Below the pieces are notes generated by a model. It worked only from the letters and a program-made list of their open reading frames with translations, was not told where the DNA came from and did not search any database. Of a stretch of DNA of 64,000 nt, positions 1 through 64,000 are shown one piece after another. Source of the stretch: Minisyncoccota bacterium (lineage in GTDB: Bacteria; Patescibacteriota; Minisyncoccia; Phycocordibacterales; UBA9973); contig JBAZVG010000001.1 in the NCBI GenBank assembly GCA_041661005.1, positions 196,917-260,916 on the forward strand, in the 5' to 3' direction. Both the position numbers and the translations under genes were made by a program. The first letter of the stretch is position 1. Each line of letters starts with the position of its first letter.

Positions 1-1006
<1,006 letters not shown>

Positions 1007-1105
1007 TTTTGAAAATAAAATAGTTCTTGAGAAAAGCCTTGCGCAGGAGCTTAGAAAATAAAAATGGTATTCCATTTATTATTTTCTTGAGCGACGAGCA
1101 GTTCG

Positions 1106-1123
1106 CTGGCGAAGCTTCGCCAG
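1106..1123. repeat. Perfect 18-bp palindrome CTGGCGAAGCTTCGCCAG in the 170-nt atpD-atpC spacer
   Basis: Read directly from the sequence. Centred on AAGCTT, as is the stem of the 72-bp intergenic repeat family. Confidence 0.5.
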
Positions 1124-1179
1124 ATAGATTGCTTTTCGAGAGAAGTTATTTTATTTTTAAAAATTAAAAGATTAAATAT

Positions 1180-1626
1180 ATGTCAAAACAATTAAAACTT
1201 AAAATAATTACCCCGGAACGCCTCATTTTGGAAGAAATGGTGGATCAAGTCAGCCTACCGACCACAGAGGGCGAAATAACTATTTTGCCGGAGCATATTC
1301 CGCTTATTTCCGGGCTTTCTGCCGGAGATGTGATAGCTTTCACAAATGGCGAACATGTGCCGATGGCAGTTGTAGGCGGATTCGTGGAGGTAAAGAATGG
1401 TAAAGATGGAACAACAGAAGTTGCCGTACTCGCTGATTTTGCCGAAACTATTGCCGAATTGACCGATGAGAAAATAATTCAGGCGAAAGCTCGCGCAGAA
1501 GAATTAAAGAAGCTGATGGAAAACAAAGAACATGTTGATTTCGAGCATTTCGAAGCTGAACTCGAACGCTCGCTCACACGCGTCAAAATCGCTGACAAGT
1601 GGAGAACAAGGAAATATAGAAAATAG
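1180..1626 (+). CDS. atpC: ATP synthase F1 epsilon subunit
   Basis: 148 aa; N-terminal beta-sandwich plus C-terminal helical hairpin pattern; lies immediately after atpD. Confidence 0.85.
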   Translation: MSKQLKLKIITPERLILEEMVDQVSLPTTEGEITILPEHIPLISGLSAGDVIAFTNGEHVPMAVVGGFVEVKNGKDGTTEVAVLADFAETIAELTDEKIIQAKARAEELKKLMENKEHVDFEHFEAELERSLTRVKIADKWRTRKYRK

Positions 1627-1737
1627 AACCTATTTTTAAGCTTGATTTTTCTTTTTTTTTAACATAACATCACTTTAAATGTTGTTCAAGCCCTCTTCTG
1701 GGCTTTTTGTCATAAACCTCAATCAATACTCAAAACT

Positions 1738-2754
1738 ATGCAAGAACAAAATCAGGGGCTCGTGCAAGAGCTTCAGGACGTTCAGACGTTTATCATTGGA
1801 GACAGTAAAATCGCGCTCGAAATGCGTATTCTCGCCAAGAAGCTTGGAGAAACTGATCACAAGGTTCTCATCCAAGGAGAAACTGGAGTTGGGAAAGAAA
1901 ACGCTGCCAGAGAAATTCACAAGAACGGACGCCAAGATAAACCGTTCGTGCCAGTGAATTGCTCGGCACTGCCTGAGAACCTTATCGAAAGTGAATTGTT
2001 TGGTCACAAGAAGGGTTCATTCACGGGTGCTATCGAGGACAGGAAAGGTTACTTTGAAACAGTCGAGGATGGCACTCTCTTACTCGACGAGATAGGAACA
2101 TTACCTTTACCTTCGCAGGTGAAAATCTTGCGAGTTCTTCAAGATGGGGTATTTAGTCCAGTTGGCGATCGACGTCCAATTCAACTCAAGGCGAGGGTTA
2201 TTGCCGGGACAAACATCGACCTTGAAAATGCGATACATAAAGGAGAGTTTCGCTCGGATCTTTTCCATCGTCTGAATGTGATTCCATTTTTTGTTCCGCC
2301 TCTGCGAGAACGTTTGGAGGATGTGCCTCTACTCGTTGAGCACTTTCTCAATAAGGAACAAGGAGAGGACAAACTCAAAAGATTCACTGCGGAAGCAATG
2401 GTGATGATGCAGGGCTATCACTGGCCAGGCAACATTCGTGAACTTGAGAATGCAGTTGCGCGTGCAGTGTTTTTCTCTAACGGAGAGATGGACATTAAGG
2501 TTGGGCACCTTTGTCTTCATCCCAAACTCAGAAATATGGATGAATCCGATCCTGTTTCTGGTGATGAGTTTAGGAGAGAGGGGAGGTTCATAAATTTTTA
2601 TGAGCTTGAAGAGCTCTATCTCCGAAAGCTCTTGGTAGAAGCAAGAGGAAATGTTTATCGGAGTGCCATCATTTCAGGTTTGCATCGTAACACCATCATA
2701 AGGCAGGTTAGTGAGTTCAAACTTGAACATTTGACTAATAAGCATAAAAAATAG
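1738..2754 (+). CDS. Sigma-54-dependent transcriptional activator (AAA+ enhancer-binding protein domain plus C-terminal Fis-type HTH, no N-terminal sensor domain; PspF-like)
   Basis: Motifs GETGVGKE (Walker A), GSFTGA (GAFTGA-like sigma-54 contact), LLLDEIG (Walker B), RVIAGTN and FRSDLFHRLNV. C-terminal HTH reads RSAIISGLHRNTIIRQV. Confidence 0.8.
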   Translation: MQEQNQGLVQELQDVQTFIIGDSKIALEMRILAKKLGETDHKVLIQGETGVGKENAAREIHKNGRQDKPFVPVNCSALPENLIESELFGHKKGSFTGAIEDRKGYFETVEDGTLLLDEIGTLPLPSQVKILRVLQDGVFSPVGDRRPIQLKARVIAGTNIDLENAIHKGEFRSDLFHRLNVIPFFVPPLRERLEDVPLLVEHFLNKEQGEDKLKRFTAEAMVMMQGYHWPGNIRELENAVARAVFFSNGEMDIKVGHLCLHPKLRNMDESDPVSGDEFRREGRFINFYELEELYLRKLLVEARGNVYRSAIISGLHRNTIIRQVSEFKLEHLTNKHKK

Positions 2755-2785
2755 TTAGAGGGCTACTAATTTAACCCTCGAAAAG
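2751..2785 (+). repeat. Conserved stop-codon-overlapping stem-loop ATAGTTAGAGGGYTACTAATTNAAYCCTCRAAAA (copy 1 of 2)
   Basis: Near-identical sequence recurs at 28574-28608, again overlapping a stop codon. GAGGG/CCCTC form the stem. Confidence 0.5.
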
Positions 2786-2825
2786 GCCAGTGCAACACCG
2801 AAAGGAAAAAAGTGCTGGCTTTTTA
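2786..2825 (+). terminator. Candidate rho-independent terminator after the EBP gene
   Basis: GCCAGTGC ... GTGCTGGC stem (with G-U pairs) followed by TTTTT. Confidence 0.45.
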
Positions 2826-2867
2826 GTTTTTTGTAGTTCTCGCTTGATTATTTAATTATTTAGATAT

Positions 2868-2884
2868 ATACTATATAATAGTAT
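2868..2884. promoter_or_regulatory. 17-nt perfect palindrome ATACTATATAATAGTAT (includes a TATAAT) upstream of the TA operon; putative promoter/operator
   Basis: Read directly from the sequence, about 25 nt upstream of the RHH antitoxin start. Confidence 0.4.
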
Positions 2885-2908
2885 TATAAGTTAATATTAT
2901 ATTATCAT

Positions 2909-3130
2909 ATGTCTACAATATCTGTGCCATTAAATTCAAAATTAGAGCAGTCCCTAGATTATTTAGTGAAATCAGGTGTTGCTGACAACAGAGCCGCAGT
3001 GATGCGAAAAGCTTTGACTCGCTTAACTGAAGATGAGGCAGTTTCTGCTGTTTTGCGCGCGGAGCAGGAAGTTAAAGATGGGTTAATTTTAAGAGGTGAT
3101 CTGAGAAAATTGGCTAAAAAAATAAAATAA
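2909..3130 (+). CDS. Ribbon-helix-helix (CopG/ParD-like) antitoxin
   Basis: 73 aa with an N-terminal beta-strand then two helices, typical of RHH. Lies directly upstream of a RelE-like gene with a 5-nt gap. Confidence 0.55.
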   Translation: MSTISVPLNSKLEQSLDYLVKSGVADNRAAVMRKALTRLTEDEAVSAVLRAEQEVKDGLILRGDLRKLAKKIK

Positions 3131-3135
3131 ATTTT

Positions 3136-3393
3136 ATGAAAGTAGCCTATACGCCAGCTTTTATTAAGCAATTTAACACTCTTTCGAAAGAACTTCAGGA
3201 AGAAGTTTTGGCAAAAATAGAGCTTTTCAAAGATCGAAATAATCATAAGATGCTGAAAGTTCATAAATTACACGGTAAGCATTCCTCAAAATATAGTTTT
3301 TCCATTGATTATAAAAATAGAATTGTTTTTATGTATCTAACAAAACAAGAGATTATCTGTTTATTTATTGGTGATCATGATATTTATAAATAA
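3136..3393 (+). CDS. RelE/ParE-family toxin (mRNA interferase)
   Basis: 85 aa. C-terminal KLHGKHSSKYSFSIDYKNRIVFMY...IGDHDIYK matches the RelE/ParE pattern (G..LRvg.yRiiY ... ighR.d.Y). Confidence 0.6.
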   Translation: MKVAYTPAFIKQFNTLSKELQEEVLAKIELFKDRNNHKMLKVHKLHGKHSSKYSFSIDYKNRIVFMYLTKQEIICLFIGDHDIYK

Positions 3394-3401
3394 TTTTTTA
3401 C

Positions 3402-4142
3402 ATGTCTAAATTTTACATTGTGGCGACGCCGATCGGGAATATGGGGGACATCACGCTTAGAGCTATCGAGACGCTTAAAAGCGTTGATTTGATATTGTGT
3501 GAAGATACGCGCGAGACAAAAAAAATTTTAGATAAATATGGAATAAATAAACCGACGATGAGCTATCCATCCGACGATGTAGTCGGAAAAGATAATAGAC
3601 AAAGTAAACTCGCAAAGATTCTTACTTTATTAGAAGAGGGAAAAAACTTAGCTTTAGTGTCAGATGCCGGCACGCCAACTATCTCAGACCCGGGTGCTAT
3701 GCTTGTTTCTAAGATTAAAGAAAAATTTAACCTCACCCCTTCGCCCCTCTCCTTGACAAGGAGAGGGGTTGGGGGAGAGGTGAGTGTTCAGGTGATTCCA
3801 ATTCCGGGCCCCTCGGCTGTCATCACTGCGCTTTCTGCTTCAGGACTGCCAACGCATGAATTTACTTTTCTTGGTTTTTTACCGCACAAAAAAGGTAGAG
3901 AGACTTTATTTAAAGAAATCGCTAGCGCAGAACGCACGATGGTTTTTTATGAATCTCCGCATAGAATTTTAAAAACTTTAGAGTCATTAATAAAATTTTC
4001 TCCAGAGAAGAAAGTTTGCATCGCGAGGGAGCTCACAAAAATTTACGAAGAATTTAAAACTGGAAGTCCTACTGAAGTTTTAGAATACTTAAATAAAAAT
4101 CCGATGAAACAAAAAGGGGAGTTTACGGTGATTGTGTCTTAA
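3402..4142 (+). CDS. rsmI: 16S rRNA (cytidine1402-2'-O)-methyltransferase
   Basis: N-terminus LYIVATPIGNMGDITLRA...LILCEDTR and the IPGPSAV motif. Carries an in-frame ~57-nt palindromic insertion (see repeat 3731-3786). Confidence 0.9.
   Translation: MSKFYIVATPIGNMGDITLRAIETLKSVDLILCEDTRETKKILDKYGINKPTMSYPSDDVVGKDNRQSKLAKILTLLEEGKNLALVSDAGTPTISDPGAMLVSKIKEKFNLTPSPLSLTRRGVGGEVSVQVIPIPGPSAVITALSASGLPTHEFTFLGFLPHKKGRETLFKEIASAERTMVFYESPHRILKTLESLIKFSPEKKVCIARELTKIYEEFKTGSPTEVLEYLNKNPMKQKGEFTVIVS
3731..3786 (+). repeat. In-frame G/C-rich hairpin insertion inside rsmI (CCCCTCTCC-TTGACAAG-GAGAGGGG core)
   Basis: Perfect 9-bp stem with 8-nt loop. It encodes an extra ~19 aa (NLTPSPLSLTRRGVGGEVS) between the conserved SDPG and PIPGPSA motifs. 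Related sequence occurs in purD at 61045-61085. Confidence 0.6.
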
Positions 4143-4192
4143 AATGATCGAGGGACGCACGGATGGCTCCGGTGCGTCCCTCTGACGATGCT

Positions 4193-4420
4193 TCAAGCGT
4201 ATTTCTTCAATAATTCAGGACCGCCATAATCCCTTGACAGGACGGCCGCGATTTTTTCACGTGTCTTGTCATCTACAAGCTCGGTAGATGATGGAACCTC
4301 TCGAAACAGCCTCCCACCTTTTCCAAATCTTTGTTCAGCTTCACGCCGAGCTAAAATTTGGTTGAGATTACCCTCGAATTCGTTAGATCCAAAGGTATTA
4401 GTATATATGTAGTTTGGCAT
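4193..4420 (-). CDS. Hypothetical protein (75 aa)
   Basis: ORF only; no recognisable motif. Confidence 0.3.
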   Translation of the reverse strand: MPNYIYTNTFGSNEFEGNLNQILARREAEQRFGKGGRLFREVPSSTELVDDKTREKIAAVLSRDYGGPELLKKYA

Positions 4421-4454
4421 AGAACAATTTTCCTTTCTTGCCTAACAATATACT

Positions 4455-4802
4455 CTATTTCAATTTATGTTTCAAGCAAGTAATTATAGACCAATCGAAT
4501 TTTCCTTTCTCTGCCAGGTATTTCATTTTGTCTAACGCCCAAATAGAGTCGTCTAAAACCTCATTGCATGCTTGATATAATTTTTTTGCTTCACTGGCGA
4601 GCTTTCTATATTCATATCTACCTTTATAAAATCCTTTAGGCATTTTTTCCCAGCCGTTCATTTTGTAATAACAATTTACTATCTCATGCACCGGGTTGAC
4701 AGCTTGTTTATGTTTCTGCAAATTCGCCAAATATCCACTGAATGGATTTTTTAATTCATCTTCAGAGCCGTTTTTTTTATCATCTTTCTCCATGCTATCC
4801 AT
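4455..4802 (-). CDS. Hypothetical protein (115 aa)
   Basis: ORF only. Confidence 0.35.
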   Translation of the reverse strand: MDSMEKDDKKNGSEDELKNPFSGYLANLQKHKQAVNPVHEIVNCYYKMNGWEKMPKGFYKGRYEYRKLASEAKKLYQACNEVLDDSIWALDKMKYLAEKGKFDWSIITCLKHKLK

Positions 4803-4909
4803 CCTTTTATTTTAGCATAAATATGATACCCGGTAGTGAAACTTGGCAAAGTTTTTTAAACGTGCTTCGCGCATTGCCAAGTTCTACTACCGGGTGATAT
4901 ATTACCTAT

Positions 4910-5923
4910 ATGGGTATCTTCACAAAAAGGTTGGGCATAGATTTAGGGACGGCGAATACCCTAGTGTTTTTGCCTGGCAAGGGAATAATTTTAAACGAGC
5001 CTTCGGTGGTGGCTGTTTCTGAACAAGACAATAAAATTTTAGCCATTGGTTTTGAGGCTAAAGATATGATCGGCAAAACTCCAGAGTCTATCATTACTTA
5101 TTGTCCAATGAAAGACGGAGTGATTGCAGACTATCGTGTTACGGAGGCGATGCTTCGTTATTTCATAAACAAAGCGATGGGGCGGTTTAATTTTTTTAAA
5201 CCCGATGTGATGGTTTCAGTTCCGGCGGGCGTTACTTCCACAGAAAGACGAGCTGTCATAGAGGCTACCATACGCGCAGGCGCTAAAAATGCTTACGTAG
5301 TGAAGGAGCCCATCTTGGCGGCCATCGGCGCCGGAATTCCAATCTATGAATCGAAGGGTCATATGGTGGTGGACATCGGTGGAGGCACGACGGACGTGGC
5401 TGTTATCTCACTCGGAGGAATCGTGGCTTCTACATCAGTTAAATGCGCTGGAAATAAAATAGACCAAGCCATAGCTGATTACATAAAGAAAACTTTCAAT
5501 TTGGCGATAGGTGATAGAACAGCCGAAGAAGTTAAAATAAAAATAGGTGCCGCAGTAATGCTCGAAGAAGAATTGAGTGTAACGATAAAAGGGCGAGATT
5601 TTATCCAAGGTTTGCCTAGATCTGCTCGCGTCGGAACGAATGAAATAGTAAAAGCCATAGATGGAGAATTAAGGCAAATTATAAAAGCGATTAAAGCTGT
5701 TTTGCAAGAAACTCCGCCGGAACTTGCTTCGGACATTATAGATCAAGGTATCATTATGACTGGTGGTTCGTCTCAATTGCGAAATTTTACAGACTTGGTT
5801 TTTCGCAAGACAGGCGTCAAGGCGGCGCTCGCCGAAGATCCTCTTTTTTGCGTGGTGAAGGGCACAGGCATAGCGCTCGAGCATTTGGATGTATATAAAA
5901 AAACAGTTTTAAGTAAAAAGTGA
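4910..5923 (+). CDS. mreB: Rod shape-determining protein MreB (actin-like ATPase)
   Basis: GIDLGTANTLVF phosphate-1 motif, DIGGGTTD, and 337 aa length. Confidence 0.9.
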   Translation: MGIFTKRLGIDLGTANTLVFLPGKGIILNEPSVVAVSEQDNKILAIGFEAKDMIGKTPESIITYCPMKDGVIADYRVTEAMLRYFINKAMGRFNFFKPDVMVSVPAGVTSTERRAVIEATIRAGAKNAYVVKEPILAAIGAGIPIYESKGHMVVDIGGGTTDVAVISLGGIVASTSVKCAGNKIDQAIADYIKKTFNLAIGDRTAEEVKIKIGAAVMLEEELSVTIKGRDFIQGLPRSARVGTNEIVKAIDGELRQIIKAIKAVLQETPPELASDIIDQGIIMTGGSSQLRNFTDLVFRKTGVKAALAEDPLFCVVKGTGIALEHLDVYKKTVLSKK

Positions 5924-6058
5924 GTTCTTCAAAAACAAAATAGCTACTTTTAAAAACCCGCATAAAATTCTGCTGAATTTTTGCTAAGACTTCGGCCCGT
6001 CGGCCTCCGTACGATTTTTAAAAGCACTATTTTATTTTTGAAGAATTGTTTAAACTAT

Positions 6059-6817
6059 ATGAAAATAAAAGAACATTTAGATAAAAATAATTTACATCAT
6101 GCTTATCTAGTAGAGGGCATACGTGAAGAGATTGTGTCGGAGATTTTTAATTTTTTGAAGGATTTAAACATTAAGACTTCCGGCAATCCTGATTTTTGCC
6201 ATATAACAATTGATAATTTTAAAATTGACGAGGCATTTGATCTGCGCGCCATGTCTTCAAATAAAAGCTTTGCCCTTGGCCATAGCCCTACGGGCGAGCC
6301 AGGCGAGGCTTCCTTTAAGAAAGTTTTCCTTGTTTGTGTGAACAGCTTTTCTTTAGATGCGCAGAATGTTTTGCTCAAAATGTTTGAAGAACCGATAGAG
6401 AACACGCATTTTTTTCTAGTTGTGCCAGATGTAAATGTTCTTTTGAAAACATTAGTTTCTAGATTTTATTTAATAAAAAATGAAAATTTAAATAATGAAA
6501 CAGAAGAAGCAGAGAAATTTATAAATATGTCTTTACAAAAGAGAATAGATTTTATAAAAGAATTGTTGTTAGAACCGGAGGAGAAAGATGAAGACGGGAA
6601 TGAAATTGTTCTTTTGGATTCATCTCGCTCAAAAGCACTGAAATTCTTGAATGCTCTGGAATTAACTCTGCATAAAAACCTAGTGTCAAGGGCGGGCTTT
6701 GACACTAGGTTTTTTGAGCAAATTTTCAAAGTCCGTGAATTTCTCCGTATGCCAGGTTCTTCCGCTAAAACTCTAATGGAGTCCGTGGCGTTGTTGATAC
6801 CGGAAAAAATATCTTAA
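6059..6817 (+). CDS. holB: DNA polymerase III delta' subunit-like (HolB), degenerate AAA+ fold
   Basis: HAYLVEG..., DNFKIDEAFDLR, NSFSLDAQNVLLKMFEEP and T.FFLVV match the delta' pattern (HAYLF ... AANALLKTLEEPP). The ORF extends to 5981 with a non-ATG start; 6059 is the first ATG in a good position. Confidence 0.55.
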   Translation: MKIKEHLDKNNLHHAYLVEGIREEIVSEIFNFLKDLNIKTSGNPDFCHITIDNFKIDEAFDLRAMSSNKSFALGHSPTGEPGEASFKKVFLVCVNSFSLDAQNVLLKMFEEPIENTHFFLVVPDVNVLLKTLVSRFYLIKNENLNNETEEAEKFINMSLQKRIDFIKELLLEPEEKDEDGNEIVLLDSSRSKALKFLNALELTLHKNLVSRAGFDTRFFEQIFKVREFLRMPGSSAKTLMESVALLIPEKIS

Positions 6818-6856
6818 AGATGAAATACAAAGTACGGGGCAGGCTGTAAAAAAGAC

Positions 6857-8581
6857 ATGGACAATATTAGTAAAAATAGAATATGTCAAAATTGTCGAGG
6901 TGAATTTGTAATCGAATCGGAGGATTTTAATTTCTACGAAAAGATGAAAGTTCCTGCGCCGACTTTTTGTCCGGAGTGTCGACTCATCAGGAGGCTTGTG
7001 TTGAGAAATGAGCGTATTTTATACAAACGTGAGTGTAATTTATGTAAAAAAAATATTATTTCGATTTATCATCAATCTGTACCTTTTCCAGTGTATTGTC
7101 TTCAATGCTGGTACGGCGATGGCTGGGATCCAGTTTCTTTCGGGCGGGACTATGACTTCTCTAGGCCCTTTTTTGAACAATGGAAAGGATTTTCCGATTC
7201 TGCTCCACGACTTGCTTTATGGCACAGAAATGCGATCAATTCCGATTACTCGAGCTTTGTAGGAGAGTCGAAGAATGTTTATTTATCAGTCTCGGTAGTT
7301 CTTGGATCAGAAAATGTATTTTATTCAAAATTTGTGGATAAATCAACGGATATTGTTGATTGTTTGAATATTAAAGACGGACAAATTCTTTATGAAGACA
7401 TAGAGGGCGAAAAAAATTACAATTGCCAGCACCTTTTCTTATCAAAGAATTGTATTGATTCTTTTTTTCTCGTTGACTGCACAAATTGCAGTAATTGTTT
7501 ACTTTCCCATAATTTGCGTAATAAAGAATTTTACATTCGTAATGTGAAATATTCAAAAGAAGAATATTTTAAAGAATTGGAAAAAATTAATTTAAAAAGC
7601 AGAGCGTCAAGAAAAATTTCATTGGAAGAATTTGAAAAAATCAAAATAAAATCTATTTATCGTTTTGCCAATATTGTAAAATCTGTGAACTCAACAGGGA
7701 ATAATCTTTTAAATGTTAAAAATTGTAAAAATTGTTTCGAAGTTTATGATGCTGAAAATTTAAAATATTGTTATCGGGTATTGAGATCTTTTAAAGATTC
7801 CATGGATACGAGTTATGGGATGAAATCTGAATTAATTTATGAATATATAACTGGCGCTAATACTGATTATAATGTGAAATTTTCTTCCTCTGGAATAAAT
7901 TATGTGCAAAATGCCGAATATACTGATTGTTGCATTAATTGTAATAATATTTTTGGTTGCATTTCTCTGAAGAATAAAGAAAACGCGGTTTTTAATAAAA
8001 TTTACACTAAAGAAGAATTTTTTAAACTTCGTGAAAAAATTATTGACCACATGAATGAAATGCCCTATGTTGACCAAAAGGGAAGAGTTTATAAATATGG
8101 AGAATTTTTCCCAATAGAATTGTCTCCGTTTGCCTACAATGAAACTTTGGCGCAGGAGATAGCTCCGATTACAGAGAAGCAAGCAAGCGCAGAAGGTTAT
8201 CCATGGCGCAAGTCGGACCAAAAGAATTTCAAAATTACAATTCCTGCGGAAGATATTCCAGACAACATCAATGAAGTAAGTGACAAAATTTTGAATGAAG
8301 TTTTGGGTTGCGCGCATGAAGGGAAATGTGAACATCAGTGTAATGAAGCTTTTCGCATAACCAATTATGAATTAAATTTTTATAAAAAACACAGTATACC
8401 ATTGCCGATTCTTTGTCAGAATTGCCGTTATTATGAAAGATCGAAAGTTATGCCATCACTCAAATTGTGGCACAGAAAGTGTATGAAAAAAGGTTGCGAA
8501 AATGAATTTGAAACCTCATATGCTCCAAATCGGCCGGAGATTATTTATTGTGAGCGTTGTTATCAGCAAGAAGTTTATTAA
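6857..8581 (+). CDS. Large cysteine-rich protein of unknown function (574 aa), paralog of 55332-57041
   Basis: ~40 Cys. N- and C-terminal modules read CxxC ... FY.KM.VP.PT.CP.CR, with internal C.NC.NCF.C..L.NK repeats. Clearly alignable end-to-end with the second copy. Confidence 0.8.
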   Translation: MDNISKNRICQNCRGEFVIESEDFNFYEKMKVPAPTFCPECRLIRRLVLRNERILYKRECNLCKKNIISIYHQSVPFPVYCLQCWYGDGWDPVSFGRDYDFSRPFFEQWKGFSDSAPRLALWHRNAINSDYSSFVGESKNVYLSVSVVLGSENVFYSKFVDKSTDIVDCLNIKDGQILYEDIEGEKNYNCQHLFLSKNCIDSFFLVDCTNCSNCLLSHNLRNKEFYIRNVKYSKEEYFKELEKINLKSRASRKISLEEFEKIKIKSIYRFANIVKSVNSTGNNLLNVKNCKNCFEVYDAENLKYCYRVLRSFKDSMDTSYGMKSELIYEYITGANTDYNVKFSSSGINYVQNAEYTDCCINCNNIFGCISLKNKENAVFNKIYTKEEFFKLREKIIDHMNEMPYVDQKGRVYKYGEFFPIELSPFAYNETLAQEIAPITEKQASAEGYPWRKSDQKNFKITIPAEDIPDNINEVSDKILNEVLGCAHEGKCEHQCNEAFRITNYELNFYKKHSIPLPILCQNCRYYERSKVMPSLKLWHRKCMKKGCENEFETSYAPNRPEIIYCERCYQQEVY

Positions 8582-8615
8582 ATTTAAAATTTATGATACA
8601 ATAAAATCATGCAAT

Positions 8616-8732
8616 CCCGTTAGAAGCCGCGGTCGCAGTATTATATAAAAATTATGAAGTGGAAAAATATAGAAATTAATAGTTTAATCAAGCACAGTTA
8701 CGGTTTATTGACCGCGACCTGCTTCTAACGGG
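8616..8732. mobile_element. MITE-like element: 12-bp perfect terminal inverted repeats CCCGTTAGAAGC/GCTTCTAACGGG flanked by a 7-bp direct repeat ATGCAAT
   Basis: Read from the sequence. The right-hand copy of the direct repeat is the frr start codon (ATGCAAT at 8733-8739); the left-hand copy is at 8609-8615. Confidence 0.55.
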
Positions 8733-9284
8733 ATGCAATACAATTTTTCAAACTTTAAAACAGAAATTAAAAAAGTAGGGGATTTTTTAAGCAAAGAATA
8801 TAGCCAATTAAATATTGGACGAGCGTCGCCTATGGTTTTGGACGGCGTTTCCGTAGAATCATACGGATCTCGTGTCCCGTTAAAAAACACCGCTTCTGTT
8901 TCCATTGAGGATCCGAAAACTTTGCGCGTGGTGCCTTGGGACAAGGGTCAAATAAAAGATATTGAAAAGGCTATCAATGCGGCCAATCTGGGGCTGTCAG
9001 TTGCGACCGATGATGCTGGTATTCGAGTTATTTTTCCACAGTTAACGACGGATACAAGGCAATCTCTCGTGAAAGTGCTGAAAGAAAAATTGGAGGAAAC
9101 CAGAATCACTGTGCGTCGCGAGCGTGAAAGTATTTGGAAAGACGTAGAAGCCAAAGAAAAGGAAGGCAAGCTGACCGAAGATGAAAAATTTAGAGCAAAG
9201 GAAGAATTACAAAAAATTATAGATGAAGCTAACAGAAACCTAGAGGCAAGTTTCGAAAAAAAGCAGAAAGAAGTCATGGGGTAG
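8733..9284 (+). CDS. frr: Ribosome recycling factor
   Basis: 183 aa. Pattern GRASPMVLDGV.VE.YG ... WDK ... IEKAI ... LGL ... IRV.FP.LT.D.R matches RRF. Confidence 0.9.
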   Translation: MQYNFSNFKTEIKKVGDFLSKEYSQLNIGRASPMVLDGVSVESYGSRVPLKNTASVSIEDPKTLRVVPWDKGQIKDIEKAINAANLGLSVATDDAGIRVIFPQLTTDTRQSLVKVLKEKLEETRITVRRERESIWKDVEAKEKEGKLTEDEKFRAKEELQKIIDEANRNLEASFEKKQKEVMG

Positions 9285-9296
9285 AGCCGTATGAAT

Positions 9297-9370
9297 CCCG
9301 TTAGAAATTATAGGGACATGAAAAATATAAATTACAATCAAATATTACTTTTGGGTGAATTTCTAACGGG
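9297..9370. mobile_element. MITE-like element, second copy: terminal inverted repeats CCCGTTAGAAAT/ATTTCTAACGGG flanked by a 6-bp direct repeat ATGAAT
   Basis: The right-hand ATGAAT (9371-9376) is the rseP start codon; the left-hand copy is at 9291-9296. Positions 11-12 of the inverted repeat covary relative to copy 1 (GC/GC versus AT/AT). Confidence 0.55.
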
Positions 9371-10477
9371 ATGAATATAATAATTTTTATCATAATGTTG
9401 TTGGTGTTGGTTCTCGTGCACGAAGCGGGACATTTTTTTACTGCAAAGAAATTTGGTATTCGGGTTGACGAATTTGGATTTGGTTTTCCGCCGAAGATAT
9501 TTGGCAAGAAATATGGTGAGACTGAATATAGTTTGAATTTACTACCCATCGGAGGTTTTGTGAAAATTTTTGGCGAGAACCCCGATGATGAAAACACTAA
9601 CGGGCCGGATGCTAGCCGAAGTTTCGTCAATAAAGCAAAATGGAAGCAAGCGATAGTCTTGGTCGCTGGAGTCACTGCAAATTTTTTATTGGCATGGCTT
9701 TTGTTTTCTGTTGGATTTATGTCTGGAATGCCTACATCAGTGGGTAGTCAGCCGAAAGGTATTAATTTAAATAATGTTTTTTTAACCATAGTTTCTGTTG
9801 CGCCGGATTCTCCAGCTGAAAAAGCAGGACTTAAAACTGGAGATAGGATTGCTGCTGTAGAAATTTTACCTTATACAATGGATGAGCTTAACACTGATGC
9901 TTTTAAAGCATTTATAGTTGCACATCCTCAAAAAGAGTTTGGAATAGAGTATTTAAGAGGTAAAGATGAATATACTCTTCATACAACAAAAGTCACTCCA
10001 ACTGCGGGTATTAATGGTGCACAGCCAATGATAGGCATATCTATGGATATGATCGGCACGGCTAAATTGCCCTTTTTTACAGCCCTAAAAGAGGGAATGG
10101 AGTTAACCCTATTTGTCACAAAAGGCACAGTTGTAGGGCTTTATGAGCTTATTGTAGGCAGTATACAAGGCAAAAGCGACCTTTTGTCATCCGTGACAGG
10201 TCCCGTGGGGATGGTGGGCATAGTAGGTGACGCTTATCAGTTTGGCTTCGTCTATCTTCTTTCTTTTGCCGCACTTATCTCAGTTAATCTTGCAATCATA
10301 AACTTACTTCCGTTTCCGGCGCTAGATGGCGGACGGCTTTTCTTTCTACTGATTGAGAAAATAAAAGGTTCACGAATAAATCCAAAGTTTGCCAATATGG
10401 CCAACATGATTGGTTTTGGTATTTTGATTTTGCTTATGGTTGTAGTCACTTTTCATGATGTAATTAAATTGTTCTAA
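9371..10477 (+). CDS. rseP: Site-2 protease / M50 zinc metalloprotease RseP family with PDZ domain
   Basis: HEAGHF (HExxH) in TM1, a PDZ region, and NLLPFPALDGGRL. Confidence 0.85.
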   Translation: MNIIIFIIMLLVLVLVHEAGHFFTAKKFGIRVDEFGFGFPPKIFGKKYGETEYSLNLLPIGGFVKIFGENPDDENTNGPDASRSFVNKAKWKQAIVLVAGVTANFLLAWLLFSVGFMSGMPTSVGSQPKGINLNNVFLTIVSVAPDSPAEKAGLKTGDRIAAVEILPYTMDELNTDAFKAFIVAHPQKEFGIEYLRGKDEYTLHTTKVTPTAGINGAQPMIGISMDMIGTAKLPFFTALKEGMELTLFVTKGTVVGLYELIVGSIQGKSDLLSSVTGPVGMVGIVGDAYQFGFVYLLSFAALISVNLAIINLLPFPALDGGRLFFLLIEKIKGSRINPKFANMANMIGFGILILLMVVVTFHDVIKLF

Positions 10478-10507
10478 AAATACTCTAACATTCTATAGAA
10501 TATTAGA

Positions 10508-11275
10508 ATGAAAAATCAAGGTAAAAAAATAAAATTAATTCACGAGATTCGAGCTGTTAAGAGCAGGAAGGAACTTGCATATATTGTAAAAGCGCAAAGA
10601 ATATCAGAAAAAGTATTAACAGATACTGTAAAAAAATTACGTACAGGCGTGACAGAACTTGAAATTGCGGATTTAATTAAAAAAGCATATATCAGCCATG
10701 GCGTAAATGTGTTATCTTTTCCGCCTATAGTCGCTTTTGGGAAAAATACCGCAAATATTCATCATGAACCCAACAAAACAAAATTAAAAAAAGGGAATAC
10801 TGTGATGTTTGATTTTGGATGCACAGTAAATCATTATTGTTCTGATATGACGCGGACATATTTCTGGGGTGAACCGAGTGCAAAGCAAAAGAAAATTTAT
10901 TTAATTGTTTTAGAAGCTCAAGAAATAGCTATTAGCAAAATAGAAAAGGGAGAGCGGCAGGCAAAGGTTATAGATAACGTAGCGCGAAAATTTCTTAATA
11001 AAAAATACAGAAATAAATCCGCCTCGGATCGACCGAGTCGAGACGGGTTTCCACATGGTCTTGGTCATGGAGTAGGTACTGTCATTCACGAATGGCCGAA
11101 TTTTAAACCAAAGAGTGAAGATATCCTTCCGACAGGATGCGTGATGACTATTGAGCCCGGACTATATTTCAAAGGTTTTGGCGGAATACGGATCGAAGAT
11201 ATGATTCTGATTACCAAAAATGGCTGCAAGAACCTAACCAATTTTCCTAAAGATTTAAAAAACGCAATTATATAA
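10508..11275 (+). CDS. M24-family metallopeptidase (Xaa-Pro dipeptidase / aminopeptidase catalytic domain only)
   Basis: Pita-bread fold motifs: FDFGC..N.Y.SD.TRT, HGLGHGVG.VIHE, EPG.Y and GIRIED. Confidence 0.75.
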   Translation: MKNQGKKIKLIHEIRAVKSRKELAYIVKAQRISEKVLTDTVKKLRTGVTELEIADLIKKAYISHGVNVLSFPPIVAFGKNTANIHHEPNKTKLKKGNTVMFDFGCTVNHYCSDMTRTYFWGEPSAKQKKIYLIVLEAQEIAISKIEKGERQAKVIDNVARKFLNKKYRNKSASDRPSRDGFPHGLGHGVGTVIHEWPNFKPKSEDILPTGCVMTIEPGLYFKGFGGIRIEDMILITKNGCKNLTNFPKDLKNAII

Positions 11276-11293
11276 AATAATCAAACTTTTTCC

Positions 11294-11366
11294 GGTACGA
11301 ATTTTTTTAAGCTTAAAAAATCCTGAAATTCTCTGCTCGTCAGCCTCGAAACCCCTCCAAAAGTTT
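11294..11366 (+). repeat. 72-bp intergenic repeat, copy 1 (GGTACGRATTTTTTTAAGCTTAAAAAATCCTGAAGTTYTCGGCTCGTCAGCCTCGAAACCCC..AAAAGTT)
   Basis: Three near-identical copies in this window (11294, 14908, 26738), all outside CDSs. Contains a perfect palindrome GATTTTTTTAAGCTTAAAAAAATC. Confidence 0.65.
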
Positions 11367-11416
11367 ATTATTTTATATATTTTGAAAAAAACAATTATCA
11401 AGGTATACTGTTTCCT

Positions 11417-12385
11417 ATGGCAAAAAAGAAGTTAAAAATTGGAGTGCTTTTTGGAGGAAAATCAGCGGAACATGAAGTTTCTATAAATTCAGCGCATAAT
11501 GTCATCAATGCTCTCGATAAAACTAAATATCAAATAACCCCAATAAAAATAAATATAAACGGGAAATTTAATTTGAATATTGTTAAAAATTTTGATGTGA
11601 TTTTTCCCGTGATGCACGGACCATTTGGTGAAGATGGCAGTATGCAGGGGCTTCTGAAACTTGCTGGAGTGCCGTTTGTGGGTGCGGGAGTATTAGGTTC
11701 AGCTGTTGGAATGGATAAAGATGTAATGAAAAGACTTTTGTTACAGGCAGGAATTCCGATAGGAAAATATATTACATTGAGAGACTATGAGCACATAGAT
11801 TTTAGTAAAGTAAAAAGAGATTTAGGGTTACCGGTTTTTATAAAACCGGCGAATATGGGTTCATCGGTAGGTGTCAGTAAGGTACGAAATGAAGAAGAAT
11901 GGGATAATGCTATAAAAGAGGCTTTTAAATTTGATACGAAAATAATTATAGAAAAATTTATTGATGGACGTGAAATCGAATGCGCAGTCTTGGGTAATAG
12001 TGATCCAAAAGCATCTATCCCAGGTGAAATTATAGCTAATCAAGAATTCTATTCTTACAATGCAAAATATATTGACGAAGGATATGTTATAGAAATTCCA
12101 GCAAAAATAGACAAAAAAACAACTAAAAAAGTTCAAGAGCTGGCGATTAAAGTTTTTAAAACTCTGAATTGTGAAGGTCTGGGGCGAGTGGATTCTTTTG
12201 TGACAAAAAATGGAGAAGTTTTTGTAAACGAAATAAACACGATACCTGGATTTACCAACATCAGTATGTATCCTAAATTATGGGAGGCGAGTGGAATACC
12301 ACAATCAAAACTTCTAGATAAATTGATTGATCTAGCGATAGAACGATTTGAAAAAGAACAGAAATTAAAAACCACAGTTGTCTGA
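11417..12385 (+). CDS. ddl: D-alanine--D-alanine ligase
   Basis: [16 protein letters not shown]-terminus and ATP-grasp motifs; 322 aa. Confidence 0.9.
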
Positions 12386-12391
12386 TATACT

Positions 12392-13600
12392 TTGAAAAAT
12401 AATTTACCTCTTTCCTATATTGAAATTTCTAAAAAGAATTTGATTCACAATATCAAACAATTTAGGAATTTAATAAAAGCGGGAACTAAGATTTCTGTAG
12501 CCATAAAAGGCAATGCTTATGGCCATGGACAAAATATCGTAGCAAAAATTCTTGAGCCACACGTAGATTATTTTCAAGTAAATAACGTGGAAGAGCTTGA
12601 ATCATTGCGTAAAATAAGTCAGAAAAAAGCTTTTGTTTTAGGGTATGTGCAAAATTCGGATTTACCACGTGCTATACGATCAAATTGTATTTTGACTGTC
12701 TTCTCTCTCGGTCAATTAAAAGAAATAAACAAGATATCAAAGAAGCTTAAAAAAATACAAGAAGTTTGTGTCCCAGTTGATGCATATTTAGGGCGTGAAG
12801 GATTTTTATTTAGTGACTTGGGCGAGATTTTCGAAGAAATAAAAAAATCTGGATACGTAAAATTTACAAGTATCTATGCGCATTTTGCAAATATTGAAGA
12901 TGTGTCAAATTTTACTCATGCGCAAAAACAGATTAAGGAATATGAAAAAGCTTTAGAATTGGCGAAAATGTTCGGTTTTGAAAACCCGCCTAGACCCGTT
13001 TCGACGCAAGGCGAGCTCGGCGAGGCTGGCCCGCCTAGACTCGGCGAGGCTGGTTTGCAAACACATATATCTGCCACTTCTGGAATTTTGGTTTATGAAA
13101 AAGATAGTGGAATTAATTCAATCGTGCGATTGGGTATCGGCGCATACGGCATGTGGCCATCAGAACATTTAAAAAAAGTTTATGAAAATGAAAAATTCAA
13201 TCTGAAACCAGTGTTGTCATGGAAAACAAAGATCGCGCAAGTAAAAATCTTAGAAAAAGGGAATACCGTTGGTTATGGATTGACCTATAAAACAAATCAG
13301 AAAACAAAAATAGCAATTATCCCTCAAGGATATGCCGATGGTCTAGATCGTGGTCTTTCAAACAAGGGAGAGGTTTTGATCGGGGGCGCTCGATGTAAAA
13401 TCATAGGCAGGGTATCGATGAATATGTTTGCGGTTAATGTAAATCATTTGTCAGTTGTTAAAGTCGGCGACGAAGTTGTGATTATCGGAATTCAAAATAA
13501 AGAGAAAATTACGGCAGAGCAGGTGGCGAAAAAATTAGATACGATAAATTATGAAATTACCACGCGGATAAGTTCTTTATTGCCGAGAGTTATTACGTAG
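12392..13600 (+). CDS. alr: Alanine racemase
   Basis: PLP-lysine motif AIKGNAYGHG and the C-terminal beta domain. Carries in-frame 45-nt and 24-nt repeat copies (12985-13053). Confidence 0.85.
   Translation: MKNNLPLSYIEISKKNLIHNIKQFRNLIKAGTKISVAIKGNAYGHGQNIVAKILEPHVDYFQVNNVEELESLRKISQKKAFVLGYVQNSDLPRAIRSNCILTVFSLGQLKEINKISKKLKKIQEVCVPVDAYLGREGFLFSDLGEIFEEIKKSGYVKFTSIYAHFANIEDVSNFTHAQKQIKEYEKALELAKMFGFENPPRPVSTQGELGEAGPPRLGEAGLQTHISATSGILVYEKDSGINSIVRLGIGAYGMWPSEHLKKVYENEKFNLKPVLSWKTKIAQVKILEKGNTVGYGLTYKTNQKTKIAIIPQGYADGLDRGLSNKGEVLIGGARCKIIGRVSMNMFAVNVNHLSVVKVGDEVVIIGIQNKEKITAEQVAKKLDTINYEITTRISSLLPRVIT
12985..13053 (+). repeat. In-frame 45-nt palindromic element (12985-13029) plus adjacent 24-nt deletion derivative (13030-13053) inside alr
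   Basis: CCCGCCTAGACCCGTTTCGACGCAAGGCGAGCTCGGCGAGGCTGG followed by CCCGCCTAGACTCGGCGAGGCTGG. Translated as PRPVSTQGELGEAG then PPRLGEAG. Other copies lie at 14046, 29298 and 54860. Confidence 0.75.
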
Positions 13601-13635
13601 TTGCTTTTTGTGGTTTTTTATACTAATATCTAAAT

Positions 13636-13794
13636 ATGTCACAAGATAGACTTATAAAACTTGCGTGTGGAACCTGCAAACGAGTAAATTACTGGTCCAG
13701 TAAAAACAAGAAGCTCGTAACTAAAAAAATCGAGCTCAAAAAGTATTGCAAATGGTGCCGAAAACAAACTAAGCACAAAGAAAGTAAAAAATAG
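13636..13794 (+). CDS. rpmG: 50S ribosomal protein L33
   Basis: 52 aa, MSQDRLIKLACGTCKRVNYWSSKNKK..ELKKYCKWCRKQTKHKE, with a CxxC...CxxC zinc ribbon. Below the ORF-track size cutoff. Confidence 0.8.
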   Translation: MSQDRLIKLACGTCKRVNYWSSKNKKLVTKKIELKKYCKWCRKQTKHKESKK

Positions 13795-13853
13795 ATTTTT
13801 AATGCTTTTCTGATATACTTAAAAGCGACCTAGTAAGGTCGTTTTTGGTTATA

Positions 13854-13928
13854 CGGGCGATTAGTTAAGTGGCATAACGAAGGCCTCCAAATCCTTTGTC
13901 GGGGGTTCGATTCCCTCATCGCCCGCCG
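13854..13928 (+). tRNA. tRNA-Trp (anticodon CCA)
   Basis: Acceptor stem GGGCGAT/ATCGCCC, anticodon loop CUCCAAA, T-loop TTCGATT. CCA is not encoded. Confidence 0.8.
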
Positions 13929-13965
13929 ATATATTTTATGAAATTTTTACTATCAATAAATTATA

Positions 13966-14883
13966 TTATTTGGTTAATAATTTCCGCTTTGTTTTTCGCT
14001 GTTGGTGAATTTTTGTCAGGCGAATTTTCTTAGAAGCCCGCCTAGACCCGCTTCGATGCGAAGCGAGCTCGGCGAGGCTGGCATCAAACCATTTTATTTC
14101 TTTATCGCGCTTAAACCATGTCATTTGACGTTTAGCGTATTTTAGAGTTTCAGTGACGACTTTTTCTGGCGTCGGTTTGTAGTATTCAAAACCCAATTCT
14201 TTCAGTCGTTTTTCTGACACACCATTCTTTTTTAACTTTTTAATTTCATTAAGTAAGCCATCTTTGAACATCTTTTTGACCCTTTTTTCTACTTTCTGTC
14301 TTAGTTTATCCTGCGGTAAATACAAGCCTATTTTTATAAATTTATACGGAGGAGACTTCTCCGTAATTTTTGGAACTTTACCGAGAGCTTTCACTATTTC
14401 AATTGCCCTGATTAATCTGATTTTATTTTTTGGGTCTATATTCTTTGCTCGCTCGGGGTCTATTCTTTTTAAATACTCAAATAATGCTATCGCTGATTTT
14501 GAGTATAGTTCTTTACGAAGCTTTTCATTTGGCGGAACTTCTGGGAAAATAATACCTTTAGTCATTGCATCAATGTAAAATCCCGTGCCTCCGCAAATTA
14601 TCGGAGTTTTACCTCGAGCGATTATTTCTTTTATTTTATCTTCAGCTAATTCTTTATATTGCGCTACAGTAAATTTTCTTTTAGGGTTCGCGATGTCTAG
14701 CAGATGATGGGGGACGCCTCGCATTTCTTTTCTTGTTATTTTTCCCGTGCCAATATCAAGGCCTTTGTAAACTTGTCGTGAATCAGCTGAAATTATTTCT
14801 CCATCTATTTTTTTAGCAATCTTTACGGCTAAATCACTTTTACCTGTAGCTGTTTGACCTAATATGATAATGATTGTGGGCAC
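13966..14883 (-). CDS. miaA: tRNA dimethylallyltransferase
   Basis: P-loop GQTATGKS, DSRQVYKGLDIGT(G)K. Likely GTG start at 14883 giving MPTIIIILGQTATGKS. The ORF track extends it to 15003 by reading through the intergenic repeat. The C-terminal tail contains an in-frame copy of the 45-nt element. Confidence 0.85.
   Translation of the reverse strand: MPTIIIILGQTATGKSDLAVKIAKKIDGEIISADSRQVYKGLDIGTGKITRKEMRGVPHHLLDIANPKRKFTVAQYKELAEDKIKEIIARGKTPIICGGTGFYIDAMTKGIIFPEVPPNEKLRKELYSKSAIALFEYLKRIDPERAKNIDPKNKIRLIRAIEIVKALGKVPKITEKSPPYKFIKIGLYLPQDKLRQKVEKRVKKMFKDGLLNEIKKLKKNGVSEKRLKELGFEYYKPTPEKVVTETLKYAKRQMTWFKRDKEIKWFDASLAELASHRSGSRRASKKIRLTKIHQQRKTKRKLLTK
14046..14090 (+). repeat. 45-nt palindromic element, copy within the miaA 3' region (read on the reverse strand as ASLAELASHRSGSRRA)
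   Basis: CCCGCCTAGACCCGCTTCGATGCGAAGCGAGCTCGGCGAGGCTGG, 45 nt, with internal hairpin CGCTTCG-ATG-CGAAGCG. Confidence 0.75.
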
Positions 14884-14907
14884 AGATTGAAAAACGAACT
14901 TTTTTTT

Positions 14908-14979
14908 GGTACGGATTTTTTGAAGCTTGAAAAATCCTGAAGTTCTCGGCTCGTCAGCCTCGAAACCCCGCAAAAAGTT
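14908..14979 (+). repeat. 72-bp intergenic repeat, copy 2 (in the miaA 5' leader / murA 3' flank)
   Basis: GGTACGGATTTTTTGAAGCTTGAAAAATCCTGAAGTTCTCGGCTCGTCAGCCTCGAAACCCCGCAAAAAGTTG. Confidence 0.65.
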
Positions 14980-15002
14980 GTTTTTTATTATTCGCCTCTG
15001 CA

Positions 15003-16538
15003 TTAATTTCCCTTGATTATTTTAATATCTGCGCCGATGGAATTCAATCGCTCGGCGATTTCTTCGTAACCACGATTTATCATATAAACGTTTCGTAGTA
15101 TTGAAGTGCCACTAGCTCCAAGCATTGAGATAAGTATTACCATTGATGGTCGTAAGGCCGGTGGGCAAACGACTTGAGCTCCCTTTAACGCTGTTCCGCC
15201 GTTGATATAGAGGCGATGTGGATCTGCGAGGGTAATATCTGCGCCTAGGCGGTTTAATTCAGTCAGATATATCGCGCGATTCTCATAAACCCAGTCATGG
15301 ATCATTGTTTGACCTTTGGCCTTTATGGCAATAGGCACAAAGAATGGCAGGTTGTCTATATTTATTCCGGGATAGGGATTGGAGTGTAATTTATCATAAA
15401 GAGCTTTTAGTTTGCTTGGGAAAATTTCTACATCTACTAATTTTGTTCGTCCATTAAAAGAATAATAAATTTTTGAAGCTTTGAATTTTAAATTCATTCT
15501 TTTTAGTTTTTCCAATTCTAAAGAAAGAAAGTCTATGGGGACGCGAGTGATGCTGAGTCTCGAGTCAGTGATAATTCCAGCAGAAATAAACATCATGGAT
15601 TCTATAGGGTCTTCACTGTTCCAATATTCTATATCTTTATTTATATTTGCTACGCCATGCACGGTCAGATTGGCAGTGCCGATACCTTCTATTTTTACAC
15701 CCAAAGCTTCAAGAAAAAAACAAACTTCTTGCACCATATAGTTTGCGCTGGCAAAGTTTATTTTTGTGGCGCCAGGTATAAGAGCAGAAGCCATCAAAAC
15801 ATTTTCACAGGCCGTGTCTCCAGATTCATACATTACTATTTCACTTGGTTTTAGTTTTCGTGAAGAGATTTCATAATTCTTTGCCGTAGTCTTTACTTTT
15901 ACCCCGAGTTTTTCTAGGGCGTAGATGTGGGCGGCTATTGTGCGTTTACCTAGATTGCATCCATGTGGATGGGGGAGAGAAAAGGTTGATAATTTATGAA
16001 TGAGTGGACCCATGAGCATTACGACTGAACGAGTTTTGACCGCTGACTCTATGTTTATATTTTCTAAATTAAATTTCTCTCCTGGTGTGATGGTTAAAGT
16101 ATTCTGGTTTAGCCATTTTATTGCGACCCCGATACTTTCGAGAATTTCAATGACCCGATACACTTCCTCGATTCGCGCTATGCCATGCAAGGTTGTTGTC
16201 CCCCTGTTTAAGAGCGAAGCGCAAAGAAGCCCGACCGAACCATTTTTAGAAAAATTAGTTTTGATAGTTCCACTTAATTTTTTCCCTCCATGCACTTCGA
16301 AATCGATCGAATCATTTATAGAAACTATTTGATGATCTAAAACATTGCTTATTTTTAAAAGTAATTCAGTTGTAAAATTTTGTTCGCCTTTTTCCATTCG
16401 GGGGATAGAACTTTGAGAAGTATTCAGCGCTTTAGCAAATTGCTCTTGAGTCATTCCGCGGTGTTCGCGCAATTCTTTGATAAAATAACCTATCTTTTGT
16501 TGTTCGGTCTGTACTGTTGATTTTATATTTTTTGTCAT
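15003..16538 (-). CDS. murA: UDP-N-acetylglucosamine 1-carboxyvinyltransferase (MurA) with an N-terminal HTH_XRE DNA-binding domain fusion
   Basis: N-terminal ~75 aa reads GYFIKELREHRGMTQEQFAKALNTSQSSIPRMEKGE (XRE HTH). The rest is an EPT fold with a GCNLGKR loop and ~420 aa MurA-like sequence. Confidence 0.8.
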   Translation of the reverse strand: MTKNIKSTVQTEQQKIGYFIKELREHRGMTQEQFAKALNTSQSSIPRMEKGEQNFTTELLLKISNVLDHQIVSINDSIDFEVHGGKKLSGTIKTNFSKNGSVGLLCASLLNRGTTTLHGIARIEEVYRVIEILESIGVAIKWLNQNTLTITPGEKFNLENINIESAVKTRSVVMLMGPLIHKLSTFSLPHPHGCNLGKRTIAAHIYALEKLGVKVKTTAKNYEISSRKLKPSEIVMYESGDTACENVLMASALIPGATKINFASANYMVQEVCFFLEALGVKIEGIGTANLTVHGVANINKDIEYWNSEDPIESMMFISAGIITDSRLSITRVPIDFLSLELEKLKRMNLKFKASKIYYSFNGRTKLVDVEIFPSKLKALYDKLHSNPYPGINIDNLPFFVPIAIKAKGQTMIHDWVYENRAIYLTELNRLGADITLADPHRLYINGGTALKGAQVVCPPALRPSMVILISMLGASGTSILRNVYMINRGYEEIAERLNSIGADIKIIKGN

Positions 16539-16548
16539 ATCAAACAGT

Positions 16549-16566
16549 ATATCTCATATATGAGAT
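16549..16566. promoter_or_regulatory. Perfect 18-bp palindrome TATCTCATATATGAGATA 11 bp upstream of the HTH-MurA start codon; candidate operator
   Basis: Read from the sequence. XRE-family HTH proteins typically bind such dyads. Confidence 0.4.
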
Positions 16567-16794
16567 AATGCAAGTTTATCGATTATCTGGAGTGTGGATA
16601 ACTCGCCAGAGGCGGGCAAGGTTTTATTTTAGCCCATGCCCCAGCGCTATTGACTTTTTTGCTAATATATGATAAGAAGAATGGGAAGTTCAAACTAACT
16701 GCTTTTTTAAAACCTGCAGTCAGGGTAATAGCTAAATCCTGAATGTTTAGGTAAGTTTAAAGCAACAAACGGACAGCACTTACAATCAGTAAAT

Positions 16795-17814
16795 ATGAGA
16801 AAGATCCAGTCCCTTATCGTGGCAGTGGCACTCGCGTGCTTCACGGCCCTAACCTCCGCTAACGCGGCGATGTCTGTGCAGGCGTTCTTTTCACCGGGAG
16901 TGCCCACAGATTCAACCAACAACCTGTCGAGCCAGCAGAACAAAATGGCTTTTCTCGACGCTGGCAACCTCGTGGGCGGAGCCTACGAGACAAATCCGGT
17001 GGCGATGAATCTCCCGAAGGTGCTGAAGATCGGGGATGTGTTGCGTTTCCGGCCGGGCTTTCCTGGTTGGCTTGCAGTGCCGACTTCGTCGGGACCGGAT
17101 GCATATGGCGCTCGTCTCTTCTGCATGGTGAAGGTCACCAGCACGGAGGCGAATGTGAATCCACGCCGGGTTCGGGTTCGCACATGGACGCCTCTGAATG
17201 ACGGTGTCCTTTGGTCAACCAACTGGTTGGCCAGCGAGACCATCACCATGTCGTCAACCCTAACGGGCCGTAAGTATGGCCCTGATGGAGTTCGAGGTGG
17301 ATCGGATGATCAGCCGTTCAGTTCCGGAACCTCGGACCTGAACTTCAACGAACTCATCACGGTCGGTCCCAGGATATTCCTTGACGTCTTCAATCAAGAA
17401 GATTTAAGTCTTGCGCTCAACTACTGGGATGGCAAAAGGCCCATGGAGTTACACGTCGAGGTCACGGTTTACGCCGCAGACATGGTGACGGTGCTCGGAA
17501 GGAAGGAAATTGTCCTCACCGCGCGGCCGTATCTCTTGATCGACCGTGGTGGTCTCAACTCCGAGATTCGGTACGTTCGCATGGAGAGTGAACGGGCGAA
17601 AAACTACCAGCTAATGTCATCGCTGTGGCCTGGAGGCGGTTACTCTGACGTTCCAGCCGGAGGACTTCTGCATGATGGCAGTGTTTACACGAACACCAAT
17701 CTTGCCGATCGTCAGTTCTTCGGAGTCCGGGAGACGTCGGTCTCGGCAGCGGGGTTAAGGTCGGCAACGTCGGCTTCAAAACCTTCCAGTGGAGTCGAAA
17801 GCGGAAATGAGTAA
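16795..17814 (+). CDS. Secreted hypothetical protein (signal peptide), encoded in a GC-rich (~57%) block
   Basis: N-terminus MRKIQSLIVAVALACFTALTSANA. Codon usage and GC differ from the surrounding AT-rich genome. Confidence 0.6.
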   Translation: MRKIQSLIVAVALACFTALTSANAAMSVQAFFSPGVPTDSTNNLSSQQNKMAFLDAGNLVGGAYETNPVAMNLPKVLKIGDVLRFRPGFPGWLAVPTSSGPDAYGARLFCMVKVTSTEANVNPRRVRVRTWTPLNDGVLWSTNWLASETITMSSTLTGRKYGPDGVRGGSDDQPFSSGTSDLNFNELITVGPRIFLDVFNQEDLSLALNYWDGKRPMELHVEVTVYAADMVTVLGRKEIVLTARPYLLIDRGGLNSEIRYVRMESERAKNYQLMSSLWPGGGYSDVPAGGLLHDGSVYTNTNLADRQFFGVRETSVSAAGLRSATSASKPSSGVESGNE

Positions 17815-17998
17815 GATGATGAATATGTTATGGGGGCGAGCGGATATCCCAATCGCCCCAGAGTTAGCGAGATGTGTGTCTCGCCTGATGAGCTCAAAAG
17901 AGCGAAAACTCTTGACAAACAATTGACTTTATGCTAGCGTGAGTAAATTGATAATTAATTAATAGGTCGCAGGTAATTATAAAGTAATAAATAAATAT

Positions 17999-18922
17999 AT
18001 GAGCAAGACAATAAAGACTTTTTTGAAATATGGATTTGTGGCAATTGTCGCTATTTTTATAGCCTTTTTGTCGTCAGTCGCTTTTGCTATAGATGAGGTA
18101 AATGTTAATCCAGCAAGTGATTCGGAAAATGGTAATGAAAACGCAAATCCAGGAAGTGGTTCAGAAAGAGGTAGTGAGGTAAATGTTAATCCAGGAAATG
18201 GTTCAGAAAACGGTAATGAAGGTGGAAATGTGGATACAATCCCTGGCGATGTAACTCCTCCAGATGGTGGACCTACCGGAGATAGCTCTGGCAGTAGAAG
18301 TACTGGTAGTAGCAGAACAAGCACCCAGAATATTTCTGACATTAAAGTTACGCTTGTTGGTTCTTCTGTCTCTATAACTAATCTCGTTCGCGGAGGTACT
18401 TACACTATTTCTTGGGACGCATCAGTTCAAAACGCAGACACTTCTATTAGTTTAGTTTCTTCTTATGGTTCAAATATTTTAATCGGCACAAGCAAGAATG
18501 CAAACGGTGCTAATACTTTAAATTGGACTGTTCCCACATATCTAGCTCTCGGTACTTACACTTTACGCTTTACGGATTCTAGTAATCGAATGACCGACGC
18601 TTCGAACGTGTATAGGATAGTATCTCGAAGATCTTCTAACGCAGGCGCAGAAGCTCTAGGAACTGGTGGCGGAAATTTAATTGACACAGATGGAGAATCC
18701 TCAACTGTTTCGCCTGATGAAACAGAAGTTTTACCATCGGAAGATTCGCAAATTTCGGACGAGACTTCTCCCGTAGATCAGACAGCCGCAGTTGGAAATG
18801 CTTTTACAGATTTCTTGAGTAATAAGTATATTTTGTGGTTCTTTGTTCTTCTACTTATCATTGTTGGCGCTCTTTTTTTTCAAGAACGCAAAGATAGCGA
18901 TAAATTCCCTTTTAACAAGTAA
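17999..18922 (+). CDS. Cell-surface repeat protein (signal peptide, EVNVNP.(S/N).SENGNE repeats, Ser/Thr/Gly-rich, C-terminal TM anchor)
   Basis: N-terminal TM/signal, three imperfect ~20-aa repeats, C-terminal hydrophobic ILWFFVLLLIIVGALFF. Confidence 0.6.
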   Translation: MSKTIKTFLKYGFVAIVAIFIAFLSSVAFAIDEVNVNPASDSENGNENANPGSGSERGSEVNVNPGNGSENGNEGGNVDTIPGDVTPPDGGPTGDSSGSRSTGSSRTSTQNISDIKVTLVGSSVSITNLVRGGTYTISWDASVQNADTSISLVSSYGSNILIGTSKNANGANTLNWTVPTYLALGTYTLRFTDSSNRMTDASNVYRIVSRRSSNAGAEALGTGGGNLIDTDGESSTVSPDETEVLPSEDSQISDETSPVDQTAAVGNAFTDFLSNKYILWFFVLLLIIVGALFFQERKDSDKFPFNK

Positions 18923-18944
18923 TTGTTTTACTAAACATTCAAAA

Positions 18945-18980
18945 ACAGCCTCGACTAACGTCGAGGCTGTTTTTGTTTTT
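18945..18980 (+). terminator. Rho-independent terminator
   Basis: ACAGCCTCGAC-TAAC-GTCGAGGCTGT followed by TTTTGTTTTT. Confidence 0.7.
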
Positions 18981-19054
18981 GATCTATGAATGATAATTTC
19001 AAGTTTTTCTTTGGCGGCATTCAAAATAAAATTAGTTTTCATAAATTTTTTAAT

Positions 19055-19249
19055 TTATGAAGGACCAATTTTCTGAATGTTATATTTTTTTACTTTATTT
19101 ATGACAAATCCAATAATTAATCCGATTAAACTAAATATGACGACCGGAGTGATGAACAAAATAATTTTAAAACCAATCATAGAGTCAGTAAATCCTGGAA
19201 TCCAACTAAGAAATAAAACAGGAATAATCCATAGACAGAATTCAACCAC
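19055..19249 (-). CDS. Small hydrophobic protein (64 aa, 2 TM), hypothetical
   Basis: ORF only; strongly hydrophobic. Confidence 0.3.
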   Translation of the reverse strand: MVEFCLWIIPVLFLSWIPGFTDSMIGFKIILFITPVVIFSLIGLIIGFVINKVKKYNIQKIGPS

Positions 19250-19267
19250 TGCGATTGAAAGTTGTAA

Positions 19268-19450
19268 TTAATTTTCACATCCGTTTGGTCCACCAGGAGA
19301 AGTATGGCAATTAGTTATATTACTGTAAATTCCGAAAATTATTCCAATGCATAAACCAATGAGCAACCCCTTTTTAGTTATTGACATATTTTTGTTATTT
19401 AATGATAGATTTTTTGTATATTTTAAAATAATTAAAAAATCTTCTTCCAA
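19268..19450 (-). CDS. Small membrane protein (60 aa), hypothetical
   Basis: ORF only. Confidence 0.25.
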   Translation of the reverse strand: MEEDFLIILKYTKNLSLNNKNMSITKKGLLIGLCIGIIFGIYSNITNCHTSPGGPNGCEN

Positions 19451-19506
19451 TTATATTCTATATGGCAATTAATCTCAAGCTAGTGCAAAGGAAAAGAATC
19501 AAACTC

Positions 19507-20046
19507 TCATAATTTCCAGAAGTTGATAATTTTTATAAATTTTTCCACATTCTTTGAAATTCTAATTATATATTTAACTCTATTTTTCTTTATGTCCAAG
19601 ACTTTTCTTGCTTTTATTGCAAAGCCAATTTCTTGGAGCATATCCTCTATATCTCTAATTAGAGTATAACAAACTGACGTAAAATTTACCATTTTGTAGC
19701 CTCGATCACTATAGATTGATCCGTCTGTTTGGAATAATCCTCGCAAACATTCTTTTCTATAAACCTTATTTTCCTTGATCCAGCTAGGCACGCCTACCTT
19801 CTGTTTAATTTTTGAACCACCTTTAGCTCCCCATCCCAATATTTTTTCTAAATCATTTGAATAAATACATATGTCTAAGGCATTAACTCGATCTGTGATA
19901 GAAATTTTGTTTTGAGTAAAAATTATTTTTAGATTTTTAATTATATTTTCTACAATTAGAGGATACTTTTTATCACAAGTAATTCTAAGTCTAACAGCTC
20001 TTCCATTTGGATTCGACAAATTACCATCCCCGAGAGCTATGCCCAT
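19507..20046 (-). CDS. LAGLIDADG-family homing endonuclease (double-motif, free-standing)
   Basis: Two LAGLIDADG motifs: IMGIALGDGNL and LRGLFQTDGSIY. The ORF track starts it at 20127, but that extension is antisense to tRNA-Leu, so the internal ATG at 20046 is more plausible. Confidence 0.7.
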   Translation of the reverse strand: MGIALGDGNLSNPNGRAVRLRITCDKKYPLIVENIIKNLKIIFTQNKISITDRVNALDICIYSNDLEKILGWGAKGGSKIKQKVGVPSWIKENKVYRKECLRGLFQTDGSIYSDRGYKMVNFTSVCYTLIRDIEDMLQEIGFAIKARKVLDIKKNRVKYIIRISKNVEKFIKIINFWKL

Positions 20047-20086
20047 TATGTAGGCTATAGATTTTTTATTATTTATATGAGGCAAG

Positions 20087-20170
20087 TGCCGGGAGGGAGA
20101 CTCGAACTCCCACGGGGTTGCCCCCAAACGATTTTGAGTCGTTCGCGTAAACCAATTCCGCCATCCCGGC
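20087..20170 (-). tRNA. tRNA-Leu (anticodon CAA), type II with long variable arm
   Basis: Reverse complement reads GCCGGGA ... anticodon loop CUCAAAA ... variable stem GGGG-GCAA-CCCC ... T-loop TTCGAGT ... TCCCGGC-A. Confidence 0.8.
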
Positions 20171-20211
20171 TATAATTTTTATTTTACTTTACTTTATGAT
20201 AAAATACAATC

Positions 20212-21198
20212 ATGTCCAACATATATTCAAATTCAATTTTTTGGGTAGATACAGACAAAATCAAACCTAACCCCTACCAACCCAGAAGAGATTTCGATGA
20301 ATTACGGTTGCAAGATTTGGCAGATTCCATAAAACAATACGGCGTGCTCCAACCGCTGACAGTTTCTCGCGTAGAAAAAGAAAAAGAAGGAGGCGGGCTA
20401 GTGACTGAATATGAATTGATTGCCGGAGAGCGCAGATTGCGCGCGGCTATCTTGGCTCATGTTTTGCAAGTGCCTGTCATCATACGTGAGGGAGATACAG
20501 CAATTATGAAGCTGGAGCTTGCTATCATTGAAAATTTGCAACGTGAAGATTTGAACGTAGTTGATCGCGCTCGCGCCTTTTTCCGATTAGCAAGCGAATT
20601 TAAATTTACTCACAATGAAATCGCAAAAAAAATGGGACGAAGCAGGGAATATGTTTCCAATTCTTTACGTATTTTGACTTTGCCGGAAGAGATTTTAACT
20701 GGCTTAAGGGATGGCAAGATTACCGAGGGTCATACTCGGCCGATACTAATGCTTGCCGATCACCCAGAAGAACAGTTGGTTTTGTTCAAAGAAATTGTTT
20801 ACAAGAAAATCACGGTGCGTGAGGCTGAAAAATTGGCGAGAAAAATAGCTTACGATCGAGTGCGCAAGAAAGAATTCATGCCCGATCCAGAAATAATTGA
20901 GCTCGAAGAAGAATTCCAAGAAAAATTAGGCACTCGAGTTCATATAGACAGAAAAGAGTTGGGCGGGCAAATTAAAATTGATTTTTTTTCCACCGAAGAT
21001 CTGCGATCTATTTTAGATTTGATAAGCAAGTCGAGCACTGAAAAAGCCCCGAACGAAATGCTTGAGAATTATATTGCTGGTGAAGAAGCAAAAACGTCAA
21101 CACCATCGAGCGATGAAACGCCGATAGACGACAGATCAAAAGAGGAAAAAAAAGAAGATGATGCCGACCTTTACAATATTTCTAATTTTAGCGTTTAA
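20212..21198 (+). CDS. parB: Chromosome partitioning protein ParB/Spo0J
   Basis: ParB box reads ..QPRR.F....L..L..SI...G.LQP..V ... LIAGERRLRAA. Confidence 0.85.
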   Translation: MSNIYSNSIFWVDTDKIKPNPYQPRRDFDELRLQDLADSIKQYGVLQPLTVSRVEKEKEGGGLVTEYELIAGERRLRAAILAHVLQVPVIIREGDTAIMKLELAIIENLQREDLNVVDRARAFFRLASEFKFTHNEIAKKMGRSREYVSNSLRILTLPEEILTGLRDGKITEGHTRPILMLADHPEEQLVLFKEIVYKKITVREAEKLARKIAYDRVRKKEFMPDPEIIELEEEFQEKLGTRVHIDRKELGGQIKIDFFSTEDLRSILDLISKSSTEKAPNEMLENYIAGEEAKTSTPSSDETPIDDRSKEEKKEDDADLYNISNFSV

Positions 21199-21212
21199 GA
21201 AGTGCAAAATAT

Positions 21213-23465
21213 CTATATCTCAATCTTCTTTATTTTGTGGGGGTTATGCATGGGGCAAGATTTATTGGAGCAACGTTCTGGGATAGTTTTGGTGCCTTCC
21301 ATCATCAGACTGCCACATTCTTTACATATCGCGCCAGTTGGTTTTGCCTTGATCGCAAACTTGCATTTGGGATAGTTTGAACAAGAATAAAAAATACCAA
21401 ATCGTCCACGACGTTCACTGATATCTCCTGTTTTACAAAGGGGACACAACACGCCAGTTCTCTTTTTTGCTTCATCTGCTTCATCGCTTTTGATAAATTT
21501 ACATTTTGGATAACGTGAGCAAGAAATAAATGTGCCAGTGCCATCGCGTCTTTCTCTGACAACAAGTTTTCCACCACCAGATTTACCTTTTTTTTCACCG
21601 CATTCTGGACATATTTCTCCGGTTTCTGCTGGACCTTTTAATTCTGTGCCGTCGAGCATAAGGGCTCCATCACAATCAGGATATTTGGAACAAGAATAAA
21701 ATTTACCTGCGCGAGAAAGTTTTATTATCATTTCGGATCCGCATTTCGGGCATTTTATGTTTGAGGGCGCTGATCCCAAGTTTGTCGCTTTTTCCAATTT
21801 TTCTTTTGATTTTACTTCCTTTAGAAAAGGTCCGTAAAAATCTCTCAGAGTTTTTTCATATTCGCGTTCTCCTCTCGATATCTCGTCAAGCTCGTCTTCC
21901 ATTTCTGCTGTAAAACTATCTGAAATATAATTCATAAAATGTTTTTCCAAAAAATCTGAAACAACTTCACCGACATCAGTGGGGAATAATGTTTTTCCTT
22001 CTTTGTTCACATAACCTCTCTCTTCAATTGTTTTCATGATGGATGCATATGTGGACGGTCTGCCTATCCCTCTAGCTTCTAATTCTTTGACCAGTCCTGC
22101 TTCGCTGTATCTGTCGGGTGGCAGGGTGAATTTTTCTTCATTTACGAGATCAAGTAGTTTCAACTCTTCTTCTGCTTTGCACACTGGTAGTTCTACATCA
22201 TCGCCTCGAGCGTCGCTATCCACCTTGAGCCATCCAGGAAAAAGCAGACGGGAACCATTGATGGAAAAATCTGGCAAGTCCTCATGTCCTTTTATAACGG
22301 CTGAAATTTTAGTTTTCAATAATTTTGCGTCAGTCATCTGCGAGGATATGGCGCGCTCCCAGATCAATCTATACAATTTGTCTTGCTCATCAGTGCCTAC
22401 AATCATATTTGTTATGTGCGTTGGACGTATGGCCTCATGCGCTTCCTGGGCGTTTTTTGATTTTGTTTTGTAAATTCTAGCTTCAGCATATTCTTTTCCA
22501 TATTTATTTTGGATAAAAGAAATTATTTGCGTTTGCGCAGCTGCAGATAAGTTTGTGCTGTCGGTTCGCATATATGTGATATGTCCAGCCTCGTAAAGTT
22601 TCTGCGCTATTTGCATGGTGCGAGAAGGTGAATACCCGAGACGTGAACTCGCTGTTTGTTGCAATGTAGAAGTGGTAAAAGGCGCGCGGGGCGAACGTTT
22701 CTGTTCAGATTCCTTTACCCCACTAACAATCCATGTGCCGGCTTTACCCTCGGTCATTATTTTTTGTACTAATTTTTCATCTCGTGGTTCTTCTGAACAT
22801 TCTAGAGTAATTTTTTCCCCTCCTGCCTGAGGAGGGGTGCCCTTTAGGGCGGGGTGGTGGGAGGTTTCAAACAGTCCGAATATTTTCCAATATTTCTCTG
22901 GAACAAAGGCGCGGATTTCACGTTCACGTTCCATTACTATGCGAAGCGCAGGGGACTGCACGCGTCCGGCAGAAAGTCCGTATCGCACTTTTTTCCAAAT
23001 AAGTCCCGAAAGGTCATAGCCCACAAGACGGTCCAAGACTCGGCGCGCCTCTTGCGCCTTTCTTAATGCTGTGTCTATCTGGCGTGGATGTTGCAGGGCT
23101 TCTTCTACGGCTTCTTTAGTAATTTCATGAAAAGTTACTCGCTCAATGGGGGCTTTTACTTTTTTATCTTCTTTTAAAAGAGTTTCTATATGCCAAGCAA
23201 TGGCTTCTCCTTCGCGATCAGGGTCGGTCGCTAAAATTATTTCTTTCGCCTTTTCCGCCAATCCTTGCAATTCGTGCACAATTTTTTCTTTACCTTTAGA
23301 AATTTCATAATGCGGAATAAAACCTCCTTCGATATCAATTGCTATTTTATTTGATTTCGGTAAATCACGAATATGTCCGACAGATGCACGCACAGTAAAA
23401 GCGCCTTCCAAATATTTTTCAATCGTCTTTGCTTTTGATGGTGACTCAACAATTAATAATTTCAT
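21213..23465 (-). CDS. topA: DNA topoisomerase I
   Basis: TOPRIM N-terminus MKLLIVESPSKAKTI, active-site region, C-terminal C4 zinc ribbons; 750 aa. Confidence 0.9.
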   Translation of the reverse strand: MKLLIVESPSKAKTIEKYLEGAFTVRASVGHIRDLPKSNKIAIDIEGGFIPHYEISKGKEKIVHELQGLAEKAKEIILATDPDREGEAIAWHIETLLKEDKKVKAPIERVTFHEITKEAVEEALQHPRQIDTALRKAQEARRVLDRLVGYDLSGLIWKKVRYGLSAGRVQSPALRIVMEREREIRAFVPEKYWKIFGLFETSHHPALKGTPPQAGGEKITLECSEEPRDEKLVQKIMTEGKAGTWIVSGVKESEQKRSPRAPFTTSTLQQTASSRLGYSPSRTMQIAQKLYEAGHITYMRTDSTNLSAAAQTQIISFIQNKYGKEYAEARIYKTKSKNAQEAHEAIRPTHITNMIVGTDEQDKLYRLIWERAISSQMTDAKLLKTKISAVIKGHEDLPDFSINGSRLLFPGWLKVDSDARGDDVELPVCKAEEELKLLDLVNEEKFTLPPDRYSEAGLVKELEARGIGRPSTYASIMKTIEERGYVNKEGKTLFPTDVGEVVSDFLEKHFMNYISDSFTAEMEDELDEISRGEREYEKTLRDFYGPFLKEVKSKEKLEKATNLGSAPSNIKCPKCGSEMIIKLSRAGKFYSCSKYPDCDGALMLDGTELKGPAETGEICPECGEKKGKSGGGKLVVRERRDGTGTFISCSRYPKCKFIKSDEADEAKKRTGVLCPLCKTGDISERRGRFGIFYSCSNYPKCKFAIKAKPTGAICKECGSLMMEGTKTIPERCSNKSCPMHNPHKIKKIEI

Positions 23466-23519
23466 ACTGCTAGAACAGTATTACACGAAATAGTTTTGCA
23501 ATGCAAATTTATGTAAATT

Positions 23520-24383
23520 TTAATTTAATTTTATCTCACTCATTTCTTCTTTAATAAGTCCTTTGATTTCCATAACCGTCAGTAAAGCGTTAGCGTTTGG
23601 AATTGGCATTTTCATAGTGCGAATTAAATAATCTCTTTGCATAGGCTCTCTTAATAATTTAACAACGGTTTTCTCTTCTGGCGATAAATCTTCAAAAAGT
23701 CTTTTTTGTTTTTCTTCATCTTTGGCTAATTTAAAACCAAGTGCTTCCAACACGTCTTCAGAGCAAGTGATGGGGGTCGCGCCTTGATGAAGTAGTCTGT
23801 TTGTTCCTTTTGAATTGGAAGAGAAAATTGATCCAGGCACTACCAGTAAATCTCTATTGTATTCTGTCGTGAGTCGCGCAGTGATAAGGGTGCCAGATCG
23901 CTCTTCGGCTTCTATTATTAACACAGCTTTTGAAATGCCTGCCATAAGTCTGTTGCGCATTGGAAAACTCCATTGAGTTGCTTTGAAGTCAGGTTCGAAT
24001 TCTGAAATTAAACATCCACCATTTTCAACTATTTCATTTATCAATCGCACGTTCGTTTTCGGATACATTGCTTCGTCGGAGAGTCCAGAACCCGGGAAGA
24101 CGATAGTCGTGAGTCCCGTTTGCATTGCTTTTTTGTGTGCGATTGTGTCTATGCCTATGGCAAAACCGGAGACTATCACTATGGGATAGCCTTTTAGACC
24201 CGCAATTATTTTCTCACAAGCTTCGCGTCCATAGGTAGTAAACTTGCGCGAGCCTACCACGCATAAGTAAATTAAATTTTCGTCAGTAGGTAAGTCGCCT
24301 ATGATCCAAAGGTCTTCTGGGGGTTGGGGAATTTCTAGAAGTGCTTTTGGGAATTTATTTTTTGGTAGTTTTCTGATTTGCAT
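23520..24383 (-). CDS. dprA: DNA processing protein DprA (Smf)
   Basis: Rossmann-like DprA core GSRKFTTYG ... VVSGFAIGID..AHKKAM ... ERSGTLITA. Confidence 0.85.
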   Translation of the reverse strand: MQIRKLPKNKFPKALLEIPQPPEDLWIIGDLPTDENLIYLCVVGSRKFTTYGREACEKIIAGLKGYPIVIVSGFAIGIDTIAHKKAMQTGLTTIVFPGSGLSDEAMYPKTNVRLINEIVENGGCLISEFEPDFKATQWSFPMRNRLMAGISKAVLIIEAEERSGTLITARLTTEYNRDLLVVPGSIFSSNSKGTNRLLHQGATPITCSEDVLEALGFKLAKDEEKQKRLFEDLSPEEKTVVKLLREPMQRDYLIRTMKMPIPNANALLTVMEIKGLIKEEMSEIKLN

Positions 24384-24523
24384 GTTACGCGAGAAATATC
24401 TTTTAAAAACCGCACATAATTTTCTGCTGAAAATTTGTTATGCTCGGCGCGCCCGCCTGCGCAATGCTTTTTAAAAGTTATTTCTCGCTTCACATTATAG
24501 CAAGTTTGATATACAATATGAAT

Positions 24524-25792
24524 ATGCTAGACATAAAATTTATTCGTGAAAATAAGGATATCGTGCAAGCGGGGGCTAAAAAAAAGCATGTGGATATCGA
24601 TATTGAAAAGCTTATAACTCTCGACGATGAACGATTAAAAGAACTTAAAGAAGTAGAAGATCTTCGAGCGGAAGTCAATCGAGTGTCGAATGACATAGCT
24701 CGTGACCAAGATTCCGCGCTCAAAATCCAACTGATTGAAGAAATGCGTACCGTCAAAGAAGATATCAAGGCTAAAGAAGAAAAATTAAAAAAAACGATAG
24801 AGGAATGGCAAAAAATAATGTTGCAGGTTCCAAACGTGCCGGATATGTCAGTGCCGGAAGGTGATGGTGAAGAAAACAATAAAGAAATTTTGACCTGGGG
24901 AGAGAAACCTAGATTTGATTTTACTCCCAAAGATCATGTCGAGTTGATGTTGAAGCTGGATATGGTTGATTTTGAAAGAGGCGTGAAAGTTCACGGTTTT
25001 CGAGGTTATTTTTTGAAAAACGATGGAGCGGAACTTTCTTGGGCGATTTGGAATTATGCCCGAAAGTTTTTTGGAGAAAAAAAATTCAGTACTTTTATTG
25101 CCCCAGCAATCGTACGCAAGCAACATCTATACGGCACAGGACATTTACCTGGCGGAGCAGAAGATATTTATCAGACACAAGACGAGGATTATTTATCTGG
25201 TACAGCAGAAATACCAATGATGGGATATCATAGCAACGAAATCATAGGGAAAGAAGAATTACCAAAAAGATATCTAGCATTTTCACCATGTTTTAGAAGG
25301 GAAGCCGGAGCGCATTCAAAAGACACGAAAGGGCTCATAAGAGTGCAGGAATTTTATAAGTTAGAGCAACTTATACTTTGTGAAGCAAGTCACACCGAAT
25401 CAGTAAAATATCATGAAGAAATAAATAGAAATTTCGAAGAATTTTTAGAATCTCTCGATATTCCTTATCGTCGGTTAGAGATTTGCACAGGAGATTTAAA
25501 ATCTGCGCATGTAAAAAGCTATGACACCGAAGCTTGGATTCCATCGCAAAATCAATACCGTGAGCTTTCTAGCGCTTCGTATTATCATGACTTTCAGGCG
25601 AGAAGATTTAATATTCGCTACAAAGACGAAGCTGGAAAATATCATTTTGTTCACTCACTCAATAGTACCGCTGTGGCAACTCCGAGAATCCTCGTGGCAA
25701 TTGTAGAAAATTTTCAACAAGCAGACGGCTCTGTAAAAATTCCGGAAGTCTTGAGGAAATACATGGGCGATAGGGAGTTCATAACGAAATAA
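24524..25792 (+). CDS. serS: Seryl-tRNA synthetase
   Basis: N-terminal coiled coil (MLDIKFIREN...) and class II motifs FRREAG and GLIRVQEF. The ORF-track start at 24440 is probably too far upstream. Confidence 0.9.
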   Translation: MLDIKFIRENKDIVQAGAKKKHVDIDIEKLITLDDERLKELKEVEDLRAEVNRVSNDIARDQDSALKIQLIEEMRTVKEDIKAKEEKLKKTIEEWQKIMLQVPNVPDMSVPEGDGEENNKEILTWGEKPRFDFTPKDHVELMLKLDMVDFERGVKVHGFRGYFLKNDGAELSWAIWNYARKFFGEKKFSTFIAPAIVRKQHLYGTGHLPGGAEDIYQTQDEDYLSGTAEIPMMGYHSNEIIGKEELPKRYLAFSPCFRREAGAHSKDTKGLIRVQEFYKLEQLILCEASHTESVKYHEEINRNFEEFLESLDIPYRRLEICTGDLKSAHVKSYDTEAWIPSQNQYRELSSASYYHDFQARRFNIRYKDEAGKYHFVHSLNSTAVATPRILVAIVENFQQADGSVKIPEVLRKYMGDREFITK

Positions 25793-25816
25793 AACGATTC
25801 GTTTGAATAAAATGAG

Positions 25817-26710
25817 ATGCAAAAGAAAAATATTTTAAATTCTCCACGGCTTTTGGAGTTAAAAAAACACAGGCGTAAGATTTTTTTAGGGAAAATCGCA
25901 TTTTATGTATTTGTATTTTTGGCAATTTCTTTCGGGTTGACTTACGCATCTCGCATTTCTGTTTTAAATATTGGTTCAATAGAAGTATCGGGCAATAAAG
26001 TTGTAGATACCGAAACTATTAAAATGGTCGTTAAGAAAGAAATTAACGGATATTACCTTTGGTTTTTTCCCAAAACGAACGTTTTGTTTTATCCAAAAGA
26101 CAAAATTAAAAATGCACTCAGAGAGAATTTTGCAAGGCTCCAAAACGTAAATTTATCAATTAAAGAAGATAAAATTTTAAAAATAGATTTGACTGAACGC
26201 ATAGTGAAATACACATGGTGCGGAAATACGGTTGACTCGACGGTCGGATTGGGAGAGGGCGACACAACGAGCCAAAAGGAAAAATGTTATTTTATGGATG
26301 CAGAAGGTTATATTTTTGACGAAGCGCCGTATTTTTCCGGTGAAGTTTATTTTAAATTTTACGGAACCACTGATTCAAACTCTGATGAACCATCGGGATC
26401 TTATTTCTTGAAAGAGAATTTTGGAAAATTAGTTTCATTTAAAAAAACACTGGAAAACATCGGGCTCGTGCCTGCGAAACTATACAAAAAAGACAACGGG
26501 GATATCGAATTTTTCCTTTCTAGGAAGAACTCAGTATCTATCGGCCCTAAAATAATTTTTAAAATTGATTCTGATTTCCAGAAGATAGCTGAAAATTTAG
26601 AAGTGGCTCTTGACACGGAACCTCTTTTGTCGGATTTTAAGAATAAATACTCTTCTCTGTTATATATTGATTTAAGGTTTGGAAATAAGGTATACTATAA
26701 GTTTAAGTAA
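25817..26710 (+). CDS. Cell division protein FtsQ/DivIB-like (single N-terminal TM plus POTRA)
   Basis: Basic N-terminus, one TM, then ISVLNIGSIEVSGNKVVDTETIK (POTRA-like). Confidence 0.5.
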   Translation: MQKKNILNSPRLLELKKHRRKIFLGKIAFYVFVFLAISFGLTYASRISVLNIGSIEVSGNKVVDTETIKMVVKKEINGYYLWFFPKTNVLFYPKDKIKNALRENFARLQNVNLSIKEDKILKIDLTERIVKYTWCGNTVDSTVGLGEGDTTSQKEKCYFMDAEGYIFDEAPYFSGEVYFKFYGTTDSNSDEPSGSYFLKENFGKLVSFKKTLENIGLVPAKLYKKDNGDIEFFLSRKNSVSIGPKIIFKIDSDFQKIAENLEVALDTEPLLSDFKNKYSSLLYIDLRFGNKVYYKFK

Positions 26711-26737
26711 ACTCTTTATCGGTATATCTTTTTCTAG

Positions 26738-26810
26738 GGTACGGATTTTTTTAAGCTTAAAAAATCCTGAAGTTTTCGGCTCGTCAGCCTCAAAACCCCC
26801 TAAAAAAGTT
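26738..26810 (+). repeat. 72-bp intergenic repeat, copy 3
   Basis: GGTACGGATTTTTTTAAGCTTAAAAAATCCTGAAGTTTTCGGCTCGTCAGCCTCAAAACCCCCTAAAAAAGTT. Confidence 0.65.
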
Positions 26811-26837
26811 ATCCCTCAATGAGTTTACTTTATTTTT

Positions 26838-27959
26838 ATGCAAAATTTTTGGAAAAAATTAAAAAAGCCCGCCTTGCCTGACGGAAGTCGAGGCAGGCCA
26901 TTTTTCTGCCTTGCGCCGATGTCAGATGTCACTGATATCGCTTTTCGTCACATGTTGGCAAAATATGGCAAAAATAGGGAAAATAAAGATAGAGTTGTTT
27001 TTTGGACAGAGTTTGTGTCTGCTGATGGTTTGTGCAATAAATTTGCCAGACAAAAGTTGGCACACATGCTGGTCTTCTCGGAATCTGAAAGGCCAATTGT
27101 GGCGCAAATTTTTGGCGCTAATCCGGAAAATATGAAGAAAGCTTGCCAATATGTCGCAAATCTTGGCTTTGATGGGATAGATATAAATATGGGTTGCCCA
27201 GATAAATCAGTCGTGAGTCAGGGGGCTGGCGCAGGGTTGATTAAAAATCCAGAACTTGCGCGACAGATTATCAAAGCAGTTCATGCGGGTATAAAATCAG
27301 CTGGACGAGACATACCTGTGTCAGTGAAAACTAGAATTGGTTTTAATAAAGAAGAAATTGATCGCTGGATACCAGAATTATTAAAAGAAGATATTTCTGC
27401 TTTGACGATTCACTTGCGCACAGCCAAAGAGCTTTCACTCGTTCCAGCCAATTGGGAACATATCAAAAAAATAAAGAAACTTATAGAAAAAAGTGGGAAA
27501 AATATTTTGCTGATAGGCAACGGTGATGTGAAAGATTTAAAAGATGCAGAAGAAAAAGCCTCGAAATATGGCTGTGATGGGGTGATGATAGGTCGCGGAG
27601 TTTTTGGCAATCCGTGGTTTTTTGATTCCACTAGAAAAATGGAAAACGGTAGTGAATTTTATGTCCCCGAGGGTCCCGCTTTGTGTCCCTTAATGCGCCC
27701 AAAGAAGGGCGCAGGGGCAGAAAATTCACTACCGTTTTCCATTATACGAGAAAAACTTCAAGTCCTCATAGAGCATACGCAAATTTTTGATAAAGAACTT
27801 GCGATACCTAAACATAAAAATTTTGATGTAATGAAAAAACATTTCAAGGCTTATGTGAATGGTTTTGATGGCGCCAAAGAACTTCGAATAAAATTAATGG
27901 AAACTGAAAATTCGAAACAAGTTGAAAAGATAATAAATGATTTTTTGGAAACAAACTGA
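26838..27959 (+). CDS. dus: tRNA-dihydrouridine synthase
   Basis: FMN-binding TIM barrel motifs LAPMSDVTD.AFR and GFDGIDINMGCP. Carries an in-frame ~106-nt inverted-repeat insertion (27638-27743). Confidence 0.85.
   Translation: MQNFWKKLKKPALPDGSRGRPFFCLAPMSDVTDIAFRHMLAKYGKNRENKDRVVFWTEFVSADGLCNKFARQKLAHMLVFSESERPIVAQIFGANPENMKKACQYVANLGFDGIDINMGCPDKSVVSQGAGAGLIKNPELARQIIKAVHAGIKSAGRDIPVSVKTRIGFNKEEIDRWIPELLKEDISALTIHLRTAKELSLVPANWEHIKKIKKLIEKSGKNILLIGNGDVKDLKDAEEKASKYGCDGVMIGRGVFGNPWFFDSTRKMENGSEFYVPEGPALCPLMRPKKGAGAENSLPFSIIREKLQVLIEHTQIFDKELAIPKHKNFDVMKKHFKAYVNGFDGAKELRIKLMETENSKQVEKIINDFLETN
27638..27743 (+). repeat. In-frame ~106-bp palindromic element inside dus: 23-bp perfect terminal inverted repeats AATGGAAAACGGTAGTGAATTTT / AAAATTCACTACCGTTTTCCATT
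   Basis: Read from the sequence. Its GC-rich palindromic core GCGCCCAAAGAAGGGCGC is translated in frame as ..MENGSEFYVPEGPALCPLMRPKKGAGAENSLPFSI.. Confidence 0.7.
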
Positions 27960-28065
27960 GTCAAAGTTTGACTAAATACATATTTTTGTGTTAAAATAAA
28001 TCTGGAGATAGTTATCCATTTTGTGATGCAAATCAGCACTACAAAAAGAAAAAGGGTAGCTCACA

Positions 28066-28581
28066 ATGAAGAATATGATCCTTAACAATGCGGTATTGCA
28101 GAGTTTTGGTAAAACGGACAAGCGGTGGTGGATGAAGGTATTAAACCTAAGCTTGGTAACTCAAGAATATGCCACAAAACTTCCCAAATCGGTGAAATTT
28201 CCCACTTTTGAATGTCACACGATATGTAGGGCAATCGCCAAGCATATTCATGGATTAAAGGTAGTTGATGGTTACTATGTGGGAGTAGCTCAACAACACA
28301 GAAATGGCAAAGTCGTAGCGCAATTACAATATTGTGAGCATTCGTGGTTGGTCACACCGAGTGGTTCCATTATTGATCCATATCCGGTTGGATGTCTGGC
28401 AACCAATCCAATTCTGGTGGTGAACCGAGGTAAATACAAAAACTTCGGGGGAGACCTTTATTGGCCGGACAGATTCATCACCAAGAAAGTATGCACTCAA
28501 AGACTGCGCGAAAAAGTGAAAATTCTATCGCGTATTGCCAAAGAGGCTGAGAAACACGCTCGACGCTCCGAGCATAGTTAG
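28066..28581 (+). CDS. Hypothetical protein (171 aa, Cys/His-containing)
   Basis: ORF only. Confidence 0.45.
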   Translation: MKNMILNNAVLQSFGKTDKRWWMKVLNLSLVTQEYATKLPKSVKFPTFECHTICRAIAKHIHGLKVVDGYYVGVAQQHRNGKVVAQLQYCEHSWLVTPSGSIIDPYPVGCLATNPILVVNRGKYKNFGGDLYWPDRFITKKVCTQRLREKVKILSRIAKEAEKHARRSEHS

Positions 28582-28608
28582 AGGGTTACTAATTAATCCT
28601 CAAAAAAA
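28574..28608 (+). repeat. Conserved stop-codon-overlapping stem-loop (copy 2 of 2), followed by a terminator hairpin
   Basis: ATAGTTAGAGGGTTACTAATTAATCCTCAAAAAAA, then AGCTAGC-taaacaaaat-GCTAG plus TTTTTTT (28608-28637). Confidence 0.5.
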
Positions 28609-28663
28609 GCTAGCTAAACAAAATGCTAGTTTTTTTAGTTATATATAAGGTATAATCATTTCT

Positions 28664-29722
28664 ATGCACGACTTGGCATTATATCGCAAATATCGGCCGA
28701 AAAACTTCAAGGAAGTCTTGGGGCAAGATCATATCGTAAAAGTGCTGGAAAGCTCTGTAGAAGCCAACAAGGTTTCCCACGCATACCTTTTTGTAGGTTC
28801 GCGTGGCACAGGCAAAACTTCCGTCGCCAGAATTTTTGCAAATGAAATCGGTGTATCAGCCAATGACTTATATGAGATAGACGCCGCCAGCAATAGGGGA
28901 ATCGAAGATATAAAAGAATTGCGTGATGGCGCGCGAGTATTGCCTTTTGATTCAAAATACAAAGTTTATATAATCGACGAAGTGCATATGCTCTCCAAAG
29001 ACGCTTGGGGTGCGTTATTGAAGACCCTAGAAGAACCTCCAAAACATGTTATTTTTATTCTAGCTACCACTGAGTTTCATAAAGTGCCTGAGACTATTAT
29101 CTCACGCTGTCAGGTTTTCACTTTCAAAAAAGCATCAGACGTAGTTTGTAAAAAAATGCTGACTGATGTTGGGAAGAAAGAAGGTTTCGATTTGGATGCC
29201 GGCTCGGCCGAGCTTTTAGCTGTATTATCTGATGGATCGTTCAGGGATGGATTGGGAGAGTTGCAAAAAGTTTTGAATTTCAGTGGAAGTAAGAAAACCC
29301 GCCTAGACTCGGCGAGGCTGGTCAATAGAGAAGATGTTGAAAAAATAACCGGCGCGCCAAAGGCGACTTTGGTAAATGATTTTATTTCAGCAATTGCAGA
29401 AAAAAATATTGAAAAAGGAATATCTGTCGTGCGATCTGCGGCTGAAGAAAATTTAGATATGGAATTATATTTGAAACTCATTATCGCAAAATTCCGTATG
29501 GCGATAATTTTGCGATACGCGCCAAAATTAAAAGGAGAGATGATAGGGGATTTATCTGAAGCTGATTTAGAATTTCTGCAGATTTTAATAAAAGAAAGTG
29601 GGGAGATGTTTAATTCTTCTACTCTAGCGACACTTTTAGAAGCTTATCAGAATATAGATAATGCGTTTATTACCGAGTTACCACTGGAGCTTGCGTTAGT
29701 GAAGATTTTAAGCAAAGAGTAA
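28664..29722 (+). CDS. dnaX: DNA polymerase III gamma/tau subunit (short form)
   Basis: YRKYRP..F.EV.GQ.H ... HAYLF.G.RGTGKTS.ARI.A ... AWGALLKTLEEPP. Carries an in-frame 24-nt repeat copy. Confidence 0.85.
   Translation: MHDLALYRKYRPKNFKEVLGQDHIVKVLESSVEANKVSHAYLFVGSRGTGKTSVARIFANEIGVSANDLYEIDAASNRGIEDIKELRDGARVLPFDSKYKVYIIDEVHMLSKDAWGALLKTLEEPPKHVIFILATTEFHKVPETIISRCQVFTFKKASDVVCKKMLTDVGKKEGFDLDAGSAELLAVLSDGSFRDGLGELQKVLNFSGSKKTRLDSARLVNREDVEKITGAPKATLVNDFISAIAEKNIEKGISVVRSAAEENLDMELYLKLIIAKFRMAIILRYAPKLKGEMIGDLSEADLEFLQILIKESGEMFNSSTLATLLEAYQNIDNAFITELPLELALVKILSKE
29298..29321 (+). repeat. 24-nt short form of the 45-nt element inside dnaX (translated TRLDSARL)
   Basis: CCCGCCTAGACTCGGCGAGGCTGG, identical to the short copy in alr. 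Confidence 0.7.
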
Positions 29723-29725
29723 TAT

Positions 29726-30586
29726 TTAAAAATAACTATTCGCCTTTACTAATTCTTTGAAGTCACTAAACATTCTTTCTGCTGTTATTCTTCCTCCAGC
29801 ACCAGGACCTTCTATAATTTTTTTACCATTAATATACAAAACGTTATTTACACCTTTTGGAAACCAAGAAATGTCTTCAAATTTAATAAATCCTGCTTTA
29901 ATTTCTTTTTTATTCAAAAGTACAGAGCATCGAAGACTTTGATTATATTTTTGTAATTTTATATCTTCAGTTTTGATTGTGCGTTTGTAAAGTTTGGAAT
30001 GATTGGCAAGTATCAGTGTTTTATAAATTACGTCTTTCAATTCGTTTTCAATAACTTCTTCAAAGTTTTTTGAACTTGGCTCAGCGAAACCATTTCCCAA
30101 TACTTCTCTATATAGTTGTTCCTTAGAAACTCCTGTACTTAATTTATCACTTATATAATTCAGCGTTCCATTTGCTATAACTTTAATTTCTTTCATTTTA
30201 TTTTTATTTTCTGTAATTGCATTTAAAATTCCAGAATTACCTCCGACTGTCGCTGAATATTTTATTAGTTTTTTAAATTTTTTAATCAGCTCCCAGTTAT
30301 TAGCTAAAAAAGCTTTTTCACAAGTTATAATCTTTGCATTTTTTTGTAATGCATTTAAATAGTATTTAGACGCATCTTCTCCTTTACCTTTACTGGGTAT
30401 AGCTATAAAAATATACGTGTCTGAATCTAAATATTTTTCAAGATTTTGATTTTCATCAATCTTTAAATTATTAGCATCAAATATGCCATTGGTTTTGACA
30501 ATGAAATTTTCCGCTAAGTTTTTCTCGTTAAGAATCTTATGCAATTCTTTTCCCACGTTTCCATATCCAATAAGTATAATTTTCAT
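29726..30586 (-). CDS. Homoserine dehydrogenase-family protein (putative)
   Basis: N-terminal Rossmann MKIILIGYGNVGKELHKIL ... ITCEKA (compare vvTANKA); C-terminal region resembles the HSDH catalytic domain. Weak call. Confidence 0.4.
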   Translation of the reverse strand: MKIILIGYGNVGKELHKILNEKNLAENFIVKTNGIFDANNLKIDENQNLEKYLDSDTYIFIAIPSKGKGEDASKYYLNALQKNAKIITCEKAFLANNWELIKKFKKLIKYSATVGGNSGILNAITENKNKMKEIKVIANGTLNYISDKLSTGVSKEQLYREVLGNGFAEPSSKNFEEVIENELKDVIYKTLILANHSKLYKRTIKTEDIKLQKYNQSLRCSVLLNKKEIKAGFIKFEDISWFPKGVNNVLYINGKKIIEGPGAGGRITAERMFSDFKELVKANSYF

Positions 30587-30695
30587 GCTTATCTAGTATA
30601 TCAGAATTACATATGGCAAGGGGACTTTGAAAGATTAAAAAGATATCTAGTTTTTTCTAAAAATTTATGTTATAAATTAAGTGTTTTTAAGATAT

Positions 30696-30766
30696 TGGGG
30701 GATCGTCTAATGGTAGGACACATCCCTTTGAAGGATGTTATTTTGGTTCGAGTCCAAGTCCCCCAG
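30696..30766 (+). tRNA. tRNA-Gln (anticodon UUG)
   Basis: Acceptor TGGGGGA/TCCCCCA, anticodon stem-loop CATCC-CUUUGAA-GGATG, T-loop TTCGAGT. GC content jumps immediately at its 3' end. Confidence 0.8.
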
Positions 30767-32446
30767 CACGTTTGGACTCACAGAGGCGGATGCCTCATTT
30801 GGCCCTTTCGACAGGCCAGTATTTTCAGGTTCGATTGGCTTGTTTTCGGTTTCTGTATCCGACATGGACTTTTCGAGGATGAAGAACGGTTCGCGGGCTT
30901 CAATGCTCAGCTTTTTGGCCTTCAAAGTTAGGTTCGATCCGAATGTCACCAGCATCTCCTCTTTGGTCTTCGCATCGCCGTTCGCGAACCGCTCCCGAGC
31001 GGTCGAGGCAAATTCAAACGTGTCTTCGGACAGTTTTAACTGCTGCTCAATCCGCTTCCCGGCATCCTGAAGCAACTCCTCCAAAGCGGACTTTTCTTTG
31101 AGTAGCTTCACCCTCCTCTGACCGTATTCCTCATCCGATAGCTGGCTTCCGTCTGCGTTGCTGGACGAGGTTTTCAGACCCACCAGATTGTCGATTTCCT
31201 GCAAGCACGCTCGATATGCCTTCTGCTGGGCTTCGATGATGGCGCTTTGCTCCATGCTCTCCTTCGCGTGCAATTCATGGAGGAATTTGATGCAGTAGGC
31301 TTTGAATTTCTCGGAAATATGGATGCGGCCAAGATATTCACGAATCTGCCTTTCGAGATCAAATGCACTCACACTCTTCTGCGGACAAGATGGACGTTTG
31401 CTTTTTGAACAATGGTAATAGGTGTAGTGAAGGAAGAGCGGGTTCGTCATTTCTTCGATCGATGTCTGGCAGCGCGGGCAGGCGTTTCGCTTGCGGTAGG
31501 CAAACTTGAACCGGCATTGGCCACACATGACCTGGTGCTTTTCCTCAGCGGTCACCATCCGGTCACACTCGCCACAACGGATGAGGCCGGTGAAAGCAAA
31601 TTCAAAGTGCGATTGAGGCCGCGGACTGCCGTTGCGGCCAAGCAAAGTCTGCACCCGGTCATATTCCGCTTCGGTGATCATCGGCTCGTGCTTTCCCTGA
31701 TACCACTTGTTGCTGCCGTTTGGATATTCAAACCAGCCGTAATAGAAGGGCTTGGTGAAGATCTGGTAGATGGCGCTTCGGCAAAGAGGCTTGCCACCCA
31801 TCTTGCGCGTTGGCCTCGTGCGGAAGGCCCACTCTTTGTTGGCGATTTCCAGAATTCTCGGCGGGGTGTAGAGGCCGGTCAGCATCAAATCCCACATGCG
31901 ACGGAGCAGAGGAAAACGCTCCGGATCTTTGACCAGAGTGTTTTCGCCCGTCAGCTTGTCGGTGTGGTTCAAGTAGCCTGCCGGGGCGACGCCGGGATAC
32001 CAGCCGTTTTCGGTCTTGGTCTTGAGTCCCCGTTTTACGTTTTTGCTCAGGTCGTCCACGTATTTCTGCGCCATGCCGAATTCGATATACATGAGGATGA
32101 TATTGTCATCTTCACGGGCGTAAGTCTGGGCCGGGGTCATGATCCTGATGCCATGCTGTTTGATGCCCCAGATGATGGAACCTCCGTCCACCGGATTACG
32201 CGCCAGACGATCAAGTTTCCAGCAGATGACGCCGGCAGCTTCACCACGGTAAAGGCGTTGCATCATCTGATTGAACACCGGGCGCCCCGGATCTTTTGCG
32301 GATTTCGACTCGGTCAATACTTCGACAACTTGTAAATTTAACTTGGCCGCCAACTGCTCCAATTCGCGGGTTTGGGATTCAATGGAAAGAATCTGCCGGT
32401 CTTCGGCTTCGGATGATTTGCGACAATAGATGAAGTATCCTGACAT
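30707..32446 (-). CDS. Large serine recombinase (integrase of a tRNA-Gln-associated island)
   Basis: N-terminal resolvase catalytic domain IYCRKSSEAEDRQ..SIESQ ... LDRLARN, a recombinase domain, a zinc ribbon CGECDR...CGQC...CPRC, and a coiled coil. Its 3' end overlaps the tRNA-Gln 3' half on the opposite strand. Confidence 0.8.
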   Translation of the reverse strand: MSGYFIYCRKSSEAEDRQILSIESQTRELEQLAAKLNLQVVEVLTESKSAKDPGRPVFNQMMQRLYRGEAAGVICWKLDRLARNPVDGGSIIWGIKQHGIRIMTPAQTYAREDDNIILMYIEFGMAQKYVDDLSKNVKRGLKTKTENGWYPGVAPAGYLNHTDKLTGENTLVKDPERFPLLRRMWDLMLTGLYTPPRILEIANKEWAFRTRPTRKMGGKPLCRSAIYQIFTKPFYYGWFEYPNGSNKWYQGKHEPMITEAEYDRVQTLLGRNGSPRPQSHFEFAFTGLIRCGECDRMVTAEEKHQVMCGQCRFKFAYRKRNACPRCQTSIEEMTNPLFLHYTYYHCSKSKRPSCPQKSVSAFDLERQIREYLGRIHISEKFKAYCIKFLHELHAKESMEQSAIIEAQQKAYRACLQEIDNLVGLKTSSSNADGSQLSDEEYGQRRVKLLKEKSALEELLQDAGKRIEQQLKLSEDTFEFASTARERFANGDAKTKEEMLVTFGSNLTLKAKKLSIEAREPFFILEKSMSDTETENKPIEPENTGLSKGPNEASASVSPNVLGDLDSNQNNILQRDVSYH

Positions 32447-32532
32447 GGAAATGGGTGATTAAAATAAGGGAGGCGGGCGACCTTGGAGCCTGCATCCCTA
32501 TGCTAACGTACCGGCAAAATACGTCAATGAGG

Positions 32533-32796
32533 TCACTGGCTAAGACGGTTCTCGTCGGGCTCCTTGTCTGAACCCGGCTGCTTCAGAATCCCGAAGAAGC
32601 GAAGTAGACGCACAGCGATTTCTTGGATCTCGTCGTCGCTAAGACGCTTACCGAACTCCTCTTGGTAAATGGCTCTGAACTCCTCGATAGCTTCACGACT
32701 TAGTTGTTGTGGTGTTTTCATATCGTCCACTTTACTTGCTGTTACTCTTCGGCAAAGGACGGAAGAATTGCCACATACGGCATGTCCGCATTGCAC
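32533..32796 (-). CDS. Small helical hypothetical protein upstream of the recombinase (possible directionality or regulatory factor)
   Basis: ORF only; the likely true start is an internal Met (MKTPQQLSREAIEEF...). Confidence 0.3.
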   Translation of the reverse strand: MQCGHAVCGNSSVLCRRVTASKVDDMKTPQQLSREAIEEFRAIYQEEFGKRLSDDEIQEIAVRLLRFFGILKQPGSDKEPDENRLSQ

Positions 32797-33024
32797 TTGG
32801 AACTAGAATTCGGGGCACCTCCCTTGACGAATAGCGAGTTTCGTGCTTAAATACGAAAACCTTCCACCGAGTTCAAGAAGCTCGGTGTTTAATAGGTTTG
32901 CCATTTCTGGCAAAGGTTCCCGCCTTTGGTATTTTTACCATTGAGATATGGTGGTGTCGTGGAACTCGCATTGGGTTCCTCCGCTTCCACACTGATGACT
33001 TCACTTCAACTTCCAAACTATTTG

Positions 33025-33366
33025 CTATCTAATCGAAAACGCCTGACTCTTTCTCAAGAAGAGGTCGCATTTCTGTTGGGAGCGGGAAGGCGGCGTATTG
33101 TCCACCTTGGTCGTCGCGGCGAGCGTGACCCGCGAGAGGCGGTTGCCGGCATCGTCGTAGGCGTATGACTCAGCCGAACCGTCGGAATATGCGGCGTTGG
33201 TGAGGCGGGACAGGGGGTCGTGGGAATGCTCGAAAGTGGCGCCATTTACTTGCGATATCGCAAGGATAATGCAACCGCAGGCCAAAACGTAAACAGCGGT
33301 AAACATAATACACCTCATACTAGTTATTGTTAAATACGTTAAATACGATTCGGATAACCAACCCAA
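33025..33366 (-). pseudogene. Fragment: signal peptide plus a single YD/RHS repeat (YAYDDAGNRL), likely a remnant of an RHS-family protein
   Basis: Hydrophobic N-terminus MFTAVYVLACGCIILAISQVNGA, then a YxYDxxGRL-type repeat, then an unrelated tail. Confidence 0.4.
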
Positions 33367-33471
33367 TCATTGTAATCGAAATAACTAACCACATAGGTGG
33401 AAGAAGCGGCCCATCATGACCGAAAAATAAACCACGTAAAAACGAAATTATCTGCTGGATTGTTTGCTTTT

Positions 33472-34962
33472 TCATGGAAGCTGAAAGAGATTTATATAAG
33501 CGTTCACACCCTGTTGAATTTGATCGCCTCGCAGTTGGAAAAGATTTAACGTATAGGTGTTCAAAAAAACAGCGCTATACGAAGTCAAAGCATCATCAAC
33601 AGACTGCCACGCCTCAAGCGGATTATGTAGTGCATACGTCAGGTTCTCGTCAATGTGCATAATACTTTCACCCAGAGTGCTGAAATCGACGCCCCGAGCA
33701 CGCAATTCGGCCTGACTTGATTGGAAAACGCCGTAAACAGTGGAGGCCCTTGCAGTTAATCTGAGCGTGCGACCGATACCATGAAGGTCGATAACGTTTC
33801 CCGGTGATAATCGCAGTTGTCCAATCGTAACTCGACCGTATCCCGTATCCACATACAGTTCGAGCCGCGAACCAATTTCGCGCAACAGCCATTCAATCGA
33901 TTCTCTTGGCAAATCGCCAAAATTTAATTGACCGAATATATTGCCTGAGGTTGTTCCTCCTTCCTGCGCCGACAAGCCACTTACATCAAGCCATTTCAAA
34001 GGATTGTTCAGCGCATACACATAGCGATTCAAACTCTGCCCGTCGCTGTCCTTCCCAGTAACTGGGTCTTTAGTGGCAAATCGGCCCAGTTGCGGGCTGA
34101 AATAGCGAGCGCGGGCATGATAAAGACCATTACCGTCATCCATGATACCATACCGCCCCAGATAACGGAAGGGCTGCGGAGAATCCCCCTCGGAATTCGC
34201 CACGACGCCAAACGAATCAAACGCGTAGGCGTCGGTTTCGTCTCCGTTGGTGTTGAATGAATCATTCCCACCGATGGACTGAACTTGATGCGAATACAGT
34301 TTGTTAATCAGACGTTCGCGTTCCATGAACTGCTCTGGTTGCAGAAATGGACGATCCCAGCGTAAGTAGTGTTTGAAATAAATACATCTGAGAATGGTTC
34401 GCATCTCTGACGCACTAACGAGTACACGCTGATCTGGTAAGAGCACCATTAAGTCTGCTGGATAACTTGTCTGTCCATCGTAAGTTTGAAGAACTGGATA
34501 ATGGTAAGCAAAATCCACGGTGCGAAATCCGAGTCGCTTGAAATACCCGATCAGTTTGTCGTCGGGCTCCCATTGTTGGGAACTATTCCGCCTCCGTGCT
34601 ACCTCAAACACAATGGAAAAACCAGGTGGGTAGTTCTGTGCGAGAAACTGTTCTATACTCCTAATAGCACGACTTGGCAAAAGGCCAGGCCGTTTGGAGT
34701 CGCGAATGCATAGATACTCAAAGAAGAAAAGTTGTTCCTCTATGAAAAAGCTGTACTGCAAATATCCCACAACGGTGTGGTCATTTTGAAGTGCAAAGCA
34801 TTTGAACTCATCGGCGAGAACTTCTTTGCTGTGCTCGATCCAATAGAGAATCTGGCGCTCTGGATTCTGAGCTTCCGGCAGTATGGTTTCCCGGTAGATA
34901 CTCAAAGCTGCATACAAGCGATTCTTCCCGCGATTTGTCCGGTCGATTGGCTTAAGAAACAT
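33472..34962 (-). CDS. Chimeric protein: N-terminal GNAT-like fold, RHS repeat-associated core domain, C-terminal ~170-aa variable (toxin-like) domain
   Basis: The core reads PFRYLGRYGIMDDGNGLYHARARYFSPQLGRFATKDPVTGKDSDGQSLNRYVYALNNPLKWLDVSGL, which matches the RHS core consensus (..Y.ARYYDP..GRF.S.DP ... N.Y.Y..NNP....DPSGL). The N-terminus FSIVFEVARRR..KLIGYFKRLGF is GNAT-like. Confidence 0.55.
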   Translation of the reverse strand: MFLKPIDRTNRGKNRLYAALSIYRETILPEAQNPERQILYWIEHSKEVLADEFKCFALQNDHTVVGYLQYSFFIEEQLFFFEYLCIRDSKRPGLLPSRAIRSIEQFLAQNYPPGFSIVFEVARRRNSSQQWEPDDKLIGYFKRLGFRTVDFAYHYPVLQTYDGQTSYPADLMVLLPDQRVLVSASEMRTILRCIYFKHYLRWDRPFLQPEQFMERERLINKLYSHQVQSIGGNDSFNTNGDETDAYAFDSFGVVANSEGDSPQPFRYLGRYGIMDDGNGLYHARARYFSPQLGRFATKDPVTGKDSDGQSLNRYVYALNNPLKWLDVSGLSAQEGGTTSGNIFGQLNFGDLPRESIEWLLREIGSRLELYVDTGYGRVTIGQLRLSPGNVIDLHGIGRTLRLTARASTVYGVFQSSQAELRARGVDFSTLGESIMHIDENLTYALHNPLEAWQSVDDALTSYSAVFLNTYTLNLFQLRGDQIQQGVNAYINLFQLP

Positions 34963-35287
34963 AGATAATTGTTAATTATCCGTGATGTGGGCGAGATGTC
35001 TTGTTCGGAAATGTGTGTTTCGTATCCGACATTGCGGTAGTCAGTGCAGGAGACCAAGGAAGATGTTGCTAGTCTGCTGGATTCCTCTCTCTTGGTTCTT
35101 CGCAAGACAGTGTTCTGTCACAAAAGTGATCGAATTACAGTGGGCTTTTGTTTTCGGAGCGAGGCTTTGATAACGGATTTCTGGTGCATACACATACCAC
35201 AGCCTAATGTTTTTGAATTACTGGTCTATGAGTTATGATTGTCCTCCTGCGAGATTTATAGAGAAATAGTTTGCTGGATGAGGGCGT

Positions 35288-35761
35288 ATGTTGAGGTATA
35301 TGCATATTTGGTGCTATAATGAGAACATGTGGGTTATTTATGCATTTATAGCTGCATTGTTGTGGGGTCTTGATTATGCACTTACAGAAAAAGTACTAAA
35401 CAGGATTACATTCTCGACATTGCTCAGTATTGAGTTGTTTTTCGGTCTGCTTGGTATGCTCTTGTTGGGGCTTTTACGGGGGACGTATTGGAAAGACTGG
35501 TCAGTGATTCTCTCTTCCCAAAAGATAATATGGCACGTTGTTATAATTGTGCTTGTGTTCAACATCGCCAACACTTTTATCGTTCTTTCCATTGGAAACA
35601 AGAACGCCACCCTTGCGGGCTTAATTGAGATTTCTTACCCCTTGTTTATTGCCGTTTTTTCGTGGTTCTTGTTCAAGGAGAGCCATGTTAACCTATGGAC
35701 AGGAATTGGTGCGGTATTGGTGTTTAGCGGGATTGGGTTGATCTACTACGTCAACAAATGA
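35288..35761 (+). CDS. EamA/DMT-family transporter half (4-5 TM), hypothetical
   Basis: Hydrophobic protein with an EamA-like WGLDYALTEK region; 157 aa, likely a fragment. Confidence 0.4.
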   Translation: MLRYMHIWCYNENMWVIYAFIAALLWGLDYALTEKVLNRITFSTLLSIELFFGLLGMLLLGLLRGTYWKDWSVILSSQKIIWHVVIIVLVFNIANTFIVLSIGNKNATLAGLIEISYPLFIAVFSWFLFKESHVNLWTGIGAVLVFSGIGLIYYVNK

Positions 35762-35862
35762 AGAGGAAAAGGGACGCTCATCCTTGCCGGCGTCGGCAAA
35801 TAAGAAAAAGGGCGACCCGATTGGATCGCCCTTGTGATTAGTAGTCTTCCGGCACCCAAGCG

Positions 35863-36240
35863 GTGAGTTTGTTTGAGCAGGCAATTTTGGTCGCTCAAGC
35901 ATTACATGATTTGCGATATGAAGGATTCTGGATGGGTAGTCTTGGTGTCCTTTATATGGAAGAAAAGCACTACAAGGACGCGGAAGCTTTCTTGCAACGC
36001 GCTTTGGCAATCGCTATTCAAATAGGTGACCAACGTTACGAAGGAACGCATTTGAGTTGGCTTGGGGATTTATACACCACGACGGGCCAATTTCAGAAAG
36101 CTCGTGAATGCCTTGAAAGGGCCGTGAAATTGGCAGAGGATCTGCAGATTGAATCATGGATTCAGCAGCGCAAAGCGAAAATTGAGAAATTGGAACGTTT
36201 GGAGAAGGAGGCGGGTGACCACGCTCGTCCTCAAATCTGA
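35863..36240 (+). CDS. TPR-repeat protein fragment
   Basis: Three TPR-like helical repeats (..AE.FLQRALAIA...GDQRYEG..L..LGDLY...GQFQKA.E.LERA..LA). Confidence 0.4.
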   Translation: MSLFEQAILVAQALHDLRYEGFWMGSLGVLYMEEKHYKDAEAFLQRALAIAIQIGDQRYEGTHLSWLGDLYTTTGQFQKARECLERAVKLAEDLQIESWIQQRKAKIEKLERLEKEAGDHARPQI

Positions 36241-36855
36241 TTGGACCTTATTGGACAAAGCTCGAACTCTTTTCGATGAACATCGAAGTGATACGCAGAA
36301 AACGATGCCGATGAACCGACCGGATGATTTCACCGTCGCGCTCGGTGATTTGGATGGGGGCAACCGCAGATGCGCGTTTGAAACGGGGAAGACGATGGGA
36401 TTCCATCCATCCACGGTAACGAAGATCAAGCTCCTAATGTAGGAGGCGGGGTTTGCGCACTGCGCCAAGTCACATAATCTCGGTGATGTTTCAGTATAAT
36501 CATTGGAAGCAAATTGTCACTATTACATTAACACTCTGCAATCCTAGCTTGACGGACAATAGGCACTTACTTACGGATAAACGATAAAAGCCCCTTCGGG
36601 GTGTTGGATGATGAATAATGGATGTTCAAACGCGCCAATATCGTAGCACAAAAAAAACTCCGAATACATACAATGACGTATTCGGAGTCACGCTTTGATA
36701 CAACCAACAGATGCGTGATTCTTGTTGGGCGACCCTTTGGTCCGCTCAAGGCTCGGGTAGATCCAAGAGAAGCCGAGTTAAGACGAGGTTATCCCAGGGA
36801 ACTCGGACTGCTGGGACACACATTATAGCACAGGTAAGTGGCAATGTGTCATCAT

Positions 36856-37581
36856 CTAAACATTGTCGTCTTGATTTAGTCCACCCCTTACCTCCGCTAG
36901 CCTCCGCGACAGAGACAGCAATTCGTCTTCCATTCCAAAATATGACCAGTCCTGAATGTAGCGGGTGTAGAACGAGTAAATGCCAGCACTGAATCCGTTC
37001 AATAGCCTATCCGATATCCACTCATTTCCAAACTCAATACGGAAATCATCGAGAATGTCATCATTCTTGAGTCTTAAGAGTTCCGCAGCTTCGCCTTCAA
37101 CTGCGTCTTGGCACAACGCTAAAACCTCTCGACAGCGTTGCCTGATGTCTAACTGGTGCGTCGGAATACGGGTCCAGTTATGGCGTTCGGAGAGGTGGAG
37201 GTCATCTCTAAAGCATCCAAGGAGTGTATCGTTAGTCGCCAATTCTTCCCAGATCTTCCGGGCTCTTGGAGTGACCGTAATTGCGTCGCCTGGACTCAAT
37301 AAAGATGGTGCATACCCTCTGTCAGATTCAATCAAGCGTTCGGCATATAATTCATCGAGCATGTCGCTCATCTGCTCTGGCTTTTTCGCGAAATAGCTAG
37401 CACCAATTGCATTCATGGCATCCAACGTCCATGGCGACCGTGTGCGCTCTTCAACGAATGGTTCCACCAGTCGGCGATGAGAATGCGGCTGCCACAACGG
37501 CAGCAGATGGGGAATCAACCAGCGCTTGCCACCCGGCCATTTGAGCGGTGGCCGGTTCTCCGTTGTGCTCGTAATCGGCAA
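36856..37581 (-). CDS. Hypothetical protein with an N-terminal remnant of a D12-class (Dam-like) adenine MTase motif
   Basis: PLKWPGGKRWLIPHLLPL....RLVEPFVE matches the Dam N-terminal motif (KWAGGK..L...I......Y.EPF.GGG), but the rest is unrelated. Confidence 0.35.
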   Translation of the reverse strand: MPITSTTENRPPLKWPGGKRWLIPHLLPLWQPHSHRRLVEPFVEERTRSPWTLDAMNAIGASYFAKKPEQMSDMLDELYAERLIESDRGYAPSLLSPGDAITVTPRARKIWEELATNDTLLGCFRDDLHLSERHNWTRIPTHQLDIRQRCREVLALCQDAVEGEAAELLRLKNDDILDDFRIEFGNEWISDRLLNGFSAGIYSFYTRYIQDWSYFGMEDELLSLSRRLAEVRGGLNQDDNV

Positions 37582-37743
37582 GGCTGGAGAGAAGTCACGC
37601 GAGTTGTGACTGACGACAGAAACACGCCTTTGAAATGGGCGTAGATGAGTGCGGCTGCCCGTTCTGCTTTGTGACCATAGGCTCGAACATCGTCCAGTCC
37701 TCTCAGCATTTTAAATGAGAGTGATTACTTGCAATTATCCTTG

Positions 37744-37766
37744 CTTGCAATGAAAAAAATTGCAAG
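37744..37766. promoter_or_regulatory. Dyad CTTGCAAT-N7-ATTGCAAG (plus an extra TTGCAAT half-site at 37729) upstream of an extended -10 (TGATATAAT ~37787-37795) preceding the putative REase gene
   Basis: Read from the sequence. Confidence 0.4.
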
Positions 37767-37801
37767 TTTATAACTTTCTAGGAAAGTGATATAATCCCAA
37801 C

Positions 37802-38638
37802 ATGTCTAGTAATTTAATCGGAAAAACAGAAGCTATCAATTTTCTTAATGTATCAGAAAAAGATTTTAAAAATTACCATGAATCTAGTAAAGAAATAGAA
37901 GGTCAAAAAATATCAGGAAGATGGTATTTTGATAAACAAAAATTAGAAGAATGGAAAAAATTAAAGGGAGAAAGAACCATATTTTTAACTATTAGTGAAT
38001 ATGAAAAATGTTTTCAATTTGCAATTAAAATGGTTTATGGAGGACTTTCTCTTAATGGAATAAGAGGACAAAGAACAGAGGTTCAAGCAGCAGACGATGT
38101 TATTTTAGGAATTCTTGCAGAACATGCTGTTAAGAATTTTCTAAAAAATAAATTCTCAATCGAAATAGAATTAGACGAAGAAGTTCACCCAGAACGTATT
38201 ACCCCTCAAGACTTTGATAAAATCAAGGTAAATAATGTTTTCAAAACACCTAAAATAGGTGTGGGTATCAAAGCAAGTAAAATGAAAAACGCCTTTTTGG
38301 TTTTAGGAGGTAATGAAGTAGACCTCAAGGAAAGAAGAAGTGATGTTTATGTATTTGCCAGAGTAGGTTTACCAAGCGACCACTTATTTAGGATTTTACG
38401 AGACCATTCATTCTTTAAACAAGTAAGAGAATTTATGGATAAAGATAAAAAATTTAGAAAAATAGAATTACTAAAACCAATTCCAATATGGATATGTGGT
38501 TTTACATACAAAGAAGAGTTAGAAAAAGTAACTGAAATTCCGGGTCAAGAATTTGCAAATGGGTATAGATATGTTAAGTCTGTAAGTAAACTTCACAACT
38601 CAGACCAAGACTGGAAAAATCTTATAAAAAAACTTTAA
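37802..38638 (+). CDS. Putative type II restriction endonuclease with N-terminal excisionase/MerR-type HTH (HTH_17-like)
   Basis: Convergent with and abutting a C5-MTase gene (2-nt gap). N-terminus LNVSEKDFKNYHES..ISGRWYFDKQKLEEWKK matches the (G)RW.F....L..W pattern. No clear PD-(D/E)xK motif could be assigned by eye. Confidence 0.5.
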   Translation: MSSNLIGKTEAINFLNVSEKDFKNYHESSKEIEGQKISGRWYFDKQKLEEWKKLKGERTIFLTISEYEKCFQFAIKMVYGGLSLNGIRGQRTEVQAADDVILGILAEHAVKNFLKNKFSIEIELDEEVHPERITPQDFDKIKVNNVFKTPKIGVGIKASKMKNAFLVLGGNEVDLKERRSDVYVFARVGLPSDHLFRILRDHSFFKQVREFMDKDKKFRKIELLKPIPIWICGFTYKEELEKVTEIPGQEFANGYRYVKSVSKLHNSDQDWKNLIKKL

Positions 38639-38639
38639 T

Positions 38640-39647
38640 CTAGTATGCCATGGCTAGGGACAACCTAGGTTGTGTAGCTTGTTGCGTTTGTCCATTCAGC
38701 ACCTCCTGAATATTGTTCGCAATTCTACCAATGACAGAAATACTTACGGAATTACCGAATTGTTTATATAAATGTGAATCTGAAATATTTGGTAATTTAT
38801 AGGAATTAGGAAAACCTTGTAGGCGAGCACATTCTCTTGGTGTTAACTTTCGTATACCACGAGAATCCCTTACTAAGGGGACATTATGACCTCCTGTACC
38901 CATATTTGCAGTTAAAGTAGGACATACTCCACTTTTATTATGTCTTATATATTGTCGTCTCCATTGATAGACATCTCCAATTTCAAAATCGTACTTTTTT
39001 AACTTTTCAAACAAAGGTTTGTCGTTATAATAGTATTTCTGATCAATAAATTCTGGCTTTTCCAAAATATCTAAAACAGTTTTATTTCTTTCAATTTTTT
39101 CAGGAAATTCAAAACTATTAATATATCCAGTATCTTTTCTAAAACCAACAATATATATCCGCTCTCTGTTTTGGGGAACATTCCCATAATGCATACTATT
39201 TAATATTTCAGCTTTAACATCATAACCAAGCTCATCCAATGTTTTCAGAATGACACGAAATGTATTTCCATTATCATGATTATAAAGATTTTTTACATTT
39301 TCTAAAAGAAAGCCAATGGGTTTTCTTTCATCAATTATTCTTGCAACATCAAAAAATAAATTACCCCTGTCATCTTTAAATCCATGACGATAACCAGCAA
39401 TAGAAAATGCCTGACATGGGAATCCACCCAATAAAAAATCAAATTGGGGTAAATCACTAATTTTAATTTTTCTTATATCCTCAACAGTTAAAGCTGTATC
39501 TTTAAAATTTAGATCGTAAGTATCTTTGCATTTAGGTTCAAAATCATTAGCAAAGACTGTATTAAAGCCAGCTTTTTCAAAGCCAATTCTTATACCTCCG
39601 ACTCCCGCAAATAAGTCTATTGTTCTATATTTTTTTACATTTGCCAT
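38640..39647 (-). CDS. DNA (cytosine-5)-methyltransferase
   Basis: Motifs I DLFAGVGG, IV GFPCQAFS, VI ENVKNL, VIII QNRERIYIVG, X RKLTPRECARLQGFP. Confidence 0.9.
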   Translation of the reverse strand: MANVKKYRTIDLFAGVGGIRIGFEKAGFNTVFANDFEPKCKDTYDLNFKDTALTVEDIRKIKISDLPQFDFLLGGFPCQAFSIAGYRHGFKDDRGNLFFDVARIIDERKPIGFLLENVKNLYNHDNGNTFRVILKTLDELGYDVKAEILNSMHYGNVPQNRERIYIVGFRKDTGYINSFEFPEKIERNKTVLDILEKPEFIDQKYYYNDKPLFEKLKKYDFEIGDVYQWRRQYIRHNKSGVCPTLTANMGTGGHNVPLVRDSRGIRKLTPRECARLQGFPNSYKLPNISDSHLYKQFGNSVSISVIGRIANNIQEVLNGQTQQATQPRLSLAMAY

Positions 39648-39718
39648 TGATTATAATTATAACATTATCCCTTTAAAAAAGCAGCAATCAACTTTTACAG
39701 TTATGTTATAATGCTTTT

Positions 39719-40084
39719 ATGAGTGATGAAGAGAATAGTATAAATAGACTAGGCATTGACCAGACTAGTTTGGGGAAACTAAAACCTGAAGATCTTAATA
39801 ATGCAAAAACTGCTGGAATGGTTTTAAATTACTTAACCTCTCTAGAGTCTGAAAATACTCAACTTAAAACAAAAAATGAAACCTTGAGTACTTATGTGAG
39901 TAGTTATAATAATCAAAAAAATAATTCAAAAATTGCTGCAACTTTATCTTTAATTTCAGTTGTCTCTATTGGTTTTGCAATAAATATTCTTACAAGTGAT
40001 AGTAAAAATTATGGAGGTTATATACTTTTAATCATTGGTATTGTGCTGCAGTTATATAGTACCTATTTAACTTATAAAGAATGA
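39719..40084 (+). CDS. Hypothetical membrane protein (2 C-terminal TM)
   Basis: ORF only. Confidence 0.35.
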   Translation: MSDEENSINRLGIDQTSLGKLKPEDLNNAKTAGMVLNYLTSLESENTQLKTKNETLSTYVSSYNNQKNNSKIAATLSLISVVSIGFAINILTSDSKNYGGYILLIIGIVLQLYSTYLTYKE

Positions 40085-40386
40085 GATATATTTTTAATAC
40101 ATCAGGTGAATACGTGGCCTTTATTTCAGGAGATAATTTATTTAATCTGAACTGCGATTGGATTGGTTTTATTTTAAACGGCAATGAAGTTTATTCATCA
40201 AACGATTTATCTTTTATTGGCTATATTAGTGCAGATGATAGAATCTTAGGTAAAAGAAATGATTTACGTAAACTTCGTCCATTACGACCACTTCGTCCAT
40301 TACGACCACTTCGTCCATTACGACCACTTCGCAGACTAAGAATGCTTAGAGTGCCTTATCCATGGTTTGATGTGTTTGAAAAATAA
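40081..40386 (+). CDS. Hypothetical protein with (LRP)n tandem repeat
   Basis: The ORF contains RKLRPLRPLRPLRPLRPLRRLRMLR, encoded by a 9/18-bp DNA tandem repeat (40272-40335). Confidence 0.3.
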   Translation: MRYIFNTSGEYVAFISGDNLFNLNCDWIGFILNGNEVYSSNDLSFIGYISADDRILGKRNDLRKLRPLRPLRPLRPLRPLRPLRRLRMLRVPYPWFDVFEK

Positions 40387-40476
40387 TATATTACGGTTCC
40401 CACGTCGCACCAAACACCAAGCCAGCAAAAATTTTTATAAAATTTTATGTAACAATTCTATTTCTAAAACGTCTAT

Positions 40477-40962
40477 ATGATTATGAAAAACAATTTAAAA
40501 ATAATTATGGTAGTACTCGTTTTAACTATTGTTGGTATTTTTATCTATTATTACAAAACAAAACCTACACCTATCAATGAAGAAGTTCCAATAGTAACAG
40601 AAGACTCAATAAAAGGTTGCTATGTGGCCAAACTTGCGAAGGATATTTATACTCTCACTATTTCGTCTCAAAGTGGTGAATCCTTTGAGGGTAAACTTTC
40701 GTTTAAGAATTTTGAAAAAGACAGCTCAAGCGGTACATACAAAGGCACATATAAAGATGGAATTCTTTTAGGAAACTATTCTTTCCAATCCGAAGGAATG
40801 TTTTCTGTTATGCAGGTGATATTTAAAAAGTCGGGAAATGGTTTTGTTCGAGGATACGGAGATACGATTCAAGGAGGAACTCGTTTTGTTGACATAAACA
40901 AGATTACCTATGATTTATCTTATGTGTTCGAAACATCCACAGAGTGTATAATTACTAATTAA
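40477..40962 (+). CDS. Membrane-anchored hypothetical protein (N-terminal TM, Gly/Ser-rich ectodomain)
   Basis: ORF only. Confidence 0.4.
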   Translation: MIMKNNLKIIMVVLVLTIVGIFIYYYKTKPTPINEEVPIVTEDSIKGCYVAKLAKDIYTLTISSQSGESFEGKLSFKNFEKDSSSGTYKGTYKDGILLGNYSFQSEGMFSVMQVIFKKSGNGFVRGYGDTIQGGTRFVDINKITYDLSYVFETSTECIITN

Positions 40963-40969
40963 TTAAATT

Positions 40970-41590
40970 ATGAAAAACAAAACACAAATATTTTATATGC
41001 ATGGCGGAATGACCTTTAAAAATAGAAAGGATTATTTGTCTTATCTAAAAAACAAGAAAATTTCGACTGAAAAGAAAATAAGGTGGAGTGATGATTATTT
41101 AGATAAAGAATTAGGTAAAAATTTTGAAATCATTAGGCCGAGAATGCCTTTACAGGAAGATGCCAAGTATGAAGATTGGAAAATATTTTTTGAAAGATAC
41201 TTTCCTTTTTTAAGAAATAATCTAATTTTGATTGGTGCTTCTTTGGGTGGAATTTTTTTAGCAAAATATTTATCTGAACATAAATTCCCAAAAAAGATAT
41301 TATCGACATATTTAATTTGTCCGCCTTTTGACGATACAGTTATGGGAGAGGATTTAGTTGGGGGATTTAAACTTAAATCTAACTTATCTTTACTTGAGAA
41401 AAATGCAGGGAATCTTTATTTATTATTTTCTAAAGACGATGATATTGTTCCTGTGTCTCATGCTAAAAAATATGAAGGAAAATTAAAAAACGCAAAAATA
41501 ATAATCTATAAAAGTAAAAACGGACACTTTAAAATATCTAAGTTTCCAGAAGTTGTGAAGATGATAAAAAGTGATTTTAAGAAAATGTGA
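40970..41590 (+). CDS. Alpha/beta-hydrolase-fold serine hydrolase (GASLGG nucleophile elbow)
   Basis: LILIGASLGGIF matches a GxSxG motif; ~200 aa hydrolase with downstream Asp/His candidates. Confidence 0.55.
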   Translation: MKNKTQIFYMHGGMTFKNRKDYLSYLKNKKISTEKKIRWSDDYLDKELGKNFEIIRPRMPLQEDAKYEDWKIFFERYFPFLRNNLILIGASLGGIFLAKYLSEHKFPKKILSTYLICPPFDDTVMGEDLVGGFKLKSNLSLLEKNAGNLYLLFSKDDDIVPVSHAKKYEGKLKNAKIIIYKSKNGHFKISKFPEVVKMIKSDFKKM

Positions 41591-41949
41591 TTGCGTGAAT
41601 TATCAAGACGTCAAAATTTAAATAAAAAATGAAGAGGGCGCCCCGTAGTGACGAGGCGCCTCTTGTAATTTGGGCGGTGGGATTATGCCCAGATGAACCT
41701 CCTTTTGCGGAAGGTCGCAAAAATTCTTCTCAGAGGCTGTTTTCTGAAGTGATCCAGCCTGAGTTGCCGGACCGTGTTATCTTCACGATTTGCAATCTGA
41801 TGGTTCTGATTACTTTTCATGCTATCTATACTTGGGTTGTTGTGGTTTTCTGACTGTAACCGTCTTCACAAGAAGAGCGATTCAAACAAATTATATAATT
41901 TTATTAGAAAAAAGCAAGGTACTACTAAATCTCTAGAAATACACTCAGC

Positions 41950-42270
41950 TTGAAAGTCTGCTATAATGGAAATATGAAAAAACCATTTTATTTTGCGGGG
42001 GTGGCAGTGGCATATATTGTGTTGATAGTTTCGGGTATCAATTTTATGGGCAACATTATGCAAAATCAAGAGGAAACAATATTCATCCCGATGGCTATGT
42101 TAAGTCTGTTTGTATTATCAGCCGCAATTATGGGATTTTTATTTTTATCTGAACCTCTACAGCTACTTATAGAAAATCGAAGGCAAGAAGCTGTCGTTTT
42201 CTTTGCTAAAATTGTGGGGATTTTTGCTTGTTTTGTGGCTATTTTTACAATTTTACTTTTTTTGTTTTAA
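41950..42270 (+). CDS. Small integral membrane protein (3 TM), hypothetical
   Basis: ORF only. Confidence 0.4.
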   Translation: MKVCYNGNMKKPFYFAGVAVAYIVLIVSGINFMGNIMQNQEETIFIPMAMLSLFVLSAAIMGFLFLSEPLQLLIENRRQEAVVFFAKIVGIFACFVAIFTILLFLF

Positions 42271-42293
42271 TTTCATTTTGATAGAATCATTTC

Positions 42294-42968
42294 ATGAGTA
42301 TGGATATCAAAATCACAAGTGAGGTTGAGATGGTGGCGGGATTCATTGCAAATAAAATTATAAATCAAATCGATCTAGGTAAAAAAGTTTTGTTTTTTGC
42401 GTCGGGTGGTTCAGCTATCGCTGTGACATCCGAGATGGCAAAAATTATTAAGCAACATTCGCATCAAAATTTAACTGTCATACTTGCTGACGAACGTTTT
42501 GGATCAATTGGTCATAAAGATTCAAATTGGCAACAACTTTTGGATAAAGGTTTTGATTTGCCACAGGCGAAACTTATACCCATAATAACCGGAAAAGATA
42601 TTATCGAGACAACACAAGAATTCAACGTTACGCTTGAAAAAGAATTGAAAAAGGCAGATTATAAGATTGGCTTGTTCGGGGTAGGTAAAGATGGACATAC
42701 AGCAGGTATATTGCGGAACAGTGAGGCTGTAAAGAGCCAAAATTGGGCTTGTAGCCATGTTGTGCCACCATTTGAACGTGTCACCATAACAACCAAAACA
42801 ATACTGAAATTAGACGAAGCAGTGCTTTGGGCGCAAGGTAATGAAAAATGGAAAATTATAGAAGAGCTACGTGATGATGATATCGATATAAATACACAGC
42901 CAGCGCAAATTTTGAAAAAGGTTCCAATATTAACAATATTTACAGATTATCCCGGTAGTAGAGTATAG
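42294..42968 (+). CDS. pgl: 6-phosphogluconolactonase
   Basis: FFASGGSA ... LADERF ... GVGKDGHTAG match Pgl/NagB-family motifs; lies in an operon with gnd and zwf. Confidence 0.75.
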   Translation: MSMDIKITSEVEMVAGFIANKIINQIDLGKKVLFFASGGSAIAVTSEMAKIIKQHSHQNLTVILADERFGSIGHKDSNWQQLLDKGFDLPQAKLIPIITGKDIIETTQEFNVTLEKELKKADYKIGLFGVGKDGHTAGILRNSEAVKSQNWACSHVVPPFERVTITTKTILKLDEAVLWAQGNEKWKIIEELRDDDIDINTQPAQILKKVPILTIFTDYPGSRV

Positions 42969-42999
42969 CTCGCTACGGGACAGGTAAAAAATAAAAATT

Positions 43000-43908
43000 A
43001 TGAAAATAGCAATCACTGGTTTAGGAAGAATGGGGAAGCAAATTGCAAAAAAGCTTCATGAAGATGGATTTGAAGTTATCGTTCACAACAGAAGTCAAAG
43101 TTCCATTGAAGAAATGAAATTATTGGGAATGACTCCGGCTTACACAAAAGAGGAAGTGGTAAATTTATTTAAAAAAGAACGTGTCATCATTTGGATGATG
43201 GTTCCATCGGATGCAGTAGATCAAGAATTAAATGAGTGGCTTAAAATTATTCCCAAAAACAGTATTTTGATTGATGGAGGAAATTCAGATTTTCGTCTTA
43301 CAAAAAAAAGGGCTTTGAGGGTTTTGAAAATGGGTTCTACTTTGCTCGATGTTGGGACTAGTGGGGGAATCTGGGGTTATAAAAATGGATTTTCGATGAT
43401 GGTGGGTGGAGACAAAGAATCATTTAAAAAAATAGAGCCTATCTTGAAAACATTAGCCAAGCCAGAAGGCGCGTATTTTCATTTTGGAGAAAGTGGCGCC
43501 GGGCATTATGTAAAAATGACACATAATGCTATCGAATACGGCATGATGGAGTCTTTAGCAGAAGGGTATAGATTATTAAAAGAAGGGCCATATAAAAAGA
43601 TAAATTTAGCGGAAGCTGGAGATGTTTGGCAACATCATAGTGTCGTTACTTCGTGGCTCAATGAGCTGACACGTGATGCATTAAAAGAAAATCCGGAATT
43701 AAAAGGGATAGAAGGATTCGTAGCAGAGAGTGGCGAGGCGCGCTGGGCGTTAGAGACTGCAAGGAAATTAAAAATAGAAACGCCTTCAATCAGCGCGGCG
43801 TTTGGTGTGCGAGTCGCTTCTCAAAAAGGTAAGGTTAATTTTACCACAAAACTTCTAGCTGCTATGCGCAATTCTTTTGGCGGGCACAATATAAATAAAA
43901 ATAAATGA
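43000..43908 (+). CDS. gnd: 6-phosphogluconate dehydrogenase (decarboxylating), short ~300-aa form
   Basis: N-terminal Rossmann MKIAITGLGRMGKQIAKKL ... NRS and the GGNS..... substrate-binding region. Confidence 0.8.
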   Translation: MKIAITGLGRMGKQIAKKLHEDGFEVIVHNRSQSSIEEMKLLGMTPAYTKEEVVNLFKKERVIIWMMVPSDAVDQELNEWLKIIPKNSILIDGGNSDFRLTKKRALRVLKMGSTLLDVGTSGGIWGYKNGFSMMVGGDKESFKKIEPILKTLAKPEGAYFHFGESGAGHYVKMTHNAIEYGMMESLAEGYRLLKEGPYKKINLAEAGDVWQHHSVVTSWLNELTRDALKENPELKGIEGFVAESGEARWALETARKLKIETPSISAAFGVRVASQKGKVNFTTKLLAAMRNSFGGHNINKNK

Positions 43909-44945
43909 GAAAAAGTGAAGCAACTTATATAATTTTCGGAGCCTCCGGAGATTTATCCAGACGTTATTTAATGCCAGCTATCAAGCAGGTAAAGGCTTTG
44001 AACCATGAAGGCGCTGTCGTTCATGTTTCTCGTAAAGATTACAGAAATTTAAAAAATTTAATTACCGGGAAGGGAGAGAAAATATTCCATTTAGCCATTC
44101 CGCCAGAGGCGGTATCGGGTGTTATCGAAATAATCAGCAACAACTTTGGTAAGGACGATATAAAAATAATGCTTGAAAAACCTTTCGGTAAAGATTTAAA
44201 ATCTGCGCAGAGTTTGGTAGAAAGTATTGATAGATATTTCCTTGAAGATCAGATTTATAGAGTGGATCATTATTTAGCGAAAAGATCGATGCAAAAAGTA
44301 ATAGAGGAAAAATGGAGAAAAGAAAATATTGCCAATATTGAAATAATCGCTAGTGAAAAAATAGATATAGAGGGACGGGCTAATTTTTATGAGCAGACTG
44401 GGGCGTTAAAAGATTTTGTGCAAAGCCATCTTCTTGAAATGCTCTCGGTGGTTCTCTCTGGAAGTTTCGAAACCGTCCGCCGTTATAACGCATTAAAAAA
44501 TTTAGAGGTTGTCTGCGATGTTACGAGTCACGAATGTGTAAAAAGGGGTCAATATGAGGGGTATCGTGACGAAGTAAGTAATATGACCAGCATGACGGAA
44601 ACTTTTGTTTCAATTAATCTAGTATCAAATGATCCAGTTTGGCGCGGAGTGTCCATGACTCTTTCGACCGGTAAAGCCATGAGTGAGAAATTGACGCAAA
44701 TAAAAATTAAATATAGAGACGGTAGCAAGAAAATTTTTAATATTGAACATGAACCAGATGCTTATGAGAGAGTTATCTCTGCCGCAATATTAAGGAATCA
44801 TGATTTATTTATATCAAGCGGGGAAGTATTAGAAACTTGGAGAATTTTAGACGCCATACAGAAAACTTGGGAAAAACATCAGGATGATCTAATAATTTAC
44901 AAAAAGGGTAGCGCGATCGATGAAGTGATAAATGCTCACATTTAG
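43905..44945 (+). CDS. zwf: Glucose-6-phosphate 1-dehydrogenase (compact form)
   Basis: IIFGASGDLSRRYLMPA (compare FGATGDLA.RKL.PA), EKPFGKDLKSAQSL, YRVDHYLAKRSMQ (compare RIDHYLGKE). Start overlaps the gnd stop. Confidence 0.75.
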   Translation: MRKSEATYIIFGASGDLSRRYLMPAIKQVKALNHEGAVVHVSRKDYRNLKNLITGKGEKIFHLAIPPEAVSGVIEIISNNFGKDDIKIMLEKPFGKDLKSAQSLVESIDRYFLEDQIYRVDHYLAKRSMQKVIEEKWRKENIANIEIIASEKIDIEGRANFYEQTGALKDFVQSHLLEMLSVVLSGSFETVRRYNALKNLEVVCDVTSHECVKRGQYEGYRDEVSNMTSMTETFVSINLVSNDPVWRGVSMTLSTGKAMSEKLTQIKIKYRDGSKKIFNIEHEPDAYERVISAAILRNHDLFISSGEVLETWRILDAIQKTWEKHQDDLIIYKKGSAIDEVINAHI

Positions 44946-44960
44946 TGCTACAATATAGGA

Positions 44961-46049
44961 ATGTTTTTTACTGAGCCTATCCGTAATTTCTATAGTCGGT
45001 TTGAACGGCCAATTTCTTCCCTTTCTCTAATTTTGGGATTTATTTTTGATGTATTCACTTTAAAACGCGTAGATGCGTTTTGGGAAAATGCTTGGATTTT
45101 TGGTTACCTTGTAATAATTGGAATTTTTATAACACTCATTCATATCAAAGAAAACGAAATCGGTGGCGAGAGAAATCCCGGTAAGGCTCATTTTTGGTAT
45201 GTAAACATACTACAATTTTCCTTTGGTGGAGTTTTTTCCGCTTTTTTGATTCTATATTTTAGGAGCGCGGACATAATGGTAGCATGGCCATTTATCGCTC
45301 TTTTAGCTGCTATTTTTATTGCTAATGAATTTTTTAAAAAGCATTATATTAGGCTCAGTTTTCAGATAAGCTTCTTTTTCCTTTCAATTTATTGGTTTGC
45401 AATTTTCTTAGTGCCGGTTTTGCTTCACAAGATCAATGCGTGGATATTTTTGCTTTCCGGGCTGATCAGTCTCGTGGCGATTTCATTTTATGTTACAGTT
45501 TTATTTTATTTTACCAAGGGAAAGTTTATAAAAAGTAAAGAATTGATTGTATTACTGATCTCGAGTATTTTTATTTTAGTCAATGTGTTATATTTCACAA
45601 ACTTAATTCCGCCGATTCCACTTTCGCTCAAAGATGGTGGTATTTATCATTCTGTGCAAAAAAACAAAGAAGGAAATTACAAAGTTACCTATGAAGACTA
45701 TGGCTGGATGGGATATTTTAAATTATACCCAGATTTTAAAAAGAAAAATGGAGAACCTGTGTATGTTTTTAGCGCTATTTTTTCTCCCAAAAATCTAAAT
45801 ACTGTTATTGTCCACGAATGGCAGCATTATGATGAAATGGAGAGCAGGTGGACGACAGAGAGCATGATAAAGTTGCCTGTAATCGGCGGGCGAGATGGAG
45901 GTTTCAGGACATATTCAATGAGAACAAATGTAGCACTCGGAAAATGGCGGGTAAATGTAAAGACCGAATCCGGCCAAATCATTGGACGTCAGCGTTTCAA
46001 CATCGTGCTGGTGGATACAGATCCGACACTCACGACTGCGGTAAAATAG
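44961..46049 (+). CDS. Polytopic membrane protein with a C-terminal soluble domain, hypothetical
   Basis: ~7 TM segments followed by a ~150-aa hydrophilic domain. Confidence 0.5.
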   Translation: MFFTEPIRNFYSRFERPISSLSLILGFIFDVFTLKRVDAFWENAWIFGYLVIIGIFITLIHIKENEIGGERNPGKAHFWYVNILQFSFGGVFSAFLILYFRSADIMVAWPFIALLAAIFIANEFFKKHYIRLSFQISFFFLSIYWFAIFLVPVLLHKINAWIFLLSGLISLVAISFYVTVLFYFTKGKFIKSKELIVLLISSIFILVNVLYFTNLIPPIPLSLKDGGIYHSVQKNKEGNYKVTYEDYGWMGYFKLYPDFKKKNGEPVYVFSAIFSPKNLNTVIVHEWQHYDEMESRWTTESMIKLPVIGGRDGGFRTYSMRTNVALGKWRVNVKTESGQIIGRQRFNIVLVDTDPTLTTAVK

Positions 46050-46578
46050 AAAGGAGCTTTTCTAAACCTTGTTCATCAAAAAGAATTGTCTTTAGGTTTG
46101 GATATTTTTTAAAATCCAGATTCGCAAAATGTTTCGCTTTATCGTCAACAAAGATTACCTGCTCATCTTTATGTTTAGCGCATATTTTCTCTATTGCTTC
46201 TTTCTTACTATCTGACACTACAGTAATTTTTGAAAAAAGTGTCTCTATACGGGCTCTCTTTATTTTATCTGATTGAAATTCTCTATCGCCAAAACTTACG
46301 ATATAGCAATTCTCCCGTCCCAGTTTTTTTATTATTTTGAGTAAATCCTGGTTTATAAATTCTTCGCTATTTTTAAGTATTTTTTCATACCAATTCAAAT
46401 TTACAGAAAATTTATTTAGCAATTCTTTCAATGAAAAACCTTTTCCTTGCAGATTTTCTACATATTCTTCTACCGCTACGCGAGAAATACCAGCTTTTTC
46501 CAGAGAAGAACGCAAATGCTCTTTAAATCGCGGAGTGCTATGAAACAACACATCATCAAAATCAAAAATAAATTTCAT
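46030..46578 (-). CDS. HAD-superfamily hydrolase
   Basis: Motif I FDFDDVL (DxDx[TV]) at the N-terminus and a C-terminal FVDD motif IV. Confidence 0.6.
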   Translation of the reverse strand: MKFIFDFDDVLFHSTPRFKEHLRSSLEKAGISRVAVEEYVENLQGKGFSLKELLNKFSVNLNWYEKILKNSEEFINQDLLKIIKKLGRENCYIVSFGDREFQSDKIKRARIETLFSKITVVSDSKKEAIEKICAKHKDEQVIFVDDKAKHFANLDFKKYPNLKTILFDEQGLEKLLSILPQS

Positions 46579-46591
46579 ATTACGTAATATA

Positions 46592-47572
46592 TTACTTATA
46601 TATTATTTTCTTAATACACTCTGCTAGTTTTTGAGAATCGTGGCGGATAAATCCTCTCGTCGCTTTCATTTTTTCATCATATTGGGGCTTGAACATTACA
46701 TCAGATAAAAGTTCGGCGTGAATTACTTTGTCATTACTAAGATCATCGTTTACTAGAACTCCTTTTCCTTCTTCTAATTCATATAATTTTGTTTGCTCAG
46801 CGCTTGGTTTTTTATTGTTTACCAAGATGATGTCGACAGATTTTCCTAAATATTTTTCAATATCTTTAACATAATCGCTTACTTTCCAGCCAGAAGTGTG
46901 TTCGAGTTTATTTGTTAGATTCACAGGAAAAATTATCTTCGCTCTACTTTTTGCAATAGCTTCTTTAAAACCACGCACGATAAGGTTCGGTATGACAGAA
47001 CAATAGTAATTGCCGGGACCAAGAATAATCACATCAGCATTGATTATGGCGTCTTTTGCGTGTTTGTTTAAAGAAATATCTTTTTGATAAAACATTTTAT
47101 CTATACCATATTTCTTTACATCAGGATCATTTTGAATATTATCTTCACCTTCTATTATTTTTCCGTTTAAAAGCGACATTGAGAGCTTGGCAGGATCATG
47201 GGTAATGGGCACGACCTTTCCTTTTATTTTTAGAATTTCAGAAGCCACCTCTACTCCTTCGGCAAAATTTCCTGTGACTTTTTCTAAAGCGGCAAGGAAA
47301 ATATTACCAAAACTGTGTCCAGAGAGACCGCCATTTTCAAATCTATAACTCATGAGTTCTCGAACTACGTTGCTATGTTCGGAAAGAGCAACAAGGCACT
47401 GCCTCACGTCTCCAGGAGGTAGAACTCCGAGCTCGTCTCGCAATACTCCGGTCGAACCTCCATCATCTGCCATGGAAACAAGGGCAGTAATAGAAATATT
47501 TTCCAAATTCTTCAGCCCTGACAGAACAGTATAACTTCCAGTACCTCCGCCCACAGTGACTACATTTTTCAT
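46592..47572 (-). CDS. YvcK/CofD-family (UPF0052) gluconeogenesis factor-like protein
   Basis: VVTVGGGTGSYTVLSGLK N-terminal motif and GPG(N/S) motifs. The ORF extends to 47611 with a non-ATG start. Confidence 0.75.
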   Translation of the reverse strand: MKNVVTVGGGTGSYTVLSGLKNLENISITALVSMADDGGSTGVLRDELGVLPPGDVRQCLVALSEHSNVVRELMSYRFENGGLSGHSFGNIFLAALEKVTGNFAEGVEVASEILKIKGKVVPITHDPAKLSMSLLNGKIIEGEDNIQNDPDVKKYGIDKMFYQKDISLNKHAKDAIINADVIILGPGNYYCSVIPNLIVRGFKEAIAKSRAKIIFPVNLTNKLEHTSGWKVSDYVKDIEKYLGKSVDIILVNNKKPSAEQTKLYELEEGKGVLVNDDLSNDKVIHAELLSDVMFKPQYDEKMKATRGFIRHDSQKLAECIKKIIYK

Positions 47573-47617
47573 TCTTAAATAATAGCCTAAATTCGTTAAT
47601 TTTGCTATCATTTTGCC

Positions 47618-49459
47618 ATGTGTGGCATTGTTGGATACATAGGAAAAAGAGAAGCGTGGCCGGTCTTAGTCAAAGGATTGGAGCGGTTGGAATACCGTGG
47701 TTATGACTCCGCAGGGATCGCATTATTGGAAAATGGTGTTTTTTCAGTTTTTAAAAAGAAGGGTAGAGTTGTAGAATTGTCTAAATTTGTAAAAAATAGC
47801 CATGAACTTTCAGGTGGAGTTGGCATCGCGCATACACGTTGGGCAACGCATGGTGTGCCATCAGACAAAAATGCTCATCCGCATTTATCAAACGGTGGAG
47901 ATATTGTAATAGTTCACAATGGCATAATTGAAAATTATCTTTCTATAAAAAAAGCATTGACAGAAAAAGGATACAGATTTAAAAGTGATACTGATACAGA
48001 AGTTTTGGCGAACTTAATTGAAGACATTAAAAAAAATGCAAAAGTTGACATAACTGAGGCTGTGCGGTTGGCGTTAGCGCAAGTCGTCGGCGCTTATGCC
48101 ATATTAGTTTTATCGAAAGATGAACCTGATACCATGATTGTCGCAAAAGTAGGTAGTCCGGCTGTTATCGGCGTCGGTAAGGGTGAATTTTTTATTGCTT
48201 CGGACGCTACACCTATTGTCGAACATACAAATAAAGTTATTTATTTAGAAGACGGAGAAATTGCCATAATAAAAAACGGCAAGCTTTTCATTAAAACAGT
48301 TCAAAACAAAATAATCAAAAATCCTTATATTCATAGACTAAAAACTAAGATTGAAGAATTAGAAAAAGGAGGTTTTCCGCATTTTATGTTGAAAGAAATT
48401 TTCGAACAGCCGGAATCTTTGCGTAATACCATACGAGGCAGAATTATTTTAGAAAAAGGTAGCTTTAAATTTGGCGGACTTGAAAAATTTTCAAAAAAAT
48501 TAAAAAATTTAAATAGTTTGACTATAGTGGGGATGGGGACAGCTCGTTTTGCTGGACTTGTCGGTGAATATGCGTTTGAAGAATTGTCTGGAATTCCAAC
48601 AAAAGTGGAATACGGTTCAGAATTTACTTATCGCGATGTTGCCAAACATTCCAATGCTGGACTGTTAGCCATCTCGCAATCAGGAGAAACTGCAGACACA
48701 TTGAATGCCATAAAAAAAGCTAAAAAAGAAAAAATGCTAACTTTGGGAATTGTAAATGTTATCGGTTCAAGTATCGCGCGAGAGGTAGATGCCGGTATTT
48801 ATAATCATGTGGGCGGAGAAACGGCTGTAGCTTCTACTAAAGCATCAACATCGCAAGTTTTGCTTCAGATAATGCTGGCTATTTATCTGGGAAGAATGCG
48901 TGACCTTCCCAAATCCAAAGGTCAGGAAATTATAAAAGAAATACAAAAACTTCCAGAATTAGTCGAGCAAATTTTGAAAAACGCGAATTTGATTAAAAAA
49001 TTGGCGCAAAAATACAAAAAATATAATAATTTCTTTTTTTTGGGACGTAAATATAATGTTGCCACCGCAATGGAGGGAGCCTTAAAAATGAAAGAGTGTT
49101 CTTATATTCACACCGAAGGAACTAATTCAGCAGAACTTAAACACGGTCCTATTTCTCTGATAGATAAAAATTTCCCCTCAGTTGTTATTGTGCCGACTGA
49201 CAGTATGTATGAAAAAAATAAAAGTTCCATACAAGAGATCAAGGCTCGTGGAGGGTTGGTGATAGCTCTCACGACTTTCGGCAATAAAGATCTGGAAAAT
49301 ATCGCCGATGATGTGATCTACATTCCAGAAACTCTTGAAATGTTGACTCCAATTCTAGCTTTTATACCAATGCAACTTTTAGCTTATTATATATCAGTGG
49401 AACGCGGTAACGATGTCGACAAACCGCGCAACCTAGCAAAAAGTGTAACTGTGGAGTAA
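47618..49459 (+). CDS. glmS: Glutamine--fructose-6-phosphate aminotransferase
   Basis: MCGIVGY N-terminal nucleophile, two SIS domains, C-terminal ...VE end; 613 aa. Confidence 0.9.
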   Translation: MCGIVGYIGKREAWPVLVKGLERLEYRGYDSAGIALLENGVFSVFKKKGRVVELSKFVKNSHELSGGVGIAHTRWATHGVPSDKNAHPHLSNGGDIVIVHNGIIENYLSIKKALTEKGYRFKSDTDTEVLANLIEDIKKNAKVDITEAVRLALAQVVGAYAILVLSKDEPDTMIVAKVGSPAVIGVGKGEFFIASDATPIVEHTNKVIYLEDGEIAIIKNGKLFIKTVQNKIIKNPYIHRLKTKIEELEKGGFPHFMLKEIFEQPESLRNTIRGRIILEKGSFKFGGLEKFSKKLKNLNSLTIVGMGTARFAGLVGEYAFEELSGIPTKVEYGSEFTYRDVAKHSNAGLLAISQSGETADTLNAIKKAKKEKMLTLGIVNVIGSSIAREVDAGIYNHVGGETAVASTKASTSQVLLQIMLAIYLGRMRDLPKSKGQEIIKEIQKLPELVEQILKNANLIKKLAQKYKKYNNFFFLGRKYNVATAMEGALKMKECSYIHTEGTNSAELKHGPISLIDKNFPSVVIVPTDSMYEKNKSSIQEIKARGGLVIALTTFGNKDLENIADDVIYIPETLEMLTPILAFIPMQLLAYYISVERGNDVDKPRNLAKSVTVE

Positions 49460-49482
49460 AATTAATTTTAATATAAAAATTT

Positions 49483-50709
49483 ATGCAAAAAAACACCAAA
49501 AAAATTGAAGGAAAATTTATTAAAGCTTTAACTTTTGATTTACAAAAAGATGGCTGGGACAAAAGCCGTGGCTTTGTCATGCGTGATGTATCGATGCCAG
49601 TTTTAAATGAAAAAAGTAATCCCGAAGATTCAATTTCTGTTATCGTAAAAATACGATACGCAGGTGTCTGTGGTTCTGATAGGGGACTTTGGCATAGGAC
49701 ATCTTTTAAAGATTTAGTTCATAGTTCTCTTGAAAAAGAGGGAAAAACTATGAGGATAACCGGACATGAATTTGTGGGAGAAATTGTAGAAGCTGGCAGT
49801 ATGGTGAAAAATCTTTATTATGATAAAGATCCACAAAATAAAGCAAAAATAGAAGTCGGCGGTCTCGTGTCTGGAGATTCTCATGTCACATGCGGGCGTT
49901 GCTATCAATGCAGGATAGGTGAAGGACATGTTTGTCTAAATGAGTCAATTCTTGGGATTTCCATTGATGGTATTTTTGCGGAGTATGTAAAAATTCCAGC
50001 AAAAAATTTATGGGCAGTGGATGAAAGTCGTCTTCGTACTGAAATTGCATCTATCTATGATCCATTTGGTAATGCCGTCCATGCGACAACAAAGGTAGAT
50101 TTTCGCGGACAACGGGTGGCTATTTTTGGTTGCGGACCTATTGGATTATTTTCGATTTTGCTAGCGCGCAATTTTGGCGCGGCAAAAATTATTGCTGTAG
50201 ATATACTTCCCGAAAATTTAAAAATGGCAAAAGAGCTGGGCGCGCATGAAACTATTCTTATTCCAGAAACTAAAAAAGAAAATAATTGGGAAAGTGATAA
50301 GTCTGTGGTTGATCAAATCATGAAATTAACCTATGGCAAAGGTGTGGATGTGTCCATGGAAATGTCTGGAGCTTTTTCATCAGTAAATAATGCTATCGAT
50401 AGCACTCGTCGCGGGGGTGACGTCATATTTTTTGGAATCAAAGATGGTGATCTGGTAATACCAAAATTTTCCCGTGTTATTGTGCGAGGTTTGACCATGC
50501 ATAACATTATCGGCCGTGAAATCTTTCGCACATGGCAAATAGCGCAACGTATTTTGAATGATAAAAGTAATGGAATTCAAGATGCCATTTGGAATATAAT
50601 TCTAAAAAGTGGGAAGGGAACTATTTTATCGTTTAAAGATTTTACACCTGAAAGTTTTGAAAAAGCAATGAACGAAAATCCAAAAATTATTTTCAAAATT
50701 AACGGCTAA
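49483..50709 (+). CDS. tdh: L-threonine 3-dehydrogenase (zinc-dependent MDR family)
   Basis: GHEFVGEIVEAG and CGRCYQCRIGEGHVC zinc motifs, GCGPIGL Rossmann fold; followed by kbl. Confidence 0.75.
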   Translation: MQKNTKKIEGKFIKALTFDLQKDGWDKSRGFVMRDVSMPVLNEKSNPEDSISVIVKIRYAGVCGSDRGLWHRTSFKDLVHSSLEKEGKTMRITGHEFVGEIVEAGSMVKNLYYDKDPQNKAKIEVGGLVSGDSHVTCGRCYQCRIGEGHVCLNESILGISIDGIFAEYVKIPAKNLWAVDESRLRTEIASIYDPFGNAVHATTKVDFRGQRVAIFGCGPIGLFSILLARNFGAAKIIAVDILPENLKMAKELGAHETILIPETKKENNWESDKSVVDQIMKLTYGKGVDVSMEMSGAFSSVNNAIDSTRRGGDVIFFGIKDGDLVIPKFSRVIVRGLTMHNIIGREIFRTWQIAQRILNDKSNGIQDAIWNIILKSGKGTILSFKDFTPESFEKAMNENPKIIFKING

Positions 50710-50787
50710 AAAATACCTGTCCCGTACTAAATTTTTGAGTAAAACAAATGGTCAATATTAATAACAATTTAAAATTTTAGTACTGGG

Positions 50788-51120
50788 ATGGATATAAAAT
50801 CAAATAAAGAAAATAAAAGTTGTGCGATAAAGTTTACAGCCGAAGAAAATTGTAAAATTTTGGGCCGAGCATACCTTTATATTGTGTTCAACGATTTACA
50901 CAAAGAACCTTTTGGATTTATGGAGGACGTCTTTGTGGAGGAAAAAAATCGTGGCAAAGGCATTGGAACAAAACTTGTAAATGAAGTAATAGCCGAAGCA
51001 AAGAAACAAAATTGTTATAAAATTATCTGTACAAGTCGTTATGAAAAACCCGAAGTTCATTCATTATATAAAAAGCTTGGTTTTAAAGATCATGGTAAAG
51101 AATTTAGAATAGATTTATAA
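50788..51120 (+). CDS. GNAT-family N-acetyltransferase
   Basis: FVEEKNRGKGIGTKLV...YKKLGF match motif A/B. Confidence 0.6.
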   Translation: MDIKSNKENKSCAIKFTAEENCKILGRAYLYIVFNDLHKEPFGFMEDVFVEEKNRGKGIGTKLVNEVIAEAKKQNCYKIICTSRYEKPEVHSLYKKLGFKDHGKEFRIDL

Positions 51121-51132
51121 TAGTAAAACTAT

Positions 51133-52356
51133 ATGTATTCAAAAAAATTGATTCAAGATATTGAGAATGAGTTAAAAGCGCTTCAACAGGCCGGTAAATT
51201 TAAAGTTGAAAGGGAATTAGAGGGTGCGCAGGGTCCGGAAGTGGAAATAAATAGTAAGAAAGTTCTAATGTTTGCCTCCAATAATTACTTGGGTTTAGCA
51301 AATCATCCTGAAATAGTTAAAGCGAGCAAAGAAGCGATAGATAAATATGGTTTTGGACTTTCTTCTGTGCGTTTTATTTCTGGTACTGAAACGATACACA
51401 AAATTTTAGAAAAGAAATTGTCAGAATTTTTAGGCACAGAAGACGTCATTCTATATTCTACAAATTTTATGGCAAATTTAGGATTTTTTGCGACTATTAC
51501 CAATGAAGCTTTAGGTAGCACAGAATATATAGACGCTATTTACAGTGATGAACTAAACCATGCTAGCATTATTGATAGCTTCAAGCTTTGTAAAAAAGAA
51601 AATGTTGTGAAAAGAATTTATCCACATGGTGATTTGGTTGCATTAGAAAAAATACTTGAAGAAGATGAAACTAAAAACTACCGATTTAAAATCATTGTTA
51701 CGGATGGAGTTTTTTCGATGGAAGGATATTTAGCGCAACTACCAAAAATTGTGGAGCTTTCAAAGAAATACGAGACATTAGTCTTTGTGGATGATGCGCA
51801 TGCTATAGGGGTGCTCGGTAAAACAGGCGCAGGTACGCCAGAGCATTTCGGTCTTCACGGAAAAATTGATGTCCTCTCTGGAACTTTTGGTAAAGCGCTC
51901 GGTGGAGCAGTCGGTGGATATATCGCGGGTAAAAAAGAAATTATAGAATTACTTCGTCAAAAATCCCGCACTTATCTTTTTTCAAATTCTGTACCTCCAT
52001 CTGTAGTTATCGCTTCTATTAGGGCATTAGATTTATTAAAAGAAAAACCAGAACTTCTAAAAAAAGTTAGAGAAAATTCAGAATATTTTAGAAATGGAGT
52101 CAAGAAAATGGGTTTTAATGTTTTAGAGGGTGATCATCCGATAGTGCCAGTCATGCTCGGTGATGCTGCTAAAACTCAAGAAATGAGTAAAAAACTATTA
52201 GAAAAAGGCCTTTTTGTTGTAGGTCTTTGGTTTCCAGTTGTGCCAGAAGGTACAGCTAGACTGCGTTTTCAGCTTTCCGCCGCGCATACCCGTGAACAGA
52301 TAGATCAAGCGCTAAAAATAATGGGAGAGGTTGGTAAAGAAATGAAAATAGTATAA
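51133..52356 (+). CDS. kbl: 2-amino-3-ketobutyrate CoA ligase (glycine C-acetyltransferase)
   Basis: PLP-dependent AOS family: FASNNYLGLANHP ... DDAHA.G ... SGTFGKALGG. Confidence 0.85.
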   Translation: MYSKKLIQDIENELKALQQAGKFKVERELEGAQGPEVEINSKKVLMFASNNYLGLANHPEIVKASKEAIDKYGFGLSSVRFISGTETIHKILEKKLSEFLGTEDVILYSTNFMANLGFFATITNEALGSTEYIDAIYSDELNHASIIDSFKLCKKENVVKRIYPHGDLVALEKILEEDETKNYRFKIIVTDGVFSMEGYLAQLPKIVELSKKYETLVFVDDAHAIGVLGKTGAGTPEHFGLHGKIDVLSGTFGKALGGAVGGYIAGKKEIIELLRQKSRTYLFSNSVPPSVVIASIRALDLLKEKPELLKKVRENSEYFRNGVKKMGFNVLEGDHPIVPVMLGDAAKTQEMSKKLLEKGLFVVGLWFPVVPEGTARLRFQLSAAHTREQIDQALKIMGEVGKEMKIV

Positions 52357-52365
52357 TATGTCAGT

Positions 52366-55335
52366 ATGATTTCACGGATATATGTGATACCTAAAAACGA
52401 AGCAACCAAGGCAGATTCTTATTTGATTGACTCTAAATTATCTAAAAAAGAACTTGTAAAACTAGCTCAGACACTTACTAATCCTATTTTGGAGGATTAT
52501 TTTATAGACGAATCTCCAAGAGTTGGAAACTTTTCCCATGCAATCGAAATAGGATTTTTACCGGGGGTCACAGATAATGTCGGCCATACAGTCAAAGAAA
52601 TTGCGACAGATATGCTTCATCTAAAAAAGAATTTCAGTTTGGCGGTTTATACCTCCAAGATTTTTTTTATTAATTCACACGGCCTTGAAGACGCCCAGAA
52701 ACACTCTCTTACTTTATACAATCCGCTTATTGAAAGAGCCCTTTTTGTAGAGATAAAATCCGGAAAAATAGATTTGCCAAATAAAATACCTGAAGTTGTT
52801 TTAAGAAAAGGTGTGTCAATTTTACCTGTTTCACTTTCAGTGTCAGATGAAGAACTTATAAAAATAGGGAAAGAAGGAATACTGGACGAGACAAATTTAC
52901 GCAGGGGACCTTTAGCGCTTGATCTATCTTCAATGCAAGCTATTCAAAAATATTTTTCTTCGCTAAAAAGAAACCCGACTGATATAGAGCTCGAATCTCT
53001 AGCTCAAACTTGGTCAGAACATTGCAAGCACACTATTTTTGCAAATGAAATAGATGATATTAAAGATGGCTTGTATAAAACTTACATAAAAGGGGCGACA
53101 AATTTAATAAGAAAACAAAAGACAGAGAGAGGTCAGCAGGATTTTTGTGTTTCTGTTTTTAGTGATAATGCTGGCGGAATAATTTTTGATGAAGATTATT
53201 TAATAACACACAAAGTCGAAACCCATAACAGCCCTTCGGCTCTCGATCCATTTGGTGGAGCAATCACAGGCATAGTAGGGGTGAATCGCGACACAATCGG
53301 CTTTGGATTGGGCGCCAAACCGATAGCCAATACTTATGGATTTTGTTTTGGTAATCCGGAAGATACAAGACCGCTTTTTCGAGATAAAGAGCAGAAACAA
53401 AGAATGCTTTTACCGAAACGCATCATGGAAGGGGTGGTAAAGGGAATAAACGTCGGAGGAAACTGCTCCGGGATTCCGACTCTTTCTGGATTTATCAAAT
53501 TTGACGATAGATATAGGGGGAAACCTTTGGTTTTTGCCGGAACTGTTGGATTAATTCCAAGAAACTTATCTATCCATGGAGGGAAAAAACAACTATCGCA
53601 TGAAAAACAGGCACGAGTAGGGGATTATATAGTTATGGTTGGTGGAAGGGTAGGACTCGATGGAATACATGGAGCCACTTTTTCTTCCGTAACTATGGAT
53701 TCGACTTCTCCTGCGACAGCAGTGCAGATAGGAGATCCGATAACTCAAAAGAAACTTAGCGATAGCATCGTCAAAGAAGCGCGCGATATGAATTTATATA
53801 CTAGCATCACAGATAACGGTGCTGGTGGGCTGTCATGTTCAGTATCCGAGATGGCAAAAGAATGCGGTGGAGCAAAAGTTTTCATAGAAAAAATACCACT
53901 TAAATATCCAGGTCTTCTTCCTTGGGAAATTTGGATTTCTGAATCGCAAGAACGAATGACTTTGTCTGTTCCAAAAAATAAATGGAAAATGTTCCAAAAG
54001 TTGATGGAAAGTCGGGGGGTAGAAGCGATTGTGATTGGAGAATTCACAAATTCTGGAAAAGTTATCGTGCAATATAAAGGAAAAAAAATTATGGATATAG
54101 ATATGGAGTTTTTGCACAACGGATTGCCGAAACATTATTTAAACACTACTCCAGTGATAATCAAAAATCTTGAGCCTGCATTACCTAAAGGTCTATCACG
54201 CACAAAGGTTCTAGAAAAATTGTTAGGTGAAAAAAATATCAGCGGATTTGCTTTCATTTCCGAGCAGTATGACCACGAGGTGCAAGCATCTTCCGTGTTA
54301 AAACCGTTGTCCGGGAGGGGACGTATTAATACCGACAGTCAAATTTTTCGTCCGGTTTTGAATTCAAACAAAGGAGTTGTGTTGTCATCCTCAAGCTATC
54401 CTTCATACGGAGACATAAGCTCTTATGACATGGCATCTTGCGCGCTCGATACTGCAATTCGAAACATAATTGCATCAGGTGGTACGCTTTCACACCTTGC
54501 GATACTAGATAATTTCTGCTGGTGCTCATCAAATGATCCGAAACGGCTATACCAGCTTGTAGAGGCTGTAAAGGCTTGTCATGACACAGCTATCGGCTAC
54601 GGGACGCCGTTTATCTCTGGTAAAGACAGTATGTTCAATGATTTTAAAGGATATGATGAAAAAGGTAATCCTGTTTCTATCTCCATCCCGCCAACCCTTT
54701 TGATTTCTGCGATTAGTGTAATGCCTGATTTATATAAAACAGTTTCACCAGAATTTAAAAATAGTGGGGATATAATTTATTTACTGGGAGAAACGCATGA
54801 TGAATTAGGCGCAAGCGAATATTATAAACTTTTGGTAAAACAAGAGGGGAATAATGCAACCCACCTAGACCCGCTTCGATGCGAGGCGAGCTCGGCGAGG
54901 CTGGTAGGCAATAGTGTGCCAAAAGTTAATTTAGAAAAAAATCTAAAAACTTATTTAGCGTTAGAGAAGGCTATTCAAAAAGAACTGTTAGCTTCTTCGC
55001 TTTCTGTAACTTCCGGAGGCTTTGGAATCGCCTTAACTAAAGCATCTATTGGTGGAATGCTCGGATGTGAAATAAACATCAAAAACATGCTGGGGGGCTC
55101 AAATTTGGCCGATGTGAAGCTTTTTTCTGAAAGCCAGGGTAGGATATTGGTTTCTGTATCTCCTAAAAACACAAAGCAGTTTGAAAGAATAATGCAGGAA
55201 ATTCCTTGTGCTAAACTTGGAAAAGTAACAAAAAATGATAAGTTTGTAATTTTAGATGGTAAAGATAAAATTGTCGAAACAAATATTAAAAAATTGCACG
55301 CCATTTATCATAAATTTTCGAATTCACAACAATGA
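52366..55335 (+). CDS. purL: Phosphoribosylformylglycinamidine synthase subunit PurL with a large-type N-terminal (PurS-like) domain; glutaminase encoded separately
   Basis: RNPTDIELESLAQTWSEHCKHTIF (compare NP.DIEL.M.AQ.NSEHCRHKIF), VETHNSPSALDPFGGA, AIR-synthase-like domains; 989 aa. Carries an in-frame 45-nt element at 54860-54904. Confidence 0.85.
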   Translation: MISRIYVIPKNEATKADSYLIDSKLSKKELVKLAQTLTNPILEDYFIDESPRVGNFSHAIEIGFLPGVTDNVGHTVKEIATDMLHLKKNFSLAVYTSKIFFINSHGLEDAQKHSLTLYNPLIERALFVEIKSGKIDLPNKIPEVVLRKGVSILPVSLSVSDEELIKIGKEGILDETNLRRGPLALDLSSMQAIQKYFSSLKRNPTDIELESLAQTWSEHCKHTIFANEIDDIKDGLYKTYIKGATNLIRKQKTERGQQDFCVSVFSDNAGGIIFDEDYLITHKVETHNSPSALDPFGGAITGIVGVNRDTIGFGLGAKPIANTYGFCFGNPEDTRPLFRDKEQKQRMLLPKRIMEGVVKGINVGGNCSGIPTLSGFIKFDDRYRGKPLVFAGTVGLIPRNLSIHGGKKQLSHEKQARVGDYIVMVGGRVGLDGIHGATFSSVTMDSTSPATAVQIGDPITQKKLSDSIVKEARDMNLYTSITDNGAGGLSCSVSEMAKECGGAKVFIEKIPLKYPGLLPWEIWISESQERMTLSVPKNKWKMFQKLMESRGVEAIVIGEFTNSGKVIVQYKGKKIMDIDMEFLHNGLPKHYLNTTPVIIKNLEPALPKGLSRTKVLEKLLGEKNISGFAFISEQYDHEVQASSVLKPLSGRGRINTDSQIFRPVLNSNKGVVLSSSSYPSYGDISSYDMASCALDTAIRNIIASGGTLSHLAILDNFCWCSSNDPKRLYQLVEAVKACHDTAIGYGTPFISGKDSMFNDFKGYDEKGNPVSISIPPTLLISAISVMPDLYKTVSPEFKNSGDIIYLLGETHDELGASEYYKLLVKQEGNNATHLDPLRCEASSARLVGNSVPKVNLEKNLKTYLALEKAIQKELLASSLSVTSGGFGIALTKASIGGMLGCEINIKNMLGGSNLADVKLFSESQGRILVSVSPKNTKQFERIMQEIPCAKLGKVTKNDKFVILDGKDKIVETNIKKLHAIYHKFSNSQQ
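54860..54904 (+). repeat. 45-nt palindromic element copy inside purL (translated THLDPLRCEASSARL)
   Basis: CCCACCTAGACCCGCTTCGATGCGAGGCGAGCTCGGCGAGGCTGG. Confidence 0.75.
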
Positions 55336-57041
55336 AAGCTGAAACAAAAATCTGTCAAAACTGTAAAAAGGATTTCGTCATCGAATCGGATGATTTTGGA
55401 TTTTATAAAAAGATGGGTGTACCGGTGCCGACTTTTTGCCCTGACTGTAGGTTTCAAAGAAGACTTTTATTTAGAAATAATCGAGTGTTTTATAAACGCG
55501 AGTGTGCTTTTTGTAAGAAAGTAGTTCTAAGTTTATATAATAAGGATCGTCCTTTTATAGTTTATTGTCATGATTGCTGGTTTTCAGATAAATGGGATGT
55601 AATGAGTTATGGACGTGATTATGATTTTTCAATTCCATTTTTTAGACAATTTCAATTACTCCAAAAAGCAGTACCCAGAGCAAACTTATACCAAACAAAT
55701 TTCGTTTCAAGTGAATATTGTAATTACGGACTAGATTTTAAAGAATGTTATCTTTTATTTGGAGGTCATAATAACGAGCGAGTTTATTTTGGCAATCAGG
55801 TTTTTGATTCCCGTGATTCCTTTGATATTGCATTCTCAGCAACAAATGAACTTAGCTATGAAATTTTCGAGGGTAAAAGTTTAAACAAAGTTGTTTATAG
55901 TTCTTATTCAAAAGATTGTATAGACAGCCATTATCTAATTTTTTGCAAAAATTGCATTAATTGTTTTGGTTGTATCGGGCTGGTAAATAAGCAATATTAT
56001 ATTTGGAATATCCCACATTCGAAAGCAAGTTATGAAAAGTTCATTAAAGAAAATCAAGGAAGCTATACAAGGCACCTTGAAAATTTAAGAAAACTTCAGG
56101 AATTGAAATTAGAATTACCACACAGATATGCGAGAGTATACCAATCTGTAAATTCTGACGGTGATGATATTAGAAGATGTAGAAATACCCACATGGCTTT
56201 CACGTCCAGTGATGCGGAAAACTCCAAACATCTTTTTTTTTGCGTAAGAGGCGCAAACGAGTGCTATGATAATTCTTTTCAGGGTACAGGTAGTGAACTC
56301 TTATATGAAATAGCCCACGGTTTCGGTGGTTCCAGAAGTATTGTCGGTGTCGGAAATTTTAGTAATCAAGATTCACAATATAATGAGGAATGCCACGATT
56401 GTTTAAATATTTTTGGATGCGAAGGATTGCGAAAGAAACAATATTGTATTTTGAATAAACAATATAGTAAGGAAGAGTATGAAAAAATATTACCTAAAAT
56501 AATTGTGCATATGAAAAGCACGAGAGAATATGGTGAATTTTTCCCTAGTAATTTATCTCCGTTTTCATACAACGAAACTATTGCGCAAGAATATTTTCCT
56601 TTAAACAAAGAAGACGCCCTAAAACAAGGTTTTCTATGGCAGGACAGTGAAGCCAGGAATTATAAAATTGATATAGAAAATCAGGATATACCGGATAACA
56701 TCCAAGATGTTACGGAAAATATAGTGAGTAAAGTGATTGCTTGCGGACACGAAGGTAAATGCAAACATCAATGTACTGAGGCATTTAAAATTGTCTCTGA
56801 AGAATTTAAATTCTATAAAAAAATGAATTTGCCCTTGCCTAGACTATGTCCGAATTGTAGACATTATCAGCGTATCAATTTAAGAAATCCATTGAAACTT
56901 TGGGAGAGAGTTTGCATGTGCGAAAAAGAAAATCATTTTCACGGGCAAGAAAAATGTGTAGTAGAATTCAAAACGAGCTATGCATCAGACAGACCAGAAA
57001 TAGTGTATTGTGAAAAATGTTATCAACAAGAAATTTATTAA
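55332..57041 (+). CDS. Large cysteine-rich protein, paralog of 6857-8581, embedded in the pur operon
   Basis: 569 aa; N- and C-terminal modules and internal Cys repeats are collinear with the first copy. ATGA overlap with the purL stop codon. Confidence 0.8.
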   Translation: MKAETKICQNCKKDFVIESDDFGFYKKMGVPVPTFCPDCRFQRRLLFRNNRVFYKRECAFCKKVVLSLYNKDRPFIVYCHDCWFSDKWDVMSYGRDYDFSIPFFRQFQLLQKAVPRANLYQTNFVSSEYCNYGLDFKECYLLFGGHNNERVYFGNQVFDSRDSFDIAFSATNELSYEIFEGKSLNKVVYSSYSKDCIDSHYLIFCKNCINCFGCIGLVNKQYYIWNIPHSKASYEKFIKENQGSYTRHLENLRKLQELKLELPHRYARVYQSVNSDGDDIRRCRNTHMAFTSSDAENSKHLFFCVRGANECYDNSFQGTGSELLYEIAHGFGGSRSIVGVGNFSNQDSQYNEECHDCLNIFGCEGLRKKQYCILNKQYSKEEYEKILPKIIVHMKSTREYGEFFPSNLSPFSYNETIAQEYFPLNKEDALKQGFLWQDSEARNYKIDIENQDIPDNIQDVTENIVSKVIACGHEGKCKHQCTEAFKIVSEEFKFYKKMNLPLPRLCPNCRHYQRINLRNPLKLWERVCMCEKENHFHGQEKCVVEFKTSYASDRPEIVYCEKCYQQEIY

Positions 57042-57045
57042 AATA

Positions 57046-57900
57046 ATGAAAAATAAAAAACTACATTCGCATAGCTCAGTATTTTCGGCAAAAAAGCCTC
57101 GGATTATAATAATGTCCGGTTACGGACTTAATTGTGAAGAAGAAACAAAATTCGCTTTTGAGACGACAGGTGGAATTGCGAATATTGTGCATATCAATGA
57201 CCTTATCGCTAAACCGAAGATGCTTTCACAATATCAAATACTGGTTTTTCCGGGAGGGTTTTCTTATGGCGATGATACTGGTAGTGGAAAAGCTTATGCA
57301 AATAAATTTAAAAATCATCTAGAAAAAGAACTAGAGGAATTCTTATCTCGCGACACTCTCACTATAGGTATTTGTAACGGATTTCAAATCATAACTAATT
57401 TAGGAATTTTACCCGGTGCGTTAACGCATAATAAAAATGGTAAATATATCGACCGTTGGGTGGACCTGACCACCTCCACAGGAAGCTCCAGTGTGTCAAA
57501 GGAAGTTAGTCCATGGCTTAAAGATATTAAAAGTATATCGCTTCCGATAGCGCACGGCGAAGGGCATTATGTTGTTGACCCAAAGAAATACAAAGAATTA
57601 GAAAAAAATAACCAGATAGCTTTTAAATATACCAAAGGGGAAATTTGTAAATTTCAAAATCTCGAAAAAAATCCTAATGGCTCGGAACATGACATTGCGG
57701 GAGTTTTGGCATATAATGGTAGGGTATTGGGAATGATGCCCCATCCGGAAAGGGCCATGTTTTCACACCAGAGTCCGTTGTGGTCCCTCGACAAAACTCG
57801 GGATAAACAGAAAATAAAAAAGGAAGGAATAGGTTTACAAATTTTTAAAAACGCAGTTAATTATTTCAAGAATCATGAGAAAAATTTCTTAGGAAAATAA
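57046..57900 (+). CDS. purQ: Phosphoribosylformylglycinamidine synthase glutaminase subunit
   Basis: Class I GATase: RIIIMSGYGLNCEEET, FPGGFSYGDD, GICNGFQ and a catalytic His region. The ORF track begins it at 57010 with a non-ATG codon. Confidence 0.8.
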   Translation: MKNKKLHSHSSVFSAKKPRIIIMSGYGLNCEEETKFAFETTGGIANIVHINDLIAKPKMLSQYQILVFPGGFSYGDDTGSGKAYANKFKNHLEKELEEFLSRDTLTIGICNGFQIITNLGILPGALTHNKNGKYIDRWVDLTTSTGSSSVSKEVSPWLKDIKSISLPIAHGEGHYVVDPKKYKELEKNNQIAFKYTKGEICKFQNLEKNPNGSEHDIAGVLAYNGRVLGMMPHPERAMFSHQSPLWSLDKTRDKQKIKKEGIGLQIFKNAVNYFKNHEKNFLGK

Positions 57901-57931
57901 ACTTTTTCTAAGAAATTTTTAGAAAATTACT

Positions 57932-59365
57932 ATGAAAGATTTAAACGAAAAGTGCGCAGTATTTGGAATTTTTGGAGACAAAAATTCTTTAGAAAATAGA
58001 ATTGCAAGAGAGACATATTTCGGATTATTTTCTTTACAACATCGCGGACAGGAACATTCGGGGATTGCGACGACTGACGGTGAAAGACTTCACATGCACA
58101 AAAGCTCAGGCTTGGTAAGTCAAATTTATACTGAAGAAATTTTAAAAAAACTTCCCGGTTTTGCCGCCATTGGACACAATCGCTATTCTACATCCAATGG
58201 AAATCATGTCGAATACGCCCAGCCATTTCTTTACGATAATCTTTTTGCTTTTGGGCATAATGGCAATTTGCCGAGCACGGCAAAATTGGTTGAATTCTTA
58301 AAAAAAAATAATGAAATATCAAAAAATCTTTCTGATTCACAACTCATGACGCAAGCCATCGGTGTATATGTAAAAAAAGGAGAATCACTCGCTGACTCTA
58401 TTGAAAAAACTTACCCACTTTTTACTGGAGCGTTCTCTTGTGTAGTGCTGGGATTAAACGAACTGATAGCTTTTCGCGATTCGTGTGGTATTCGCCCGCT
58501 TATTTTAGGTAAAAGAGGGAACGAAACAATCATATGTTCTGAGACATGCGCGTTAAACACTCTCGGAGCAGAATTCATAAGGGAAATAGATCCCGGAGAA
58601 ATGGTTATTGTCACAAAAAATGGCATTAAAAGCAGAAAAATAGCCAAAGCCAAGCCAAAATTTGATATTTTTGAATTTGTTTATTTTGCTCGTTATGACA
58701 GCATGATGCTCGGCAAATCTGTTTACGAAGTTAGAAAAAACTTAGGACGCATGCTCGCGCGTCAAAACAAAACACAGAATAAAATTAACAGCGGAGTAAA
58801 CGATGTCGACATGATAATTCCCGTGCCGGAATCAGCCATATCGGCCTCGATCGGCTACGCAGAAGAATCAGGCATACCATTTGAAATGGCTATTTCTAAG
58901 AACCGTTATATTAATCGCACTTTTATCGAACCCACCCAAGAGATTCGAGCGGAAAAAGTGAAATTAAAACTCTCTCCACTCAAAAGCGTAATCTTTGGAA
59001 AAAAAATTGCGGTAATGGATGATTCGATAGTGCGAGGCACAACTAGCAAGCAAATTGTAAAAATGCTTTTTGAAGCAGGCGCAAAAGAAGTGCATTTCTT
59101 GGTGAGTTCTGCGCCGATACGTTTCCCTGATTTTTACGGTATTGATACCCCGAATCAAAAAGAACTTATTGCTTCAAAGAAGACAATAAAAGAAATCTGT
59201 AAATTCCTTGGAGCGACATCACTTTCATATTTATCAATTGACGGAATGGTGTCTGCAACGGGGTTACCCAAAGAATGTTTTTCGCTTGCTTCTTTTGATG
59301 GAGTTTATCCGGTTGATATTCATGAACGCGCCAAAGAGATAAATTACGATGTCCCAAAAGACTAA
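57932..59365 (+). CDS. purF: Amidophosphoribosyltransferase
   Basis: N-terminal MKDLNEKCAVFGIFG (Ntn Cys) and a PRTase domain with DDSIVRGTT. Confidence 0.9.
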   Translation: MKDLNEKCAVFGIFGDKNSLENRIARETYFGLFSLQHRGQEHSGIATTDGERLHMHKSSGLVSQIYTEEILKKLPGFAAIGHNRYSTSNGNHVEYAQPFLYDNLFAFGHNGNLPSTAKLVEFLKKNNEISKNLSDSQLMTQAIGVYVKKGESLADSIEKTYPLFTGAFSCVVLGLNELIAFRDSCGIRPLILGKRGNETIICSETCALNTLGAEFIREIDPGEMVIVTKNGIKSRKIAKAKPKFDIFEFVYFARYDSMMLGKSVYEVRKNLGRMLARQNKTQNKINSGVNDVDMIIPVPESAISASIGYAEESGIPFEMAISKNRYINRTFIEPTQEIRAEKVKLKLSPLKSVIFGKKIAVMDDSIVRGTTSKQIVKMLFEAGAKEVHFLVSSAPIRFPDFYGIDTPNQKELIASKKTIKEICKFLGATSLSYLSIDGMVSATGLPKECFSLASFDGVYPVDIHERAKEINYDVPKD

Positions 59366-59957
59366 AATAAAATTGGCAATTCTTATTTCCGACGCTGGCA
59401 CTGGCACTAATCTCCAAGCTATAATTGACGGAATCGAGAATGGAAAAATTAATGCAGAAATATGCGCAGTGATTTCCGACAAAATTGAAACGCAGGGATT
59501 GGAACGCGCTAGAAAACACAATTTAAAAATTGAAATTTGCTCAAAAAAAGAAGCCCTACTTCCGCTCTTAAAAAAATTAAATCCAAATTATATTTGCCTT
59601 GCTGGTTGGAAGCAGATTATTTTAGATGAAGTAATCCTCGCATATCCGAATAAAATTTTAAATTTACACCCGGGGCTTATTCCGAACACTATTGGTGGAG
59701 ATGTGAAAAATCCCGATGGCACAGACGCGCTTTGGAACAAGGGAATGCTCACAACCAAAGCTATTCAAAATTTTTTAGATCAAAAGTCTACCTTTGCAGG
59801 ATCATCAATCCATTTTTTGACGTTAAATTTTGATTTTGGTCCGGTTCTGGATAGAACTTTTGAAAAAATTCAAGCTGGAGATACTGTGGAATCTTTGTAT
59901 AGAAGGCTAAAGAAAAAAGAAAATAACTTATACGTAGAAGTTTTATCCCGCTTATAG
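59349..59957 (+). CDS. purN: Phosphoribosylglycinamide formyltransferase
   Basis: KLAILISDAGTGTNLQAI ... LAGWKQII ... NLHPGL(IP). Confidence 0.85.
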   Translation: MSQKTKIKLAILISDAGTGTNLQAIIDGIENGKINAEICAVISDKIETQGLERARKHNLKIEICSKKEALLPLLKKLNPNYICLAGWKQIILDEVILAYPNKILNLHPGLIPNTIGGDVKNPDGTDALWNKGMLTTKAIQNFLDQKSTFAGSSIHFLTLNFDFGPVLDRTFEKIQAGDTVESLYRRLKKKENNLYVEVLSRL

Positions 59958-59975
59958 CGGGACCCCGCCAAGGCG

Positions 59976-61280
59976 GTGGGAAAAATTAACCAAATGAAAC
60001 AAGATAAACGAAAAATTTTAATAATTGGCGGCGGAGGAAGAGAACATGCAATAGGATGGAAAATTACCCAGTCTGAAAGGTCAGTGGACCTGTATTTTGC
60101 TCCTGGAAACGCGGGAACAGCTCAAATTGGAACAAATTTGCTTATCATGGCAACGAATGTATCAGGGCTCTTAAATTTCGCAAAGGAAGAGAAAATAGAT
60201 CTAATATTGGCTTTGCCTGACGATCCTCTTGCTCTCGGTATAGTTGATGAATTTCAAAAAGCGGGTATGCGAATTTGGGGTCCAACAAAGAGAGCGAGTG
60301 AGCTTGAGTGGTCTAAAGCATATGCTAAAGATTTAATGAAAAGACATAAAATCCCAACTGCGAAACACGAAGTTTTTACTAACTTTGAAAAAGCAAAAAC
60401 ATATATTGAAAAAGGGTCATTACCTATTGTGATCAAAGCAAGTGGGCTGGCGCTCGGGAAAGGCGTGACAGTCGCGCAAACGAAAGAGGAAGCCGTCGAA
60501 GCGCTTCATAAAATATTGGTAGATAAAATTTTTGGAAATGCCGGTAATGAAGTTGTGATTGAAGAATATCTATCCGGTATTGAAATTTCAATTCACGCAA
60601 TTTCTGATGGAAAATCATGGAAAATTTTTCCATCATCGCAAGATCACAAACGCATATTTGACGGAAATGTGGGTCCGAACACTGGCGGAATGGGAGTTAT
60701 TGCGCCACTGCCTTTTGTAGATGATAAACTTATGTTGCAAATTGAAAAAGAAATAATTAAACCCACCATAGATGGAATGAGAGAAGAGGGAAGACCGTTT
60801 GTTGGCATTTTGTATCCAGGAATAATGCTTACCAACGAAGGTCCGAAGGTATTTGAATTTAACGCGCGTTTTGGCGATCCAGAAACACAAGTCTATATGC
60901 GATTGCTTGATACGGATATTCTCGATATTATTGACGCCAGTATTGATGGTAAAATTTCTAACTTAGACATCCAGTGGAAAAAAAATAAATATGCCTGCAA
61001 TATTGCGCTGGCTTCAGCCGGTTATCCGGGAAATTATGAGAAGGGGAACCCCATCCTCCTTGAGGAGGGGGGAGGGGGTGGTGACATCATAATCTTTCAC
61101 GCCGGTACAAAAATAGAAAACAATAAACTTGTCACCAACGGCGGGCGAGTTCTGGGAGTCAGTGCCGTAGGTGATACTTTAAAAGAAGCGCTTAAGAAAG
61201 CATATAAAGCAATAGATAAAATTTCTTTTGCGGGGATGCAATATAGAAAAGATATCGGCAAAATTGCTCTTAAATTGTAA
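59976..61280 (+). CDS. purD: Phosphoribosylamine--glycine ligase
   Basis: ILIIGGGGREHAIGWKI N-terminus, ATP-grasp fold, C-terminal domain. Confidence 0.9.
   Translation: MGKINQMKQDKRKILIIGGGGREHAIGWKITQSERSVDLYFAPGNAGTAQIGTNLLIMATNVSGLLNFAKEEKIDLILALPDDPLALGIVDEFQKAGMRIWGPTKRASELEWSKAYAKDLMKRHKIPTAKHEVFTNFEKAKTYIEKGSLPIVIKASGLALGKGVTVAQTKEEAVEALHKILVDKIFGNAGNEVVIEEYLSGIEISIHAISDGKSWKIFPSSQDHKRIFDGNVGPNTGGMGVIAPLPFVDDKLMLQIEKEIIKPTIDGMREEGRPFVGILYPGIMLTNEGPKVFEFNARFGDPETQVYMRLLDTDILDIIDASIDGKISNLDIQWKKNKYACNIALASAGYPGNYEKGNPILLEEGGGGGDIIIFHAGTKIENNKLVTNGGRVLGVSAVGDTLKEALKKAYKAIDKISFAGMQYRKDIGKIALKL
61045..61085 (+). repeat. G-rich hairpin segment in purD (CCTCC-TTGA-GGAGG GGGGAGGGGGTGGTGA) related to the rsmI insertion
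   Basis: Shares the CTCCTTGA..GGAG.GGGG..GGGGGAG.GGTGA pattern with 3731-3786 and is translated LLEEGGGGGD. It may be partly native linker. Confidence 0.4.
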
Positions 61281-61572
61281 AAATAAAAAGAGCCGTCCCT
61301 CTGGGTGGGACGGCTCGGGTTGAAATTGATGTCTGTTTGTTGTGCTTGTACTGGAAGCACTGCCATTTTAGGCGGAGGTGGTACCCAGTCTTGTTCAAAA
61401 ACACCGTGATATTTTGAATTAAATTGGGAACCTCTTCCGTTTGTTTGGACCAATAAAACTTGAACAACAGTCGAAATTATGCGACAGAAAAGTCCGCATA
61501 CCGACTGGTAAAAGAAGAACAGCATACTTAGTGAGGACTATAACACAGAAAAGATAAATAAATCAAGTAAAT

Positions 61573-62937
61573 CTATCTATCCCAATTAAAAAAGTGCTCG
61601 CGGTCAGGACCGGTGCCGACGGAGATGATTTTCACATCGAGATCGGCTAGTTCAGCTTTTATATATTTTAAATACGAGGCTAATTCTTTTGAAACTTTCT
61701 TTTTGTCTCTTACCCCATAATTAGCTTTTCCCCAGCCGGGTATTTCTTCTGTCACTACGCTTTTTATTTCACTTAAGTAAAGCGGGAATTCCTTGAAATT
61801 TTTCCCAGCATTGTTTTTGTATCCAGTCACAACTTTCACTTTATCGCTCAGGCAGATATCGGCCTTATTTATAAAAATTTTATTGGCGCCCGATAAGGTA
61901 ATCGCATAACGAAGCGCAAACAGATCGAGCCAGCCACACATACGAGGTCTTCCAGTCGTAGCTCCGAATTCATGTCCAGCATTTTGAAAAAGTTTTTCTA
62001 GAGCTTCGTCTTTGATTCTAGAAGGAAAATTTCCACCACCCACTTTAGTAGTATAAGCTTTAATAACTCCATATATATTTCTGATTGCAGTATGAGGCAC
62101 ACCCAAACCGAGACACGCATTCGCCGGCAGGGTATTACTGCTTGTGACATTTGGATAATCTCCAAAATCAATATCAAGCATGACAGCTTGCGCTCCCTCG
62201 GCTAAAATATTTTTACCCTCGCGCAATCGTGTTTGAATCAAAAATGCTAAATCGCAAATTTGTAATTTTTTCATTTCTTTCACAGCTTTCAGCCATTTTT
62301 CTTTTGTTTCTTTTATTTTTTCTACAGGAATTTCAAAACCATACTTCTCTTTATACATATTCAAGATATTCATGTGGAATTCCGCAAGAGCTGTTTCTTT
62401 TTGTTCAAAATCAGAAAGAAGTATGTCGCCGATTAGAAGCCCTCTTCGAGCTCGCACATCGCTATAAGCAGGACCGATACCTCTTGAAGTCGTGCCTATT
62501 TTTGTTCCTAGTTTATTTCTGCGATATTCGTCAGCCTGATCTAAAAACGGATGTAAATATGAAACTAATTTTGCGCGATTAGAAATATAAAGACAAGAGG
62601 CAACATCAAACCCTAAACTTTTCAATTGGGACATTTCTGCCGTCAATGACACAGCATCGACTACGACACCATTGCCAATATATAATTCTATATTTTTTTG
62701 CAAACATCCAGAAGGCACGATATGTCCGATGAAAGTCACATCGCCCAATTTGAGAGTGTGTCCGGCATTTGCTCCGCCTTGGAAACGCGCTACCCCCGAA
62801 TAATCACCCCTCGATAGAAGCTCATCTATATTTTTTCCTTTTCCCTCGTCTCCCCATTGCAGGCCGACAACTACATCAACAAATCCATGTCGAGACGATG
62901 AGCGAGCTTTTTTATTTTTTACAATTTTACTTTTCAT
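61573..62937 (-). CDS. purA: Adenylosuccinate synthetase
   Basis: QWGDEGKGK P-loop, GIGP and TTGR motifs; ~20-aa N-terminal extension in the ORF track. Confidence 0.9.
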   Translation of the reverse strand: MKSKIVKNKKARSSSRHGFVDVVVGLQWGDEGKGKNIDELLSRGDYSGVARFQGGANAGHTLKLGDVTFIGHIVPSGCLQKNIELYIGNGVVVDAVSLTAEMSQLKSLGFDVASCLYISNRAKLVSYLHPFLDQADEYRRNKLGTKIGTTSRGIGPAYSDVRARRGLLIGDILLSDFEQKETALAEFHMNILNMYKEKYGFEIPVEKIKETKEKWLKAVKEMKKLQICDLAFLIQTRLREGKNILAEGAQAVMLDIDFGDYPNVTSSNTLPANACLGLGVPHTAIRNIYGVIKAYTTKVGGGNFPSRIKDEALEKLFQNAGHEFGATTGRPRMCGWLDLFALRYAITLSGANKIFINKADICLSDKVKVVTGYKNNAGKNFKEFPLYLSEIKSVVTEEIPGWGKANYGVRDKKKVSKELASYLKYIKAELADLDVKIISVGTGPDREHFFNWDR

Positions 62938-62940
62938 AAT

Positions 62941-64000
62941 CTAGTTTCCAATACTATAATTAGGAGCTTCTTTTGTAATTATGACATCGTGCGGATGACT
63001 TTCTGTCATACCAGACTGCGTAATTCTAACAAATTTTGCTTTTTTCTGCAGAGCCTCAATATTTTTTGCTCCACAATACCCCATGCCAGCTCTAAGTCCT
63101 CCAACGAGCTGATAAACAACTTCGGAAAGACCGCCTTTGAAAGACACCCTACCCACAATGCCCTCAGGCACAAGTTTTTTAATATCATCTTCCGCGTCTT
63201 GGAAATATCTATCCTTTGAGCCTTGATGCATAGCTTCGATTGAACCCATACCACGGTATGTTTTATATTTTCTGGCTTCTAAGATTATTGTCTCACCCGG
63301 AGATTCTTCTACTCCGGCAAAAATAGAACCGGCCATAACCGAACTTGCCCCAGCGGCGATAGCTTTTGGAATGTCTCCAGTATGCCGTATTCCTCCGTCA
63401 GCGATAATCGGCACACCAGATCCTTTTATCGCTCTAGCAACTTCATACACAGCAGAAAATTGCGGAAAACCAACGCCAGCGATCACCCGAGTGGTGCAAA
63501 TTGACCCCGGACCGATGCCAACTTTTACCGCATCAGCTCCAGCCAGCACCAAGTCTTTTGCCGCATCTCCGGTAGCGATATTTCCGACTATAACTTCTAA
63601 TTTTGGAAATATTTTTTTTATTTTCTTTAACATCTCGATCACCCCCTTGGAATGACCATGAGCCGTATCTATAACTATCGCATCAACTCCATTTTGTTCG
63701 AGCTCTTTGACTCTCTCTAAAGTATCAGCTGTCACTCCGACTGCAGCGCCCACTCGCAGACGTCCGAGACTATCTCTGCAGGAATTCGGGCGGGATTTCA
63801 CTTTCATTATATCTTTATAAGTAATGAGACCGATAAGCTTGTTTTGTTTATCAACCAAAGGCAATTTTTCAACTTTATATTTTGTAAGTATTTTTTCTGC
63901 ATCGGCTAGATTTGTGCCTAGACTGCCGGTTATTAAATTTTTCTTGGTCATAATTTCTCCGACAGGAAGCTCTAAATTTTTCTGAAACCTCAAATCTCGA
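62941..64000 (-). CDS. guaB: IMP dehydrogenase, 3'-portion (gene continues beyond the window end)
   Basis: GIGPGSICTTR, GGIR..GD, one CBS-domain segment near the window edge. The reading frame is open to position 64000 (TTG at 63993 is not the true start). Confidence 0.8.
   Translation of the reverse strand, partial: RDLRFQKNLELPVGEIMTKKNLITGSLGTNLADAEKILTKYKVEKLPLVDKQNKLIGLITYKDIMKVKSRPNSCRDSLGRLRVGAAVGVTADTLERVKELEQNGVDAIVIDTAHGHSKGVIEMLKKIKKIFPKLEVIVGNIATGDAAKDLVLAGADAVKVGIGPGSICTTRVIAGVGFPQFSAVYEVARAIKGSGVPIIADGGIRHTGDIPKAIAAGASSVMAGSIFAGVEESPGETIILEARKYKTYRGMGSIEAMHQGSKDRYFQDAEDDIKKLVPEGIVGRVSFKGGLSEVVYQLVGGLRAGMGYCGAKNIEALQKKAKFVRITQSGMTESHPHDVIITKEAPNYSIGN

What the first reader, a model, noticed from the sequence alone, without database searches (positions are those of the whole stretch)
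14046..14090. 45-nt element copy forming the C-terminal tail of miaA, read on the antisense strand
Same element, same genomic orientation, but miaA is on the minus strand. The element is therefore translated in reverse as ASLAELASHRSGSRRA near the C-terminus, followed by a basic tail (KKIRLTKIHQQRKTKRKLLTK). This may have extended or replaced the native MiaA C-terminus. It shows the element can be tolerated in either orientation.
Basis: partly seen in the sequence, partly recalled or inferred. Interest (0 to 1): 0.6.

Follow-up and report, generated by a model that had tools for sequence, protein, structure and literature searches.

The report
Tiny mobile repeat inserted in miaA
A 45-base GC-rich repeat sits in frame, backwards, in the variable C-terminal tail of the tRNA-modifying enzyme MiaA of a Patescibacteria genome; it is one copy of a widespread, apparently undescribed family of 21-24-base mini-elements that settle inside genes without breaking them.

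Summary
The insert is window 14037-14081, not 14046-14090.

MiaA orthologues (up to 82% identical) read ...DKEIKWFDAS|KKI...stop. The window reads DAS[LAELASHRSGSRRAS]KKIRLTK...stop. This is a clean 45-nt, 15-codon insertion with no target-site duplication. It interrupts the native tail and does not replace it.

The 45-mer is a composite of two units. E1 is 24 nt (CCCGCCTAGACTCGGCGAGGCTGG). E2 is a 21-nt hairpin (CCCGCTTCGATGCGAAGCGAG) nested in E1. The window has five copies: alr (two), miaA, dnaX-like and purL-like.

E1 occurs letter-for-letter at about 100 places in public genomes. Most are Patescibacteria; at least one host is a confirmed Ignavibacteriales.

Across 82 distinct sites, 52 lie in ORFs, 25 sense and 27 antisense. 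Only the four stop-free phases are used. Nested inserts are multiples of 3 in 18 of 20 distinct cases. I take these patterns as evidence that the copies are translated.

Best reading: a selfish, non-autonomous mini-element of the same kind as Rickettsia RPEs and mitochondrial GC clusters. How it moves is unknown. No paper describing it was found.

The parts
14037..14081 (+). 45-nt composite element (E1 with E2 nested inside it). It lies inside miaA and is read antisense as residues 310-324, LAELASHRSGSRRAS.
   Evidence: Relatives L001 and L003 read GATGC|GTCAAAA. The window reads GATGC[45 nt]TTCTAAGAAAATT. The protein alignment shows a 15-aa gap in all 27 aligned orthologues and in all 120. 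The hairpin folds at -26.4 kcal/mol on the + strand and -32.3 on the - strand as RNA, with z = -3.5 and -4.0. As DNA it folds at -11.5 and -14.7.
14037..14046 (+). Left part of E1 (CCCGCCTAGA).
   Evidence: Identical to the left part of the 24-nt short form at 13030 and 29298 and to about 100 public copies.
14047..14067 (+). E2, a 21-nt hairpin unit (CCCGCTTCGATGCGAAGCGAG) nested in E1 at GA^C.
   Evidence: Long form minus short form equals these 21 nt. Alone it folds at -7.5 kcal/mol as DNA, z = -4.3. In other genomes the nesting is reversed: an E2-like hairpin (CCCGCTTCG...CGAGGCGAG) carries E1 in its loop.
14068..14081 (+). Right part of E1 (CTCGGCGAGGCTGG).
13966..15003 (-). miaA (tRNA dimethylallyltransferase), longest ORF of 345 aa. 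The conserved core begins near the GTG at 14883-14881. The native variable tail KKIRLTKIHQQRKTKRKLLTK is 14033-13969, and the stop is 13968-13966.
   Evidence: Pfam IPPT at 5.9e-65 over residues 77-300. Orthologues are typically 275-290 aa. AlphaFold2 models residues 40-310 confidently, while 1-38 and 317-345 fall below pLDDT 50.
12985..13029 (+). Long-form copy inside alr, read sense as PPRPVSTQGELGEAG. Its E2 stem is partly decayed.
   Evidence: It is absent from alr of L003 and L004, where the empty site is GAA AA^T ATT.
13030..13053 (+). Short-form (E1 only) copy in alr, in tandem directly after the long copy, read as PPRLGEAG.
29298..29321 (+). Short-form copy in the linker of the DNA polymerase III gamma/tau-like gene (28664-29722), read as (T)RLDSARL(V).
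   Evidence: About 75% of 120 orthologues have the empty site SKKIKRED.
54860..54904 (+). Long-form copy (CCCACC variant) in the purL-like FGAM synthase gene (52366-55335), read as HLDPLRCEASSARLV.
14890..14986 (+). D1, a different and larger repeat, lying antisense between the murA-like gene and the miaA core. It is read as the N-terminal extension of the long miaA ORF. It is not part of the E1/E2 family, but it is a second repeat inside the same ORF.
   Evidence: AlphaFold2 pLDDT is below 50 for residues 1-38.

Best explanation
The 45 nt at 14037-14081 is one insertion of a dispersed, GC-rich mini-element family living in an AT-rich Patescibacteria (Ca. Paceibacterota/Nomurabacteria-like) genome.

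The family is modular. A 24-nt unit E1 and a 21-nt hairpin unit E2 insert into host DNA and into each other's loops. The 45-mer E1[E2] also spreads as a unit.

Unit lengths are multiples of three, and four of the six reading phases lack stop codons. Copies that land in tolerant parts of genes (linkers, loops, tails) are therefore simply translated as 8- or 15-residue peptides and persist. Copies in the two TAG phases, or in constrained regions, are removed by selection.

In miaA the copy landed between G and C of ...AAG^CAT... (element orientation). This is after the last conserved structural element and 21 codons before the stop. It adds LAELASHRSGSRRAS to a naturally variable, probably disordered tail.

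Shown here: the insertion, its boundaries, the absence of a target-site duplication, family membership, in-frame tolerance in both orientations, the signs of selection on phase and length, and patchy gain and loss at orthologous sites.

Inferred: the copy is selfish DNA with no function of its own in miaA. It is non-autonomous and moved in trans by an unidentified enzyme. That enzyme prefers purine^pyrimidine steps and hairpin loops, which suggests a mechanism that targets single-stranded DNA or cruciforms.
For: Insertion and boundaries: for miaA; for alr.

Repeat family in the window.

E1 is identical at about 100 places in public genomes, and is found nested and in tandem. The 45-nt composite occurs at 9 or more other distinct sites.

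Census of 82 distinct sites:
- 52 lie in open frames of at least 150 codons, 25 sense and 27 antisense.
- All are in the four stop-free phases; if phase did not matter, the chance of this is 7e-10.
- 41 of 52 are in the Pro/Gly/Ser/Ala-rich phases (p = 4e-5).
- 37% are non-coding, against an 18% background.
- No convincing mid-gene copy in a TAG phase was found.

Inner inserts are multiples of 3 in 28 of 30 cases, or 18 of 20 distinct non-tandem cases, p = 2e-7.

Flanks: position -1 is a purine in 89 of 105 copies and +1 is a pyrimidine in 98 of 105; there is no direct repeat.

The same orthologous site can be empty, hold the short form or hold the long form. Presence is patchy, and one copy is decayed, in Ignavibacteriales amylase orthologues.

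The MiaA insertion lies outside the Pfam domain and in a low-confidence tail.

The alr copy has a decayed E2 stem, as expected for DNA with no structural constraint.
Against: - No mobilising enzyme was found. Pfam scans of essentially all window ORFs show only a large serine recombinase, in an island beside tRNA-Gln, and a LAGLIDADG-like ORF.
- E1 alone is a weak hairpin (DNA -3.5 kcal/mol, z = -0.3), so 'palindromic element' fits E2 and the composite better than E1.
- At the dnaX site, E1 is 24/24 identical in four genomes whose essential-gene flanks are only 65-80% identical. I explain this by turnover and hot-spot re-insertion, but a sequence-specific function or homogenisation is not excluded.
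- Translation of the miaA copy is inferred from ORF integrity and family-wide statistics, not observed.
- No closer relative than 82% identity was available, so the age and any polymorphism of this particular insertion are unknown.
- Ascertainment was by exact match, so diverged copies are under-sampled.
Confidence: 0.75

Rival explanations
1. E1 is a functional DNA signal, for example a DNA-uptake sequence for the competence machinery of these episymbionts or a binding site for a conserved protein. It would spread by molecular drive. The miaA copy would then be one of many signal sites that happen to be tolerated in coding DNA.
For: E1 is letter-perfect across many Patescibacteria classes and in Ignavibacteriales. 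It is more conserved than the flanking essential-gene codons at the dnaX site. It shows no orientation bias relative to genes or GC skew. The window encodes DprA.
Against: - Density is low, at 5 copies per 64 kb.
- Copies arise as clean insertions, not by point mutation.
- Copies nest inside one another and form tandems.
- Presence at orthologous sites is patchy and includes a decayed copy.
- No orientation or spacing pattern was seen.
Confidence: 0.1
2. The hairpin at the 3' end of miaA is a regulatory or terminator-like RNA structure. It would stabilise mRNA, or act as a bidirectional terminator between miaA and the convergent rpmG-tRNA-Trp unit, rather than being a neutral insertion.
For: The predicted hairpin is strong on both strands, at -26 and -32 kcal/mol with z = -3.5 and -4.0. 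It lies near the 3' end of miaA, facing the convergent tRNA-Trp at 13855-13927.
Against: - It lies inside the ORF, 66 nt upstream of the stop codon.
- It has no T-run and is not called by the terminator scan.
- Sister copies sit in mid-ORF linkers of alr, dnaX and purL.
- The stem of the alr copy is decayed.
- Orthologues manage without the element.
Confidence: 0.05
3. The element is removed before or during translation, as an intron-like excision or a translational bypass like the mitochondrial 'byp' elements. MiaA protein would then lack the 15 residues.
For: GC-rich hairpin inserts in AT-rich mitochondrial genes can be bypassed; this rests on my own knowledge of Magnusiomyces 'byp' elements and was not checked here. 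The element forms a stable hairpin.
Against: Removal would make frame and length irrelevant. Instead:
- lengths are multiples of 3 (p = 2e-7);
- stop-containing phases are absent among 52 coding sites (p = 7e-10);
- phases are biased towards Pro/Gly/Ser/Ala-rich peptides.
Confidence: 0.04
4. The repeat is an assembly or sequencing artefact, or a chance GC-rich similarity.
For: An identical 24-mer in many unrelated assemblies could suggest a technical sequence.
Against: - It appears in MAGs, a single-cell genome and contigs from many independent projects.
- It is always in frame in intact genes.
- It is shared at orthologous sites by related species, with one decayed variant.
- Zero matches are expected by chance in shuffles.
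Confidence: 0.01

Closest known systems
Rickettsia palindromic elements (RPE)
   Same: Both are dispersed repeats inserted in frame into many unrelated housekeeping genes of a reduced, AT-rich genome. Both are translated as extra peptide segments in tolerant regions, and neither carries a transposase (RPE features taken from review PMC10969869).
   Different: RPEs are about 100-150 bp and restricted to Rickettsia. E1 and E2 are 24 and 21 nt, modular and nested, used in both orientations and four phases, and found across Patescibacteria and beyond. No sequence relationship was tested.
Mitochondrial GC clusters (e.g. yeast GC42) and related hairpin elements of fungal and sponge mitochondria
   Same: Both are short GC-rich hairpin units in an AT-rich genome. 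Units merge and shuffle, presence and absence turn over quickly, the transposition mechanism is unknown, and an endonuclease or reverse transcriptase acting in trans is suspected (PMC4478555).
   Different: GC42 has a putative AG target-site duplication and is mostly intergenic. E1/E2 show no duplication, and 63% of distinct sites are inside ORFs. E1/E2 follow a strict multiple-of-3 length rule. The hosts are bacteria.
REP/BIME elements mobilised by RAYT (TnpA-REP) transposases
   Same: Both are 20-40-nt imperfect palindromes present in many copies and non-autonomous. Neither leaves a target-site duplication, which is compatible with single-strand HUH-type chemistry. These REP/RAYT features are from my own knowledge.
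   Different: REPs are extragenic and begin with a conserved GTAG, and a RAYT gene is present in the genome. Here most copies are intragenic, there is no GTAG head, and no Y1/HUH gene lies in the window. The rest of the genome was not examined.
MITEs
   Same: Both are non-autonomous and multi-copy. E1 ends in a 7-nt imperfect inverted repeat (CCCGCCT...AGGCTGG).
   Different: MITEs are typically 50-500 bp with target-site duplications and a recognisable parent IS. None of these three features is met here.

Membership tests
Rickettsia palindromic elements (RPE) | In-frame insertion into protein-coding genes, translated with the host protein | tested here: met
   miaA, alr, dnaX-like and purL-like ORFs stay open through the copies. 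52 of 82 public sites are inside ORFs, all in stop-free phases.
Rickettsia palindromic elements (RPE) | Element length of about 100-150 bp, belonging to the RPE-1..10 sequence families of Rickettsia | tested here: not met
   Units are 21, 24 and 45 nt. Hosts are Patescibacteria and Ignavibacteriales. Sequence comparison with RPE consensus sequences was not possible.
REP / RAYT system | Short imperfect palindrome | tested here: inconclusive
   E2 and the composite fold well (z = -4.3 and -2.2 to -3.0). E1 alone does not (z = -0.3).
REP / RAYT system | Extragenic location | tested here: not met
   63% of distinct sites are inside ORFs of at least 150 codons. All five window copies are intragenic.
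REP / RAYT system | Conserved 5' GTAG head and a cognate RAYT (Y1 HUH) gene | tested here: not met
   E1 and E2 start with CCCGC and have no GTAG. No Y1_Tnp-like domain was found in the window ORFs. The rest of the genome could not be tested.
MITE | Terminal inverted repeats | tested here: met
   CCCGCCT ... AGGCTGG match at 6 of 7 positions, read directly from the sequence.
MITE | Target-site duplication | tested here: not met
   Empty versus filled sites in miaA and alr show none. Flanks share 3 nt in only 2 of 105 copies.
MITE | Parent insertion sequence with the same ends | not testable with these tools
   All left and right ends in the window are paired within 45 nt. A collection-wide search for ends kilobases apart is not possible with the pattern tool.
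Mitochondrial GC clusters | GC-rich hairpin units in an AT-rich genome that merge or nest | tested here: met
   The window averages roughly 38% GC against a 71% GC element. Nesting of E1 in E2, E2 in E1 and E1 in E1, and tandem copies, were all observed.
Mitochondrial GC clusters | AG/TAG target-site duplication; organellar host | tested here: not met
   No duplication. Hosts are bacterial.
DNA uptake sequences (DUS/USS) | Very high density (about 1 per kb), arising by substitution within existing sequence | tested here: not met
   5 copies in 64 kb. Copies are clean insertions relative to orthologues.
Intrinsic terminator | GC-rich hairpin followed by a T-run, downstream of a stop codon | tested here: not met
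   Not called in the 13500-15200 scan. It lies inside the ORF, 66 nt before the stop.
Known RNA families (Rfam 15) | Match to a curated covariance model | tested here: not met
   Only tRNAs were found in the window at gathering score, and in 11200-15100 at E<=1.

The most novel reading that the evidence does not exclude
E1 and E2 would be the smallest self-propagating DNA elements yet seen in bacteria, at 21-24 nt. They would form a modular, codon-length-tuned family that moves without target duplication, inserts preferentially at purine^pyrimidine steps and into hairpin loops, and crosses phylum boundaries (Patescibacteria to Ignavibacteriales) with a letter-perfect sequence. That sequence identity would imply either a broadly shared but unidentified mobilising activity or a sequence-specific cellular function such as uptake, binding or homing. 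The miaA copy, together with the unrelated D1 repeat read through at the 5' end of the same ORF, would show that in these reduced genomes housekeeping proteins are routinely remodelled by such elements.
Probability: 0.3. Interest if true: 0.8.

Novelty: new variant of a known kind. Interest (0 to 1): 0.6.

Why it matters
For miaA itself the effect is probably small: 15 extra residues in a tail that already varies freely.

The family matters more, for several reasons.
- It shows that ultra-small Patescibacteria genomes, usually regarded as streamlined and poor in mobile DNA, carry many copies of 21-24-nt elements that live inside essential genes (alr, dnaX, purL, miaA, grpE-like, RNase HII-like and others).
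- This affects gene annotation and protein-length statistics for the Candidate Phyla Radiation.
- It explains many 'lineage-specific insertions' in their proteins.
- It offers natural markers for strain tracking.
- It poses a clear mechanistic question: how does a 24-nt sequence copy itself without a target duplication, and stay identical across phyla?

The length rule (multiples of 3) and the stop-free phases are a clear example of mobile DNA shaped by selection at the protein level.

Tried and rejected
- Strand rule tied to replication. All five window copies are on the + (leading, G-rich) strand. Across 92 public loci, however, element orientation does not follow local GC skew (40 versus 52, p = 0.25) or gene strand (25 versus 27). 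Rejected.
- Frameshift or replacement of the MiaA tail. Rejected by the KKI anchor and the 45-nt length.
- Known RNA family or ribozyme. No Rfam hit.
- Terminator. Not supported.
- Carriage by phage or plasmid. No match in 50,697 phage records, 72,556 plasmids or IMG/VR.
- Local mobilising gene. Pfam scans of about 60 window ORFs found no transposase, HUH enzyme or reverse transcriptase.
- Mid-gene TAG-phase copies, which would indicate splicing or bypass. The five candidates found by in-silico deletion turned out to be upstream of start codons, near 3' ends, or in dubious ORFs.
- Identifying the source genome's own MiaA and L33 by exact look-up. Not on record. DnaX is on record, from an 813-kb Ca. 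Paceibacterota contig, but only a 4.3-kb Logan contig could be fetched. Population-level presence or absence of the miaA insertion could therefore not be examined.
- Literature. Six full-text searches found nothing describing such elements in Patescibacteria or the Candidate Phyla Radiation.
- Taxonomic labels of the non-Patescibacteria MAGs. tblastn with window proteins was uninformative. Only the Ignavibacteriales host was verified, through protein homologues.

Full report
**Context.** The window is about 37% GC and gene-dense. Its MiaA and DnaX orthologues are named Ca. Nomurabacteria or Paceibacterota. An identical DnaX comes from an 813-kb Ca. Paceibacterota MAG contig. miaA is the minus-strand ORF 13966-15003. 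It is convergent with rpmG (13636-13794) and tRNA-Trp (13855-13927), and lies directly downstream of an HTH-fused murA-like gene.

**Observation.** The GC-rich segment at the 3' end of miaA is a true repeat.
- A 33-nt core matches 14050-14082 exactly and 54873-54905 with 2 mismatches. None is expected in shuffles.
- The 17-nt right end has five + strand matches against 0.03 expected.
- The repeat finder groups three long copies (12982-13030, 14034-14082, 54857-54905) and two short copies (13030-13054, 29298-29322).
The coordinates are about 9 nt too far right.

**Boundaries and effect on MiaA.** In an alignment of 27 orthologues (up to 82% identity), all read ...DKEIKWFDAS followed at once by a short variable tail, usually starting KKI or KKL.
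- The window reads DAS-LAELASHRSGSRRAS-KKIRLTKIHQQRKTKRKLLTK.
- None of 120 orthologues has the insert.
- At DNA level the relatives have GATGC|GTCAAAA and the window has GATGC[45 nt]TTCTAAGAAAATT.
- The insert is therefore 14037-14081 (a G/C ambiguity allows 14036-14080 or 14038-14082), exactly 15 codons, with no target-site duplication. In element orientation it lies between G and C of AAG^CAT.
- The basic tail is native sequence. The element interrupts the C-terminus and does not replace it.
- The Pfam IPPT match ends at residue 300.
- AlphaFold2 models residues 40-310 with confidence, places the last strand at 303-307, and gives pLDDT 54, falling to about 42, over 311-345.
- The insertion (310-324) is thus in a tail with no modelled structure.

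**Anatomy.** The long form minus the short form shows that the 45-mer is E1 (CCCGCCTAGA|CTCGGCGAGGCTGG, 24 nt) with E2 (CCCGCTTCGATGCGAAGCGAG, 21 nt) inserted at GA^C.
- E2 is a strong hairpin (DNA -7.5 kcal/mol, z = -4.3).
- E1 alone is weak (-3.5 kcal/mol, z = -0.3).
- The composite folds at -11.5 and -14.7 kcal/mol as DNA, and at -26 and -32 as RNA.
- In alr, a long and a short copy sit in tandem. They add 23 residues that are absent from orthologues, inserted within an AAT codon at A^T, again without duplication.
- The other copies lie in the linker of a DnaX-like protein and in a purL-like FGAM synthase.

- The 20-nt E1 core searched for (CCTAGACTCGGCGAGGCTGG) matched exactly in 99 loci (about 106 copies). 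The four preceding bases are CCCG in 100 of these copies and differ by one base in the remaining six.
- 73 of the 99 loci are labelled as Patescibacteria lineages: Nomura-, Moran-, Falkow-, Giovannoni-, Levy-, Gottesman-, Curtiss-, Buchanan- and Lipton-bacteria, and Saccharibacteria.
- The remaining 26 are labelled Gammaproteobacteria, Bdellovibrionales, Ignavibacteriales and others.
- I verified one non-Patescibacteria host. The L060 copy lies in an alpha-amylase whose homologues are Ignavibacteriales or Melioribacteraceae proteins from Mb-scale contigs.
- E1 is often found in the loop of E2-like hairpins, inside other E1 copies, or in tandem.
- A metagenome scan for E1 with inner inserts of 7-30 nt returned 30 instances. 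Inner lengths were 21 (x10), 9 (x6), 24 (x6, tandem), 30 (x3), 27 (x2), 12, 7 and 14. That is 28 of 30 multiples of 3, or 18 of 20 distinct non-tandem cases, p = 2e-7.
- The identical 45-nt composite occurs at 9 or more different sites, so it also moves as a unit.

**Evidence that copies are translated.** After merging orthologous or duplicate loci, 82 distinct E1 sites remain.
- 52 lie in open frames of at least 150 codons, 25 sense and 27 antisense.
- All use the four stop-free phases: PPRLGEAG 20, PASPSLGG 21, RLDSARL 5, and SLAESRR 6 (the last is the miaA phase).
- If phase did not matter, one third should carry the in-frame TAG; the chance of seeing none is 7e-10.
- In-silico deletion found no convincing gene split by a TAG-phase copy.
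- The Pro/Gly/Ser/Ala-rich phases are preferred (41 of 52, p = 4e-5).
- Non-coding sites are twice as common as the background (37% against 18%).
- Copies occur anywhere along proteins.
- Another antisense long copy in the same phase as miaA is read SLAELASRRSGSRR in a 763-codon ORF in L136.

These patterns argue for translation of resident copies, with selection acting on the protein. They argue against RNA-level removal.

**Insertion-site features.** Position -1 is G or A in 89 of 105 copies and +1 is C or T in 98 of 105. The two are complementary in 61 of 105 (G^C or A^T). No direct repeats flank the element. Insertions of E1 into E2 and of E2 into E1 fall in the hairpin loops. Orientation does not follow local GC skew.

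**Dynamics.**
- dnaX linker. Four genomes share E1 (three short form, one long form) with 24/24 identity, while the coding flanks are 65-80% identical.
- Among 120 DnaX orthologues, about three quarters have the empty site (..SKKIKRED..).
- Eight carry E1, inserted inside the Ile codon A^TT after an A-run. One of these has a single substitution and one is the long form.
- At least four other GC-rich insert families occupy the same spot.
- Ignavibacteriales amylase. E1 is present in four orthologues, decayed in one (PASQDLGA) and expanded in one. It is absent from the closest homologue (92% identity) and from about 110 others.
- I read this as rapid gain and loss at tolerant hot spots. That would also explain why most copies look young.
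- Homogenisation, or a sequence-specific function, remains possible.

**Mechanism.**
- No transposase, HUH enzyme or reverse transcriptase is encoded in the window.
- The only recombinase or nuclease candidates are a large serine recombinase and a LAGLIDADG-like ORF next to tRNA-Leu. The recombinase lies in a higher-GC island beside tRNA-Gln.
- E1 is absent from phage, plasmid and IMG/VR collections and from Rfam.
- The element is therefore non-autonomous as far as can be seen here.
- Two features suggest a single-strand or cruciform-targeting activity: the lack of a target duplication and the preference for loops and R^Y steps. This is inference only.

**Comparison with known systems.**
- Functionally this resembles Rickettsia RPEs, which are in-frame repeats in housekeeping genes (PMC10969869).
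- Structurally and dynamically it resembles mitochondrial GC clusters, which are GC hairpin units in AT-rich DNA that merge and shuffle by an unknown mechanism (PMC4478555).
- It fails the defining features of RPE (size, host), REP/RAYT (extragenic location, GTAG, RAYT gene), MITEs (duplication, size, parent IS) and DNA uptake sequences (density, origin by substitution).
- Six full-text searches found no description in Patescibacteria.

**Verdict.** The finding is real. On its own, the miaA copy is most likely a neutral passenger. The family it belongs to appears to be an undescribed, unusually small and widespread variant of in-frame selfish repeats.

Noticed in passing
window 11276-11372, 14890-14986, 26720-26816 (all + strand); also L001/L003 about 9999-10125 (-) and L019 7790-7916: D1 is a second, unrelated repeat. 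It has a conserved 62-nt core (GGTACGGATTTTTTTAAGCTTAAAAAATCCTGAAGTTCTCGGCTCGTCAGCCTCGAAACCCC) that folds into two hairpins. These are closed by a long outer stem whose sequence differs between copies but stays complementary (13 pairs with compensatory changes in 6 sequences). It has no Rfam match. It looks loosely hammerhead-like (CUGAAG...GAAAC), but the core is not canonical. It could be a structured RNA or an element that inserts at palindrome centres.
   Followed up: partly
window 14884-15003 (miaA 5' end, minus strand): The D1 copy between the murA-like gene and miaA is antisense to both genes, yet the frame is open through it. The long miaA ORF starts at an ATG that overlaps the murA-like stop by 1 nt, and it acquires a 40-residue N-terminal extension (..NNFLRGFEADEPRTSGFFKLQKIRTKKK..). 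The same extension is annotated in many database MiaA proteins. Relative to P0043 (MKKRNFL|RKPK...), D1 adds 29 aa (87 nt, a multiple of 3). miaA may therefore carry in-frame repeats at both ends. AlphaFold2 gives pLDDT below 50 for residues 1-38.
   Followed up: partly
window about 29290-29325 (DnaX-like linker) and orthologues P0121-P0240: The same linker position is a hot spot for at least four or five different GC-rich mini-insert families across 120 orthologues: TRLDSARLV (= E1), TPNQSKLGTGQ, HPSLRPPLxKGRVGVG, SLPAQAGG and others. The HPSLRPPL..GRVG type resembles the GC-rich islands at window 22817-22866 (in topA) and 61058-61086.
   Followed up: partly
L003 (alr, 16184-17347 minus strand; miaA, 10001-10993) and MiaA orthologues P0009, P0011, P0013, P0044, P0051, P0072, P0082: Relatives carry other small GC-rich hairpin insertions at other positions of the same genes. 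Examples are KKPARRGG in alr (CCTGCCCGCCGTGGCGGGGGG), ALRL..RSGPSARK and PARPPKSGAGG, PARLGG/LARLGG/PTRLGG, and PARMIHSGG in MiaA. E1/E2 are therefore part of a larger collection of mini-inserts.
   Followed up: partly
window 30696-39650: A higher-GC island (44-49% against about 36%) starts at tRNA-Gln (30696-30767). It holds a large serine recombinase (30707-32446, -), an RHS-repeat fragment, an EamA-like fragment, a TPR protein and a C-5 cytosine DNA methylase (38640-39647, -). It is probably an integrated mobile element.
   Followed up: partly
window 19507-20127 (-), next to tRNA-Leu 20086-20170 (-): An ORF with a LAGLIDADG_3 homing-endonuclease-like domain (E = 1.2e-11) abuts or overlaps the tRNA-Leu gene. 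Apart from the island recombinase, it is the only nuclease-like candidate in the window. No link to E1/E2 was shown.
   Followed up: no
window 15003-16538 (-): The gene upstream of miaA is an unusual fusion of an N-terminal HTH_3 (Cro/C1-type) domain with an EPSP-synthase/MurA-like domain. The fusion is conserved in relatives L001 and L003-L005.
   Followed up: no
window 6857-8581 and 55332-57041: Two paralogous ORFs of about 570 aa share 70-80% identical DNA stretches (repeat families D2 and D7). Their only Pfam hit is a weak treble-clef zinc-finger match, and their function is unknown. One lies next to the purL-like gene.
   Followed up: no
window 18093-18219 and 40272-40331: There are two tandem repeats. 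One has a 42-nt period with 3.1 copies, inside ORF 17999-18922, encoding Gly/Ser/Glu/Asn-rich repeats. The other is a perfect 18-nt repeat with 3.3 copies (ACTTCGTCCATTACGACC) in an intergenic region.
   Followed up: no
L008, L024, L025, L041, L071, L080, L090, L115 (MAG223, JAYEHH01): In one Patescibacteria MAG, E1 is always embedded in a larger repeated unit (..GCCAGCCAGAGG[E1]CTGGTCGCTCTTCGAGCGAG..), with about 10 copies among the fetched loci. E1 is therefore also carried passively inside bigger repeats.
   Followed up: no

What the first reader, a model, noticed from the sequence alone, without database searches (positions are those of the whole stretch)
15003..16566. MurA fused to an N-terminal XRE-type HTH domain, with a perfect 18-bp palindrome in its own promoter
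The enolpyruvyl transferase that commits UDP-GlcNAc to peptidoglycan synthesis carries a ~75-aa Cro/C1-type HTH (..QEQFAKALNTSQSSIPRMEKGE..) at its N-terminus. The sequence TATCTCATATATGAGATA sits 11 bp upstream of the start codon. This suggests an enzyme that autoregulates its own transcription, a one-component metabolic-sensing regulator. That would be unusual for MurA and potentially a lineage-specific way to control cell-wall flux in a small genome with few regulators.
Basis: partly seen in the sequence, partly recalled or inferred. Interest (0 to 1): 0.7.

Follow-up and report, generated by a model that had tools for sequence, protein, structure and literature searches.

The report
MurA enzyme fused to its own repressor
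The first enzyme of bacterial cell-wall synthesis (MurA) is here fused to a DNA-binding domain, and a conserved palindrome in its own promoter suggests the enzyme represses its own gene, a design found in many ultra-small bacteria and in some culturable actinobacteria but not in any paper I could find.

Summary
Window 15003-16538 (minus strand) encodes a 511-aa protein: an XRE/Cro-C1 HTH (aa ~12-68), a short linker, and a full-length MurA with every catalytic residue intact. The perfect 18-bp palindrome TATCTCATATATGAGATA (16550-16567) lies 11 nt before the ATG and is unique in the 64 kb.

It is not an assembly artefact. More than 350 independent fused proteins exist, in many Patescibacteria lineages and in cultured Actinomycetota (Aeromicrobium, Brachybacterium, Nonomuraea).

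The palindrome (consensus TATMTCAYATRTGAKATA) precedes the fused gene, or heads its operon, in:
- every one of the 64 related loci with upstream DNA;
- 26 metagenome contigs holding the fused gene;
- 6 of 6 distant homologues fetched by protein identity alone (31-51% identical, genome GC 33-70%).

It fills the spacer between a -35 and a -10 box, and the ATG follows 6-8 nt later, so the mRNA is probably leaderless. In half the relatives it also abuts a divergent murB.

A minority of fused proteins have lost the catalytic residues but keep the HTH and the palindrome. One of these sits beside a canonical murA-murB pair.

Best reading: a bifunctional enzyme and autorepressor, in the manner of BirA, NadR or PutA. 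Ligand sensing is untested, and the "small-genome, lineage-specific" idea is wrong.

The parts
15003..16538 (-). CDS of the 511-aa HTH-MurA fusion protein (stop codon included)
   Evidence: An identical protein, P0001, is annotated by NCBI as MurA of a Candidatus Paceibacterota MAG on an 813-kb contig.
16335..16505 (-). XRE/Cro-C1 helix-turn-helix domain (aa 12-68)
   Evidence: Pfam HTH_3 covers aa 20-68. The AlphaFold model has helices at 12-26, 31-38, 44-49 and 57-67. Its closest solved relatives are R-M controller proteins, an ICEBs1 Xre-family regulator, PezA and HipB.
16392..16448 (-). Helix 2, turn and recognition helix (aa 31-49, ..QEQFAKALNTSQSSIPRME..)
   Evidence: Q42, R47, E49 and N54 are invariant in 240/240 close and actinobacterial homologues and nearly invariant in the most distant ones.
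16302..16334 (-). Linker between the HTH and MurA (aa 69-79)
   Evidence: pLDDT is below 50 at aa 72-75. HTH-less relatives begin just before the following DF.V.GG motif.
15015..16301 (-). MurA (UDP-GlcNAc 1-carboxyvinyltransferase) domain, aa 80-508
   Evidence: NF006873 scores 316.5 bits against a cut-off of 297. The best solved match by sequence is C. jejuni MurA, E 2e-55. Foldseek TM-score is 0.85-0.90 to solved MurAs.
15957..15959 (-). Codon of Cys194, the equivalent of the catalytic, fosfomycin-targeted Cys115 of E. coli MurA
   Evidence: The motif GCNLGKR aligns with GCAIGxR of solved MurAs. C194 and R199 are invariant in 240/240 homologues. K98, N99, D310 and R463 are also invariant; R421 is conserved in 239/240.
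16550..16567 (.). Perfect 18-bp palindrome TATCTCATATATGAGATA, the proposed operator of the HTH domain
   Evidence: It is unique in the window. It is conserved in 64/64 related loci, in 26 metagenome loci and in 6/6 distant homologues.
16546..16551 (-). Inferred -10 hexamer TATACT, overlapping the last 2 nt of the palindrome; the ATG follows 7 nt later, so the mRNA is probably leaderless
   Evidence: A conserved TA(T/A)A(A/C)T occupies this position in the alignment. The distance from the palindrome end to the start codon is 10-13 nt in 42 of 65 loci. This is an inference with no transcript data.
16568..16573 (-). Inferred -35 hexamer TTGCAT (16-nt spacer)
   Evidence: TTGCA(A/T) is conserved directly upstream of the palindrome; it reads TTGACA in L203. 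The simple promoter scan did not report it, because it matches only 3 of 6 consensus positions.
13966..15003 (-). miaA, which probably shares the transcript: its ATG overlaps the murA stop codon (TAATG)
   Evidence: ORF coordinates come and the sequence. The MiaA model TIGR00174 scores 240 bits against a cut-off of 148.65.

Best explanation
The gene encodes a bifunctional protein. Its C-terminal 430 residues are a catalytically competent MurA. Its N-terminal XRE-type HTH most likely binds, as a dimer, the 18-bp palindrome between the -35 and -10 boxes of the gene's own promoter, which probably makes a leaderless mRNA. Bound protein would block RNA polymerase, so MurA represses its own synthesis and holds its dosage steady. 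In this window the same promoter probably also drives the overlapping downstream miaA. In about half of the relatives the palindrome also abuts the -10 box of a divergent leaderless murB, so there the protein would control the first two committed steps of peptidoglycan precursor synthesis.

Shown by sequence and comparison:
- the fusion is real;
- the catalytic and HTH residues are intact;
- the palindrome is conserved and always heads the transcription unit that holds the fused gene.

Inferred, not shown:
- DNA binding by this HTH, dimer stoichiometry, and repression rather than activation;
- the leaderless transcription start;
- any modulation by substrates or products.
For: 1. The fusion is genuine and ancient. 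All 120 best hits (80-100% identity, separate assemblies) carry HTH plus EPSP_synthase, as do 120 actinobacterial proteins and 118 further Patescibacteria proteins. Fused cluster representatives reach down to 31% identity.

2. The enzyme part is intact. K98, N99, C194, R199, D310 and R463 are invariant and R421 is conserved in 239/240 homologues. They correspond to E. coli K22, N23, C115, R120, D305, R397 and R371; the first four and the last two are placed by the PDB alignment. NF006873 scores above its cut-off. The model matches the MurA fold.

3. The palindrome travels with the fused gene.
- There is exactly one copy per locus, upstream of the gene, in 64/64 loci that have upstream DNA.
- Information content is near maximal across the 18-22 bp block and close to zero in the flanks.
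- It is still present where other genes or 120-180 nt leaders lie between it and murA; there it heads the operon or stays next to murB.
- It is present in GC-rich genomes where it is the only AT-rich stretch: L155 (GC 0.64), L193 (0.68), Aeromicrobium wangtongii (0.70) and Nonomuraea (0.69).
- It was found in 6 of 6 distant homologues fetched by protein identity rather than by motif.

4. The HTH recognition residues are as conserved as the site itself.

5. The position fits repression: the site fills the -35/-10 spacer and overlaps the -10 box.

6. Degenerate members have lost K22, C115, R120 and R397 and score below the MurA cut-off, yet they keep the HTH and the palindrome. One sits between a canonical murA-murB pair and a ddl/Mur-ligase operon. 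In those members the regulatory half is the part that persists.
Against: - No binding, transcript or enzyme data exist; everything is comparative.
- Part of the palindrome's conservation could reflect promoter function. In the TATATCA...TGATATA form, with the usual flanking AT, each arm reads as an extended -10 (TGATATAAT).
- The loss of the palindrome in the 14 HTH-less relatives is not independent evidence. The site lies 11 nt from the HTH codons, so a single deletion removes both.
- Solved MurAs are mostly monomers (my recollection), so the dimerisation a palindromic site needs is unexplained.
- The simple promoter scan did not call the proximal promoter. It found a weak candidate about 125 nt upstream instead, no more than chance would give.
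- Whether this genome has a second murA outside the 64 kb could not be checked.
Confidence: 0.7

Rival explanations
1. The palindrome is a symmetric bidirectional promoter: two back-to-back extended -10 elements serving the divergent murB and murA. On this reading it is not a protein operator, and the HTH does something else.
For: With the usual flanking AT, each arm of the TATATCATATATGATATA form reads TGATATAAT. In 34/66 loci murB starts 8 nt from the left arm and murA 10-13 nt from the right arm.
Against: Both arms stay conserved in about 30 loci, this window included, that have no divergent gene nearby. They also stay conserved in Aeromicrobium and Nonomuraea, where the upstream gene points the same way. 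Promoter spacers are not normally sequence-conserved, yet the central TCATATATGA is nearly invariant. The two readings can coexist: an operator laid over two -10 boxes.
Confidence: 0.1
2. The palindrome works at the RNA level, as a 5'-UTR hairpin or as a terminator of the upstream gene, and not as a DNA operator.
For: The perfect version can fold as a 7-bp hairpin (-5.4 kcal/mol). A weak promoter-like site exists about 125 nt upstream.
Against: There is no compensatory variation. Positions 4 and 15 vary independently, and the commonest form (24/65) is the asymmetric TATATC...GAGATA, which folds at only -0.6 kcal/mol. No T-run follows the palindrome. An AT stem would be a very weak terminator in genomes of 68-70% GC. 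The conserved -10 to ATG spacing places most of the site upstream of the transcript.
Confidence: 0.05
3. A separate transcription factor binds the palindrome, and the fused HTH has a different target or a non-DNA role.
For: The same 18-mer occurs 11 nt upstream of an unrelated XRE gene (L160). Other XRE genes lie near some copies in metagenomes, so such sites are not unique to this protein.
Against: Across two phyla and GC contents from 0.32 to 0.70, the only constant partner of the site is the fused HTH itself. No other regulator gene is conserved in the neighbourhoods. Autoregulatory sites next to their own genes are the rule for XRE proteins (established knowledge).
Confidence: 0.08
4. In this window the protein is mainly a regulator. 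Its MurA-like part would only sense ligands, and the real enzyme would be encoded elsewhere in the genome.
For: Degenerate fused members exist, and one lies beside a canonical murA. The window protein misses the strict TIGR01072 equivalog cut-off (308.5 bits against 392.7). The rest of the genome could not be searched.
Against: Every catalytic residue is kept, and each is invariant or nearly so across the 120 closest relatives. NF006873 scores above its cut-off, like the stand-alone MurA of L203. No second murA lies in the 64 kb. Closely related genomes carry the same MurA domain without the HTH as an ordinary murA.
Confidence: 0.07

Closest known systems
Bifunctional enzyme/repressors ('trigger enzymes'): BirA (biotin ligase and bio-operon repressor), NadR, PutA, and archaeal RbkR (riboflavin kinase and regulator, PMC5397151)
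   Same: An active metabolic enzyme is fused to a DNA-binding domain, and its operator sits in promoters of the same pathway, including its own gene. In the known cases the enzyme's ligand state sets DNA binding.
   Different: The enzyme here is MurA, the first committed step of peptidoglycan synthesis. My literature searches found no fused DNA-binding form of it. Ligand control is not shown here. The DNA-binding domain is an XRE/Cro-C1 HTH.
Small autoregulatory XRE-family proteins: restriction-modification controller (C) proteins such as C.Esp1396I and C.AhdI, and the antitoxin repressors HipB and PezA
   Same: These are the closest solved relatives of the HTH domain (couple_hipB model, E 1e-10). 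They bind palindromes overlapping their own promoters as dimers. From memory, the HipB operator is TATCC-N8-GGATA, which resembles TATCTC-N6-GAGATA here.
   Different: Those proteins are 70-160 aa stand-alone regulators or antitoxins with their own dimer interfaces. Here the HTH is tethered to a 430-aa enzyme, and no toxin or restriction-modification partner is present.
Known controls of MurA: ClpCP/ReoM/PrkA-dependent proteolysis in Firmicutes (PMC8959180), CwlM activation in mycobacteria (PMC12723410), and feedback by UDP-MurNAc with a covalent PEP-Cys115 adduct (PDB 3su9, 3swd, 8d84; titles)
   Same: The goal is the same: limiting flux at the committed step of cell-wall precursor synthesis. 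The UDP-MurNAc-bound closed state offers an obvious candidate signal.
   Different: All of those act after translation and through separate proteins or small molecules. Here control would be transcriptional and built into the enzyme's own polypeptide.
Canonical stand-alone MurA (E. coli or E. cloacae MurA; MurA1/MurA2 of Gram-positives)
   Same: The fold and the catalytic residues K22, C115, R120, D305 and R397 are the same.
   Different: Identity to canonical MurAs is only about 30-36%. The fused family and its close unfused relatives form a separate higher-scoring group, and the fused members add 78 N-terminal residues. The actinobacterial members carry Cys, whereas, from memory, mycobacterial housekeeping MurA has Asp at this position.

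Membership tests
MurA (UDP-N-acetylglucosamine 1-carboxyvinyltransferase) | Scores above the curated cut-off of a MurA family model | tested here: met
   NF006873 (subfamily model) scores 316.5 bits against a cut-off of 297.
MurA (UDP-N-acetylglucosamine 1-carboxyvinyltransferase) | Scores above the strict equivalog cut-off (TIGR01072) | tested here: not met
   308.5 bits against a cut-off of 392.7. The stand-alone MurA of L203 also misses it (312 bits), so this reflects a divergent clade and not the fusion.
MurA (UDP-N-acetylglucosamine 1-carboxyvinyltransferase) | Catalytic residues equivalent to E. coli K22, C115 (or Asp), R120, D305 and R397 | tested here: met
   K98, C194, R199, D310 and R463 are placed by the alignment to solved MurAs and are invariant in 240/240 homologues.
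MurA (UDP-N-acetylglucosamine 1-carboxyvinyltransferase) | Two-domain enolpyruvyl transferase fold | tested here: met
   The AlphaFold model has pLDDT 86.3 and pTM 0.80. Foldseek TM-score to MurA structures is 0.85-0.90, normalised by target length.
MurA (UDP-N-acetylglucosamine 1-carboxyvinyltransferase) | Pathway context (next to other early mur genes) | tested here: met
   murB is divergent and adjacent in 34/66 related loci. ddl and a Mur ligase lie downstream in L203. In this window the neighbours are miaA and, 1.4 kb away, alr.
MurA (UDP-N-acetylglucosamine 1-carboxyvinyltransferase) | Transfers enolpyruvate from PEP to UDP-GlcNAc | not testable with these tools
   Needs an enzyme assay or complementation.
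XRE / Cro-C1 HTH transcription regulators (Pfam HTH_3) | Scores above the Pfam gathering cut-off and has the helical HTH architecture | tested here: met
   HTH_3 scores 52.1 bits against 23. The model predicts four helices at aa 12-67.
XRE / Cro-C1 HTH transcription regulators (Pfam HTH_3) | A palindromic site in or next to its own promoter, conserved among orthologues | tested here: met
XRE / Cro-C1 HTH transcription regulators (Pfam HTH_3) | Sequence-specific DNA binding as a dimer | not testable with these tools
   Needs EMSA, footprinting or a complex structure.
Bifunctional enzyme/repressor (BirA, NadR, PutA type) | An intact enzyme active site and a DNA-binding domain in one polypeptide | tested here: met
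Bifunctional enzyme/repressor (BirA, NadR, PutA type) | Operator in promoters of genes of the enzyme's own pathway | tested here: met
   The site lies in the protein's own promoter everywhere. It also lies in murB promoters, at a canonical murA-murB pair in L203, and ahead of NUDIX/nucleotidyltransferase/murA operons.
Bifunctional enzyme/repressor (BirA, NadR, PutA type) | DNA binding switched by the enzyme's substrate, product or catalytic state | not testable with these tools
   Needs binding assays with and without UDP-GlcNAc, PEP, UDP-MurNAc and fosfomycin.

The most novel reading that the evidence does not exclude
The MurA moiety would act as the sensor of a one-protein feedback loop. Its ligand state (open apo form versus closed form with UDP-GlcNAc, or the UDP-MurNAc plus PEP-Cys adduct 'dormant' form) would set the HTH's affinity for the palindrome. 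Transcription of murA, murB and linked precursor genes would then track the precursor pool or inhibition of the active site (for example by fosfomycin). The catalytically dead fused proteins would be this sensor reduced to a pure regulator. That would be a new, widespread class of cell-wall precursor-sensing transcription factor, shared by Patescibacteria and some Actinomycetota.
Probability: 0.35. Interest if true: 0.8.

Novelty: new variant of a known kind. Interest (0 to 1): 0.62.

Why it matters
How bacteria set flux into peptidoglycan at MurA is an active question. The known answers (proteolysis, kinases, protein activators, product inhibition) all act after translation. This finding would add a direct transcriptional route in which the enzyme carries its own repressor domain and operator.

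For Patescibacteria, which have few regulators and are mostly uncultured, it would be one of the few regulator-operator pairs predictable with confidence. The same module occurs in cultured Aeromicrobium, Brachybacterium and Nonomuraea, so it can be tested at the bench now.

The dead-enzyme members offer a natural example of an enzyme turning into a sensor domain. MurA is also the fosfomycin target, and from memory its overexpression gives fosfomycin resistance, so an autoregulated MurA may bear on tolerance to that drug.

Tried and rejected
- **Assembly artefact or frameshift:** rejected. The fusion is one uninterrupted ORF in hundreds of independent assemblies.
- **Chance palindrome:** rejected.
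- **Co-loss of HTH and palindrome as proof of a functional link:** 0 of 14 HTH-less relatives carry the palindrome, and bootstrapped gene trees need 6-11 gains or losses. I do not count this as independent evidence. The site is 11 nt from the HTH codons, and in most of the HTH-less loci murA starts within about 10 nt of tRNA-Leu, so one deletion explains both losses.
- **Wider regulon:** no second site was found in the 64-kb window, in about 600 kb of related loci, or in the six distant loci. The roughly 90 motif hits in metagenomes that are not next to the fused gene are a mixed set of AT-rich hairpins, repeats and sites of other XRE genes. Whole genomes could not be scanned.
- **Origin of replication:** a perfect DnaA-box sequence lies 20 nt upstream of the -35, but such boxes are not enriched in the window.
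- **Single-sequence AlphaFold run:** useless (pLDDT 32.6). The run with an alignment worked, but it says nothing about dimers or docking of the HTH.
- **Literature:** four searches for a described HTH-MurA found nothing relevant.
Full report
**What is in the window.** The minus strand of 15003-16538 holds one uninterrupted 511-codon ORF. It begins at the first ATG after an in-frame TGA that lies inside the palindrome.
- Pfam places an XRE/Cro-C1 HTH (HTH_3) at aa 20-68 (E 6.5e-14) and EPSP_synthase at aa 83-498 (E 8e-43).
- NCBIfam's MurA subfamily model NF006873 scores 316.5 bits against a cut-off of 297. The strict equivalog model TIGR01072 is missed (308.5 against 392.7).
- All strong matches among solved structures are MurAs, starting at query residue 79-86. 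No solved chain covers the HTH and MurA parts together.
- An AlphaFold model built on a 92-sequence alignment (pLDDT 86.3, pTM 0.80) shows four helices at aa 12-67, a low-confidence linker at aa 72-75, and a MurA body that superposes on solved MurAs with TM-score 0.85-0.90.
- The palindrome TATCTCATATATGAGATA occupies 16550-16567, with 11 nt between it and the ATG. It is the only match in the 64 kb even at 3 mismatches, against 0.08 expected.

The only additions are that the gene is on the minus strand and that the stated interval stops one base short of the palindrome's end.

**The fusion is real and widespread.** An identical protein is on record from an 813-kb contig of a Candidatus Paceibacterota MAG. 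The 120 best database hits (80-100% identity, from many separate assemblies) all carry both domains.

A scan of one genome per species returned 80 loci.
- 66 encode the fused protein.
- 14 encode a closely related MurA (80-86% identical) with only a short lysine-rich N-terminal tail.

A library of 1.84 billion representatives holds fused full-length proteins down to 31% identity. Ordinary MurAs score far lower, at about 30-36% identity.

A search seeded with a fused protein from a GC-rich metagenome contig returned 120 fused proteins. The named ones come from cultured Aeromicrobium and Brachybacterium and from Nocardioidaceae. Another cluster of 246 members is from Nonomuraea. A third search returned 118 further fused proteins from Liptonbacteria, Taylorbacteria, Colwellbacteria, Doudnabacteria and other Patescibacteria.

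The idea that this is a special device of one small-genome lineage does not hold.

**The enzyme half looks active.** By the alignment to solved MurAs, K98, N99, C194 and R199 correspond to E. coli K22, N23, C115 and R120, and D310, R421 and R463 to D305, R371 and R397. In the 120 close relatives and the 120 actinobacterial proteins, six of these are invariant and R421 is conserved in 239 of 240. No second murA lies in the window.

**The palindrome follows the fused gene.** I scanned each related locus (about 7.5 kb) for the degenerate consensus TATMTCAYATRTGAKATA.
- 64 fused loci have upstream DNA, and every one has exactly one copy, upstream of the gene.
- The two fused loci without a copy are cut by a contig end 18-27 nt before the gene.
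- The 14 HTH-less loci have none.

Aligned on the motif, information content is near maximal over the palindrome and over a flanking TTGCA(A/T) and TA(T/A)A(A/C)T. It falls to almost nothing outside.

Where the site lies 120-1300 nt from murA, one of two things is seen:
- Co-oriented genes intervene (a P-loop kinase-like ORF, a second unannotated ORF, or NUDIX plus a sugar-phosphate nucleotidyltransferase). The first of them usually starts 10-11 nt after the palindrome end, as murA does elsewhere (23 nt in L064).
- A 120-180 nt leader has been inserted.

In either case the site stays at the head of the transcription unit.

In 26 of them the motif sits directly upstream of a fused gene, and 3 more are truncated cases. 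The 26 include proteins only 39-60% identical to the window's and contigs of 64-68% GC.

As a test not biased by the motif, I fetched six distant fused genes by protein identity alone (31-51% identical to the window protein; locus GC 0.33-0.70). All six carry the site with at most 2 mismatches.
- In five it lies 4-19 nt before the annotated ATG. In L204 it lies about 30 nt before the first gene of the operon.
- Aeromicrobium wangtongii reads TTATCTCATATCTGAGATAA, 11 nt before the ATG.
- Nonomuraea sp. NEAU-A123 reads CATCTCATATGTGAGATATG, 12 nt before the ATG.

An AT-rich 18-mer held in place in genomes of 70% GC is under selection.

**Promoter anatomy.** In gene orientation the window reads TTGCAT, then TATCTCATATATGAGA, then TATACT, then GTTTGAT, then ATG. 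That is a -35-like hexamer, a 16-nt spacer filled by the palindrome, a -10 that shares its first two bases with the palindrome, and 7 nt to the start codon.

The distance from the palindrome end to the start codon is 10-13 nt in 42 of 65 loci, and there is no Shine-Dalgarno sequence in the window's 11-nt gap. That points to a leaderless mRNA. This is an inference: no transcript data exist, and the simple promoter scan did not call this promoter because the -35 matches only 3 of 6 positions.

In 34 of the 66 fused loci, murB (TIGR00179 above its cut-off) is transcribed divergently. Its ATG usually lies 8 nt from the left end of the palindrome. On that strand the left arm, with the two bases beyond it, reads TGATATAAT followed by 6 nt and the ATG. 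A protein bound to the palindrome would sit on both -10 boxes. In the window there is no murB nearby. The downstream miaA overlaps the murA stop codon (TAATG) and probably shares the transcript.

**Operator or merely promoter?** With the usual flanking AT, each arm of the symmetric form reads as an extended -10, so a bidirectional promoter is a fair rival. Three observations count against it as the whole story:
- Both arms are kept in about 30 loci, including this window, that have no divergent gene close by.
- Both arms are kept in the actinobacteria, where the upstream gene is co-oriented.
- The central TCATATATGA, which belongs to neither -10, is the most invariant part.

An RNA hairpin is unlikely. 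Positions 4 and 15 vary independently, the commonest variant (24 of 65) is asymmetric and folds at only -0.6 kcal/mol, and no compensatory change is seen.

The recognition-helix residues Q42, R47, E49 and N54 are as invariant as the site. The nearest solved HTH relatives are small autoregulators that bind palindromes over their own promoters.

**A caution about the HTH-less relatives.** Bootstrapped neighbour-joining trees of the MurA domain need 6-11 changes of HTH state in all 60 replicates, which suggests repeated loss. In most of these loci murA begins within about 10 nt of the end of a tRNA-Leu gene. In fused relatives that have this tRNA, it ends 30-60 nt before the -35. One deletion would therefore remove the promoter, the palindrome and the HTH codons together. 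Their joint absence follows from physical linkage, and I do not use it as evidence of function.

**Dead-enzyme members.** Fourteen fused proteins from several clusters have lost most of K22, C115, R120 and R397 while keeping the HTH residues. Three that were scored fall well below the MurA cut-off (132-235 bits).

One of them, P0249, sits in locus L203.
- On one side lies a divergent canonical murA (325 bits, Cys and Arg intact) followed by murB.
- On the other side lie a D-Ala-D-Ala ligase fusion and a Mur ligase.
- The palindrome lies in the 60-nt region between them, just after a perfect TTGACA.

In these lineages the DNA-binding half and its site persisted after the catalytic half decayed. 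This is the best available sign that regulation is a real function of the family, and it is at least consistent with the MurA fold serving as a ligand sensor.

**Mechanism and confidence.** I conclude that the window encodes an active MurA that also represses its own promoter through its N-terminal HTH. In relatives, the same site extends this control to murB and to linked precursor genes.
- DNA binding to this site: likely, about 0.8.
- Repression rather than activation: fairly likely, from the site's position.
- Modulation by UDP-GlcNAc, PEP, UDP-MurNAc or fosfomycin: an attractive guess, about 0.35. The closed UDP-MurNAc/PEP-adduct state is documented in solved structures (titles).
- How a normally monomeric enzyme would supply the dimer that a palindrome implies is unknown.

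**Comparison with what is known.** The design matches bifunctional enzyme/repressors such as BirA, NadR, PutA and archaeal RbkR (PMC5397151, found). The enzyme differs, and ligand switching, the defining behaviour of that class, is untested here.

Known MurA controls act after translation through other proteins (PMC8959180, PMC12723410). Searches of the paper library found no description of an HTH-fused MurA. Public databases already hold hundreds of such sequences, annotated as MurA or as 'helix-turn-helix domain-containing protein'.

I therefore rate it a new variant of a known kind. It is of solid interest to people who study cell-wall regulation or Patescibacteria, and it is directly testable in cultured actinobacteria.

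Noticed in passing
window 16620-20085: About 3.5 kb lies between tRNA-Leu(caa) (20086-20170, minus strand) and the murA promoter. In relatives the tRNA ends 30-60 nt before the -35. The stretch holds a LAGLIDADG-type ORF right after the tRNA (19507-20082, Pfam 9e-12), a repeat-rich secreted or membrane ORF (17999-18922), and an ORF of 49-56% GC (16795-17814, against about 37% background) with no family match. It looks like an insertion at a tRNA gene.
   Followed up: partly
window 12982-13030 and 14034-14082: A 49-nt GC-rich repeat (90% identical) lies once inside alanine racemase, where it adds about 25 residues (..PPRPVSTQGELGEAG..) that the L019 orthologue lacks, and once inside the 3' part of miaA. 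These may be small in-frame insertion elements.
   Followed up: no
window 16593-16601 (minus strand); also L001-L018: A perfect DnaA-box consensus TTATCCACA lies 20 nt upstream of the inferred -35. A similar (G)TTATCCACA recurs at variable distance upstream of the palindrome in many relatives that lack a divergent murB. In murB-bearing loci, GATATCCACA is part of the murB coding start. Such boxes are not enriched in the window (21 found against 17.9 expected).
   Followed up: partly
window 15001-15005: The murA stop codon and the miaA start codon overlap (TAATG). The tRNA-modification gene miaA is therefore probably co-transcribed with, and co-regulated by, the HTH-murA promoter.
   Followed up: no
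L203 558-7321: A catalytically degenerate HTH-MurA (P0249) lies back to back with a canonical murA-murB pair, with the palindrome between them. It is followed by a D-Ala-D-Ala ligase fused to a C39 peptidase domain and by a Mur ligase. Thirteen other fused proteins have likewise lost catalytic residues.
   Followed up: partly
L032, L047, L049, L058 (between the palindrome and murA): Leaders of 120-180 nt, flanked by inverted repeats of the type CCCGTTAGAGA...TCTCTAACGGG, have been inserted between the conserved promoter and the murA start. They look like miniature inverted-repeat elements or structured leaders.
   Followed up: no
L036, L057, L060, L065-L067, L069, L072, L076, L078-L080: In most HTH-less relatives murA starts within about 10 nt of the 3' end of tRNA-Leu and has no promoter of its own (synteny relA, parB, tRNA-Leu, murA). 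This implies co-transcription with the tRNA from a TTGATT...TGTGTAAAAT promoter.
   Followed up: partly
L160 844-861: The identical 18-mer TATCTCATATATGAGATA lies 11 nt upstream of an unrelated 190-aa XRE-family gene in a metagenome contig. The same operator type may therefore serve other XRE regulators.
   Followed up: no
L202 5595-6986: In Nonomuraea sp. NEAU-A123 the fused gene is followed by a phage-type integrase and a small XRE gene. This hints that the module can sit on mobile DNA and may have moved between phyla.
   Followed up: no

What the first reader, a model, noticed from the sequence alone, without database searches (positions are those of the whole stretch)
19507..20170. Free-standing double-motif LAGLIDADG homing endonuclease directly downstream of, and co-oriented with, tRNA-Leu(CAA)
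The protein has two clear LAGLIDADG motifs (GIALGDGNL, LFQTDGSIY) on the same strand, 40 nt from the tRNA-Leu 3' end. No intron or intein context is visible: the tRNA reads as contiguous. Bacterial LAGLIDADG genes are usually intron- or intein-borne, so a free-standing copy riding a tRNA transcript is notable. It may mark a degenerate group I intron or a homing-derived domesticated nuclease. The ORF as drawn by the six-frame track runs antisense into the tRNA, so the true start is likely the internal Met.
Basis: partly seen in the sequence, partly recalled or inferred. Interest (0 to 1): 0.6.

Follow-up and report, generated by a model that had tools for sequence, protein, structure and literature searches.

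The report
Homing-endonuclease gene riding on tRNA-Leu(CAA)
A small DNA-cutting "selfish" gene sits immediately after a leucine tRNA gene in this ultra-small (Patescibacteria) bacterium, and the same gene occupies the same spot in many related lineages but is missing from the closest relatives, so it looks like a mobile element specialised for this one tRNA gene.

Summary
tRNA-Leu(CAA) lies at 20086-20170 (-), followed on the same strand by an intact two-motif LAGLIDADG ORF. No intron or intein surrounds it.

Two details are wrong. The ORF overlaps the tRNA in sense, not antisense. The likely start is TTG at 20085, 1 nt after the discriminator base, giving 192 aa, not the internal ATG at 20046.

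The protein belongs to a Patescibacteria family of at least 1187 proteins. In 71 of 81 loci this family sits directly 3' of tRNA-Leu(CAA). The start codon is usually 1-10 nt from the tRNA end.

The AlphaFold model (pLDDT 94) is I-DmoI-like, and both catalytic Asp are invariant. dN/dS is about 0.1.

The gene is absent from the window's closest relatives, where murA abuts the same tRNA. Some HEG, tRNA and ParB histories disagree, which points to horizontal transfer.

In the window and about 10 other loci, a decayed second copy of the tRNA 3' end follows the stop codon.

Best reading: a mobile free-standing homing endonuclease cassette dedicated to the tRNA-Leu(CAA) 3' region and co-transcribed with the tRNA. 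The cleavage site is unknown. I rate it a new variant of a known kind.

The parts
20086..20170 (-). tRNA-Leu(CAA), contiguous. The gene encodes the discriminator A plus one C, not a full CCA.
   Evidence: ARAGORN. Rfam tRNA 57.8 bits, full model 1-71.
19507..20085 (-). LAGLIDADG homing endonuclease CDS as re-drawn here. TTG start at 20085-20083, TGA stop at 19509-19507, 192 aa.
   Evidence: The TTG directly after ...GGCAC is shared with L001 and L002, whose codon at the window's ATG position is GTG or ACT. The closest homologue, P0002, is 192 aa and starts MPHVNNKKSISYITG. The AlphaFold helix 2-20 includes these residues. The I-DmoI profile alignment starts at residue 4.
20044..20046 (-). Internal ATG used by the public annotation (179 aa, P0001). 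Probably not the true start.
   Evidence: P0001 begins MGIALGDG, which would remove 13 residues of the first LAGLIDADG helix.
20017..20043 (-). LAGLIDADG motif 1, GIALGDGNL. The catalytic Asp20 codon is 20026-20028.
   Evidence: G19, D20 and G21 are invariant in 35 homologues. The motif sits at the C-terminal end of helix 2-20.
19711..19737 (-). LAGLIDADG motif 2, LFQTDGSIY, containing the catalytic Asp121.
   Evidence: D121 and G122 are invariant. The motif sits at the end of helix 107-121. Pfam LAGLIDADG_3 covers the C-terminal half.
20086..20113 (-). Repeat copy A: the last 28 nt of the functional tRNA (TGGGAGTTCGAGTCTCCCTCCCGGCAC region).
   Evidence: Read from the sequence. Compared with copy B.
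19483..19510 (-). Repeat copy B: a decayed duplicate of a tRNA-Leu 3' end (ATGAGAGTTTGATTCTTTTCCTTTGCAC). It overlaps the HEG stop codon.
   Evidence: 19 of 24 nt match the tRNA 3' end of the HEG-less relatives L081, L082 and L084-L086, and 15 of 24 match the window's own tRNA. Across 127,954 positions of the window, only one other place reaches 19 of 24 against the panel, and it falls within the coordinates of the tRNA-Trp gene.
20191..20218 (-). Weak promoter-like site (TGGACA-16-TAAAGT) upstream of the tRNA. A candidate promoter for a tRNA-HEG transcript.
   Evidence: Consensus scan, 9 of 12 matches. The number of sites found is not above that in shuffles. Inferred only.
19450..19478 (-). 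Strong promoter-like site (TTGAGA-17-TATAAT) just after copy B. It would drive the two small downstream ORFs.
   Evidence: 11 of 12 consensus matches.
19055..19450 (-). Two small membrane-like ORFs (60 and 64 aa) with no family match. They belong to the variable DNA between the tRNA and murA.
18940..18975 (.). Perfect 16-bp hairpin. A bidirectional terminator closing the tRNA-HEG-small ORF unit.
20212..21198 (+). parB, divergent from the tRNA. It is the conserved left-hand neighbour and was used to anchor relatives.
   Evidence: NCBIfam parB_part 157.7 bits. Synteny.
15003..16538 (-). HTH-fused murA. In HEG-less relatives this gene follows the tRNA within a few nt (L087, L088) or about 60 nt (L083, L086). 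Here it lies 3.55 kb away.
   Evidence: Pfam EPSP_synthase plus HTH_3. Colinearity with L088 and L083. Start positions.

Best explanation
This is a free-standing, single-chain (two-motif) LAGLIDADG homing endonuclease gene of the I-DmoI / LAGLIDADG_3 type. It belongs to a Patescibacteria-specific family whose home is the 3' region of the tRNA-Leu(CAA) gene.

Shown:
- The gene lies directly after the tRNA on the same strand, with no room for a promoter or Shine-Dalgarno sequence. The likely TTG start is 1 nt after the discriminator base.
- Both catalytic Asp are invariant, the fold is that of an active enzyme, and the protein is under purifying selection.
- The gene is present or absent among close relatives at exactly this site.
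- In several lineages, including the window, it is bracketed by the tRNA 3' end and a second, decaying copy of a tRNA 3' end.

Inferred mechanism:
- The tRNA promoter makes a tRNA-HEG co-transcript.
- 3' processing of the tRNA releases an essentially leaderless mRNA that is translated at a low level.
- The enzyme cuts HEG-less tRNA-Leu(CAA) alleles in or at the T-arm-to-3'-flank region.
- Repair from an occupied allele copies the HEG in, while a contiguous tRNA is kept. The displaced old 3' end is left behind as copy B.
- The flanking repeats also allow clean loss, which would give the patchy distribution.

The exact cleavage site is not known. Nor is it known how occupied alleles escape cutting.
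For: Identity and fold:
- Pfam LAGLIDADG_3 scores 45.1 bits.
- The AlphaFold2 model has pLDDT 94.3 and pTM 0.90, with two alpha-beta-beta-alpha-beta-beta-alpha halves.
- The best PDB fold match is I-DmoI (E 3.6e-9, TM about 0.7), followed by PI-SceI, I-Tsp061I and PI-PfuI.
- D20 and D121 are invariant in 35 homologues.

Linkage to the tRNA:
- At least 1187 homologues exist. All source names shown for the top hits are Patescibacteria/CPR groups.
- In 71 of 81 loci, tRNA-Leu(CAA) is directly upstream and co-oriented.
- Three further loci keep the linkage in other orientations: L045, L057 and L074.

Start codon position (67 loci with an identifiable start):
- The leader between discriminator and start codon has a mode of 1 nt (20 loci).
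- It is <=3 nt in 31 loci and <=10 nt in 51 loci.

Purifying selection:
- dN/dS is 0.07-0.17 in 10 close pairs.

Presence/absence at the site:
- The closest ParB relatives (74-83% identity, L081-L088) have the same ParB-tRNA arrangement but no HEG.
- Only 2 of 39 ParB-anchored loci that contain a tRNA-Leu(CAA) gene carry this family.
- L002 (HEG+) and L088 (HEG-) are colinear and have 100% identical tRNAs. They differ by a 1.09-kb insert placed exactly between the tRNA end and the murA start.
- DNA similarity between the window and HEG-less relatives stops at the tRNA 3' end.

Horizontal transfer:
- The L016 and L060 HEGs are 83% identical in protein (78% nucleotide identity over the aligned tRNA+HEG stretch), yet their ParB is 41% and their tRNAs 73% identical.
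- Vertical pairs with 80-85% HEG identity have about 80% ParB and 98-99% tRNA identity.

Flanking repeats:
- Within 120 nt after the stop codon, 10 of 80 loci match a tRNA 3'-end panel at >=16 of 20 nt. One of these (L074) is a complete tRNA gene.
- The same threshold is reached in 1 of 412 control windows and 0 of 400 shuffles.
- The window's copy B matches the sister allele at 19 of 24 nt.

Other mobilising functions:
- Homologues of the L037 tyrosine recombinase occur in only 2 of 161 sequences searched.
- No relatives were found in viral contigs.
Against: - No cleavage site is known, and nothing was tested biochemically.
- The L002 (HEG+) and L088 (HEG-) tRNAs are identical. A target lying wholly inside the tRNA would therefore be cut in occupied genomes too. 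No systematic HEG+ versus HEG- tRNA difference was found beyond lineage sampling.
- Within clades the HEG tree follows gene context and tRNA type. The nearest HEG partner is among the top three ParB neighbours in 30 of 55 loci. Much of the inheritance is therefore vertical.
- Only about 12-15% of HEG+ loci show a recognisable copy B.
- Duplicated tRNA 3' ends also occur in HEG-less loci around short non-HEG inserts. The repeats are therefore not proof that the HEG made them.
- Other genes (murA in L087 and L088, a second gene in L089) also start 2-8 nt after this tRNA. The abutting start codon is a property of the locus, not a special adaptation of the HEG.
- The candidate tRNA promoter is weak.
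Confidence: 0.68

Rival explanations
1. It is a domesticated LAGLIDADG protein. On this view it is a host-beneficial nuclease or DNA-binding factor, kept by selection and functionally tied to tRNA-Leu(CAA). Possible roles include regulating or maintaining that locus, or acting on another conserved site.
For: - The sequence is very strongly conserved, with 50-85% identity across many candidate phyla and near-invariant beta-hairpin segments.
- dN/dS is about 0.1.
- The HEG tree is largely congruent with gene context within clades.
- Nearly all detected copies are intact.
Against: - The gene is absent from the window's closest relatives and from 36 of 39 ParB-anchored loci that contain a tRNA-Leu(CAA) gene.
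- The HEG, tRNA and ParB histories are discordant in several loci.
- Degenerate copies exist (L003, L047, L070).
- Both catalytic Asp are kept and there is no added domain, unlike WhiA.
- Detection used the conserved peptides themselves, which biases the sample towards intact copies.
Confidence: 0.12
2. The HEG is a passenger in a classical tRNA-gene integration hot spot. On this view a tyrosine recombinase acting in trans, or another element, created the tRNA-3'-end direct repeats and moved the cassette. The nuclease would be only cargo.
For: - Direct repeats running from the T-loop or anticodon loop to the tRNA 3' end are the signature of integrase-mediated integration into tRNA genes (established knowledge).
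- Such repeats also flank short non-HEG inserts in HEG-less loci (L082, L111, L122, L129, L137).
- L037 has a phage-integrase gene next to its HEG.
- L047 has a 2.8-kb ABC-transporter insert between the tRNA and the HEG, flanked by a 9-nt repeat.
- In the window, 3.55 kb of variable DNA lies between the tRNA and murA.
Against: - Homologues of the L037 integrase occur in only 2 of 161 sequences, and none in the 64-kb window.
- In the window and in L019, L035, L039 and L077, the segment between the repeats holds only the HEG ORF.
- In the transferred pair L016/L060, similarity outside the tRNA covers just the ORF and ends at its stop codon.
- The start codon abuts the tRNA in lineages whose acceptor stems differ.
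Confidence: 0.1
3. It is the remnant of an intron-encoded endonuclease. On this view the gene once sat in a group I intron in the anticodon loop of tRNA-Leu(CAA), and the ribozyme has since decayed.
For: - Some copy B fragments reach back to the anticodon loop (L070, L138). That is where bacterial tRNA introns insert (PMC13011429).
- Patescibacteria are rich in group I introns.
Against: - No Rfam intron hit was found at E<=10.
- The tRNA is contiguous.
- Only 1 nt separates the discriminator base from the start codon, and no nucleotide separates the stop codon from copy B, so there is no room for P3-P9.
- The Patescibacteria tRNA-intron survey reports HNH-type HEGs, not LAGLIDADG, in Patescibacteria tRNA introns.
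Confidence: 0.04
4. It is an inactive relic. On this view the gene is fixed and no longer cuts anything, and persists only because it is short and harmless.
For: - No target site could be defined.
- The public annotation starts the protein inside the first helix.
Against: - dN/dS is about 0.1.
- All family-invariant residues, including D20 and D121, are present in the window copy.
- The model is confident and complete.
Confidence: 0.05

Closest known systems
I-DmoI (archaeal 23S rRNA intron-encoded monomeric LAGLIDADG endonuclease) and related LAGLIDADG_3 / intein-type endonuclease domains (PI-SceI, PI-PfuI, I-Tsp061I)
   Same: It has the same compact single-chain, two-motif fold of about 190 aa, with an acidic residue at the end of each LAGLIDADG helix. 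I-DmoI is the best Foldseek match (TM about 0.7). The profile also finds I-DmoI by sequence (E 0.0095).
   Different: Identity is only 18-20%. The gene is not inside an intron or intein. The host is bacterial (Patescibacteria). It lies next to a tRNA gene, not inside an rRNA gene.
Phage T4 SegB, a free-standing GIY-YIG homing endonuclease in the tRNA gene cluster (PMC2330249, found)
   Same: Both are stand-alone endonuclease genes embedded among tRNA genes. According to that paper's title and abstract, SegB promotes preferred inheritance of the surrounding tRNA region. This is 'intronless homing' with co-conversion of flanking tRNA DNA. The discordant tRNA histories here fit a similar effect.
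   Different: The nuclease family is different (LAGLIDADG against GIY-YIG). The setting is a cellular chromosome, not a phage. One specific tRNA is involved. The start codon abuts the tRNA. A duplicated tRNA 3' end is present.
Organellar free-standing HEGs that insert into the 3' part of a host gene and bring a replacement 3' end, such as Allomyces atp6 and Ophiostoma rps3
   Same: The logic would be the same. The element keeps the host gene intact by supplying a new 3' end, and the displaced original 3' end decays downstream. This matches copies A and B here.
   Different: Those host genes encode proteins in mitochondria. Here the host is a bacterial tRNA gene, whose 3' end must still pair with its 5' strand. 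The mechanism has not been demonstrated here.
LAGLIDADG endonucleases in rRNA insertion sequences of CPR bacteria, e.g. I-ShaI (PMC11270868)
   Same: The host phylum and the enzyme superfamily are the same. That paper also argues for target-specific homing.
   Different: Those enzymes are mostly single-domain homodimers (LAGLIDADG_1 and _2) inside rRNA genes or introns. That paper reports LAGLIDADG_3 only in 16S insertions, and its main text does not contain the word tRNA.
Integrase-driven genomic islands in tRNA genes
   Same: Both show direct repeats of the tRNA 3' segment on both sides of the inserted DNA. The tRNA gene is kept intact.
   Different: The element has no integrase. In the clearest cases the insert is a single 579-nt endonuclease ORF.
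Mitochondrial 'tRNA punctuation' and leaderless mRNAs (established knowledge)
   Same: An mRNA whose 5' end would be created by excising the tRNA that precedes it, with the start codon at or next to the new 5' end.
   Different: This is inferred from sequence only. The same layout is seen for murA in HEG-less relatives, so it is a trait of the locus or lineage.

Membership tests
LAGLIDADG homing endonuclease, single-chain two-motif | Two LAGLIDADG helices, each ending in a conserved acidic residue | tested here: met
   GIALGD20GNL and LFQTD121GSIY are present. D20 and D121 are invariant in 35 sequences. Each lies at the C-terminal end of a helix (2-20 and 107-121).
LAGLIDADG homing endonuclease, single-chain two-motif | Pseudo-dimeric alpha-beta-beta-alpha-beta-beta-alpha x2 fold | tested here: met
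   The AlphaFold2 model has pLDDT 94.3. Foldseek against the PDB gives I-DmoI at E 3.6e-9 and TM 0.69-0.72.
LAGLIDADG homing endonuclease, single-chain two-motif | Curated family model above threshold | tested here: met
   Pfam PF14528 LAGLIDADG_3 scores 45.1 bits against a cut-off of 22.5, on the C-terminal half only.
LAGLIDADG homing endonuclease, single-chain two-motif | Site-specific cleavage of a 20-24 bp target leaving 4-nt 3' overhangs | not testable with these tools
   This needs purified protein and substrates. The target is unknown.
Mobile (homing) genetic element | Presence/absence polymorphism at one precise site among close relatives | tested here: met
   L081-L088 lack the gene at the same ParB-tRNA site. 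L002 and L088 are colinear, with the insert exactly at the tRNA end.
Mobile (homing) genetic element | Phylogeny discordant with that of the host | tested here: inconclusive
   There are clear outliers (L016-L060: HEG 83%, ParB 41%, tRNA 73%). However, 30 of 55 loci are consistent with vertical descent, and the HEG tree follows gene context.
Group I intron-encoded HEG | ORF embedded in a ribozyme core (P3-P9) that interrupts a host gene | tested here: not met
   No Rfam intron match was found at E<=10 in 18000-22000. The tRNA is contiguous. Only 1 nt separates the discriminator from the start codon and none separates the stop codon from copy B.
Intein-associated endonuclease | Endonuclease domain inserted in a Hint/splicing domain, in frame within a host protein | tested here: not met
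   The 192-aa ORF consists of the endonuclease fold only. The NCBIfam intein-protein hits cover only the endonuclease part and are far below their cut-offs.
WhiA-type domesticated LAGLIDADG regulator | Degenerate LAGLIDADG domains without catalytic acids, plus a C-terminal HTH domain | tested here: not met
   The catalytic Asp are invariant and there is no HTH domain. TIGR00647 scores 16 bits against a cut-off of 44.1. The Pfam WhiA-LAGLIDADG hit is weaker than the LAGLIDADG_3 hit.
Integrase-mobilised tRNA-gene island | Direct repeats of the tRNA 3' segment at both ends of the insert | tested here: met
   The window's copy B (19483-19510) matches at 19 of 24 nt. 10 of 80 loci reach >=16 of 20 nt, one of them (L074) a complete tRNA gene, against 1 of 412 control windows.
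Integrase-mobilised tRNA-gene island | Tyrosine or serine recombinase gene inside the element | tested here: not met
   A tblastn search with the L037 integrase hits only L037 and L069 among 161 sequences, and nothing in the window. Very distant recombinases could have been missed.
Free-standing phage-type HEG (Seg/Mob, intronless homing) | Stand-alone ORF beside its target gene; GIY-YIG or HNH catalytic domain | tested here: not met
   The stand-alone position next to the tRNA is met. The catalytic family is LAGLIDADG, not GIY-YIG or HNH. It works like these elements but is not a member.

The most novel reading that the evidence does not exclude
The element may be a self-contained 'intron-free' homing cassette for a tRNA gene. 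On this reading:
- It invades tRNA-Leu(CAA) in the T-arm-to-3'-end region while supplying or preserving a working 3' end.
- The old 3' end is left behind as a decaying copy.
- Expression comes only from the tRNA's promoter, and tRNA 3' processing creates its leaderless mRNA.
- The cassette drives horizontal replacement of tRNA-Leu(CAA) alleles across Patescibacteria.
- tRNA-Leu(CAA) would be a tolerant target because tRNA-Leu(UAA) can also read UUG.
Probability: 0.3. Interest if true: 0.75.

Novelty: new variant of a known kind. Interest (0 to 1): 0.6.

Why it matters
If this reading is right, several things follow.

- **A different strategy for a bacterial homing endonuclease.** These genes normally rely on an intron or intein to make their insertion harmless. 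This family would instead live at the end of a tRNA gene, use the tRNA for transcription and for making its mRNA 5' end, and keep the tRNA intact through a duplicated 3' segment.
- **A testable target.** The predicted target, tRNA-Leu(CAA) alleles of Patescibacteria, can be tested directly. The enzyme is a compact 192-aa I-DmoI-like scaffold, which is of interest for meganuclease engineering.
- **Unusual tRNA evolution explained.** It could explain why tRNA-Leu(CAA) sequences in these genomes diverge or are replaced unusually fast.
- **Variable DNA downstream.** It could also explain why the DNA downstream of this tRNA is so variable.
- **An annotation problem.** Gene callers start this family inconsistently, from read-through into the tRNA to a start inside the first helix.

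Tried and rejected
- **PDB sequence searches.** They gave only spurious BamA POTRA matches to the motif-2 region, plus a weak I-DmoI hit. I used the fold search instead.
- **Search for a repeat of the tRNA end with <=3 mismatches, and the repeat finder.** Both missed copy B because it has decayed. I found it only by reading the sequence after the stop codons.
- **nhmmer with a tRNA profile.** It was too insensitive for 20-nt fragments. I replaced it with a panel-match count with controls.
- **Looking for immunity-conferring differences between HEG+ and HEG- tRNAs.** The significant columns lie in the D-arm and reflect which lineages were sampled. L002 and L088 are identical. Inspecting T-loop position 59 by eye gave no consistent rule.
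- **Homology between the promoter after copy B and the murA promoter of HEG-less relatives.** The alignment is too weak to claim.
- **Pairwise ParB-versus-HEG identity as a test of vertical descent.** HEG identity saturates at about 53%. Nearest-neighbour ranks were more informative.
- **Viral contigs.** No relatives were found, so there is no evidence for a phage vector.
- **Rfam on the short inserts of HEG-less loci.** No family matched.
- **One script timed out** and was redone from multiple alignments.
- **Literature.** Five successful searches and four papers read found no description of a tRNA-Leu(CAA)-flanking LAGLIDADG family. The library is partial, so prior description cannot be excluded.
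Full report
**1. What is in the window**

ARAGORN and Rfam both find a contiguous tRNA-Leu(CAA) at 20086/20087-20170 on the minus strand (57.8 bits against a gathering score of 29). On the same strand a six-frame ORF runs 20127->19507.

The ORF contains GIALGDGNL and LFQTDGSIY and matches Pfam LAGLIDADG_3 (45.1 bits, cut-off 22.5). No intron model matches 18000-22000 even at E<=10, and the window holds no rRNA. The 1-kb stretch containing the ORF has 28% G+C, against roughly 36-41% in most of the window.

**2. The start codon**

The public annotation (P0001, 179 aa, 'LAGLIDADG family homing endonuclease [Candidatus Paceibacterota]', on an 813-kb contig) starts at ATG 20046. The homologues, however, conserve NKKxxAYI upstream of that Met. 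Four lines of evidence favour a TTG directly after the tRNA:

- The sequence reads ...CCCGGCAC|TTG CCT CAT ATA AAT AAT AAA AAA TCT ATA GCC TAC ATA ATG. The two closest loci (L001, L002) share the TTG in the same place but have GTG or ACT where the window has ATG.
- The closest protein, P0002 (85% identity), is 192 aa and begins MPHVNNKKSISYITG.
- The AlphaFold2 model of the 192-aa version is confident (pLDDT 94.3, pTM 0.90), and its first helix spans residues 2-20.
- A family profile aligns to I-DmoI from residue 4.

I therefore place the start at TTG 20085-20083, 1 nt after the discriminator base.

**3. What the protein is**

The model has two alpha-beta-beta-alpha-beta-beta-alpha halves. Its best solved-structure match is I-DmoI (E 3.6e-9, TM about 0.7, 18-20% identity), followed by PI-SceI, I-Tsp061I and PI-PfuI. 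Asp20 and Asp121 end the two LAGLIDADG helices and are invariant in 35 homologues. There is no Hint domain and no HTH domain, and WhiA models score below threshold. In ten close pairs dN/dS is 0.07-0.17, although dS is saturated, so these values are rough. The protein has the features of an active enzyme under purifying selection.

**4. The tRNA linkage is a family rule**

The family has at least 1187 members at E<=1e-3 in the 90%-clustered database. All source names shown for the top hits are Patescibacteria/CPR groups. A profile search of 50%-cluster representatives finds 45 at E<=1e-30 and 1058 at E<=1e-10. The latter include a broader set of longer relatives.

I examined 80 genome loci plus the window:

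- In 71, tRNA-Leu(CAA) lies directly upstream and co-oriented.
- Five loci are cut by contig ends.
- L045 (convergent), L057 (divergent) and L074 (HEG immediately 5' of the tRNA) keep the linkage in other arrangements.

A start codon could be identified in 67 of these loci. The leader between discriminator and start codon has a mode of 1 nt (20 loci). It is <=3 nt in 31 loci and <=10 nt in 51 loci. The start is ATG in 50, TTG in 15 and GTG in 2. That leaves no room for a promoter or a Shine-Dalgarno sequence.

From this I infer co-transcription with the tRNA, and an almost leaderless mRNA once the tRNA 3' end is processed. This is inference and not shown. One caveat applies: in HEG-less relatives murA (L087, L088) and another gene (L089) also start 2-8 nt after this tRNA. 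The layout is therefore a property of the locus that the HEG has taken over.

**5. It is not a core gene**

I anchored a metagenome search on the neighbouring parB, which is independent of the HEG and of the tRNA sequence.

- The window's closest relatives (ParB 74-83% identical, L081-L088) have the same ParB-tRNA-Leu(CAA) arrangement but no HEG.
- Of the 39 loci that contain a tRNA-Leu(CAA) gene, only L133 and L136 carry this family.
- L104 carries a different, 238-aa two-motif LAGLIDADG ORF in the same slot.
- DNA similarity between the window and the HEG-less relatives stops exactly at the tRNA 3' end.
- L002 (HEG+) and L088 (HEG-) are colinear on both sides and have 100% identical tRNAs. 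They differ by 1.09 kb (the HEG plus a 156-aa ORF) inserted between the tRNA end and the murA start codon.
- In the window, 3.55 kb separates the tRNA from HTH-murA (15003-16538). This stretch holds the HEG, two small ORFs, a terminator and two opposite-strand ORFs without family matches.

**6. Vertical or horizontal inheritance?**

Within clades the HEG tree follows gene context and tRNA acceptor type. The nearest HEG partner is among the three nearest ParB partners in 30 of 55 loci. Much of the inheritance is therefore vertical.

There are also clear exceptions. The L016 and L060 HEGs are 83% identical in protein, with 78% nucleotide identity over the aligned tRNA+HEG stretch. Outside the tRNA the similarity is confined to the ORF and ends at its stop codon. 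Yet ParB in these two loci is 41% identical and the tRNAs 73% identical. Pairs with 80-85% HEG identity that look vertical have about 80% ParB and 98-99% tRNA identity.

For L060 the nearest neighbours by ParB, tRNA and HEG are three different loci. The tRNA itself also behaves oddly. The window and L001/L002 share 85% ParB identity but only 82-85% tRNA identity. This fits repeated gene conversion or transfer at this locus.

**7. A duplicated tRNA 3' end**

Reading the sequence after the stop codons showed partial second copies of a tRNA-Leu 3' end. They are often followed by AAAT and a terminator. Examples are L035, L039, L043, L060, L065, L070, L019, L077, L011 and L133.

Within 120 nt after the stop codon, 10 of 80 loci match a panel of tRNA 3' ends at >=16 of 20 nt. 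One of the ten (L074) is a complete tRNA gene. The same threshold is reached in 1 of 412 control windows and 0 of 400 shuffles.

In the window, 19510-19483 reads ATGAGAGTTTGATTCTTTTCCTTTGCAC and overlaps the TGA stop codon. Its last 24 nt match the tRNA end of the HEG-less relatives L081, L082 and L084-L086 at 19 of 24 positions. They match the window's own tRNA at 15 of 24 positions, and most mismatches are C->T. Across both strands of the window only one other position reaches 19 of 24, and it falls within the coordinates of the tRNA-Trp gene (alignment).

In several loci copy B belongs to a different acceptor type from the resident tRNA (L039, L060, L065). In the clearest cases the HEG ORF is thus the only content between two copies of the tRNA 3' end.

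**8. Caveat on the repeats**

Duplicated tRNA 3' ends are not restricted to HEG+ alleles. Five to eight of 36 HEG-less loci have a second copy 90-360 nt downstream, which is 20 of 20 in L111, L122 and L137. These copies flank short inserts that contain inverted copies of the tRNA end and share a terminal motif. No Rfam family matches the inserts.

They may be footprints of lost cassettes, another small element, or faulty break repair. I could not decide between these. Homologues of the one integrase seen next to a HEG (L037) occur in only 2 of 161 sequences, and none in the window. An integrase acting in cis is therefore not the usual driver. No relative was found in viral contigs.

**9. Most likely mechanism (confidence 0.68)**

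The gene is a mobile, free-standing LAGLIDADG homing endonuclease cassette dedicated to the tRNA-Leu(CAA) 3' region.

Shown:
- its position and the family-wide linkage to the tRNA;
- the conserved catalytic residues and purifying selection;
- presence/absence at one precise site;
- some horizontal transfer;
- flanking tRNA-end repeats in a minority of loci, including the window.

Inferred:
- transcription from the tRNA promoter (only a weak candidate at 20218-20191);
- a leaderless mRNA produced by tRNA 3' processing;
- cleavage of empty alleles in the T-arm-to-3'-flank region, followed by copying of the cassette by repair. This would leave a contiguous tRNA and a displaced old 3' end;
- loss of the cassette by recombination between the repeats.

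Unresolved:
- The target and the basis of self-immunity are unknown. Identical tRNAs in L002 and L088 mean the site cannot lie wholly inside the tRNA, unless occupied genomes are protected in some other way.

**10. Rival explanations**

- A domesticated host nuclease (0.12). Strong conservation favours it. Absence from the closest relatives and discordant histories count against it.
- A passenger in an integrase hot spot (0.10). The repeats in HEG-less loci favour it. The scarcity of integrases and the ORF-only inserts count against it.
- An intron remnant (0.04). There is no room for a ribozyme and no Rfam hit.
- An inactive relic (0.05). dN/dS of about 0.1 counts against it.

**11. Comparison with what is known**

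The enzyme is a member of the LAGLIDADG superfamily, closest to I-DmoI and the intein-type endonuclease domains. In lifestyle it resembles phage T4 SegB, a free-standing GIY-YIG endonuclease in a tRNA cluster that biases inheritance of the tRNA region (PMC2330249). It also resembles organellar free-standing HEGs that carry a replacement 3' end for the gene they invade. That second comparison rests on my own recollection and was not checked here.

The CPR literature I could read describes LAGLIDADG genes in rRNA insertions (PMC11270868) and group I introns in tRNA anticodon loops, with HNH-type HEGs in Patescibacteria (PMC13011429). Neither mentions this tRNA-Leu(CAA)-flanking family. I therefore rate it a new variant of a known kind, with interest 0.6. 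The protein type is ordinary and already annotated. The dedicated tRNA-end architecture, its family-wide conservation and its dynamics appear to be undescribed, and they are directly testable.

Noticed in passing
L104:3119-3835 (-), next to tRNA-Leu(CAA) 3872-3955: A different, 238-aa two-motif LAGLIDADG ORF (GLLVTDGNL / GHLDGDGSI) occupies the same slot after tRNA-Leu(CAA) in another lineage. It scores Pfam LAGLIDADG_3 24 bits and only E 4.5e-4 against this family's profile.
   Followed up: partly
L082, L111, L122, L129, L137 (downstream of tRNA-Leu(CAA)); also L134, L138: HEG-less loci carry a second copy of the tRNA's last 20-22 nt (19-20 of 20 matching) 90-360 nt downstream. In L111 and L122 the short inserts contain inverted copies of the tRNA end (in L111 also of the terminator). 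L111, L122 and L137 share the motif GGTACTGAAnnnGTARRnT just before the repeat. No Rfam match. The origin is unexplained.
   Followed up: partly
L006:37-70, L037:3115-3148, L047:3915-3948: In three unrelated HEG lineages the HEG is preceded not by the tRNA but by a conserved 34-nt promoter-like element (CGATTTTGAAAATAGGTGCGAGCTTGGTAAAATA) followed by (A/G)AGACAC. In L047 a 2.8-kb ABC-transporter insert flanked by the 9-nt repeat CACCAGAAT separates the tRNA from the HEG. In L037 a phage-integrase-family gene (2072-2890) lies just upstream.
   Followed up: partly
L087, L088, L089 (3' flank of tRNA-Leu(CAA)): In HEG-less relatives, murA (L087, L088) and another gene (L089) start only 2-8 nt after the tRNA 3' end. 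This suggests that mRNAs punctuated by tRNA processing, with almost no leader, are a general feature of this locus or lineage.
   Followed up: partly
window 15003-16538 (-): MurA (EPSP_synthase fold) carries an N-terminal XRE-type HTH domain (511 aa). ORFs of 503-504 aa beginning with a similar N-terminal sequence follow the tRNA in L083 and L086.
   Followed up: no
window 16795-18922 (+): Two ORFs (339 and 307 aa) with no Pfam match lie in the 3.55-kb variable block between the tRNA and murA. One sits in a 52% G+C stretch, against roughly 36-41% in most of the window. They look like acquired DNA.
   Followed up: no
L001-L080 and the window (tRNA-Leu(CAA) genes): tRNA-Leu(CAA) sequences diverge or are replaced unusually fast relative to the flanking proteins. 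The window and L001/L002 have 85% ParB but only 82-85% tRNA identity. L060 and L019 have 93% tRNA but only 53% ParB identity.
   Followed up: partly
L034:4584-5013 (-); L029:4886-5048 (-): Just downstream of the HEG stop, ARAGORN calls four tandem 'tRNA-Ser(ACT)' genes with an 89-nt period, plus a tRNA-Thr. L029 has one such copy. ACT is an odd anticodon, so this may be a tRNA-like repeat array.
   Followed up: no
window 19711-19790 region (protein residues ~98-150): The motif-2 region gives reproducible but spurious sequence matches to BamA POTRA domains in the PDB (E down to 3e-4 with the family profile). This is a possible trap for annotation.
   Followed up: no
window 31001-38000: A 7-kb block has clearly higher G+C (0.44-0.54) than the rest of the window. 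It contains no rRNA or other Rfam family at gathering thresholds.
   Followed up: no
P0003-P0021 and others (homologue N-termini): Gene callers start this family inconsistently. Some ORFs read through the tRNA T-arm (WEFESP..., GSNPT...), while others start inside the first LAGLIDADG helix (MGIALGDG, MALGDG).
   Followed up: yes
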